DNA of 64,000 bases from Scyliorhinus canicula (Eukaryota): assembly GCF_902713615.1 (NCBI RefSeq), contig NC_052149.1, forward strand, positions 126,111,256 through 126,175,255, given 5' to 3'. The notes under the pieces were generated by a model. That model made no database searches and was not told the DNA's origin. It worked only from the letters and a program-made list of their open reading frames with translations. This document shows positions 1 to 64,000 of the stretch, one piece after another; within the stretch, counting starts at the first letter, position 1, and every line of letters starts with the position of its first letter. Both the position numbers and the translations under genes were made by a program.

Positions 1-300
1 CGAATCCCATCACAGCAGATGGCTAAATTTGAATCCAATCAAAATTGAATTCAATGTTTAATGATGACCCTGAAATGACTGTTGATTGTTGTAAAAGCCC
101 ATCTCGTTCCCTAATGTCCTTTTGGGAAAGAAGTCTGCCGTCCTTACGTGGTCTGGCCTACATGTGATTCCAGGCTAACAACAATTTGGTTGACATCTGG
201 GAAAACACTTCTGAAATGCAGCCACTTAGAGGGCAATTAGGGATGGGCAATAACTGCTGGCCCAGAAAATGACACCCACACCAATGAATACATTTAAAAA
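1..300 (+). mobile_element. tRNA-derived SINE (5'-truncated) with a LINE-derived 3' tail; copy 2 at ~39085-39390
   Basis: B box GGTTCGAATCC is visible in copy 2 (39089-39099). Tail AATTAGGGATGGGCAATAA is shared with LINE 3' ends at ~2690 and ~12766. Confidence 0.7.
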
Positions 301-1773
301 ACAATTCACCCAGCAACGTGGAAAATTGCCCAGGTTTGTCCTGCACACACCAAACAGGACAAATCCAACCCGGCCGATTACTGCTCCATCAGGCTACTCT
401 CGATCATCAGTAAGGGATGATCAACAGGGCTATCAAGTGTCGTTCAGTCTTGGGGTCACTCAGCTCCTGACCTCATTACAGCCTTGGTTCAAACATGGAC
501 AAAAGAGCTGAACTCCAGCGGTGAGGCCAGAGTAACTGCCCTTTGACCTCGAGGCAGCATTTGACCAAGTTTGGTATCAAGGAGCCCGAGCAAAACTGGC
601 GTCAATGGGAATCAGGGGGAAAACTCTCCGCTGGTTGGAGTCATACCCAGCACAAAGGAAGATAACTGTGAATATTGGAGGTCAGTCATCTCTGTCCTCG
701 GACATCCACACAATCCCTACAGTGCAGAAAGAGGCCATTTGACCCTTTGAGTCGGCACCAGCCCTCCAAAACAGTACCGCACCCAGGTCCACTCCCCCGG
801 CCAATCCCCACAGACCAATCTAACCTTTGGATTCTAATTCACAATTCAACCTGGCTAATCCACTTAACCTGAATTTTCTTGGACTGTGGGAGGAAACCGG
901 AGCACCCAAAGAAAACCCATGCAGACAGCGGGAGAACGTGCAAAATCCATAAAGTCACCCAAGGTTGGAATTGAACACATGTCTCCGGCGCTGTGAGGCA
1001 GAAGTGCCAACCACTCTGCCACCATGGACATTACTCACGGGTTCTTCAGGGGAGGCTCCGAGGCTCAACCAGCTTCAGCTGCTTCATGAATGACTTTCTT
1101 TCTGTCATGAGGTCAGACGTGGGGATGTTCATTCATGACTGCACAATGTTCAGCACAATGTTCAGCACCATTCACAACTCCACAGACACTGAAGCAGACC
1201 TTGCCCTATTACAACAAGGCCTGGACAAAACCCCGGTTTGGGCTGGCAACTGGCAAGTAACATTTGTGCCAGACAATGACCATCTCCAACAAGAGAGAAT
1301 CTAACCATTAACCCTTCACATTCAAAGGCAGTACCTTCACTAAGTTCCCGATTATCAGCATCCTGCAGGTTACCAATTACCAGAAACTGAACTGGACTAA
1401 CCATATAAATACTGTGACGACAAGAGCAGGTCAAAGATGAGGAATCCTGTGGCAGGTAACTCACCTCCTGACTCCCTAAAGCTTATCCACCATTTACAAG
1501 GCACAAGCTGGGAGTGTGATGGAATACTCTCCACTTCCCTGGATGAGTGCAACTTCAAAAGCACTCAAGGAGCTCAACACCATCCAGGACAAAGAACCCC
1601 CACATGATTGGTACCCCACCCACAAACATTCTCTCCCTCCACCACTGATGAACAGTGGCAGCCGTCTGTACCATCTACAAGATGCACTGCATGATCTCAC
1701 CAAGGTTCCTTGGGCAGCAGCTTCCAAACCCACAACCACGACCATCTAGAAGGACAAAGGCAGCAGATACATG

Positions 1774-2492
1774 GGTCGGGATTCTCCAGAAACGTGGCTA
1801 AGTGTTGGCGCCGGCATAAACACCGGAGTGCTTCACGCCGGCATCAATGGGTGTCTTGGTCCAGCGATTCTGTATCCCACAGGGAGCCAGCACGGCACTG
1901 GACTACTCTGCGCTGCTCCAGCTGCCATACGCAGCTCTGCAATGCTGGCCGCGGGTCCACACATACGTGTGGCGGCCGCTTCCACGCCAGCACTGCACAA
2001 CATGGCAGAGCAACACAGCAGACCGGCACGGAAGAAGGTAGGCCCGCCGAAGGTGGTCCCCAATCACGGACCTGGCCGTCGTGGAGGCCCGATCACGGAC
2101 CTGGCCGTCGTGGAGGCCCGATCACGGACCTGGCCGTCGTGGAGGCCCGATCACGGACCTGGCCGTCGTGGAGGCCCGTCCAGAAGACTGATTCCCCCCC
2201 GCCCTCCACCAGGACGGCCACTGCAGCCACGACGCCGAGCTCCCGCCGGTTGCAACCATATATGAACCACGTCGGCGGGAACTCGGCTGGTCGACCGCGG
2301 AGAATGGCCGCGGGGGCCTCTTTCAAAGGTCCCTGACTGGTGTTGCGTTGATCGCGTGCATGTAACTGCCGCCGAATCTCCGGTCGCCGGAGAATCGCGT
2401 CGCAGCGTCGGACCCAATCACGGGTCTGAGGCCCCATTCTGCGCCACCGCTCCGAGTGCCATTTCGCCACGGAGGCTCGGAGAATCCTGGTC
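1774..2492. mobile_element. GC-rich non-autonomous TIR element (PIF/Harbinger-type MITE); copy 2 at 40866-41512
   Basis: Imperfect 13-bp TIRs GGTCGGGATTCTC / GAGAATCCTGGTC; flanks ATG/TTG (3-bp TSD, one mismatch); the host LINE resumes on both sides. Confidence 0.7.
2063..2178 (+). repeat. 29-bp tandem repeat x4 (ATCACGGACCTGGCCGTCGTGGAGGCCCG)
   Basis: Four units read directly; only one unit in the paralog (41170-41198). Confidence 0.95.
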
Positions 2493-2789
2493 TTGGGGTC
2501 AGCACTCCCTGGAACTTGGCCACCAAGTCACTAACCATCCTGACTTGGAAATATATTACCATTCCTTCATTGTCACGGATTCGAAATCCTGGAACTCCCT
2601 TCCTAACAGCACTCACGGTGTATCTATACCGCAAGGACACCAGCGGATTCAGAAGGCAGTTCACCACCACCTTCTGAAGGCTATGAAGGATGGGCAATAA
2701 ACGCTGGTCCAACCAAAAACTCCCACATCACAGAAATAAATTTCAAAATTGCAAAATGAATTTGTGGTAGCAATTAAGAGAAGAAAAAG

Positions 2790-3290
2790 TTAACTTGTGT
2801 GTGGAGTTGGGAGACATGGAGATAGTTCTTAATGAATAATTGACATCAGTTTTCACAAATGAGAGAGACAAAGCTGGCAATGGAAGAGTGATAATGTTGT
2901 ACCGTTGTTTAAAAAGGGAGGAAGGGACAGACTGAGTCATTACTGACCAGTCAGTCTAACCTCAGTGGTCGGGAAATTATTGGAAATAATTCTGAGAGAA
3001 ATTAGAATCATCATTGAGAGAGACACAGTTCGATCAAGGACGGTCAACATGGATTTGTGAAGGGAAGGTCCTGTCTGACTAACTTGATTAACTTTTTTGA
3101 AGAGGGAACGAGGAGTGTTGATAAGGGGAGGGAGTTTGCTGTTGACAACATGGGTTTTCCAAGAACTTTGACAGTTCTCCAACAACAGACGTGTCTGAAA
3201 ATTAAAAGCTGATGGAATCAAAGGGAAAATTGAAAATTGGATTTCAAATTGGTTCAGTGTCAGGAGGTAAAGGTTTGCTGTTAAACTGGT
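2790..3290 (+). mobile_element. Degenerate CR1 RT fragment (copy 2 ~41810-42310)
   Basis: ANVVPLFKKG..YRPVSLTSVVGKLLE..HGFVKGRSCLTNL-like remnants with stops. Confidence 0.7.
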
Positions 3291-3364
3291 TAAATCATTT
3301 TGGAATGTTATCTAAACATTTGTAAAGAAGGTTACTACAAATTCAGCACTGAAATGGTTTCTTT

Positions 3365-3581
3365 TAATTTCGAGTACCCAATTCATATTTTTCCCAATTA
3401 AGGGGCTATCTAGCGTGACCAATCCACCTACCCTGCACGTCTTCGGATTGTGGGGGTGAGACCCACGCAGACACGGAGAGAATGTGCAAACTCCACACGG
3501 ACAGTGGTCCGGGGCCGGGATTAAACCCGGGTACTCAGTGCCATAGGTAGTAGTGCTAACCACTGCACCACCATGCCACCT
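3365..3581 (-). mobile_element. HE1/V-SINE-type tRNA-derived SINE (copy 2 ~42385-42600)
   Basis: A/B-box head and V-domain-like core GTGTGGAGTTTGCACATTCTC...CCACAA. Confidence 0.8.
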
Positions 3582-4691
3582 AGCACTGAAATTGCTAATA
3601 GTATAAGTTTTTAAAGACACAATGTCCCTTAAAGAGACTGTTAACCAGTCAGGAAGCTCAAACTATTGATCAGAATTTTTGGGGGAACAGGTTGAACATT
3701 AACAAGCCACACACAGAGCGGGAGAACTTTATCCCAGAACATTGGAGCAGACTTGGAGCAACACATTTCACAAAGGATTCTGATCGGAGGTCAGTACAGA
3801 AGTTTCTAGATTTAATTTCAAACCCTGCCGCCCAGCACTGGGCTGAGGTCAAGGGTGAGGCTACAATTAGCCTCAGTGTCCGGGGGTCAGACAGGGTCAT
3901 TGCTCCTAATAACCCCCTGGCCTTTGGAGGCTGAGAGTGTGCGAACAATGGGCGAGGGTCAGGATCAGGAATCTCCAAAGTTAAAGAAAGATTTGCATCT
4001 CTGTAGCATCTGAACCACCTGATGTTGTCCTCAAATGTTTTGCAGCCAATTGTGCACAGCAAGATCCCAAAACAGCAATGAGTCAATGAGCATTTGGAGG
4101 AATGTTGAATCAGGGATAAATATCGGACTGAACTCGACCCAAAGAGAAAGTAACTGAGAGTCTCCCCAAGGGCCTGGAACACTGAAGCCACTGGATTGTG
4201 AGCCCTGCTGGACCTGTTTGTCATCAGAACTTTGCTAAGAGATAAGCAGGGAGTGGAGAGAGCAGAGTTAAAGCTGGGGGAAGTGGGACCTCGGTGTCTC
4301 ACTGTGCTGCTGCTGCTGCTGTGATCAGTTATATCAGAGAGTGTGACAGGGAGCCAGAGCTCACATCAAACTCTGCCCGTGTCTGTCACACGCAGACTGA
4401 CAGGAGTCTAGTGAGTGATTTCACTCCATGGTCCAGGAATGTGAACACAGTCTGCAAACGTCCAGATCTCCTCCACACGGTGGGTAAAAGCTGCTTACTT
4501 ATATCTTGCTGCTTAAAGGGGGGGAATGGAACTAAATAAATACAGCTGGGCACCCTGTTCTACACAGTGTTCTTCAATGAACCATTTCATTCACTGCAGC
4601 TCCCCACTAACACTTTCAACTATTCAGCATTTGTGTTTGAGAAAGTTTCAGTATTGAAAGGGTTAATAACGGAGGATTGGGGTTTACTTAC

Positions 4692-4726
4692 TCAGTCTGA
4701 GCTTGGTTCCTTTACCGAACGTAAGC
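4692..4726 (-). CDS. IGKJ: Ig kappa J segment, cluster 1 (LTFGKGTKLRL)
   Basis: FGxG motif; splice donor GTAAGT at 4691-4686; 23-RSS on its 5' side; identical to the J at 43711-43745. Confidence 0.95.
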
Positions 4727-4765
4727 CACACTGACAGCTTCCAGTGCAGGGGCTGTACAAAAACC
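4727..4765 (+). other. 23-RSS of J (cluster 1)
   Basis: Heptamer CACACTG 4727-4733, 23-nt spacer, perfect nonamer ACAAAAACC 4757-4765. Confidence 0.95.
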
Positions 4766-5119
4766 TCTGCTCTCTGCTTCACTCACTCACTCTCACCCTC
4801 TCTCTTTCTCTCTCTGTGTCTCTCACTCACTCATGTCTTTCTCTCTCACTCTTTCTCTCTCTGTTTCTCTCAATGTCTCTGTGTTTGTTGGGAGAGTTGA
4901 GAATTCTACTTTTCGACAATAAACCTTTCAGCTGCTCTTCATATGTGGACATGGAGAGTAAGATGGAAACTTGAGGCCTTCAGTGAGCTGTGGATACCAC
5001 AGGGACTGGAGTGTGTAGTGGACGGTGAGAATCATTTGTACAGTTTCCTATCTTGTGTTTATTCTCTATTACATAAAACTGGGATGTATCAGTACAGGAG
5101 GTGGGAATGTGTGTATTGG

Positions 5120-5147
5120 GGTTTTTGTAAGGCTCTGTATCACTGTG
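5120..5147 (-). other. 12-RSS of V (cluster 1)
   Basis: CACAGTG-ATACAGAGCCTT-ACAAAAACC on the minus strand; perfect consensus. Confidence 0.98.
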
Positions 5148-5445
5148 AGAGGCCAGCTCTTATACTGCTGACAGTAATAATCAGCGACATCCTCATTCTG
5201 CACATTGCTGATTTTCAGGGTGTATTGTATTCCAGATCCACTGCCGGTGAATCGGTCGGATATTCCTGTGAATCGGGTTGAGGCAGAGTAGATCAGCAGA
5301 GCCGGTTTCTGACCTTCTCGCTGTTGATACCAAGCAACATAACCGCTAGCAGATTGACTGGCCGTACAGGTGAGGGTCGCAGTCTGGCCCAGGCTCAATG
5401 ACAGCACCGGGGGAGACTGGGTCATGATGATGTCTCCACTGATAC
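5148..5445 (-). CDS. IGKV: Ig kappa V exon, cluster 1 (mature DIIMTQSP...[10 protein letters not shown])
   Basis: Conserved Cys, WYQQ, LLIY, YYC; short kappa-like CDR1 and CDR2; acceptor CCTCAG|G at 5446/5445; open frame with the leader; unrearranged. Confidence 0.96.
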
Positions 5446-5631
5446 CTGAGGGGTAATAGAGAAACAGAATGAAGTAAGAACTGTCACAGAAAGAGCCTGT
5501 ACAATGAGATATTGTTGGAGACACTGACTGTTCCTCTGCTTTCAGCATTTTCCCTTCAATCACAAGTCAGGAGAATTGGGTTGAAATGGAGAGCAGGAAA
5601 ATATTCAAGGTGGAAGGAGAGAGATTTGTAC

Positions 5632-5680
5632 CTGCGATGCAGAATGCCAGAGGCCAGATCAGCTGGATGGCTGAAATCAT
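5632..5680 (-). CDS. IGKV: Leader exon, cluster 1 (MISAIQLIWPLAFCIA-G)
   Basis: ATG at 5680, hydrophobic signal peptide, phase-1 GT donor at 5631, in frame with the V exon. Confidence 0.9.
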
Positions 5681-5740
5681 GGTGTCTGCTCCTGTCCCTG
5701 TGCCTGGTTACTGATAAACTCTCCCTTCACTGGGCTCTGC

Positions 5741-5819
5741 TTTATAAAGCTGCAGCCTGTGAGTGTCTGACTGCCCGTTCCTCAGTATGTAAATGGCATG
5801 AGGCAGAGACACCACGTCA
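5741..5819 (-). promoter_or_regulatory. V promoter, cluster 1: TATA, variant octamer, CRE-like site
   Basis: TTTATAAA 5741-5748; ATTTACAT (one mismatch to ATTTGCAT) 5787-5794; TGACGTGG 5812-5819. Position upstream of the ATG is typical of V promoters. Confidence 0.7.
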
Positions 5820-6148
5820 GCACCTTCACTTCCTCTTCTTCTCTCTCACTCCCTCCCTCAGTATCTGTCCCTCAGTCTCTGCTCTCTCTCTCTCTCTTCC
5901 TGTCTCTTTCCTCCTCTGTGTCAGTTTCCCACTTTCTGCCTCTGACTCTCCCTCTCTCTGACTGTCTCTATGTATTCTCTTTCCTTTTTCTCTCTTTTTG
6001 TCCATCTCTCTCACTCTTTCTTTCTCTCTCTCTTTCTCAGTATCCCTCTATCTCTCTGTACCATTCTCCATCGTCCTGCAATTCTCCAACTGATCTCTGT
6101 AACTGGTGTCATTATTGGAGATTGGAACACTTTAAGTACTTGTGCAGC

Positions 6149-7253
6149 AGTTAAATGCTTCCCTCTCTCTCTCTCTGTCAGTCTGCCCCTCGCTCTCTCT
6201 TTCCCACACTCTCCCAGGTGGATCACAGTTAAATGCTTCCCTCTCTCTCTCTGTCACAGTCCGCTCCTCGCTCTCTCTTTCCCACACTCTCCAGGTGGAT
6301 CACAGTTAAATGCTTCCCTCTCTCTCTCTATCACAGTCTGCTCCTCGCTCTCTCTTTCCCACACTCTCCCAGGTGGATCACAGTTAAATGCTTCCCTCTC
6401 TCTCTCTCTGTCACAGTCCGCTCCTCGCTCTCATCTTTCCCACACTCTCCCAGGTGGATCACAGTTAAATGCTTCCCTCGTCACAGTCTGCCCCTCGCTC
6501 TCTCTTTCCCACACTTCCCAGGTGGATCACAGTTAAAAGCTTCCCCCCCCTCCCCCTCTCTCTATCACAGTCTGCTCCTCGCTCTCTCTTTCCCACACTC
6601 TCCCAGGTGGATCACAGTTAAATGCTTCCCTCTCTCTCTCTGTCACAGTCTGCCCCTCACTCTCTTTCCCATACTCTCCCAGGTGGATCACAGTTAAATG
6701 CTCCCCCCCTCTCTCTGTCACAGTCTGCTCCTCGCTCTCTCTTTCCCACACTCTCCCAGGTGGATCACAGTTAAATGCTTCCCCCTCTCTCTCTGTCACA
6801 GTCTGTTCCTCGCTCTCTCTCTCTTCCCACACTCTCCCAGGTGGATCACAGTTAAATGCTTCCCTCTCTCTCTCGGTCACAGTCTGTTCCTCGCTCTCTC
6901 TATCCCACACTCTCCCAGGTGGATCACAGTTAAATGCTTCCCTCTCTCTCTCTGTCACAGTCTGTTCCCTCGCTCTCTCTTCCCACACTCTCCCAGGTGG
7001 ATCACAGTTAAATGCTTCCTTCTCTCTCTCACTCTGTCAGTCTGTTCCTCGCTCTCTCTATCCCACGCTCTCCCAGGTGGATCACAGTTAAATGCTTCCC
7101 TCTCTCTCTCACTCTGTCAGTCTGTTCCTCGCTCTCTCTATCCCACACTCTCCCAGGTGGATCACAGTTAAATGCTTCCCTCTCTCTCTCTCGGTCACAG
7201 TCTGCTCCTCGCTCTCTCTTTCCCACACTCTCCCAGGTGGATCACAGTTAAAT
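6149..7253 (+). repeat. ~79-bp minisatellite, 14 units, each with CAGGTG
   Basis: Unit CCCACACTCTCCCAGGTGGATCACAGTTAAATGCTTCC(CT)nGTCACAGTCTGCTCCTCGCTCTCTCTTT, counted by eye. Confidence 0.95.
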
Positions 7254-7694
7254 GTAGGATAAATCTTCCTCTGCTCTGCGTCAACAATGGAGGTTAACTC
7301 TTGACCCCAGAAGCATATCTTCTGAAGTAAGGCCCCATTTCCCACATTGACCATGCTGCAGCCTTGCTCAGTCAGACTGACAGATCATTGTCAGATTAAG
7401 GGTAGTTCTGTGCTGTTGGTCTATTCTCACTGGGTACTGGTTCAGATACAATATTTAATGAAGGCCCAGCAGAGAGAGGAGATCCTCACCCCATTAGTGT
7501 GAGCTGGAGGGACAGAGACTGAGCCACTGATGCATCCTGTCCATTCAGAGCACATTCAGACCCCTTCCCCCCTCCTTCCCCTTCCATGGTCAGTCTCTGG
7601 GTCCTGGTGTTTAAATGGGATGAGGGTTGGATAACCACACATTTACAACATAAAGGAACCATCCTCCTTATCGACCATGGTGTCCATGTCTTAA

Positions 7695-9165
7695 CTGACC
7701 CTCCAATCCGGACCAGTAAACATGGGCCTCCTTCCCACTGACCCTCCAATAGGGACTAGTAAACATGGCCTTCCCACTGACCCTCCAATAGGGACCAGTA
7801 AACATAGGCCTCCTTCCAACTGACCCTCCAATAGGGACCAGTTAACATGGGCCTCCTTCCCACTGGACCCTCCAATAGGGACCAGTAAACATGGGCCTCC
7901 TTCCCACTGGGCTCTCCAATAGGGACAAGTAAACATGGGCCTCCTTCCCACTGGACCCTCCAATAGGGACCAGTAAACATGGGCCTCCTTCCCACTGGAC
8001 CTCCAATAGGGACCAGTAAACATGGGCCTCCTTCCCACTGGGCCCTCCAATAGGGACCAGTAACATGGGCCTTCTTCCCACTGGATCCTTCAATAGGGAC
8101 CAGTAAACATGGGCCTCCTTCCCACTGGACCCTCCAATAGGGACCAGTAAACATAGGCCTCCTTCCAACTGACCCTCCAATAGGGACCAGTTAACATGGG
8201 CCTCCTTCCCACTGGACCCTCCAATAGGGACCAGTAAACATGGGCCTCCTTCCCACTGGACCCTCCAATAGGGACCAGTAAACATGGACCTCCTTCCCAC
8301 TGGATCCTCCAATAGGGACCAGTAAACATGGGCCTTCTTCCCACTGGGCCCTCCAATAGGGACATGTAAACATAGGCCTCCTTCCAACTGACCCTCCAAT
8401 AGGGACCAGTTAACATGGGCCTCCTTCCCACTGGACCCTCCAATAGGGACCAGTAAACATGGGCCTCCTTCCCACTGGACCTCCAATAGGGACCAGTAAA
8501 CATGGGCCTCCCTTCCCCTGGGCCCTCCAATAGGGACCAGTAAACAGGGCCTTCTTCCCACTGGATCCTTCAATAGGGACCTCGTAAACCCATGGGCCTC
8601 CTTCCCACTGGATCCTCCAATAGGGACCAGTAAAACATAGGCCTCCTTCCAACATGCAACCCCCAATAGGGACAAGTTAACATGGGCCTCCCCTTCCCAC
8701 TGGACCCTCCAATACGGGACAACAGTAAACCAATGTGGTTGCCCTCCTTCCCACTGGCTCGTCCAATCGGGACAAGGTAAACATAGGCCCTCCTCCCCCT
8801 GGACCCTCCAAATAGGGACCAGGTAAACATGGGCCATCCTTCCTCACTGGACCTCCAATAGGGACCAGTAAACATGGGCCTCCTTTCCACTGGGCACTCC
8901 AATCGGGACCAGTAAACATGGGCCTCCTTCCCACTGATCCTTCAATAGGGACCATAGAAACATGGGACTTTCCTTCCCACTGGATCCTCCAAAGAGGTGG
9001 ACCAGTAACCATGGGCCTCTTCCCACTGGGCCCTCCAATAGGGACCAGTAAACATGGGCCTCCTTCCCACTGGACCCTCCAATAGGGACCATTAAACATG
9101 GGCCTTCTTCCCACTGGACCCTCCAATAGGGACCAGTAAACATGGGCCTCCTTCCCACTGGACCT
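7695..9165 (+). repeat. 44-bp minisatellite, ~34 units
   Basis: Unit CTCCAATAGGGACCAGTAAACATGGGCCTCCTTCCCACTGGACC; noisy between ~8500 and 9050. Confidence 0.95.
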
Positions 9166-9224
9166 CCTCTGAGCTTCAAGTCCACATCCTCTCCATCACG
9201 GAGGCCCCTTATTTCCATATCCAC

Positions 9225-9527
9225 TGATGTGACCATCAATTCATGAGACACGTGGTTGGAAGTGAACAGTGGTTTTAATAGTCTTACAACAGAGGCTGCC
9301 TGCGACGTGATGAACTGGCAGGCAGGCTCACGACTGCAAAGCTTTATACTTCGGTTAGTGGAAGGAGCCATGGGCGGAACCATGGGCGGAGCCAAAGGTG
9401 GAGTCCAGTACAAACTCCTCATCTCCCCCTATGGGCAGAGCCGCGCAACTGCTCGGTATACGAGCTTACATGAATACAACACGTCATATAACAACAGTGT
9501 GAATTAAGAGGAGTGTGATTCACCACA
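9225..9527 (-). mobile_element. Solo LTR, gypsy-type (copy 2 47457-47759)
   Basis: TG...CA termini (TGATG / CACA) and a TCCAC direct repeat on both sides. Confidence 0.75.
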
Positions 9528-9754
9528 TCCACAACATTGTCCGTCTCTACACTACATCAGCCCCTTGAGCACAGAACCCCTTATTCCGGCTTGTCCCGCC
9601 TCCTAACTCTATTATTCTGATATCCTCTCCTGGCTTCCTTTATTCACACTCCCCATCCTGTCCCAAATGCAGTGGGTCTGTACCCTGTCACGCACAAACT
9701 GTTACCCCAGCAGTACCCCTGATCTCACTGACCTATTACCCCTAACCTCATGAA

Positions 9755-11300
9755 AACATTGAAACATAGAAAATAGGTGGAGTGGGCCATTCGGCCCTTC
9801 AAGCCTGCACCACCATTCAATATGATCATTGCTGATTATGCAAATTCAGAATTCCACTCCCGCTTTCTCTCCATACCCCTTGATCCCTTTAGCTGCAAGG
9901 GCCACGTCTAGTTATCTCTTGAATATATCCAACGAACTGAACCCAACAGCTTTCTGTGGTAGAGGATTCCACAAGTTCACAACTCTCGGAGAGAAGAAGC
10001 TCTTCCTCATATCAGACCTGAATGGCTGCCCCTTATTCTCAGGCTGTGACCCCTTGTTCTGGACGTCCCGAACATCGGGAACATTCTTCCCACATCCAGC
10101 CTGTCCTGGTCTCATTAGGATTTATATGTTTCTATGAATTCCCCTCTCAGTCTTCTAAACTCCAGTACAAGCCCAGTCTTTCTTACTCAGTCCTGCCATC
10201 CCGGGAATTAGCCTTCGCTGTACACCCTCAATAGCAAGAATGTCCTTCCTCAAACCAGGAGACCAAAACTGCACGCATTACTCAAAGCATGTCCTCACAT
10301 AGGGCAGCACGGTGCCTAGTGTGTTAGCACAACCGCCTCACGGCGCTGAGGTCCCAGGTTCGTCCCGGTTCTGGGTCACTGTCCGTGTGGAGTTTTGCAC
10401 ATTCTTCCCCGTGTCTGCGTGGGTTTCGCCCCCACAACCCAAAAATGTGCAGAGTAGTGGATTGGCCACGCTAAATTGCCCCTTATTGAAAAAAAAAAAT
10501 AATTGGGTAGTCTAAATTTACAAAAAAAGACATGTCCTCACCAAGGTCCTGTATAACTGCAGCAAGGCTTCCCTGCTCCTATACTCAAATAATGGGGCAG
10601 CACGGTAGCATGGTGGTTAGCATAATGCTTCACAGCTCCAGGGTTCCAGGTTCGATTCCCGGCTGGGTCACTGTCTGTGTGGAGTCTGCATGTCCTCCCC
10701 GTGTGTGCGTGGGTTTCCTCCGGGTGCTCCGGTTTCCTCCCACAGTCCAAAGATGTGCGGGTTAGGTGGATTGGCCATGCTAAATTGCCCGTAGTGTCCT
10801 AAAAAGTAAGGTTGGGGGGGGGGGGGGGGGGGGCGTTGTTGGGTTACGGGTATAGGGTGGATACATGGGTTTGAGTAGGGTGATCATTGCTCGGCACAAC
10901 ATCGAGGGCCAAAGGACCTGTTCTGTGCTGTACTGTTCTATTCTATAATTTTGCCATAAAGGCCAGCATACCATTAGCTTTCCTCCACCGCCTGCTGTAC
11001 CTGCATGCCGACCTTCAGCTACCGTTCCACCATGACATCCAGGTGCTCGTTGCACTTTTCCTAAAGTGCCATCATTTCAGAGAGTAATCCTGCTTTCTGT
11101 TTTTTGCCACCGAAGTGCATAATCTCATATTACCCACATTATATTGCATTTGTCAAGTATTTGCCCTCTCAAGGCCAGCCCTGTCTCGGTACCCTGCAGC
11201 CTCTTTGCATTTTCCTCACGGCACACAGTCACCCAGCTTAGTGTTGTCTGCAAATTTAGAGATATTGCATGCAAATCTTATTTCACTATCATTAATGTAT
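9755..11300 (-). mobile_element. CR1 3' fragment with two nested HE1-type SINEs (+; 10302-10530 and 10594-10947); copy 2 ~47990-49520
   Basis: CR1 C-terminal motif (MRKSFFSPRVVNLWNPLP). SINE A/B boxes; CATGTCCTCAC TSD around the first SINE. Confidence 0.8.
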
Positions 11301-11304
11301 ATTG

Positions 11305-11448
11305 ACCTGTTACCCCTAACCTCACCCTGACCTGTTACCCCAGACCTCATGACCTGTTACCCCTAACCTCATTGACCTGTTACCCCTAACCGCACTGACC
11401 TGTTACCCCTAACCCTCACTGACCTGTTACCCCTAACCTCACTGACCT
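11305..11448 (+). repeat. 23-bp minisatellite CCTCACTGACCTGTTACCCCTAA (~6 units; ~17 units at 49526-49921)
   Basis: Read directly; further degenerate units at ~9700-9750 and ~12180-12225. Confidence 0.9.
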
Positions 11449-11449
11449 T

Positions 11450-12155
11450 GGGCGGAATTATCCGACCCCCCGCAGGGTCAGGGACATTGCCTGGGCCGGT
11501 GTAAATCCCACCCCCGCCGTGGCCGGAATTTCTCTGCCCCCCGGGAATCGACAGGGGCGGGAATCACGACCCTGCCGGTCGGCGGGCCCCCTGCAGCGAT
11601 CCTTCGGCCCGGGATGGGCTGAAGTCCCGCCGCTGTCAGGCCTCTCCCGCCAACGTGGTTTAAACCACCTCTGTGCCGGCGGGATTGGTGGCACGGGCAG
11701 GCCCCCGGGGTCCGGGGGGGGGGGGGGGGGGGGGGCGCGGGGGCGATCGGACATCAGGGGTGCCCCCACGGTGGCCTGGCCGGTGATCGGGGCCCACCGA
11801 TCGGTGGGCGGGCCGTGGCCGTGGGGCACTCTTTTTCTTTCCGCCGCAGCCACGGCCTCCACCATGGAGGAGGTGGAAGAGACACCCTCCACCGCGCATG
11901 CACCAGTGGTGACGTCAGCGGCTGCTGACGCTCCGGCGCATGCGCGGACTCATGCCGACCGGCGAAGGCCTATCGGCCAGCCCCGACGCCGGCGGCGTGG
12001 CGCCAAAGGCAGTTGGTGGAGCGGAGCCACTCCGGCGCGGGCCTAGCCCCTAAAGGTGCGGAGAATTCTGAACCTTTGGGGAGGCCCGATGCCGGAGTGG
12101 TTGGCAAACCGGGACCCACACCACCCCGCCCGCCGGGTAGGGGAGAATTTCGCCA
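11450..12155. mobile_element. GC-rich Harbinger-type TIR element (copy 2 49923-50632)
   Basis: Copy 2 TIRs GGGCGGAATTATC / GAGAATTTCACCC, flanks CTG/ATG; inserted within the minisatellite. Confidence 0.65.
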
Positions 12156-12994
12156 ATGTTTCCCGGGTGCCTGTGCCCTAGTACCCCAGACCTCACTGAA
12201 CTGTTACCCCTTACCTCACTGACCCACAATCTCTGTCCTCCATTACCTTCAGGGAAGCGTCATTCCTCCCTACCCTTGTGTTCGGCTGCAGACTCACATT
12301 GTCTCCCTCACCCCCTCCATCTTCTGACTCTGGTCTCCTGCCCATCGCTGTTTGCTTCATCCCACCATTGGCAGCAGAGCTTTCAGATGCCTTGGCTCTG
12401 CTCTCTGACTCTGACCTTTTAAATCTCTTCCCCTCTCCTGGCTTCTTTTTTCTCCATCAAACTTAATCTGTTCACCTCAGCCTTTTATCAATCTTCCTAA
12501 GGTCCCCCCAACACCCTTCCCCGCTACTCTTACTGCCTCTCTGTGAAAATATCCTGGGATGTTTTTACACATTAAGGCGCTAGATATATTCAGGATGCGA
12601 GTAAATTCTGGGTGGGGACAAAAGTGGACAAAATGGTGATGGATCTTGCAGTCAAATATCCTGCTGAGAGGGTCCAGAATGCCACACACAAAATAGGGAA
12701 GTAGGGTGGAGTTTTTTTTATGTTTCCATTTCTGGGACTTGGGGGTCACGATCCAGAACAGCTTTCATTGCCCATCCCTAATTCTCCTTGGAAAGGTGCT
12801 TGAACCGCTGCAGGCCCTTTGGTGTAGGAACATCCACTGTGCAGTTTAGGGAGGGAGTTCCAGGACTTTGACCCAGTGATAGTGAAGGAACGGCGATATA
12901 TTTCCAAGTCAGAATGGTGAGTAACTGGGAGGGGAACTTACAGATGATGGTGCTCCACTTATCTGCTGCCCTTGTCTCTCTAGATGTCTCTCTT

Positions 12995-13295
12995 TGATGT
13001 ACCATCAATCGGACTCGAGTCGTGAAGAAGTTCCAAATATCAGGCTTTAATTAACTAGTTGTGTGCCCGGCAGTCGACTTACAGAGAAAGGCCGACTGCT
13101 GCTGTTACGGGTTCTTATACCCCGCCTCGTAGGAGGGGCTAGACCGCCTCTCGGCCAATCGGCGAGCAGTCACATGACTAGCCTCAGCCAATTGGCAGAG
13201 AGGTACATGACCTGCCTGAGCCAATGGCAGCGAGACCTCTGCACCAATGCAGCACTGCTCTGAGGTACCGTAAACCTCCTAGTCATACCACCACA
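12995..13295 (-). mobile_element. Solo LTR (copy 2 51468-51770)
   Basis: Minus strand TGTGGTGGTAT...TACATCA, TATAAG, ATTAAA; GATG repeated in the flanks (left copy offset by 8 nt). Confidence 0.7.
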
Positions 13296-13559
13296 GATGG
13301 TAGAGGTCATGAGTTTGGAAGGTGTTGCCTGAGTAAACTTGGTGAGTTTCTGCAGGGCATCTTGTAGATGGTACACACAGCAGCTACTGTGCGTCGGTGG
13401 TGGAGGGAGTGATTGTTTTATGGAAGGGCTGTTAATCAAGCGGCTACTTTGTCCTGGATGGTGTCGAGCTTCTTGAGTGTTGTTAGAGCTGCACGCACCC
13501 AGGCAAGTAGAGAGTATCACACTCCTGACTTGTGCCTTTTGGTATCTCTCACCTCACCT

Positions 13560-14857
13560 CTGGCATTCAGCTCTTTGTCCATGTTTGAACCAAGGCTGTT
13601 GTAAATGTCCTTCCTGTTTATTCCTTTACTTCCCCTTTCTTTATTTTTGCTATTACATCTTTAATCCATAGATAATTTATGGACCTGTCTCTTTAAGGAA
13701 AGTGGCCTGTGCCTTTAATTTGAACAGAAGAATCCAGAAAAGACTGCTGATTGCAGATTGGCCAGTGTCAGTGATGACTCGGTTTGACCGATTTGGCTGG
13801 TGGCCAATAAATGGCCCCAAAAGGCCGTGTTCTGCCCGGTAACAGGTTGTGCTTGGATCTGTTCCCACTGAAATGGCTCAGAGACCTAATGTGGTTTCAG
13901 TTTCGCGATGGAAGCTGATAGATAAAACTTATTTTTTTTGCACTTTGTTCCAGAAATAACCACCAAATTCTCACCAAATGCCCACTTTGGGAAGCAGCTC
14001 TTGCTGCAGAAAAGGCTGATGTGAAGCCAGGCGCCTGGGCTGGAAAAGCTGTGAGTAAGGTCTACTGCTGAACGGCAAAGAAGATAATTGCGAGCTGTAG
14101 TTCAGCAACGTTAATCCACACTCATACTGTGAAGAAAGTACATAGAGTACATAGAACAGTACAGCACAGAACAGGCCCTTCGGCCCTCAATGTTGTGCCG
14201 AGCCATGATCACCCTACTCAAACCCACGTATCCACCCTATACCCGTAACCAATAACCCCCCACCTTAACCTTACTTTTATTAGGACACTACGGGCAATTT
14301 AGCATGGCTAATCCACCAACCCGCACATCTTTGGACTGTGGGAGGAAACCGGAGCACCGGAGGGAAACCCACGCACACAGGGGGAGGACGTGCAGACTCC
14401 ACACAGACAGTGACCCAGCCGGGAATCGAACCTGGGACCCTGGAGCTGTGAAGCATTTATGCTAACCACCATGCTACCCTGCTGCCCCTGACATTAAAGA
14501 ACTCATCATCTGAAGCAAGGACTCTTATCTTTTGATCTGAAGGCTTATTTTTGTAACTCCTTTCCACCCCTCTGTGCTTGTTTGTCTAGTGTGTGTGGGT
14601 GGAGGGTGGGACGGTTAAAGGAGGAGTCAGGTGCTAACATGTCATTAAGCACTGTGTTTACTGCATATTCATATTTGTCCTTGTTATAAATAAAAAGTAA
14701 TTGTGAATAAACTTACAACCTGGTGACTGTAATTATCAGATAGCCAAAGGCCAATGTTTTGGGGATCTTTATGAGAATTATTGGTTAATTCACATTGTGG
14801 TTGTGACTCTGGGCATGTGGGGCTGGAATTGACCGTGCACTTGCCCAGTGTACATGA
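13560..14857 (+). mobile_element. Possible degenerate solo LTR inserted in the LINE
   Basis: Interrupts LINE collinearity; AATAAA near 14690; no clear TG..CA or TSD found. Confidence 0.3.
14144..14490 (-). mobile_element. HE1-type SINE present only in copy 1
   Basis: Full head to (TTCTATG)-type tail; ACAT on both sides; empty site AAAGTACATTAAAGA at ~52610 in copy 2. Confidence 0.9.
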
Positions 14858-16812
14858 GGTCAGGAGCTGAGTGACCCTGGCACAACCCAAACTGGGCGTC
14901 CGTGAGCAGGTTATTGTGAAGTAAGTACCACTTGATAGCACTGTTGATGACCCCTTCCATCAATTGACTGATGATTGAGAGTAGACTGATGGGGAGGTAA
15001 TTGTCCTATTTCTTGTGGGCTGGATATGCCTGGGCAAGTTTCCACATTGCTGTACTGGAACAGCTTGGCTAGGGGTGCGGCAAGTTCTTGAGCACAAGTC
15101 GTCAGTACTATTGCTGGAATATTTACAGGGCACACAGCCTGTGCAGTATCCAGGGCCTTCAGCCATTTCTTGATATCACGTGGAGTGAATCGAATTGGGT
15201 GAAGATTGATATCTGTGATGCTGCAGACCTCTGGAGGAGACCGAGACGGATCATCCACTTGGCACTTCTGGCTGAACATTATTGCGAATGTTTGATCCTT
15301 GTTTTTTGCACAGATGTGCTGAGTTCCCACATCATTAAGGGTGGAGATATTTTGGAACCTCCTCCTCCAGCGGGATGTTTAATTATCCACCACCATTAAC
15401 AACTGGATGTGGCAGGACGGTAGAGCTTAAATATGATCCATTGGTTGTGGGATCGCTTAGCTCTGTCTGTCACTTGCTGCGTGTGCTGTTTGGTAGCTTC
15501 CCCAGGTTGACACCCCATTTTTCGGTCTGCCTGGTGCTGCTCCTTGTGTCCTCCTGCACTCTTCATTGAACCAGGGTTGACCCCCTGGTTGGTGATAATG
15601 GTAGCAGTGAGGAATATGTTGGGCCTTGAGGTAAAAGACTGTGGTTGAATACAATTCTGTTGCTGCTGATGGCCCACAGCATCTCACGGGGTGCCCAATC
15701 TTGAGTGCTTGGATCCCTTTGAAGTCTATCCCATTTTGCATGGCAGTAGTGCCACACATGATGCAGGGTTCCTCAATGTGAAGATGGGACTTTATCCCTG
15801 TGTGTGGTGGTCACTCCTACCAATACTGTCATGGACAGATGTATCCGTAGCAGGCAGGTTGGTGAGGATGAGGTCAAGTATGTTTGTCCCTCTTGTTGGT
15901 TCCCTCACCACCTGCTGCAGTCCCAGTCTAGCAGCTATGTCCTTTATGTCTCTGGCCAGCTCGGTCTGTGGCAGTACTACTGAGCCACTCTTGGCGATGG
16001 ACATTGAACGTCCCCACCCAGAATACAATTGCCCCATTTCCTCAGTGCTACTTCCAATTAGAGTTCAACATGGTGGAGTTCTGATTCATAAACTGCAGTC
16101 GATGGTAACCAGCAGGAGGTTTCCTTGTCCATGTTTGACCTGGTACCATGAAGCTACATGGAGTCTGGATTCAATGTTGAGGATTCCCAGGGCAATTCCC
16201 GAAAGTTTACCACTGCGCCCACACCCCTGCTGGGTCTGTCCTGCCGGTGATACAGGACATACCCAGGCATGGTGATGGTGGTGTCTGGGACATTATCTAT
16301 AAGGTATGATTCTGTGGGTGTGACTATGTCAGGCTGTTGCTGACTAGTCGGTGGGACAGCTCTCCCAATTCTAACACAAGCCCCCAGATATCAGGAAGGA
16401 AGGACTTTGCAGGGTCGACAGGCTGGGTTTGCTTGGGTTGTTTCCGGGGTCTATGTCGATGTCGGGTGGTCTGTTCGGTTTCATTCCTTTTAGAATTTTC
16501 AGCGATTTGATACAACTGAGTGGCTATTTCAGAGTCAACCACATTGCTGTGGGTCTGGAGTCACATGTAGGCCAGACCAGGTAAGGACGGCAGATTCCCT
16601 TCCCTCAAGGACATTAGTGAACCAGACGTGTATGTGCGACAATCGACAATGTTTCATTACTGAGACAAGCTTTTAATTCCAGATTTATTCATTGAATTAA
16701 TTGAATTTAAATTGCACCAGCTGCCATGGTGGGATTTGAACCTTGACCAGAGCATTAGCCTGGCCTCTGGATTACTAGTCCAGTGACATTACCAACACCA
16801 CGGCCTCCCCCA

Positions 16813-16912
16813 NNNNNNNNNNNNNNNNNNNNNNNNNNNNNNNNNNNNNNNNNNNNNNNNNNNNNNNNNNNNNNNNNNNNNNNNNNNNNNNNNNNNNNNN
16901 NNNNNNNNNNNN
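16813..16912. other. Assembly gap (100 N, probably unsized)
   Basis: Exactly 100 N. Confidence 0.99.
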
Positions 16913-19310
16913 AATCTCCTCTGCACCCGTTCCAAAGCTTCCACGTCCTTCCTATAATGAGGCGACCAGAACTGTACGCAATACTCCAAATGCGGCCGTA
17001 CTAGAGTTTTGTACAACTGCAACATGACCTCATGGCTCCAGAACTCAATCCCTCTACCAATAAAGGCCAACACACCATAGGCCTTCTTCACAACCCTATC
17101 AACCTGGGTGGCAACTTTCAGGGATCTATGTACATGGACACCGAGATCCCTCTGCTCATCCACACTACCAGGAATTTTACCATTAGCCAAATATTCCGCA
17201 TTCCTGTTATTCTTTCCAAAGTGAATCACCTCACACTTCTCCACATTAAACTCCATTTGCCACCTCTCAGCCCAGCTCTGCAGCTTATCTATGTCCCTCT
17301 GTAACCTGCAACATCCTTCCGCACTGTCTACAACTCCACCGACTTTAGTGTCGTCTGCAAATTTACTCACCCATCCTTCTGCGCCCTCCTCTAGGTCATT
17401 TATAAAAATGACAAACAGCAACGGCCCCAGAACAGATCCTTGTGGTACGCCACTCGTAACTGAACTCCATTCTGAACATTTCCCATCAACTACCACTCTC
17501 TGTCTTCTTTCAACTAGCCAATTTCTGATCCACATCTCTAAATCACCCTCAATCCCCAGCCTCCGTATTTTCTGCAATAGCCGACCGTGGGGAACCTTAT
17601 CAAACGCTTTACTGAAATCCATCATCAACTGCTCTACCCTCGTCTACCTGTTCAGTCACCTTCTCAAAGAACTCGATAAGGTTTGTGAGGCATGACCTAC
17701 CCTTCACAAAACCATGCTGACTATCCCTAATCATATTATTCCTATCTAGATGATTATAAATCGAATCTTTTATAATCCTCTCCAAGACTTTACCCACCAC
17801 AGACGTTCGGCTCACCGGCCTATAGTTACCGGGGTTATCTCTACTCCCCTTCTTGAACAAAGGGACCACATTTGCTATCCTCCAGTCCTCTGGCACTATT
17901 CCTGTAGCCAATGATGACCTAAAAATCAAAGCCAAAAGCTCAGCAATCTCTTCCCTGGCTTCCCAGAGAATCCTAGGATAAATCCCATCCGGCCCCGGGG
18001 ACTTATCTATTTTCACCTTGTCCAGAATTGCCAACACTTCTTCCCTACGCACCTCAATGCCATCTCTTCTAATAGCCTGGGTCTCAGCATTCTCCTCCAC
18101 AATATTATCTTTTTCTTGAGTGAATACTGACGAAAAGTATTCATTTAGTATCTCGCTTATCTCCTCAGCCTCCACACACAACTTCCCACCACTGTCCTTG
18201 ACTGGCCCTACTCTTACCCTAGTCATTCTTTTATTCCTGACATACCTATAGAAAGCTTTTGGGTTTTCCTTGATCCTACCTGCCAAAGACTTCTCATGTC
18301 CCCTCCTTGCTCATCTCAGCTCTCTCTTTAGATCCTTCCTCGCTTCCTTGTAACTATCAAGCGCCCCAACTGAAACTTTACGCCTCATCTTCACATAGGC
18401 CTCCTTCTTCCTCTTAACAAGAGATTCCACTTCTTTGGTAAACCATGGTTCCCTCGCTCGACCCCTTCCTCCCTGCCTGACTGGTACGTACTTATCAAGA
18501 ACATGCAATAGCTGTTCCTTGAACAAGCTCCACATATCCAGTGTGCCCAACCCTTGCAGCCTACTTCTCCAACCAACACATCCTAAGTCATGTCTAATGG
18601 CATCATAATTGCCCTTCCCCCAGCTATAACTCTTGCCCTGCGGGGTATACTTATCCCTTTCCATCACTAACGTAAAGGTCACCGAATTGTGGTCACTGTT
18701 TCCAAAGTGCTCACCTACCTCCAGATCTAACACCTGGCCTGGTTCATTACCCAAAACCAAATCCAATGTGGCCTCGCCTCTTGTTGGCCTGTCAACATAT
18801 TGTGTCAGGAAACCATCCTGCACACATTGTACAAAGAATGACCCATCTAATGTACTCGAACTATATCTTTTCCAGTCAATATTTGGAAAGTTAAAGTCTC
18901 CCATAACAACTACCCTGTTACTTTCGCTCTTTTCCAGAATCATCTTCGCCATCCTTTCCTCTACATCCCTAGAACTATTAGGTGGCCTATAGAAAACTCC
19001 CAATAGGGTGACCTCTCCTTTCCTGTTTCTAACCTCAGCCCATACTACCTCAGAAGAAGAGTCCCCATCTAGCATCCTTTCCGCCACCGTAATACTGTCC
19101 TTGACTAGCAGCGCCACACCTCCCCCTCTTTTGCCCCTTCTCCGAGCTTACTAAAACACCTAAACCCCGGAACCTGCAACAACCATTCCTGTCCCTGCTC
19201 TATCCATGTCTCTGAAATGGCCACAACATCGAAGTCCCAGGTACCAACCCATGCTGCCAGTTCCCCTACCTTATTTCGTATACTCCTGGCATTGAAGTAG
19301 ACACACTTCA
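16913..19310 (-). pseudogene. CR1 ORF2: APE endonuclease plus reverse transcriptase, ~3 frameshifts
   Basis: YFNARS..ISETW, GDFN, SDH; GPDGI, QHGF, QGSVLGP, FADD in ORFs 19105..19446, 18311..19117, 17609..18286, 16789..17628. Confidence 0.93.
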
Positions 19311-19427
19311 AACCACCTACCTGAACACTGGCACCCTCCTGCGAAGCCAAATCTGTGCTCCTGACCTCTATACTCTCAATCTCCCGTACCCCAAAACTAC
19401 AATCCAGGTTCCCATGCCCCTGCTGAA

Positions 19428-20353
19428 TTAGTTTAAACCCCCCCAAAGAGCGCTAACAAATCTCCCCCCCAGGATATTGGTGCCCCTCAGGTTCAGATGT
19501 AGACCATCCTGTCTATAGAGGTCCCACCTTCCCCAGAAAGAGCCCCAGTTATCCAGAAATCTGAATCCCTCCCGCCTGCACCATCCCTGTAGCCACGTGT
19601 TTAATTGCTCTCTCTCCCTATTCCTCATCTCACTATCACGTGGCACGGGCAACAACCCAGAGATAACAACTCTGTTTGTTCTCGCTCTGAGCTTCCATCC
19701 TAGCTCCCTAAAGGCCTGCCTGACATCCTTGTCCCCTTTCCTACCTATGTCGTTAGTGCCAATGTGGACTACGACTTGGGGCTGCTCCCCTCCCCCTTAA
19801 GGACCCGGAAAACACGATCCGAGACATCACGTACCCTTGCACCTGGGAGGCAACATACCAAACGTGAGTCTCTCTCGCTCCCACAAAATCTCTTATCTGT
19901 GCTCCTGACTATTGAGTCCCCAATTACTAATGTTCTACTCCTTTCCCCCCTTCCCTTCTGAGCAACAGGGACAGACTCCGTGCCAGAGGCCCGTACCCCA
20001 TGGCTTACCCCTGGTAAGTCGTCCCCCCCACAAGTATCCAAAACGGTATACTTGTTACTCAGGGGAACGACCGCAGGGGGTCCCTGCACTGACTGCTTCT
20101 TCCCAGTCCCTCTTACAGTTACCCATCTATCTCCAGTCTTTGGTGTAACTACTTCCCTGAAGCTCCTATCTATGACCCCCTCTGCCTCCCGAATGATCCA
20201 AAGTTCATCCAGCTCAAGCTCCAGGTCCCTAACACGGTTTTTGAGGAGCTGGAGTTGGGTGCACTTCCCACAGATGAAATCAGCAGGGACACTGACGGCG
20301 TCCCTCACCTCAAACATTCTGCAGGAGGAGCATTGTACTGCCTTCCCTGACAT
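19428..20353 (-). pseudogene. CR1 ORF1: Cys-rich zinc finger plus SGNH esterase; one frameshift near 19780
   Basis: CSSC..CGKC; GDSIV, G(A)RV, GTND, DGLH motifs in ORFs 19769..20377 and 19428..19655. Confidence 0.9.
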
Positions 20354-20602
20354 CACCTCTAGATTAAAAAAAAACAAGAAAAAGAAAAAGAAAGGAAGAG
20401 CTTACCTGATATTACCTCAAACCCTGCTCCCGCTGAAAGGTAAGCAAATTTAAAGGCACTCACTCACCTTCACGACAGGCCCCTGCTCCCGCTTCCCAAC
20501 CACCGTGGGGTGGGGGGGTTGGTTAGAGGAGGAGGTAGGGTGGGAAACACTCACAAAGTGTTTCCGGTTTAACTGTCACTTGCCAACAGCCCCTCCACAA
20601 AC

Positions 20603-21080
20603 CACCTTCAACTTAGGCTGACCGCACTGCACGTATGCAAATTTCCCCAGAACAGCTGATCAGTAGCTCTGCTCTGCTGCCCTCTGCTGGATGCTTGCCT
20701 TCACTCAAACTCCTTGGGTCTCCTTCGCAGGTTCACCTTCAACTTAGGCTGACCGCACTGCAAGTATGCAAATTTCCCCAGAAGAGCTGATCAGTAGCTC
20801 TGCTCTGCTGCCCTCTGCTGGATGCTTGCCTTCACTCAAACTCCTTGGTCTCCTTCGCAGGTTCACCTTCAACTTAGGCTGACCGCACTGCACGTATGCA
20901 AATTTCCCCAGAACAGCTGATCAGTAGCTCTGCTCTGCTGCCCTCTGCTGGATGCTTGCCTTCACTCAAACTCCTTGGGTCTCCTTCGCAGGTTCAGCTT
21001 CAACTTAGGCTGACCGCACTGCACGTATGCAAATTTCCCCAGAACAGCTGATCAGTAGCTCTGCTCTGCTGCCCTCTGCA
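20603..21080 (-). repeat. 131-bp tandem monomers x3.6 at the CR1 5' end, each with a perfect octamer
   Basis: Units start at 20603, 20734, 20864, 20995; ATGCAAAT at 20635, 20766, 20896, 21027. Confidence 0.95.
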
Positions 21081-21090
21081 TGTTATAACA

Positions 21091-21718
21091 ATCTGGAATC
21101 TCTGAGTTTCCAAGATTCAAATCAGAAAAGAGACTGAAAGTTGCTGGGATTAAATCATCACAATCACAATTCTCCAACCCATATTCCCCACCTCCCCCTT
21201 CTCCCATATTCTCCCTGTGTCTGTGTGGGTTTTCTTTGGGTGCTCCGGTTCCCCCACAGTCCAAAGATGTGCAGGTTAGGTGGATTGTTCATGCTAAATT
21301 GCCCTCAGTGTCCAAAAAGGTTAGGTGGGGTTACTGGGTTACGAGGATAGGGTAGAGACATGAGCTTGGGTGGGGTGCTCTTTCCAAGGGCCGGTGCGCA
21401 CTCGATGGGCTGAATGGCCTCCTTCTGCATTGTAAATTCTATGAATTCAATGAAGTCTATGAATTGTATATGGCCTTAACTCCTCACGTGGTATCACTAC
21501 TCCCAGTGTTTCAATCACAGATAAGACCATCTCTGATCACTTCCTTATATCACTCCCCACCCACATCCCCCTTTCACACCCCAACCCTACCCCTTTCTGT
21601 ATCCATCCCTGGAAAAACCTATTCCCCAATTCACTTCCAACGGCACCTTTCAAAATGCCAACTATCTGTCTCTGGCCCTCCGATCACCACAACATTTCTG
21701 CAGAGACTGATTTACTCA
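21091..21718 (+). repeat. Inverted paralog of the C-exon 3' flank (37308-37663), with a nested SINE fragment (~21201-21470)
   Basis: Roughly 92-95% identity by eye, including the same unique-sequence/L2 junction. Confidence 0.85.
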
Positions 21719-33839: not shown

Positions 33840-36308
33840 TGTGATGGTTGAGGAGTATTTATCTAAGATCTGCCTGAGTAGTCGAGGTTGTAAGCTACTA
33901 GACAAGGTCTTGTGAATATCTAAAGTCAGACTCGCTATATGGGAGATCTATTTATAGTAGACACAATGTGCCTTGCGTTCACTACCTTTGGTGTACAGGA
34001 GAGACTGTGCCTTAGATGACTATCTTATCCTTAACGTGACTAAATAGTTCTAATTCCTGAGAGCTAGGCATGGGAAAGTGACCCTCCAGATAGCCTTAGA
34101 GGGTGAGAATATGATGAGTCTTAGTTAAATGTCACTCTTATTTATTAAAATAGACACGGATCTGTACGGCAAAATATATACGCAATTTATTTGAAGATAA
34201 AAGGGTAATACAAGTGTTTTGATAAATGATACAGTTTGACAGATACAGGATACGTGATGAGTTAGCCTGTGACCTTCTTAACTACATAATTGATTAAGCT
34301 ACAAACATTTCATACTCACAACGACTAGTAGTTGTCTCGGAATTCGATGCTCAATCACGAGCAGAATTCTACGAGTCGAGATAGCAGTTTAAACACCCAA
34401 TAATATCCTAAACAGCTCTCCAAGCGAAACTCTAACTTTCGCAGCTTTTGCTTGAATATTTATATTGTTTTTACACTCAGGGAGAGGTAGGGAGTTTGAG
34501 GGGAGTTTTAGCATAGCCCCTGCTTCTGAAAAACAAGTTAACTCCCCACAGTTATTTCGAGACAAAGAACAATCTCTCTCTTAGTTGGCAAGGCCTTAGT
34601 TTCAGAGAGGCCTAACAGGGCACCTGTTTCTAAATATTCGAGGTTGATACCTCTGGTAGCTATCTCCAGAAAAACAGCAGCCTCCCTTCTTGGCGGGGTC
34701 TCTTGCCAAGCAGCAGCCTCCCTTAGTGACAAGGCCACGAGACAGGCAATAACCTCCCTTAGTGACAAGACCACTAGCCAGGCAATAACCTCCCTTAGTG
34801 ACAAGGCCACTAGACAGACAATAACCTCCCTTAGTGACAAGACCACTAGCCAGGCAATAACCTCCCTGAGTGACAAGGCCACTAGACAGGCAATAACCTC
34901 CCTTAGTGACAAGGCCACTAGACAGGCAATAACCTCCCTTAGTGACAAGGGCACTAGACAGACAATAACCTCCCTTAGTGACAAGGCCACTAGACAGGCA
35001 ATAACCTCCCTTAGTGACAAGGCCACTAGACAGACAATAACCTCCCTTAGTGACAAGGCCACTAGACAAGCAATAACCTCCCTTAGTGACAAGGCCACTA
35101 GACAGGCAATAACCTCCCTTAGTGACAAGGGCACTAGACAGGCAATAACCTCCCTTAATGACAAGGCCACTAGACAAGCAATAACCTCCCTTAGTGACAA
35201 GGCCACTAGCCAGGCAATAACCCCCCTTAGTGACAAGGCCACTAGACAGGCAATAACCTCCCTTAGTGACAAGGCCACTAGACAGACAATAACCTCCCTT
35301 AGTGACAAGGCCACTAGACAGGCAATAACCTCCCTTAGTGACAAGGCCACTAGACAGACAATAACCTCCCTTAGTGACAAGGCCACTAGACAAGCAATAA
35401 CCTCCCTGAGTGACAAGGCCACTAGACAGGCAATAACCTCCCTTAGTGACAAGGGCACTAGACAGGCAATAACCCCCCTTAGTGACAAGACCACTAGCCA
35501 GGCAATAACCTCCCTGAGTGACAAGGCCACGAGACAGGCAATAACCCCCCTTAGTGACAAGGCCACTAGACAGACAATAACCTCCCTTAGTGACAAGGCC
35601 ACTAGACAAGCAATAACCTCCCTGAGTGACAAGGCCACTAGACAGGCAATAACCTCCCTTAGTGACAAGGCCACTAGACAGACAATAACCTCCCTTAGTG
35701 ACAAGGCCACTAGACAAGCAATAACCTCCCTGAGTGACAAGGCCACTAGACAGGCAATAACCTCCCTTAGTGACAAGGGCACTAGACAGGCAATAACCCC
35801 CCTTAGTGACAAGACCACTAGCCAGGCAATAACCTCCCTGAGTGACAAGGCCACGAGACAGGCAATAACCTCCCTTAGTGACAAGGGCACTAGACAGACA
35901 ATAACCTCCCTTAGTGACAAGGCCACTAGACAAGCAATAACCTCCCTTAGTGACAAGGCCACTAGACAGACAATAACCTCCCTTAGTGACAAGGCCACTA
36001 GACAAGCAATAACCTCCCTTAGTTTTCGAAGCTTATTTCCAGACAAGGCCATGAGACTTAATGAGTTCACTGCATCTGGACTCTTACAAAGATAATACAT
36101 ATTAAAAAACATTATTGCGATAAGTAATGGTTTACATTGATAATGGACTGATCAATCAGTTTTTAACAACTGATCGAGTTTTTAATATCGGGTTAAATAC
36201 ATGATTTAACAGAGCATCAGCTCTGATCAGCTTTTAATATAAAGTGAATATATGATTTAATATAAAATGAGTTCTGATCAGCCTTTAATATAGGTGGATA
36301 CCACCACA
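33840..36308 (-). mobile_element. 2.47-kb solo LTR (ERV/gypsy-type) with a minisatellite in U3
   Basis: Minus strand TGTGGTGGTAT...CCATCACA; 4-bp TSD GTAG/ATAG; TATAAA at 34459-34464; AATAAA at 34186-34191 and 34141-34146. Confidence 0.75.
34717..36022 (+). repeat. 36-bp minisatellite, ~36 units (CCTCCCTTAGTGACAAGGCCACTAGACAGGCAATAA)
   Basis: 12-aa periodicity in three ORFs; marker units 324 bp apart (35487, 35811). Confidence 0.97.
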
Positions 36309-37846
36309 GTAGGCCAGGCCCCTCATATCGAGCACGCCCGCCGATTGGTGGCCCCGGATCGCTGGCCTGTCCGTTGTGGAGGACCCCCCCCCCGCCCCCC
36401 GGAGACTGATCCCCCTGCCCCCCCCCACCAGGAGGGCCACCGCAGCCGCGACGCTGAGCTCCCGCCAGGTGGAACCATACGTGAACCACGCCGGTGGGAA
36501 CTCGGCCGGTCGACCGTGGAGGATCGCCACGGGGGCCTCTTTCAATGGCCCCTGACCGGCGCCACGTTGACCGCGTGCACGCGACTGGCGCTGATTCTCC
36601 GGTCGCCGGAGGTTCACATCCCGCTGTCAGACCCGATCTCCATTCTCTGTCCCTGTGCCGAGCGTGATTTCGGCGCAGAGAAACCCGGCCAATGTGCTTT
36701 GCAGCCTGCAGACATAATTTGCTTTTTTTAGATTATGTCGACGAGGTCATTGCTGTGTGGAGCCACGGAAGGCAGAGAGACATTTTGTAAAGTTGTGCAG
36801 GATCAATGTTTATTTGGAGAAACTTTGCAGAGAGGAGTTGAATTCTGATCTGCCTGGCGCAGAGTCCACAATTCTCCCACATTCAGATGGATTGAGCGCT
36901 GTGTGTCTCTTTTCTTGTTGTTCAAAGGGAATTGAGTTGTTTAAGGGGTAAGTGTGAGCTGTTATTTTGGGATGTGAAATTTAACAGCTAGTATTGTATT
37001 CATATTAAACTTTTGTATTGAAATGACCAAATTCCATTTCTTCATGCAACCACTCCTGGAGGAAATAATTCTTTCCGCAGAGTCTGACAAATAAACTTAA
37101 ATATTGGATCCAGTTTCAGAGCCGCTGTTGGAGTCGAGTCTGGGATCATTTTAATGGATAAACCAGTTCTCCCCCACATCCTTTCAAGTCTGCGTCACTT
37201 GGATTAAGTGAGTGGAGATGAGGCCGTAGCAGGGGGAACGGTCAGGGTGAGAGAGAGGAATGGTTTTATTGGGACAAGGATATCAAAGGTGGAGGTGAGG
37301 GTGAGGTTGGGTAAATCAGTCGCTGCAGAAATGTTGTGGTGATCGGAGGGCCAGAGACAGATAGTTGGCATTTTGTAGGTGCCGTTGGAAGTGAAATGGG
37401 GAATAGGTTTTTCCAGGGATGGATACAGAAAGAGGGTAGGGTTGGGGTGTGGAAGGGGTATGTGGGTGGGGAGTGATACAAGGACGTGATCAGAGATGGT
37501 CTTATCTGTGATTGAAACTATGGGAATAGTGAGACCACGTGAGGTGGTTAGGTCAAGGGGGAGGTGGGGAATATGGGTTGGAGAATTGTGATTGTGATGA
37601 TTTAATCCCAGAAACTTTCAGTCTCTTTTCTGATTTGAATCTTTCAACTCAGATATTCCAGATAAAACTGATCATTTTAAAATGATTGATAATTGTCTTT
37701 GAATCCAAGCTTCTGCCGATGTGTCATTGATTGACAGGCCAACTAGCCAATCATGACAATCACTTGCTGAAATGTAGCCAATCAGCTGATGGGGAGGAGG
37801 AACATTTCCAAAGCACACACGAGACACAGACTGAATATTCTTAATG

Positions 37847-37852
37847 TTTATT
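37847..37852 (-). terminator. Probable polyadenylation signal of the kappa transcript (alternative at 38059-38064)
   Basis: AATAAA followed by GU-rich GTCTGTGTCTCGTGTGTG on the minus strand, ~500 nt after the stop. Confidence 0.55.
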
Positions 37853-38349
37853 ACCTTTTACAGATTTACATTGTCAGAAAAAAGACTTGAATAAACAGCC
37901 CAGCCAGAGAAAGCTGGAGAAATTCACAGGGAAAATATGGAGATTTTCTCAATGACATGAGAATGCTGTCCTTTAAATGGTGACTAAACCTTAAATTGTA
38001 ACTGCAGGGTGAGCAGGAAGGAGGTCTGGTTTCCTGAAGTAGAGACTTCAGGGGTCACTTTATTTTGGTACAGCTGACAGTCTTCAGCATCTTAGAGAGG
38101 TTTTACTTGGCATCACGAGTCTGCACTGTCCCATCAAACATTCCCAGGACAGATGCTGCATGGGATTACATGCAGAGTAAATATCCCTCTGCACTGTCCC
38201 AAAAACATGTCTTAACCCCTGACCCTCAGTAGTGCCTCAGTCCCGAGAAGGAGAGAGTTGTAATTCAGTGCTGACAATGACCTTTGCCCTCCCAGCTCAC
38301 CCCTGTTCTATTTAAAGTTGTGTCTCCTCTGTGGACTGTCTCTAACACT

Positions 38350-38678
38350 CTACACACATTCTGATCTCCTGATGCTCTTGCTGAGGGCAGAGGAGAGGCT
38401 CACGTGGGTGAGGGCACAGGAGAAGCGGGCGTTGGACTCCCAGGCAGAGCCAGAGAGGGTCAGCAGGCTGCTGACGCTGTAGGTGTTGTCCGAAGCTCGC
38501 AGGTAGTTGCTGGTCTGAACCCCGTCCGAAATGGCTGCACCATCCTTCTTCCACTCCACCACCAGCTCATCGGGATAGAAGTGATTGGCAAGGCACACCA
38601 GGGTGGCAGTGCCCTTGGTCTTGACCTCCTCCAGGGAGGGGGGCAGCAGGGTCAGCGTTGGTTGTGAATTTTCACGGC
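38350..38678 (-). CDS. IGKC: Ig kappa constant exon (RENSQPTLTLLPPS...VCLANHFYP...W...FSCALTH...RSECV*)
   Basis: C1-set Cys-Trp-Cys, penultimate Cys, TAG at 38350-38352; acceptor TTTCAG|GC in phase with the J donor; resembles shark kappa (NS4/type III) C. Confidence 0.96.
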
Positions 38679-41600
38679 CTGAAAGAGAGGGAAAGGAATT
38701 TAAATCTCTACCATTATAAAGGATTTAATCTTCCTGAAGATTACCTGGGATCAAATCAATGTCAGTGTATATGTCTGTGCAGATGATCTAGATTGCTGGC
38801 AATCCATTCTCGGGAACTTCTTTAACCTGTACCGAAAAATCCCAACAAGAAAGAGGCAGTTTTGGACAGTTTTCGCGATTAAATCTGGGCAGGCGAAGGG
38901 GTATCAGTGGAAGAGTATTTGGGTAATAGTGATCATAATTCAGTTCAATTTAGAGTAGTTATGGAAAAGGATAAAGATAAACCAAGAGTAAAAGTTTTAA
39001 ATTGGGGAAAGGCCACTTTTACAAAACTGGGATTTGCCAAAATGACTTCTACGTTATTATTACTTATTTTTTCTGTTCGGTGAACCCAGGTTCGAATCCC
39101 ATCACAGCAGATGGCCAAATTTGAATCCAATAAAAATTGAATTCAATGTTTAATGATGACCCTGAAATGACTGTTGATTGTTGTAAAAGCCCATCTCGTT
39201 CACTAATGTCCTTTTGGGAAAGAAGTCTGCCGTCCTTACGTGGTCTGGCCTACATGTGATTCCAGGCTAACAACAATTTGGTTGACATCTGGGAAAACAC
39301 TTCTGAAATGCAGCCACTTAGAGGGCAATTAGGGATGGGCAATAACTGCTGGCCCAGAAAATGACACCCACACCAATGAATACATTTAAAAAACAATTCA
39401 CCCAGCAACGTGGAAAATTGCCCAGGTTTGTCCTGCACACACCAAACAGGACAAATCCAACCCGGCCGATTACTGCTCCATCAGGCTACTCTCGATCATC
39501 AGTAAGGGATGATCAACAGTGCTATCAAGTGTCGTTCAGTCTTGGGGTCACTCAGCTCCTGACCTCATTACAGCCTTGGTTCAAACATGGACAAAAGAGC
39601 TGAACTCCAGCGGTGAGGCCAGAGTAACTGCCCTTTGACCTCGAGGCAGCATTTGACCAAGTTTGGTATCAAGGAGCCCGAGCAAAACTGGAGTCAATGG
39701 GAATCAGGGGGAAAACTCTCCGCTGGTTGGAGTCATACCCAGCACAAAGGAAGATAACTGTGAATATTGGAGGTCAGTCATCTCTGTCCTCAGACATCCA
39801 CACAATCCCTACAGTGCAGAAAGAGGCCATTTGACCCTTTGAGTCGGCACCAGCCCTCCAAAACAGTACCGCACCCAGGTCCACTCCCCCGGCCAATCCC
39901 CACAGACCAATCTAACCTTTGGATTCTAAGTCACAATTTAACCTGGCTAATCCACTTAACCTGAATTTTCTTGGACTGTGGGAGGAAACCGGAGCACCCA
40001 AAGAAAACCCATGCAGACAGCGGGAGAACGTGCAAAATCCATAAAGTCACCCAAGGTTGGAATCGAACACATGTCTCCGGCGCTGTGAGGCAGAAGTGCC
40101 AACCACTCTGCCACCATGGACATTACTCACGGGTTCTTCAGGGGAGGCTCCGAGGCTCAACCAGCTTCAGCTGCTTCATGAATGACTTTCTTTCTGTCAT
40201 GAGGTCAGACGTGGGGATGTTCATTCATGACTGCACAATGTTCAGCACAATGTTCAGCACCATTCACAACTCCACAGACACTGAAGCAGACCTTGCCCTA
40301 TTACAACAAGGCCTGGACAAAACCCCGGTTTGGGCTGGCAACTGGCAAGTAACATTTGTGCCAGACAATGACCATCTCCAACAAGAGAGAATCTAACCAT
40401 TAACCCTTCACATTCAAAGGCAGTACCTTCACCAAGTTCCCGATTATCAGCATCCTGCAGGTTACCAATTACCAGAAACTGAACTGGACTAACCATATAA
40501 ATACTGTGACGACAAGAGCAGGTCAAAGATGAGGAATCCTGTGGCAGGTAACTCACCTCCTGACTCCCTAAAGCTTATCCACCATTTACAAGACACAAGC
40601 TGGGAGTGTGATGGAATACTCTCCACTTCCCTGGATGAGTGCAACTTCAAAAGCACTCAAAGAGCTCAACACCATCCAGGACAAAGAACCCCCACATGAT
40701 TGGTACCCCACCCACAAACATTCTCTCCCTCCACCACTGATGAACAGTGGCAGCCGTCTGTACCATCTACAAGATGCACTGCATGATCTCACCAAGGTTC
40801 CTTGGGCAGCAGCTTCCAAACCCACAACCACGACCATCTAGAAGGACAAAGGCAGCAGATACATGGGTCGGGATTCTCCAGGAACGTGGCTAAGTGTTGA
40901 CGCCGGCATAAACACCGGAGTGCTTCACGCCGGCATCAATGGGTGTCTTGGTCCAGCGATTCTGTATCCCACAGGGAGCCAGCACGGCACTGGACTACTC
41001 TGCACTGCTCCAGCTGCCGTACGCAGCTCTGCAATGCTGGCCGCGGGTCCCTACATACATGTGGCGGCCGCTTCCACGCCAACACTGCACAACATGGCAG
41101 AGCAACACAGCAGACCGGCACGGAAGAAGGTAGGTCCCCACAAGGTAGGCCCGCCGATGGTGGTCCCCGATCACGGACCTGGCCGTCGTGGAGGCCCATC
41201 CAGAAGACTGATTCCCCCCCGCCCTCCACCAGGACGGCCACTGCAGCCACGACGCCGAGCTCCCACCGGTTGCAACCATATATGAACCACGTCGGCGGGA
41301 ACTCGGCTGGTCGACCGCGGAGAATCACCGCGGGGGCCTCTTTCAAAGGTCCCTGACTGGTGTCGCATTGACCGCGCGCATGTAACTGCCGCCGAATCTC
41401 CGGTCGCCGGAGAATCACGTCCCAGCGTCGGACCCAATCACGGGTCTGAGGCCCCATTCTGCGCCACCGCTCCGAGCGCCATTTCGCCGCGGAGGCTCGG
41501 AGAATCCTGGTCTTGGGGCCAGCACTCCCTGGAACTTGGCCACCAAGTCACTAACCATCCTGACTTGGAAATATATTACCATTCCTTCATTGTCACCGAT

Positions 41601-43710
41601 TCGAAATCCTGGAACTCCCTTCCTAACAGCACTCTCGGTGTATCTATACCGCAAGGACACCAGCGGATTCAGAAGGCAGTTCACCACCACCTTCTGAAGG
41701 CTATGAAGGATGGGCAATAAACGCTGGTCCAACCAAAAACTCCCACATCACAGAAATAAATTTCAAAATTGCAAAATGAATTTGTGGTAGCAATTAAGAG
41801 AAGAAAAAGTTAACTTGTGTGTGGAGTTGGGAGACATGGAGATAGTTCTTAATGAATAATTGACATCAGTTTTCACAAATGAGAGAGACAAAGCTGGCAA
41901 TGGAAGAGTGATAATGTTGTACCGTTGTTTAAAAAGGGAGGAAGGGACAGACTGAGTCATTACTGACCAGTCAGTCTAACCTCAGTGGTGGGGAAATTAT
42001 TGGAAATAATTCTGAGAGAAATTAGAATCATCATTGAGAGAGACACAGTTCGATCAAGGACAGTCAACATGGATTTGTGAAGGGAAGGTCCTGTCTGACT
42101 AACTTGATTGACTTTTTTGAAGAGGGAACGAGGAGTGTTGATGAGGGGAGGGAGTTTGATGTTGACAACATGGGTTTTCCAAGAACTTTGACAGTTCTCC
42201 AACAACAGACGTGTCTGAAAATTAAAAGCTGATGGAATCAAAGGGAAAATTGAAAATTGGATTTCAAATTGGTTCAGTGTCAGGAGGTAAAGGTTTGCTG
42301 TTAAACTGGTTAAATCATTTTGGAATGTTATCTAAACATTTGTAAAGAAGGTTACTACAAATTCAGCACTGAAATGGTTTCTTTTAATTTCGAGTACCCA
42401 ATTCATATTTTTCCCAATTAAGGGGCAATTTAGCGTGACCAATCCACCTACCCTGCACGTCTTCGGGTTGTGGGGGTGAGACCCACGCAGACACGGAGAG
42501 AATGTGCAAACTCCACACGGACAGTGATCCGGGGCCGGGATTAAACCCGGGCACTCAGTGCCATAGGTAGTAGTGCTAACCACTGCACCACCATGCCACC
42601 TAGCACTGAAATTGCTAATAGTATAAGTTTTTAAAGACACAATGTCCCTTCAAGAGACTGTTAACCAGCCAGGAAGCTCGAACTATTGATCAGAATTTTT
42701 GGGGGAACAGGTTGAACATTAACAAGCCACACACAGAGCGGGAGAACTTTATCCCAGAACATTGGAGCAGACTTGGAGCAACACATTTCACAAAGGATTC
42801 TGATCGGAGGTCAGTACAGAAGTTTCTAGATTTAATTTCAAACCCTGCCGCCCAGCACTGGGCTGAGGTCAAGGGTGAGGCTACAATTAGCCTCAGTGTC
42901 CGGGGGTCAGACAGGGTCATTGCTCCTAATAACCCCCTGGCCTTTGGAGGCTGAGAGTGTGCGAACAATGGGCGAGGGTCAGGATCAGGAATCTCCAAAG
43001 TTAAAGAAAGATTTGCATCTCTGTAGCATCTGAACCACCTGATGTTGTCCTCAAATGTTTTGCAGCCAATTGTGCACAGCAAGATCCCAAAACAGCAATG
43101 AGTCAATGAGCATTTGGAGGAATGTTGAATCAGGGATAAATATCAGACTGAACTCGACCCAAAGAGAAAGTAACTGAGAGTCTCCCCAAAAGCCTGGAAC
43201 ACTGAAGCCACTGGATTGTGAGCCCTGCTGGACCTGTTTGTCATCAGAACTTTGCTAAGAGATAAGCAGGGAGTGGAGAGAGCAGAGTTAAAGCTGGGGG
43301 AAGTGGGACCTCGGTGTCTCACTGTGCTGCTGCTGCTGCTGTGATCAGTTATATCAGAGAGTGTGACAGGGAGCCAGAGCTCACATCAAACTCTGCCCGT
43401 GTCTGTCACACGCAGACTGACAGGAGTCTAGTGAGTGATTTCACTCCATGGTCCAGGAATGTGAACACAGTCTGCAAACGTCCAGATCTCCTCCACACGG
43501 TGGGTAAAAGCTGCTTACTTATATCTTGCTGCTTAAAGGGGGGAATGGAACTAAAGAAATACAGCTGGGCACCCTGTTCTACACAGTGTTCTTCAATGAA
43601 CCATTTCATTCACTGCAGCTCCCCACTAACACCTTCAACTATTCAGCATTTGTGTTTGAGAAAGTTTCAGTATTGAAAGGGTTAATAACGGAGGATTGGG
43701 GTTTACTTAC

Positions 43711-43745
43711 TCAGTCTGAGCTTGGTTCCTTTACCGAACGTAAGC
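43711..43745 (-). CDS. IGKJ: Ig kappa J segment, cluster 2
   Basis: LTFGKGTKLRL; GTAAGT donor; J-C intron 38679-43710. Confidence 0.96.
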
Positions 43746-43784
43746 CACACTGACAGCTTCCAGTGCAGGGGCTGTACAAAAACC
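43746..43784 (+). other. 23-RSS of J (cluster 2)
   Basis: CACACTG, 23-nt spacer, ACAAAAACC. Confidence 0.95.
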
Positions 43785-44141
43785 TCTGCTCTCTGCTTCA
43801 CTCACTCACTCTCACCCTCTCTCTGTCTCTCTCTGTGTCTCTCACTCACTCATGTCTTTCTCTCTCACTCTTTCTCTCTCCCTGTTTCTCTCAATGTCTC
43901 TGTGTTTTGTTGGGAGAGTTGAGAATTCTAATTTTCGATGATAAATCTTTCAGCTGCTCTTCATATGTGGACATGGAGAGTAAGATGGAAACTTGAGGCC
44001 TTCAGTGAGCTGTGGACACCACAGGGACTGGAGTGTGTAGTGGACGGTGAGAATCATTTGTACAGTTTCCTATCTTGTGTTTATTCTCTATTACATAAAA
44101 CTGGGATGTATCAGTACAGGAGGTGGGAATGTGTGTATTGG

Positions 44142-44169
44142 GGTTTTTGTAAGGCTCTGTATCACTGTG
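44142..44169 (-). other. 12-RSS of V (cluster 2)
   Basis: CACAGTG, 12-nt spacer, ACAAAAACC. Confidence 0.98.
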
Positions 44170-44467
44170 TAGGGGTAGCTGCCATACTGCTGACAGTAAT
44201 AATCAGCGACATCCTCATTCTGCACATTGCTGATTGTCAGGGTGTATTGTGTTCCAGATCCACTGCCGGTGAATCGGTCGGATATTCCTGTGAATCGGGT
44301 TGAGGCAGAGTAGATCAGCAGAGCCGGTTTCTGACCTTCTCGCTGTTGATACCAAGCAACATAACCGCTAACAGATTGACTGGCCGTACAGGTGAGGGTC
44401 GCAGTCTGGCCCAGGCTCAATGACAGCACCGGGGGAGACTGGGTCATGATGATGTCTCCACTGATAC
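44170..44467 (-). CDS. IGKV: Ig kappa V exon, cluster 2 (...[10 protein letters not shown])
   Basis: As cluster 1; 298 nt, open frame, unrearranged. Confidence 0.96.
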
Positions 44468-44653
44468 CTGAGGGGTAATAGAGAAACAGAGTGAAGTAAG
44501 AACTGTCACAGAAAGAGCCTGTACAATGAGATATTGTTGGAGACACTGACTGTTCCTCTGCTTTCAGCATTTTCCCTTCAATCACAAGTCAGTAGAATTG
44601 GATTGAAATGGAGAGCAGGAAAATATTCAAGGTGGAAGGAGAGAGATTTGTAC

Positions 44654-44702
44654 CTGCGATGCAGAATGCCAGAGGCCAGATCAGCTGGATGGCTGAAATC
44701 AT
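44654..44702 (-). CDS. IGKV: Leader exon, cluster 2
   Basis: Identical to the cluster 1 leader. Confidence 0.9.
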
Positions 44703-44762
44703 GGTGTCTGCTCCTGTCCCTGTGCCTGGTTACTGATAAACTCTCCCTTCACTGGGCTCTGC

Positions 44763-44841
44763 TTTATAAAGCTGCAGCCTGTGAGAGTCTGACTGCCCGT
44801 TCCTCAGTATGTAAATGGTATGAGGCAGAGACACCACGTCA
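44763..44841 (-). promoter_or_regulatory. V promoter, cluster 2
   Basis: TATA 44763-44770, ATTTACAT 44809-44816, TGACGTGG 44834-44841. Confidence 0.7.
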
Positions 44842-45177
44842 GCACCTTCACTTCCTCTTCTTCTCTCTCACTCACTCCCTCCCTCAGTATCTGTCCCTCA
44901 GTCTCTGCTCTCTCTCTCTCTCTCTTCCTGTCTCTTTTCTCCTCTGTGTCAGTTTCCCAGTTTCTGCCTCTGACTCTCCCTGTCTCTGACTGTCTCTATG
45001 TATTCTCTTTCCTTTCTCTCTCTCTTTGTCCATCTCTCTCACTCTTTCTTTCTCTCTCTCTCTCTCAGTATCCCTCTATCTCTCTGTACCATTCTCCATC
45101 GTCCTGCAATTCTCCAACTGATCTCTGTAACTGGTGTCATTATTGGAGATTGGAACACTTTAAGTACTTGTGCAGCA

Positions 45178-46641
45178 GTTAAATGCTTCCCACTCTCTCT
45201 CTCTGTCAGTCTGCCCCTCGCTCTCTCTTTCCCACACTCTCCGAGGTGGATCACAGTTAAATGCTGCCCTCTCTCTCTCTCTGTCACAGTCTGTTCCTCG
45301 CTCTCTCTTTCCCACACTCTCCCAGGTGGATCACAGTTAAATGCTTCCCTCTCTCTCTCTCTGTCACAGTCTGCCCCTCGCTCTCTCTTTCCCACACTCT
45401 CCCAGGTGGATCACAGTTAAATGCTTCCCTCTCTCTCTCTGTCACAGTCTGCCTCTCGCTCTCTCTTTCCCACACTCTCCCAGGTGGATCACAGTTAAAT
45501 GCTTCCCACTCTCTCTCTCTCTCTCTCTGTCACAGTCTGCCCCTCGCTCTCTCTTTCCCACACTTTCCCAGGTGGATCACAGTTAAAAGCTTCCCCCCCC
45601 CCCCCCCCCCCCCCGCTCTCTCTATCACAGTCTGTTCCTCGCTCTCTCTTTCCCACACTCTCCCAGGTGGATCACAGTTAAATGCTGCTCTCTCTCTCTC
45701 TCTGTCACAGTCTGCTCCTCACTCTCTCTTTCCCACACTCTCCCAGGTGGATCACAGTTAAATGCTTCCCTCTCTCTCTGTGTCACAGTCTGTTCCTCGC
45801 TCTCTCTTTCCCACACTCTCCCAGGTGGATCACAGTTAAATGCTTCCCTCTCTCTCTGTCACAGTCTGCCCGTCGCTCTGTCTTTCCCACACTTTCCCAG
45901 GTGGATCACAGTTAAAAGCTTCCCCCCCCCTCTCTCTACTGTATCACAGTCTGCTCCTCGCTCTCTCTTTCCCACACTCTCCCAGGTGGATCACAGTTAA
46001 ATGCTGCTCTCTCTCTCTCTCTGTCACAGTCTGCTCCTCGCTCTCTCTTTCCCACACTCTCCCAGGTGGATCACAGTTAAATGCTGCCCTCTCTCTCTCT
46101 CTCTCTCTGTCACAGTCTGCTCCTCACTCTCTCTTTCCCACACTCTCCCAGGTGGATCACAGTTAAATGCTTCCCTCTCTCTCTCTGTCACAGTCTGTCC
46201 CTCGCTCTCTCTATCCCACACTCTCCCAGGTGGATCACAGTTAAATGCTTCCCTCTCGCTCTCTCTGTCACAGTCTGCTCCTCGCTCTCTCTTTCCCACA
46301 CTCTCCCAGGTGGATCACAGTTAAATGCTTCCCCCTCTCTCTCTGTCACAGTCTGTTCCTCGCTCCCTCTTTCCCACACTCTCCCAGGTGGATCACAGTT
46401 AAATGCTTCCCTCTCTCTCTCGGTCACAGTCTGTTCCTCGCTCTCTCTATCCCACACTCTCCCAGGTGGATCACAGTTAAATGCTTCCCTCTCTCTCTCA
46501 CTCTGTCATTCTGTTCCTCGCTCTCTCTATCCCACACTCTCCCAGGTGGATCACAGTTAAATGCTTCCCTCTCTCTGTCTCGGTCACAGTCTGCTCCTCG
46601 CTCTCTCTTTCCCACATTCTTCCAGGTGGATCACAGTTAAA
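45178..46641 (+). repeat. ~79-bp minisatellite, 18 units (17 with CAGGTG)
   Basis: Counted by eye. Confidence 0.95.
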
Positions 46642-47085
46642 TTTAGGATAAATCTTCCTCTGCTCTGCCTCAACAATGGAGGTTAACTCTTGACCCCAGA
46701 AGCATATCTTCTGAAGTAAGGCCCCATTTCCCACATTGACCATGCTGCAGCCTTGCTCAGTCAGACTGACAGATTATTGTCAGATTAAGGGTAGTTCTGT
46801 GCTGTTGGTCTATTCTCACTGGGCACTGGTTCAGACACAATATTTAATGAAGGCCCAGCAGAGAGAGGAGATCCTCACCCCATTAGTGTGAGCTGGAGGG
46901 ACAGAGACTGAGCCACTGATGCATCCTGTCCATTCAGAGCACATTCAGATCCCTTCCCCCCTCCTTCCCCTTCCATGGTCAGTCTCTGGGGTCCTGGTGT
47001 TTAACTGGGATGAGGGTTGGATAACCACACATTTACAACATAAAGGAACCATCCTCCTTATCGACCATGGTGTCCATGTCTTAAC

Positions 47086-47395
47086 TGACCCTCCAATCCG
47101 GACCAGTAAACATGGGCCTCCTTCCCACTGACCCTCCAATAGGGACCAGTAAACATGGGCCTCCTTCCAACTGACCCTCCAATAGGGACCAGTAAACATG
47201 GGCCTCCTTCCCACTGGACCCTCCAATAGGGACCAGTAAACATGGGCCTCCTTCCCACTGGACCCTCCAATAGGGACCAGTAAACATGGGCCTCCTTCCC
47301 ACTGGACCCTCCAATAGGGACCAGAAAACATGGGCCTCCTTCCCACTGGACCCTCCAATAGGGACCAGTAAACATGGGCCTCCTTCCCACTGGAC
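47086..47395 (+). repeat. 44-bp minisatellite, 7 units
   Basis: Counted by eye. Confidence 0.95.
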
Positions 47396-49525
47396 CTCCT
47401 CTGAGCTTCAAGTCCACATCCTCTCCATCACGGAGGCCCCTTATTTCCATATCCACTGATGTGACCATCAATTCATGAGACACGTGGTTGGAAGTGAACA
47501 GTGGTTTTAATAGTCTTACAACAGAGGCTGCCTGCGACGTGATGAACTGGCAGGCAGGCTCACGACTGCAAAGCTTTATACTTCCGGTTAGTGGAAGGAG
47601 CCATGGGCGGAACCATGGGCGGAGCCAAGGTGGAGCCCAGTACAAACTCCTCATCTCCCCCTATGGGCAGAGCCGCGCAACTGCTCGTATACCGAGCTTA
47701 CATGAATACAACACGTCATATAACAACAGTGTGAATTAAGAGGAGTGTGATTCACCACATCCACAACATTGTCCGTCTCTACACTACATCAGCCCCTTGA
47801 GCACAGAACCCCTTATCCCGGCTTGTCCCGCCTCCTAACTCTATTATTCTGATATCCTCTCCTGGCTTCCTTTATTCACACTCCCCATCCTGTCCCAAAT
47901 GCAGTGGGTCTGTACCCTGTCACGCACAAACTGTTACCCCAGCAGTACCCCTGATCTCACTGACCTATTACCCCTAACCTCATGAAAACATTGAAACATA
48001 GAAAATAGGTGGAGTGGGCCATTCGGCCCTTCAAGCCTGCACCACCATTCAATATGATCATTGCTGATTATGCAAATTCAGAATTCCACTCCCGCTTTCT
48101 CTCCATACCCCTTGATCCCTTTAGCTGCAAGGACCACGTCTAGTTATCTCTTGAATATATCCAACGAACTGAACCCAACAGCTTTCTGTGGTAGAGGATT
48201 CCACAAGTTCACAACTCTCGGAGAGAAGAAGCTCTTCCTCATATCAGACCTGAATGGCTGCCCCTTATTCTCAGGCTGTGACCCCTTGTTCTGGACGTCC
48301 CGAACATCGGGAACATTCTTCCCACATCCAGCCTGTCCAGTCTCATTAGGATTTTATATGTTTCTATGAATTCCCTCTCAGTCTTCTAAACTCCAGTACA
48401 AGCCCAGTCTTTCTTCAGTCCTGCCATCCCGGGAATTAGCCTTCGCTGTACACCCTCAATAGCAAGAATGTCCTTCCTCAAACCAGGAGACCAAAACTGC
48501 ACGCATTACTCAAAGCATGTCCTCACATAGGGCAGCACGGTGGCCTAGTGGTTAGCACAACCGCCTCACGGCGCTGAGGTCCCAGGTTCGATCCCGGTTC
48601 TGGGTCACTGTCCGTGTGGAGTTTGCACATTCTCCCTGTGTCTGCGTGGGTTTCGCCCCCACAACCCAAAAATGTGCAGAGTAGGTGGATGGGCCACGCT
48701 AAATTGCCCCTTAATTGAAAAAAAAAATAATTGGGTAGTCTAAATTTAAAAAAAAAAAGCATGTCCTCACCAAGGTCCTGTATAACTGCAGCAAGGCTTC
48801 CCTGCTCCTATACTCAAATAATGGGGCAGCACGGTAGCATGGTGGTTAGCATAAATGCTTCACAGCTCCAGGGTTCCAGGTTCGATTCCCGGCTGGGTCA
48901 CTGTCTGTGTGGAGTCTGCATGTCCTCCCCGTGTGTGCGTGGGTTTCCTCCGGGTGCTCCGGTTTCCTCCCACAGTCCAAAGATGTGCGGGTTAGGTGGA
49001 TTGGCCATGCTAAATTGCCCGTAGTGTCCTAAAAAGTAAGGTTAAGGGTGGGGGGGGGGGGCGTTGTTGGGTTACGGGTATAGGGTGGATACGTGGGTTT
49101 GAGTAGGGTGATCATTGCTCGGCACAACATCGAGGGCCAAAGGACCTGTTCTGTGCTGTACTGTTCTATTCTATAATTTTGCCATAAAGGCCAGCATACC
49201 ATTAGCTTTCCTCACCGCCTGCTGTACCTGCATGCCGACCTTCAGCTACCGTTCCACCATGACATCCAGGTCTCGTTGCACTTTTCCTAAAGTGCCATCA
49301 TTCAGAGAGTAATCTGCTTTTCTGTTTTTGCCACCGAAGTGCATAATCTCATATTACCCACGTTATATTGCATTTGTCAAGTATTTGCCCACTCAGCCAG
49401 CCTGTCTCGGTTACCCTGCAGTCTCTTTGCATTTTCCTCACGGCACACAGTCACCCAGCTTAGTGTTGTCTGCAAATTTAGAGATATTGCATGCAAATCT
49501 TTCGTCCATATCATTAATGTATATT

Positions 49526-49921
49526 GACCTGTTACGCCTAACCTCACTGACCTGTTTCCCCTAACCTCACTGACCTGTTACCCCTAACCTCACTGACCTG
49601 TTACCCCTAACCTCACTGACCTGTTACCCCTAACCTCACTGACCTGTTACCCCAGACCTCACTGACCTGTTACCCCAGACCTCACTGACCTGTTACCCCT
49701 AACCTCACTGACCTGTTACCCCAGACCTCACTGACCTGTTACCCCTAACCTCACTGACCTGTTACCCCAGACCTCACTGACCTGTTACCCCAGATCTCAC
49801 TGACCTGTTACCCCAGACCTCACTGACCTGTTACCCCAGACCTCACTGACCTGTTACCCCTAACCTCACTGACCTGTTACCCCTAACCTCACTGACCTGT
49901 TACCCCTAACCTCACTGACCT
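49526..49921 (+). repeat. 23-bp minisatellite, ~17 units
   Basis: Read directly. Confidence 0.93.
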
Positions 49922-52900
49922 GGGGCGGAATTATCCGACCCCCCCCAGGGTCAGGGATTCGCCTGGGGCCGGTGTAAATCCCACCCCCGCCGTGGCCGGA
50001 ATTCTCTGCCACCCGGGAATCGACAGGGGCAGGAATCACGCCCTGCCGGTCGGCGGGCCCCCTGCAGCGATTCTTCGGCCCGGGATGGGCTGAAGTCCCG
50101 CCGCTGTCAGGCCTCTCCCGCCGACGTGGTTTAAACCACCTCTGTGCCGGCGGGATTGGTGGCACGGGCAGGCCCCCGGGGTCCCGGGGGGGGGGGGGGG
50201 GGGGGGGGGGCGCGGGGCGATCGGACATCGGGGGTGCCCCCACGGTGGCCTGGCCCGTGATCGGGGCCCACCGATCGGTGGGCGGGCCTGGGCCGTGGGG
50301 GCACTCATTTTCTTCCGCCGCCGCCACGGCCTCCACCATGGAGGAGGCGGAAGAGACACCCTCCACCGTGCATGCGGCAGTGGTGACGTCAGCGGCTGCT
50401 GACGCTCCGGCGCATGCGCGGACTCATGCCGACCGGCGAAGGCCTATCGGCGATGCCGGGCGGCGTGGCGCCAAAGGCAGTTGGCGGAGCGGGAGCCACT
50501 CCGGCGCGGGCCTAGCCCCTAAAGGTGCGGAGAATTCTGAACCTTTGGGGAGGCCCGACGCCGGAGTGGTTGGCGCCACTCCGCTACGCCGGGACCCCCC
50601 CCCGCCCCGCCGGGTAGGGGAGAATTTCACCCATGTTTCCCGGGTGCCTGTGACCTATTACCCCAGACCTCACTGAACTGTTACCCCTTACCTCACTGAC
50701 CCACAATCTCTGTCCTCCAATTACCTTCATGGAAGCGTCATTCCTCCCTACCCTTGTGTTCTGCTGCAGACTCACATTGTCACCCTCACCCCTCCATCTT
50801 CTGACTCTGGTCTCCTGCCCATCGCTGTTTGCTTCATCCCACCATTGGCAGCAGAGCTTTCAGACGCCTTGGCTCTGCTCTCTGAACTCTGTCCTTTAAT
50901 CTCTTCCCCTCTCCTGGCTTCTTTTTTCTCCATCAAACTTAATCTGTTCACCTCAGCCTTTTATCAATCTTCCTAAGGTCCCCCCAGCCCCTTCCCCGCT
51001 GCTCTTACTGCCTCTCTGTGAAATATCCTGGGATGTTTTTACACATTAAGGCGCTAGATATATTCAGGATGCGAGTAGATTCTGGGTGGGGACAAAAGTG
51101 GACAAAATGGTGATGGATCTTGCAGTCAAATATCCTGCTGAGAGGGTCCAGAATGCCACACACAAAATAGGGAAGTAGGGTGGAGTTTTTTAAATGTTTC
51201 CATTTCTGGGACTTGGGGGTCACGATCCAGAACAGCTTTCATTGCCCATCCCTAATTCTCCTTGGAAAGGTGCTTGAACCGCTGCAGGCCCTTTGGTGTA
51301 GGAACATCCACTGTGCAGTTAGGGAGGGAGTTCCAGGACTTTGACCCAGTGACAGTGAAGGAACGGCGATATATTTCCAAGTCAGAATGGTGAGTAACTT
51401 GGAGGGGAACTTACAGATGATGGTGCTCCACTTATCTGCTGCCCTTGTCTCTCTAGATGTCTCTCTTTGATGTACCATCAATCGGACTCGAGTCGTGAAG
51501 AAGTTCCAAATATCAGGCTTTAATTAACTAGTTGTGTGCCCGGCAGTCGACTTACAGAGAAAGGCCGACTGCCGGCTGTTACGGGTTCTTATACCCCGCC
51601 TCGTAGGAGGGGCTACCGGCCTCTCGGCCAATCGGCGAGCAGTCACATGACTAGCCTCAGCCAATTGGCAGAGAGGTACATGACCTGCCTGAGCCAATGG
51701 GCAGCGAGACCTCTGCACCAATGGCAGCACTGCTCTGAGGTACCGTAAACCTCCTAGTCATACCACCACAGATGGTAGAGGTCATGAGTTTGGAAGGTGT
51801 TGCCTGAGTAAACTTGGTGAGTTTCTGCAGGGCATCTTGTAGATGGTACACACAGCAGCTACTGTACGTTGGTGGTGGAGGGAGTGATTGTTTTATGGAA
51901 GGGCTGTTAATCAAGCGGCTACTTTGTCCTGGATGGTGTCGAGCTTCTTGAGTGTTGTTAGAGCTGCACTCACCCAGGCAAGTAGAGAGTATCACACTCC
52001 TGACTTGTGCCTTTGGTATCTCTCACCTCACCTCTGGCATTCAGCTCTTTTGTCCATGTTTGAACCAAGGCTGTTGTAAATGTCCTTCCTGTTTATCCTT
52101 TACTTCCCATTTCTTTTATTTTTGCTATTACATCTTTAATCCATAGATAACTTATGGACCTGTCTCTTTAAGGAAAGTGGCCTGTGCCTTTAATTTGAAC
52201 AGAAGAATCCAGAAAAGACTGCTGATTGCAGATTGGCCAGTGTCAGTGATGACTCGGTTTGACCGATTTGGCTGGTGGCCAATAAATGACCCCAAAAGGC
52301 CGTGTTCTGCCCGGTAACAGGTTGTGCTTGGATCTGTTCCCACTGAAATGGCTCAGAGACCTAATGTGGTTTCAGTTTCGCGATGGAAGCTGAGAGATAA
52401 AACTTATCTTTTTTTCACTTTGTTCCAGAAATAACCACCAAATTCTCACCAAATGCCCACTTTGGGAATCAGCTCTCGCTGCAGAAAAGGCTGATGTGAA
52501 GCCAGGCGCCTGGGCTGGAAAAGCTGTGAGTAAGGTCTACTGCTGAACGGCAAAGAAGATAATTGCGAGCTGTAGTTCAGCAACGTTAATCCACACTCAT
52601 ACTGTGAAGAAAGTACATTAAAGAACTCATCATCTGAAGCAAGGACTCTTATCTTTTGATCTGAAGGCTTATTATTGTAGCTCCTTTCCACCCCTCTGTG
52701 TTTGTTTGTCTAGTGTGTGTGGGTGGAGGGTGGGACAGTTAAAGGAGGAGTCAGGTGCTAACATGTCATTAAGCAACTGTGTTTACTGCATATTTCATAT
52801 TTGTCCTTGTTATAAATAAAAAGTAATTGTGAATAAACTTACAAACCTGGTGACTGTAATTATCAGATAGCCAAAGGCCAAATGTTTTGGGTATCTTTAT

Positions 52901-55729
52901 GAGAATTATTGGTTAATTCACTTGTGTTGTGACTCTGGGCATGTGGGGCTGGAATTGACCGTGCACTTGCCCAGTGTAATGAGGTCAGGAGCTGAGTGAC
53001 CCTGGCACAACCCAAACTGGGCGTCCGTGAGCAGGTTATTGTGAAGTAAGTACCACTTGATAGCACTGTTGATGACCCCTTCCATCAATTGACTGATGAT
53101 TGAGAGTAGACTGATGGGGAGGTAATTGTCCTATTTCTTGTGGGCTGGATATGCCTGGGCAAGTTTCCACATTGCTGTACTGGAACAGCTTGGCTAGGGG
53201 TGCGGCAAGTTCTTGAGCACAAGTCGTCAGTACTATTGCTGGAATATTTACAGGGCACACAGCCTGTGCAGTATCCAGGGCCTTCAGCCATTTCTTGATA
53301 TCACGTGGAGTGAATCGAATTGGGTGAAGATTGATATCTGTGATGCTGCAGACCTCTGGAGGAGACCGAGACGGATCATCCACTCGGCCCTTCTGGCTGA
53401 ACATTATTGCGAATGTTTGATCCTTGTTTTTGCACAGATGTGCTGAGTTCCCACATCATTAAGGGTGGAGATATTTTGGAACCTCCTCCTCCAGCGGGAT
53501 GTTTAATTATCCACCACCATTAACAACTGGATGTGGCAGGACGGTAGAGCTTAAATATGATCCATTGGTTGTGGGATCGCTTAGCTCTGTCTGTCACTTG
53601 CTGCGTGTGCTGTTTGGTAGCTTCCCCAGGTTGACACCCCATTTTTCGGTCTGCCTGGTGCTGCTCCTTGTGTCCTCCTGCACTCTTCATTGAACCAGCG
53701 TTGACCCCCTGGGTTGGTGATAATGGTCGAGTGAGGAATATGTTGGGCCTTGAGGTAACAGACTGTGGTTGAATACAATTCTGTTGCTGCTGATGGCCCA
53801 CAGCATCTCACGGGTGCCCAATCTTGAGTTGCTTGATCCCTTTGAAGTCTATCCCATTTTGCATGGCAGTAGTGCCACACATGATGCAGGGTTCCTCAAT
53901 GTGAAGATGGGACTTTATCCCTGCGTGTGGTGGTCACTCCTACCAATACTGTCATGGACAGATGTATCTGTGGCAGGCAGGTTGGTGAGGATGAGGTCAA
54001 GTATGTTTGTCCCTCTTGTTGGTTCCCTCACCACCTGCTGCAGTCCCAGTCAAGCAGCTATGTCCTTTATAACTCTGGCCAGCTCGGTCTGTGGCAGTAC
54101 TACTGAGCCACTCTTGGACATTGAACGTCCCCACCCAGAAAACAATTGCCCCATTTCCTCAGCGCTACTTCCAATTAGTGTTCAACATGGTGGAGTTCTG
54201 ATTCATAAACTGCAGTCGATGGTAACCAGCAGGAGGTTTCCTTGTCCATGTTTGACTGGTACCATGAAGCTACATGGAGTCTGGATTCAATGTTGAGGAC
54301 TCTCAGGGCAATTCCCGACAGTATACCACTGTGTCACCACCTCTGCTGGGTCTGTCCTGCCGGTGAGACAGGACATACCCAGGGATGGTGATGGTGGTGT
54401 CTGGGACATTATCTGTAAGGTATGATTCTGTGGGTGTGACTATGTCAGGCTGTTGCTGACTAGTCTGTGGGACAGCTCTCCCAATTCTAACACAAGCCCC
54501 CAGATATCAGGAAGGAGGACTTTGCAGGGTCGACAGGGCTGGGTTTGCCGTTGTTGTTTCCGGGGTCTATGTCGATGCCGGGTGGTCTGTTCGGTTTCAT
54601 TCCTTTTAGAATTTTCAGCGATTTGATACAACTGAGTGGCTATTTCAGAGTCAACCACATTGCTGTGGGTCTGGAGTCACATGTAGGCCAGACCAGGTAA
54701 GGACGGCAGATTCCCTTCCCTAAAGGACATTAGTGAACCAGACGGGTATGTGCGACAATCGACAATGTTTCATGGTCACCATTACTGAGACAAGCTTTTA
54801 ATTCCAGATTTATTCATTGAATTAATTGAATTTAAATTCCACCAGCTGCCATGGTGGGATTTGAACCTGTGACCAGAGCATTAGCCTGGGCCTCTGGATT
54901 ACTAGTCCAGTGACATTACCACTACACCACGGCCTCCCCCACATTGTGCTGTGGGGCTCCATGGAACTGTATCCCAGCATGGAGTGTCCCTCAGGAGGGG
55001 AGAGGGAATGTTCGGAGCCCTGAGCTCCATTTCCCAGCCCAGGCATTTTATCTTCCAATAAATGAATGAGATGCCAATTTGGAGCCAGGTTAGGGACAGT
55101 CTCGTGCTGTGGACCCAGGCCTACAAGAGGCAATTGGAGATATCCCTGAAAGGGAAAGATTAGCTGGGTTATGGGGATAGAGAGGGGGAGTGGGACTAAT
55201 TGGGTAAGTCACAGCACGATGGGCAGAATGGCCTCCTTCTGTGCTGGAAGATTCGAGGTAGTGGACACGGTTCACAGTTTTCTCCCGTGTCAGTAACAAA
55301 CATCCAGCTGCTCTGAGCCCCTTCTTTCACTTCCTCTGTTGGTTACGTTTCAATCTTCCTATCTGACAGTCTTTGCTGTTATTTTTTACACTGGGGGTTT
55401 CTGCTGTGGTCTGAATCTCTAACAATAACTGTCCAATCAGTGAAAAGAACAGCAGCTAAGAGCAGTCAGGACTGAGGAGCCAGGCTCACTGGGAAACACA
55501 TTGGGAAGATCAAAGCCATCGTCTTCAGCTCCCGATACAAACTCCATCACTCTCCCTGAGCTCTGTCTGCTGCTCAACCAGACTCTTTACAACATTGGCC
55601 TCATCTCTCTGTTCCTCCACAATTCCCAGCTTCCCACCATTTAGAAATGACTCTGATTTCTCTTTCTTTGGTCCAAAGTGGATGATTTCACAGCCCCACA
55701 TTGAACTCCATCTGCCATTGTCTTCAGTC

Positions 55730-56200
55730 CCCATCACAATCTCTGTTCCCCAGACACTGATTCCATCCTCTCTCTGGGCCTGTCTGACTCTGAACCACAC
55801 AGTTCACAGCCGTGGTGTCCTATTTGACCCTGAGATGAGCTTCCCACCACATCATCCGCTCCATCACTAAGACGGCCTATTTCCCCCTCGGTAACATCGC
55901 CCAAGTCCGTCCTGCCTCACATCATCTGCTGCTGAGAATCTCCTCCATGTCTTTGTTCCCTCTAAACGTGACTATTCCAATGCTGTCCTGGCCGGCCTTA
56001 CACCTACCACCCTCCGTAAACATCAGCTGATCCAAAACTCTGCTGCCTGGATCTGAACTCACACCAAATCCCGTTCACCCATCACCCCCTCTGCTCACTG
56101 ACCTACACTGACTCCCGGTCCAGCAATGCCTCGATTTTAAATTCCCATCCTTGTTCTCAAACCTCACCCTGTCCTCTACCCTCCCTATCTCTGTAACCTC
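55730..56200 (+). mobile_element. Degenerate L2 RT 3' fragment
   Basis: GVLFDPEMSF..HI.SITKTAY..DYSNA.LAG..QLIQNSAA-like remnants. Confidence 0.7.
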
Positions 56201-56617
56201 CTCCAAGCTGCCTAACTTAGTGTGGTCAGTAACTTGGATATATGTCTCTCTATTCCTTTATCCAAGTCATTGAGAAATACAGTGAAAAGCTGAGGCTCCA
56301 GCTCAGATCCCTGGGGACATCACTATTCACATCTTGCTGATTGGAGTCACACACATTATCCCGACTCCCTGTCTCCTACCTCCTAACTAATTCCTCATCC
56401 ATTGCAAAAGCTTTCCTCAAATTCCATATGCTTCCATTTTATCACCAGTCTCTCATGTGACACCTTCTTGACTGTCTTCTGGAAACCCATATAAATAACA
56501 TCTGTTATATTAGTTGGAATAATGTATGTAACTCATTTGTTTATGCCGAGATGTACTTAACTTTGATGATGATGAATGCTAGAAGTCGTCCAGTGATAAC
56601 AAATAATTTTTTTTGTC

Positions 56618-56832
56618 TTTTATAAATTCCAATTCATTTTTCCCAATTAAGGGACAATTTAGCGTGTTCAATCCACCTACCCTGCACATCTTTGGGTTGT
56701 GGGGGTGAGACATACGTAAACACGGGGGGGGATGTGCAAACTCCGCACGGACAGTGACCCAGAGCCGGGATCGAACCTGGGACCTCGGCGCCGTGAGGCA
56801 GCAACGCTAATCACTGCGTCACCGTGCTGCCC
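56618..56832 (-). mobile_element. HE1-type SINE
   Basis: A/B-box head and V-domain core. Confidence 0.85.
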
Positions 56833-57284
56833 GGTGATAACAACTCATTTATTGAGTTACTAATCAATTAACTTGTGGGTTTGATTCTTAAATACTTTTA
56901 CTAGTTGTTAAATTACACAAGATAGAATTAGATTAACTGTGAATTTTATACTTTGCACTCTGATCTCACTATACACTTCTGATCTCTAGCCACACCACAC
57001 CCAAAGAGAGCCGGAAAACAAGTTGAGCTTACATTTATACCCCCTGTTAGTGTTGTCCTCTAGTGATCTTCCGAATATACTGACTACACATTATCCCTTT
57101 ATGTATATACATAAACAGAGATCACTACAACATCCATTGACATTCCCTTATCTATCAGTTGGTGACCTCGTTAACAAATGTAACCAGGTTAGTGAACCAT
57201 GTCTGACCCTTTTTAAATCCTTGCTGACTCGGATCAGTTCATATTTCTCACTCATTTTGTGTTGAATAACAGTTTCCAGTCAAT

Positions 57285-57594
57285 GGGCAGCGCGGTAGCA
57301 CAGTGGTTAGCTTTGCTGCTTCACAGAGCCAGGGACCAGAGTTCGATTCCCGACTTGGGTTACTGTCTGTGTGGAGTCTGCACGCTCTCCCTGTGTCTGC
57401 GTGGGCTTCTTCCGGGTGCTCTGGTTTCTTCCCACAAGTCTTTAAAGACGTGCTGTTAGATGAATTTGACATTTTGAATTCTCCGTCAGTGTACCCGAAC
57501 AGACACCGGAATGTGTCGACTGCGGGCTTTTCACAGTAACTTCATTGTAGTGTTAATGTAAGCCTACTTATGGCACAAATGAAGATTAATTATT
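57285..57594 (+). mobile_element. HE1/V-SINE
   Basis: A/B-box head and V-domain core. Confidence 0.85.
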
Positions 57595-57717
57595 TAACAG
57601 ACATAAACTGAGATGTTTGTTGCAAATGACTCTAGTATACAGCTAGCACAGACCCGAAGGGCTGAATGGCCTCCTCCTGTACTGTAGACTTATCTGGCTC
57701 CTCAGCTGAAACATATG

Positions 57718-59204
57718 AGGCGAGATTCTCCAACCCCGGCCGGGTCGGAGAATCGCTGAAAGGGACGCGTTTCATACGACGCTGCTTCGACGCGGGTCCG
57801 CTGATTCTCTGGTGAACCCCCCGGGTGATTCTCCCTGCACGATGGGCCGTGTGCCCTCCGGGTTAGGCCGAGTCCCGCCTACGCCGTTCTCGTATGGTCC
57901 TACCCGGCGGGACCTCGGCATTTATGTTGCGGGGGGCGGCCTGGTGGGGAGGAGGGGGATCCGACCCCGGGGGGCGGGATTCCACAGTGGCCTGGCCCGC
58001 AATCGGGGCCTTCCAATCGGCAGGTGGGCTTATCCCAGTGGGGGCCTATGTTCCTCCGCGCGGGCCCCTGTAGCTCTCCGCCATTTTGCGTTGGGGCCGG
58101 CGCAGAGAAGGCAACCCATGCGCGAACTCACGCCGGCCGTAGCGCACATGCGCGGACCCCGTTCTGACACCCATATCGACAGCTGGAACAGCATAAGGCT
58201 CTCCAGTGCTGTGCTGGCCACCTGAGAGGCGCAGGATCGCAGATCCTTGGGGTGTAGCCATCTGGGATGGCCACTTCCAGAATACAAAATGGATGTTTGC
58301 AAAGATTGCAGGGAAATATGGACAATGCTAAGATAGCAGGCAGGCATAGAGCCTGCAGGTGTATTGGAACCACAGCTCCCAGACGAGACTGAAACTGTAG
58401 GTCCATTAACATATTGATGGCCCATCTCCGGGAACAAAGGGAGATACTCAAATAACCGATCTGGCTCCAGACCTCACGGCGCCAGTTCCCCAAACCGAAA
58501 GCGTAAACAAAGCCAGGCCAACGGCCACCTAGGACACGCCCAGCCATCAGGGCATCCACCCCTTTATTGGTCAAGATCAATACGAGTGATCAAGATACGG
58601 CCCAATTGATTGGGGCCAAGTTCAAGGCCCGCCCAAAAGTGCGCAAAGCCCCTCTGGGTAGAAGAAGGCCCCGAGAAAGAATCTCTCTCTTGGACTCGGC
58701 TCTCGAAGCGGAGAGACCCGTCCACCAGCTGCACCAGAAGCGAGTAAGTCCCAGGTCAACGGTCACCATCAGACAGATGACCTTAGCTGTTCCCCTTCAT
58801 CACTTCGAACCCAGCAGCCTCAGATCCGATCAACGGCCATTGTTCCTCTGACTGAGTGGGCGCCCGAAGCTCAGTACTGGATTTAGCATTAATGATAGTT
58901 TAGTTTGTAGTATTTTGTGCACGAGTAGATATTGCGGTGTCTGTAAATAAATAGTATTAACTTTGAACTAAATAACTGGTGTACCGGTTCTTAGATCAGT
59001 ATTCAGGTTTAAACCTTGTGGCGGTATCAAAGATACCTGGCGACTCTAAAGCAAACGTAATTAGGATTAAGGAAGGCGACCATATTGACCGCCATATTTA
59101 GAACCAAATAAAGAGAGCAACAGGGGCCACCTGATGCTGTCATAAAACGCTCCAGCGTTTACAACGGTGTCAACATTTAGCCCCAGGATCAGAGAATCCC
59201 GCCC
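57718..59204. mobile_element. Harbinger-type TIR element split by a solo LTR
   Basis: TIRs AGGCGAGATTCTC / GAGAATCCCGCCC; ATG TSD. Confidence 0.8.
58253..59122 (+). mobile_element. 870-bp solo LTR
   Basis: TGTAG...CAACA; GGGG TSD; AATAAA at 58946. Confidence 0.75.
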
Positions 59205-60022
59205 ATGGTCGGAACAGGAGGTGGGCTGGAGTTTAAACAATGAGTTGAATGTAGACGGAGTGTCATTAGTGGGTAATGGACAATGGACATTGTGTACATG
59301 AGCTTCTTGAAAAGATGTCTTTCTCTGTTTCCCTTTCCAGCTCCAGGGCTCTCATTAAGGAGCTGAAAGAATATTTAGTGAAGAAGTTTCCGGACTGTGC
59401 GGGCTGTGTGAAGGGTTTGGGCAGTAACTGATGATTGCAGCTCCTTGTTCTGTCTGTTCCTCCCTCCCCACTGATCAAGCCGTTAACCTCCTGTCACAGT
59501 GAGTGAAATGAGAATGGATATCATAGCGTCAGTCACAGAAACCAACAGCCTCACTGTCTGAGACACTGGGACACACATCACTGCCTAACCTCAAAGAACG
59601 GAGCACTAATCCCCTCCCACCATGCTGAGAAACCATACAGCATGGGAAATATACTGACAAACACCACCTCACACCCAGAGAACAGCTTNNNNNNNNNNNN
59701 NNNNNNNNNNNNNNNNNNNNNNNNNNNNNNNNNNNNNNNNNNNNNNNNNNNNNNNNNNNNNNNNNNNNNNNNNNNNNNNNNNNNNNNNNNNNNNNNNNNN
59801 NNNNNNNNNNNNNNNNNNNNNNNNNNNNNNNNNNNNNNNNNNNNNNNNNNNNNNNNNNNNNNNNNNNNNNNNNNNNNNNNNNNNNNNNNNNNNNNNNNNN
59901 NNNNNNNNNNNNNNNNNNNNNNNNNNNNNNNNNNNNNNNNNNNNNNNNNNNNNNNNNNNNNNNNNNNNNNNNNNNNNNNNNNNNNNNNNNNNNNNNNNNN
60001 NNNNNNNNNNNNNNNNNNNNNN

Positions 60023-62745
60023 CAGGAGAGGAGAGAGAGGGAGAGAGAGAGAGGGAGACAGGAGAGAGAGAGGGAGAGAGAGAGAGGGAGACAGAGAGAG
60101 AGAGGAGAGGAGAAAGAGAGAGAGGGAGACAGGAGAGAGAGAGGGAGAGAGAGAGGAGACAGGAGACAGAGAGAGAGAGGGCAGGGAGAGAGAGAGAGGA
60201 GGGAGACAGGAGAGAGAGAGGAGAGAGGACAGGGGAGAAGAGAGGGGAGAGAGAGGAAGCGGAGGGAGGAGAGAGGNNNNNNNNNNNNNNNNNNNNNNNN
60301 NNNNNNNNNNNNNNNNNNNNNNNNNNNNNNNNNNNNNNNNNNNNNNNNNNNNNNNNNNNNNNNNNNNNNNNNNNNNNNNNNNNNNNNNNNNNNNNNNNNN
60401 NNNNNNNNNNNNNNNNNNNNNNNNNNNNNNNNNNNNNNNNNNNNNNNNNNNNNNNNNNNNNNNNNNNNNNNNNNNNNNNNNNNGAATGTGGAGAGCAAAA
60501 GGGAGAGAGATACAGAGAGACAGAGGAGAGCGAGAATGGGAGAGATATTGAGAGAGTTCGGGAGAGAGAGGGAGATGGAAATATAGGATTGAGGTAGAAA
60601 GAGAGAGAGATGTCAAGGGCAGGAAGAAGAGCAAGAGAAATAGAGAGAAGGAGGCAGGTTGAGAAAGAGGGAAAGGTAGAGAGAGGGGGAGGAACAAAGA
60701 GAGAGGGATTTAGAGGGAGAACGAGAGAGAGAGAGGGAGGCAGAGAGCGGGAGGTAGAGAGAGGGAGGTAGACAGAGAGAGTGAGGGAGAGAGAAAGGGA
60801 GGTAGACAGAGAGAGTGAGGGAGAGAGAGGGAGGTAGACAGAGAGAGTGAGGGAGAGAGAGGGAGGTAGACAGAGAGAGTGAGGGAGAGAGAGGGAGGTA
60901 GACAGAGAGAGTGAGGGAGAGAGAAAGGGAGGTATAAAGACAAGGATTAGGGAGAGAGAGAGGGGGAGACAGATATAGATTTGAGGTTGAAAGTGAGAGC
61001 GATGTTAAGGACAGGAAGAAGAGGGAGAGGGAGAGAAAAGGAGGCAGGTTGAGAGAGAGGGAAAGATAGAGAGAGAGGGAGATAGAGAGAGAAAGGTAGA
61101 GAGAGAGCGGCAGAGAGGGAGAAGGAAGAGATAGGGGTTGAGATAGAGAGAGCGAGATTGAGAGTGGGAAGTAGAGCCAGGGAGGGATGTAGAGAGAGGA
61201 AGGTAGTGTGTAGAAGAGGGAGACAGAGTGTGTTGGGGTAGAGAGATTGAGAGAGGAGAGAGGGAGAGGGACGTAGAGAGCGGGAGGTTGAGAGATGGAG
61301 GGAGTTAGAGGGAATGAGAGGGAGATGGAGAGAGAAGAGGGTGATAGAAAGAGGGAGAGAGTGGTAGAGGGACTGAGAGGGAAGTAGCAAGAGGAAGAGG
61401 GAGGTAGGGAGAGGAGGAGGTAGAATGAGTGCGAAGGAGGTAGAGAGTGGGAAAGGTGGTAGAAAGAGAGAGAGGGATGGTGGTAGAAAGAGAGAGGGGG
61501 GAGGTAGAGAGAGTGAGAGGAAGGTAGAGACGGAGATGGATGAAAGAGAGGGAGAGGGAGGTAAAGAGGGGGAGAGGGAGTTAGAGAGGGATAGGGAAGT
61601 AAAGAGAGTGAGAGGGCCCTAGAGAGGGAGAGAGAGAGAGAGAGAGAGAGTAGGTGGAGAGAGAGGGAGGTAGAGAGTGGGGGAGGGAGATATTTGGGTT
61701 GAGATAGAGAGGGAAAGATCGAGGGTGGGAAGTAGAGCGAGGGAGAGATGTAGGGAGAGAGTTAGAGAGAGAGGGACAGATGGTCGAGAGAGAGAGGGAG
61801 GTCGAGAAAGAGAGGGAGGTAGAGAGTGGGGGAGGGAGATATTTGGGTTGAGATAGAGAGGGAAGTAGAGCGAGGAAGAGGGAGGTAGGGAGAGAGTTAG
61901 AGAGAGAGGGACAGGTGGTCGAGAAAGAGAGAGGGAGGTCGAGAGAGAGAGGGAGGTAGAGAGTGGGAGAGAGGGGGTTAGAGAGAGGATAGAGCAGGGC
62001 AGGGAGGTAGAGAGGGAGGGAGGTAGATGTCGAGAGAGAGAGCTAGAGAGAGGTGATTGGGAGGTAAAGAGAAAGAAGGTAAAGAGAGAGAGATGGTTGT
62101 AGAAAGGGGGAGGGTGGTAGAGGCAGTGAGAGGCAGAGAGAGGAAGAGGGATGTAAAGAGAGTGAGAGGAGGTAGAAAGAGAGAGAGAGGGGGGTCTAGA
62201 GAGGGAGGTAGCGAGAGAGAGGTAGAGAGAGGGAGAGAGGGAGATGGAGCATGATAGAGCATGGGCAGCAGGGTAGCATGGTGGTTAGCATAAATGCTTC
62301 ACAGCTCCAGGGTCCCAGGTTCGATTCCCGGCTGGGTCACTGTCTGTGTGGAGTCTGCACGTCCTCCCCCTGTGTGCGTGGGTTTCCTCCGGGTGCTCCG
62401 GTTTCCTCCCACAGTCCAAAGATGTGCGGGTTAGGTGGATTGGCCATGCTAAATTGCCCGTAGTGTCCTAATAAAAAGTAAGGTTAAGGGGGGGGTTGTT
62501 GGGTTACGGGTATAGGGTGGATACGTGGGTTTGAGTAGGGTGATCATGGCTCGGCACAACATTGAGGGCCGAAGGGCCTGTTCTGTGCTGTACTGTTCTA
62601 TGTTCTATGTTCTAAAGAGAGGGAGGGAGGTAGAGAGAGGACGAGGGAGGTAGAGAGGTTGAAATAGAGAGAGAGCGGTTGAGGGCAGGAAGTAGAGCGA
62701 GTGAGGGAAGTAAAGGTGGAACGGAGGTAGAAAGATAGAGTTACA
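60023..62745 (+). repeat. GA-rich polypurine low-complexity tract (adjacent gaps 59689-60022, 60277-60483)
   Basis: Composition; ~32-bp repeats at ~60760-60930. Confidence 0.95.
62263..62614 (+). mobile_element. Young HE1-type SINE
   Basis: Nearly identical to 14144-14490 and 10594-10947; (TGTTCTA)n tail. Confidence 0.9.
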
Positions 62746-62829
62746 ATAATAATAATCTTTATTGTCACAAGGAGACTTACATTAACACTGCAATCAAGTT
62801 ACTGTGAAAAGCCTCTAGTCGCCACATTC

Positions 62830-63790
62830 CATAAGACCATAAGACATAGAAGCAGAATTAGGCCACTCGGCCCATCGAGTCTGCCCTGCTATTCAATCAT
62901 GGCTGATATTTTCTCATCCCAATTCTCCTGCCTTCTCCCCATAAACCCTGATCCCCTTATTAATCAAGAACCTATCTATCTCTGTCTTAAAGACACTCAG
63001 TGATTTGGCCTCCACAGCATTCTGCGGCAAAGAGTTCTACAGATTCACCACCCTCTGGCTGAAGAAATTCCTCCTCATCTCTGTTTTAAAGGATCGCCCC
63101 TTGAATCTGAGATGGTGTCCTCTGGTTCTAGTTTTTCCGACAAGTGGAAACATCCTCTCCATGTCCATTCTATCTAGGCCTCGCAGTATCCTGTAAGTTT
63201 CAATAAGATCCCCTCTCATCCTTCTAAACTCCAATGAGTACAGATCCAGAGTCCTCAGACGTTCCTCGTACGACAAGCTCTTCATTCCAGGAATCATTCT
63301 TGTGAACCTCCTCTGGACCCTTTCCAAGGCCAGCATATCCTTCCTTAGATAAGGGGCCCCAAAACTGCTCACAATACTCCAAATGGGGTCTGACCAGAGC
63401 CTTATACAGCCTCAGAAGTACATTCCTGGTCTTGTATTCTAGCCCTCTTGACATGAATGCTAACATTGCATTTGCCTTCCTAACTGCCGACTGAACCTGC
63501 ACGTCAACCTCAAGAGAATCGTGAACAAAGGCTCCCAAGTCCCTTTGTGCTTCTGAATTCTGAAGCGTTTTCTCATTTAGAAAATAGTCTATGCCTAAAT
63601 TCCTCCTTCCAAAGTGCATAACCTCACACTTTTCCACATTGTATTTCACTTGCCGCTTCATTGCCCACCCTCCTAGCCTGTCCAAGTCCTTCTGCAGCCC
63701 CCTTTGTTCCTCAATACTACCTGTCCCTCTGCAGGCCTTTGTATCATCTGCAAACTTTGCAACATTGCCTTCAGCACCTTCTTCCAGATC
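62830..63790 (-). mobile_element. 5'-truncated CR1 RT 3' fragment, followed by a partial SINE (63790-64000)
   Basis: ORFs 63224..63685 and 63037..63372 (LVRPHLEYC, ALERVQRRFTRM, RRNFFSQRVVNL). Confidence 0.9.
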
Positions 63791-64000
63791 ATGAATTACA
63801 TAGAATTTACAGTGCAGAAGGAGGCCATTCGGCCCATCGAGTCTGCACCGGCTCTTAGAAAGAGCACCCTACCCCCTATCCAAGGTCAACACCTCCACCC
63901 TATCCCCATTACCCAGTAACCCCAACCAACACTAAGGGCAATTTTGAACACTAAGGGCAATTTATCTTGGCCAATCCACCTAACCCGCACATCTTTGGAC

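What the first reader, a model, noticed from the sequence alone, without database searches (positions are those of the whole stretch)
5148..5161. Germline kappa V paralogs differ by runs of contiguous substitutions confined to CDR3, next to the RSS
Seen: V1 TAT AAG AGC TGG CCT CT|CACAGTG versus V2 (44170-44183) TAT GGC AGC TAC CCC TA|CACAGTG. That is 8 differences in 14 nt, as runs of 3+2+3 around a conserved AGCT. The other 284 nt of the exon have 3 differences; leader, RSS and J are identical; background is about a dozen substitutions in the first 1.8 kb. Known: shark Ig hypermutation characteristically makes 2-4 nt tandem substitutions, AGCT is an AID hotspot, and sharks carry germline-joined Ig genes attributed to RAG activity in germ cells. 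Inference: germline AID-type mutation, open-and-shut RAG joints, or micro gene conversion may diversify unrearranged V ends heritably.
Basis: partly seen in the sequence, partly recalled or inferred. Interest (0 to 1): 0.75.

Follow-up and report, generated by a model that had tools for sequence, protein, structure and literature searches.

The report
Shark kappa V twins differing only in CDR3
Two almost identical copies of a catshark antibody light-chain V gene differ in a tight 14-base patch at the antigen-binding tip, but both versions of that patch also occur in a distant shark order, so this looks like the known shuffling and retention of old CDR3 variants, not a new germline mutation process.

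Summary
Two unrearranged kappa V genes (minus strand) lie in a 17-kb segmental duplication that is about 1.4-3.5 % diverged. They differ at 8 of the last 14 coding bases before the heptamer, in runs of 3+2+3. The rest of the exon has 3 differences, and RSS, leader and J have none. Chance is excluded (about 6e-8).

The patch is not fresh mutational noise. In the 15-base CDR3 core, V2 is 2 bases from bamboo-shark gene L006 and V1 is 3 bases from L002/L003. V1 and V2 differ from each other at 6. Their frameworks are 1 % apart from each other and about 15 % from bamboo shark. Contigs from two catshark individuals show many further paralogs that mix the same pieces. These include a possible TGG-TGC-TAC intermediate and similar patches in CDR1 and CDR2.

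Best reading: old CDR3 types were exchanged between near-identical clusters by gene conversion and kept by diversifying selection. This is known from Bentley and Rabbitts (1983) and from skate clusters (1995). No exact donor was found. Nothing supports germline AID or RAG open-and-shut joints specifically. Neither version was confirmed in raw reads. Another report of this scan made a parallel point on TCR-alpha J segments.

The parts
5148..5161 (-). CDR3-end patch of V1 (AAGAGCTGGCCTCT; K-S-W-P-L type)
   Evidence: 8 of 14 bases differ from V2
44170..44183 (-). CDR3-end patch of V2 (GGCAGCTACCCCTA; G-S-Y-P-Y type)
5148..5445 (-). V1 exon 2 (end of leader plus V domain), open frame, Pfam V-set
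   Evidence: splice joint 5442/5629 (cut +3) in run X13
5632..5680 (-). V1 leader exon (MISAIQLIWPLAFCIAG)
5120..5147 (-). V1 RSS: heptamer CACAGTG (5141-5147), 12-nt spacer, nonamer ACAAAAACC (5120-5128)
   Evidence: read; aligned with bamboo-shark RSSs
4692..4726 (-). J1 segment (..FGKGTKLRL), followed by splice donor GTAAGT
4727..4765 (-). J1 RSS: nonamer GGTTTTTGT, 23-nt spacer, heptamer CAGTGTG
44170..44467 (-). V2 exon 2, open frame, Pfam V-set
44142..44169 (-). V2 RSS (12-nt spacer), identical to that of V1
43711..43745 (-). J2 segment, identical to J1
38356..38688 (-). C-kappa exon of cluster 2 (C1-set; 93 % identical to S. torazame kappa C). The C exon of cluster 1 lies left of the window.
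1..16812 (.). Copy 1 of the segmental duplication that carries cluster 1
39093..54941 (.). Copy 2 of the segmental duplication that carries cluster 2

Best explanation
V1 and V2 are the V genes of two neighbouring V-J-C kappa clusters created by a recent 17-kb-plus duplication in a large, highly homogenised catshark kappa family. Their CDR3 ends are two old sequence types of that family: ..AGC TGG CCT.. (S-W-P) and ..AGC TAC CCC.. (S-Y-P). After the duplication, one copy most likely received the other type from a third cluster by ordinary germline gene conversion. Family members are almost identical outside the CDRs, so a tract anywhere between 14 and about 218 nt changes only CDR3 visibly. 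Diversifying selection on the antigen-contact loop then keeps the two copies different. Shown here: the clustering, the duplication, the trans-species match of both types, and CDR-focused divergence and mosaicism in shark kappa families. Inferred: the conversion event itself, its direction and the role of selection.
For: Clustering: 8 of 14 against a 1.4 % background. Incongruent similarity: in the 15-nt CDR3 core, V2 is 2 nt from bamboo-shark L006 and V1 is 3 nt from L002/L003, while V1 and V2 differ at 6. In the frameworks, V1 and V2 differ by 1.0 % and are about 15 % from bamboo shark. The longest shared strings are AGAGCTGGCCT (V1 with L002/L003) and GCAGCTACCC (V2 with L006). At 6 of the 8 differing columns, both states occur among bamboo-shark paralogs. 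S-W-P-L also sits on a GSGSG-type framework in Hemiscyllium P0059, S-Y-P-Y in C. punctatum P0064, and F-P-Y in S. torazame P0049. One silent change (CCT/CCC) rides inside the patch. Contigs of two individuals give further CDR3 variants that reuse the same 3' halves with different codon 92, a TGC form between TGG and TAC, and block changes in CDR2 and CDR1. The CDR2 block has 5 changes in 12 nt, two of them silent, and decodes to NAATRFT, as in bamboo-shark P0107/P0064. The CDR1 block includes an AGC-triplet insertion. In bamboo shark, CDR1 and CDR3 diverge 3-8 times faster than frameworks or flanks in the closest pairs (L001-L003) and about 2-5 times in the more distant ones. The 5' part of those genes is homogenised within the species (5 % against 10 % between species), while FR3 and the V-J interval keep 18-20 % subfamily divergence. 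That shows conversion-type exchange among shark kappa clusters. Precedent: skate IgL clusters differ preferentially in CDRs, with replacement substitutions exceeding silent ones (PMC2192082). [quoted passage not shown]
Against: No exact 14-mer donor was found, neither in the window nor among the contigs listed (an incomplete list). The trans-species identity could be convergence: the loop is constrained (Q-Q-x-x-S-x-P), Ser is always AGC, and W-P and Y-P forms also exist in mammalian kappa chains. With only two full copies from this genome, no formal recombination test was possible. My reconstruction of contig variants from the tables is tentative.
Confidence: 0.57

Rival explanations
1. Stepwise point mutations, fixed by very strong diversifying selection on three or four CDR3 codons after the duplication, without any templated transfer. 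The similarity to bamboo-shark types would then be convergence on a few allowed loop sequences.
For: All three non-CDR3 exon differences change the amino acid. Possible single-step intermediates exist among the contigs (TGG/TGC/TAC; GGC/AGC). The same loop motifs recur in mammals.
Against: About 0.2 substitutions are expected in 14 nt at this divergence, and 8 are seen. One of them is silent. Paths between TGG and TAC pass through Cys or a stop codon.
Confidence: 0.14
2. A germline multi-nucleotide mutation process of the shark hypermutation type (AID-initiated, error-prone tandem synthesis) hit the AGCT-centred end of an unrearranged V gene in germ cells.
For: Runs of 3, 2 and 3 adjacent substitutions flank an AGCT. 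Shark somatic hypermutation makes tandem changes of 2-4 bases (PMC5931798).
Against: Both products match pre-existing types in other sharks, which random tandem changes would not be expected to hit. The AGC itself is invariant in all eight genes compared. There is no evidence here for AID in germ cells or for targeting of unrearranged V genes. Conversion explains the same runs.
Confidence: 0.1
3. An assembly or polishing chimera: in a family of many near-identical clusters, reads of another paralog were used to correct the CDR3 of one copy, so one of the two versions does not exist at that locus.
For: Neither exact CDR3, nor V1's private letters at 4924, 4995, 5349, 5469, 5571 and 5580, appear in the contigs of X1, X7, X17 or X13. 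Runs X1, X7 and their sister runs hold none of the sampled words of 5118-5191.
Against: Logan contigs drop rare branches, so absence means little. Run X25, from another study, holds 2 of 3 sampled words. Both genes are intact and look typical. The contigs themselves prove that such CDR3 variety exists in the family.
Confidence: 0.1
4. An open-and-shut RAG joint in germ cells reprocessed the V coding end.
For: Germline-joined genes show RAG-like activity in shark germ cells (PMC2193156). The patch abuts the heptamer. V-end length varies among paralogs (CCCTA, CCCCTA, CCCCCCAT).
Against: V1 and V2 ends are equally long. The changes reach 14 nt inward with an unchanged AGCT between them. There is no consistent palindromic P addition. 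Equivalent patches occur in CDR1 and CDR2, far from any RSS.
Confidence: 0.03

Closest known systems
Divergence of recently duplicated human V-kappa genes by germline gene conversion (Bentley and Rabbitts, Cell 1983; reference seen; content recalled from memory)
   Same: Near-identical, recently duplicated kappa V genes whose differences are clustered rather than spread, explained by transfer from other family members.
   Different: Here the genes sit in shark-type V-J-C clusters, not a translocon. The patch is confined to the last 14 coding bases, and no donor has been identified yet.
CDR-focused divergence among germline IgL clusters of cartilaginous fish (Anderson et al. 1995, Raja erinacea, PMC2192082), and positive selection on V-gene CDRs (Tanaka and Nei 1989, cited there)
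   Same: There are many clusters, differences lie preferentially in the CDRs, and replacement changes exceed silent ones.
   Different: The skate genes are germline-joined type I genes, whereas these are split kappa genes with intact RSSs. The contrast here is extreme (35 % in CDR3 against 0-2 % elsewhere) because the duplication is so young.
Nurse shark NS4 (kappa) family with split and germline-joined members (Lee et al. 2000, PMC2193156)
   Same: It is the same isotype with the same cluster layout, the V coding flanks vary between family members, and RAG activity in germ cells is inferred.
   Different: Both genes here are unjoined, and nothing in them requires RAG processing.
Tandem (2-4 base) substitutions of shark somatic hypermutation (Lee et al. 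2002, cited in PMC5931798)
   Same: Runs of 2-3 adjacent substitutions next to an AGCT hotspot.
   Different: Those are somatic changes in rearranged genes of lymphocytes and create new sequence. Here the genes are germline and unrearranged, and both products match existing family types.

Membership tests
Cartilaginous-fish Ig kappa (type III / NS4-like) V-J-C cluster | V-set domain most similar to kappa V regions | tested here: met
   Pfam V-set E=1e-17. The best database relatives are named 'immunoglobulin kappa light chain-like' in sharks. The top PDB matches are kappa chains.
Cartilaginous-fish Ig kappa (type III / NS4-like) V-J-C cluster | V with a 12-spacer RSS and J with a 23-spacer RSS, unrearranged | tested here: met
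   CACAGTG-12-ACAAAAACC after V, and GGTTTTTGT-23-CAGTGTG before J.
Cartilaginous-fish Ig kappa (type III / NS4-like) V-J-C cluster | One V, one J and one C within a few kb, repeated as clusters | tested here: met
   V2 to J2 is about 420 nt, and the C exon lies about 5 kb further on at 38356-38688. The second cluster is 39 kb away.
Germline gene conversion between V paralogs | Clustered differences in otherwise near-identical duplicates | tested here: met
   8 of 14 against 1.4 %.
Germline gene conversion between V paralogs | A third family member carries the transferred sequence (the donor) | tested here: inconclusive
   No exact donor was found. There are partial matches in catshark contigs and near-matches in bamboo-shark genes. 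The other clusters of this genome could not be read.
Germline gene conversion between V paralogs | Silent changes co-transferred with replacement changes | tested here: met
   CCT/CCC inside the CDR3 patch. There are two silent changes inside the CDR2 block of a paralog contig.
AID-type shark hypermutation acting in the germline | Contiguous 2-4 base substitutions near WRCH/AGCT | tested here: met
   Runs of 3, 2 and 3 around AGCT.
AID-type shark hypermutation acting in the germline | Untemplated, novel sequence | tested here: not met
   Both forms match existing types in other sharks. Convergence is not excluded.
AID-type shark hypermutation acting in the germline | AID active on unrearranged V genes in germ cells | not testable with these tools
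   No germ-cell expression or pedigree data were available.
RAG open-and-shut joint | Changes limited to the coding end, with loss of bases or P/N addition | tested here: not met
   The ends are equally long, the changes reach 14 nt inward, and there is no consistent palindrome.

The most novel reading that the evidence does not exclude
Shark germ cells actively renew the RSS-proximal CDR3 of unrearranged V genes. A RAG nick at the heptamer border or an AID lesion at the AGCT would be repaired from a paralogous template or by error-prone tandem synthesis. Cluster-type Ig loci would then gain heritable CDR3 diversity faster than ordinary mutation allows.
Probability: 0.08. Interest if true: 0.8.

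Novelty: new member of a known kind. Interest (0 to 1): 0.3.

Why it matters
Sharks carry their light-chain genes as many small V-J-C clusters with little combinatorial choice, so germline differences between clusters are a large part of the primary repertoire. This pair is an unusually clean example: a young duplicate with 35 % divergence in CDR3 and 0-2 % elsewhere. It shows how such families stay uniform in framework and regulatory DNA while keeping a stock of old binding-loop variants. The CDR3 and CDR2 types shared by catshark and bamboo shark suggest that this stock is either very old or tightly constrained. That is useful for annotating shark Ig loci and for models of V-gene evolution, but it does not change the current picture.

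Tried and rejected
1. DNA of S. torazame kappa loci (P0049, P0007) could not be fetched because the assembly files are too large. The sister-species test was therefore not done.
2. No proteins of the window's own species appeared in two protein searches, so same-genome paralogs came only from Logan contigs.
3. Logan contigs cannot phase, drop rare branches, and the tables were cut (114 pieces and 4 rows not shown). My CDR3 reconstructions from matching depths are tentative. Depth ratios (68-87 against about 5) hint at many copies, but the tool warns that depth is not copy number.
4. The word search on 5118-5191 sampled only 3 words, which is weak.
5. Exact 11- to 14-mer searches for a donor inside the window found nothing.
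6. Other 'clusters' of substitutions in the duplicate are one-base alignment shifts and were discarded.
7. P-nucleotide reading of the V ends: TA in V2 and TCGA in L006 are palindromic, but most ends are not, so this was rejected as chance.
8. Findings search by words 'kappa CDR3' gave no kappa note.
9. Recent reviews say nothing on germline CDR3 diversification in sharks.

Full report
WHAT IS THERE. The finding lies in an immunoglobulin kappa light-chain cluster on the minus strand. V1 has a leader exon (5632-5680) and an intron. Its V exon (5148-5445) ends in TGT CAG CAG TAT AAG AGC TGG CCT CT. A consensus 12-spacer RSS follows (CACAGTG, 12 nt, ACAAAAACC; 5120-5147). About 390 nt further on there is a 23-spacer RSS and a J segment (4692-4726) with a GTAAGT donor. 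A second cluster has the same layout at 43711-44702, and its C exon is at 38356-38688. The V domains hit Pfam V-set and the C exon hits C1-set. The nearest database proteins are shark 'immunoglobulin kappa light chain-like' entries. The C exon is 93 % identical to that of Scyliorhinus torazame. Earlier notes of this scan call the genome small-spotted catshark. I did not verify the species name myself.

The two clusters belong to a segmental duplication, 1-16812 versus 39093-54941, and its left end runs off the window. In the first 6.1 kb there are 94 substitutions. Eight of them fall in 5148-5161, in runs of 3, 2 and 3 around a shared AGCT. Outside that patch the exon has three differences (5214, 5229, 5349), and all three change the amino acid. 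RSSs, leader and J are identical. At the background rate of 0.0142, eight or more hits in 14 bases has probability 4.6e-12. That is about 6e-8 after allowing for all aligned windows, and still 8e-5 at the highest block rate of 3.5 %. Every other apparent cluster in the 14 kb of aligned duplicate is a one-base alignment shift or has at most four changes.

THE FAMILY IN THIS SPECIES. Logan contigs from a 2019 sample (X1, possibly the assembly's source), a 2024 individual (X7), a related organism (X17) and an RNA-like run (X13) were laid on 4650-5750. Seventy-five contigs of X1 and fifty of X7 fit at 82 % or better. Eleven different contigs cross position 5349 in X1 alone, so there are many near-identical paralogs. 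Earlier notes place kappa clusters 560 kb before and 780 kb beyond this window (unverified). Variation among the contigs is patchy.
- CDR3 (5148-5165) has many substitutions and one-base length changes.
- CDR2 has a block of five changes in 12 nt (5276-5287), two of them silent, which decodes to NAATRFT.
- CDR1 has changes at 5340-5349 plus an inserted AGC triplet.
- The flanks show only scattered single changes.

By matching depths across the tables I reconstructed these further CDR3 ends:
- TAA AGC AGC TGG CCT CT. This has V1's 3' half, a different codon 92 and an in-frame stop.
- TAT AGC AGC TAC CCC CTA (from X7). This is V2-like and one base longer.
- TAT CAC AGC TAC CCC CCA T.
- TAT TAC AGC AGC CCC TA.
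- GTA AGC AGC TGC CCC TA.

These reconstructions are tentative because some rows were not shown. If they are right, the 3' halves TGG CCT CT and TAC CCC (C)TA are each shared by several genes. Codon 92 varies independently, and TGC is a one-step intermediate between TGG and TAC. Neither exact V1 nor exact V2 CDR3 was among the contigs shown. V1's private letters (4924, 4995, 5349, 5469, 5571, 5580) were also absent. A word search on 5118-5191 found two of three sampled words only in run X25, from another study. Contigs drop rare branches, so this does not refute the assembly, but it does not confirm it either.

COMPARISON WITH ANOTHER SHARK ORDER. Six unrearranged kappa V genes of the bamboo shark Chiloscyllium punctatum were fetched with their flanks (L001-L006) and aligned with V1 and V2. 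Their CDR3 cores read:
- L002: AGT GAG AGC TGG CCT
- L003: ACT GAG AGC TGG CCT
- L001: AGT AGG AGC TGG TCT
- L006: TAT AGC AGC TAC CCT
- L004: GAT TAC AGC TCC CCT
- L005: GGT TAC AGC ATC CCT

In these 15 bases V2 is 2 differences from L006 and V1 is 3 from L002 and L003, while V1 and V2 differ at 6. In the frameworks the picture reverses: V1 and V2 are 1.0 % apart and both are 14-17 % from every bamboo-shark gene. The longest exact strings shared are AGAGCTGGCCT (V1 with L002/L003) and GCAGCTACCC (V2 with L006). V1 and V2 share nothing longer than CAGTAT. At six of the eight columns where V1 and V2 differ, both states are present among the bamboo-shark genes. At protein level, S-W-P-L occurs in Hemiscyllium P0059 on a GSGSG-type framework, S-Y-P-Y in C. 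punctatum P0064, and F-P-Y in S. torazame P0049. The NAATRFT form of CDR2 seen in the catshark contigs is also the CDR2 of bamboo-shark P0107 and P0064. Q-Q-Y-x-x-W-P and Q-Q-Y-x-x-Y-P loops also occur in mammalian kappa chains in the PDB. The two catshark CDR3s are therefore two long-lived, or repeatedly reached, family types. They are not random products of a recent mutational burst.

EXCHANGE AMONG SHARK KAPPA CLUSTERS. In bamboo shark, CDR1 and CDR3 are 12-25 % diverged in the closest pairs (L001-L003), against about 2-7 % for frameworks and flanks. In the more distant pairs they reach up to 46 %, against about 4-20 %. The genes fall into two subfamilies that are 18-20 % apart in FR3 and in the V-J interval, about as far apart as catshark is from bamboo shark. 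Yet promoter, leader and intron are only 5 % apart both within and between subfamilies, against 10 % between species. That mosaic indicates homogenisation of parts of the cluster within a species, which is conversion-type exchange.

MOST LIKELY MECHANISM. A recent duplication produced two identical clusters. Later, one V gene received the alternative CDR3 type from a third cluster by germline gene conversion. Alternatively, and less simply, two older clusters were homogenised everywhere except CDR3. The nearest flanking differences are at 4995 and 5214, so the tract could be anything from 14 to about 218 nt. Family members are nearly identical outside the CDRs, so an ordinary tract would leave exactly this 'CDR3-only' footprint. 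The silent CCT/CCC change inside the patch fits a transferred block. Selection for different antigen-contact loops would then preserve the difference. The 'CCC TA' type is the commoner one in the catshark contigs and in S. torazame, and V1 carries more private substitutions. V1 is therefore the likelier recipient, or the member of a minority lineage; this is inference. The clustering, the duplication, the trans-species matches and the mosaicism in bamboo shark are shown. The conversion event, its direction and the role of selection are inferred. I put this reading at about 0.57.

RIVALS. Point mutation plus very strong selection (0.14) is helped by the possible intermediates and by convergence in mammals. 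It is hurt by the forty-fold excess of changes and by the silent change. A germline tandem-mutation process of the shark hypermutation type (0.10) fits the run lengths (2-4 bases in shark SHM, PMC5931798). It does not explain why both products match existing types or why AGC is invariant in all eight genes, and there is no evidence here for AID in germ cells. A polishing chimera (0.10) cannot be excluded without long reads. A RAG open-and-shut joint (0.03) fits poorly: the ends are equally long, the changes reach 14 nt inward, there is no consistent P palindrome, and similar patches occur in CDR1 and CDR2.

WHAT IS KNOWN. Germline gene conversion was proposed in 1983 for recently duplicated human V-kappa genes (Bentley and Rabbitts; reference seen, content from memory). 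For cartilaginous fish, Anderson et al. 1995 described at least 89 skate light-chain clusters whose differences lie preferentially in the CDRs, with replacement changes exceeding silent ones (PMC2192082). Lee et al. 2000 described the nurse-shark kappa (NS4) family, with varying V coding flanks and germline-joined members attributed to RAG activity in germ cells (PMC2193156). Another report of this scan found the same kind of CDR3-restricted divergence in a TCR-alpha J array and read it as selection. This finding is thus a very clean new example of a known kind. What may be new in detail is the near-identity of CDR3 and CDR2 types between two shark orders on frameworks that are 15 % apart.

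VERDICT. Novelty: a new member of a known kind. Interest is about 0.3. The most novel reading still open is an active germ-cell process that renews RSS-proximal CDR3, at about 0.08.

Noticed in passing
window 5023-5235 (plus strand): RNA-like run X13 has a contig joint that skips 211 nt, with GT..AG on the plus strand (donor G|GTGAG at 5025, acceptor ttccag| at 5235). This is antisense to the V gene and removes RSS, CDR3 and the end of FR3. It may be a spliced antisense germline transcript across the V-J interval.
   Followed up: partly
L001-L006 (bamboo shark), promoter, leader and intron against FR3 and the V-J interval: The 5' part of the clusters is 5 % apart both within and between V subfamilies but 10 % apart between species. 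FR3 and the V-J interval are 18-20 % apart between subfamilies. This indicates region-specific homogenisation (concerted evolution) of the 5' part.
   Followed up: yes
window 4727-4733 and 43746-43752: The J-RSS heptamer reads CAGTGTG in both catshark clusters, where the bamboo-shark genes have the consensus CACTGTG. The coding-proximal CAC (on the other strand) is kept.
   Followed up: no
window 4778-4871 and 43797-43893; L001-L003: A (CT/GA)n microsatellite sits at the same place in the V-J interval in catshark and bamboo shark. It is expanded, with added (GT)n, in one bamboo-shark subfamily. The reads tool skipped it as a repeat.
   Followed up: no
window 5148-5165, contig of run X1 at depth 4.7: A V1-like CDR3 variant reconstructs as CAG CAG TAA AGC AGC TGG CCT CT, with an in-frame stop. 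It is either a pseudogene paralog or an allele of V1.
   Followed up: partly
window 5442-5629: The sense leader-intron splice joint is present in run X13, so this V family is transcribed and spliced in that sample.
   Followed up: partly
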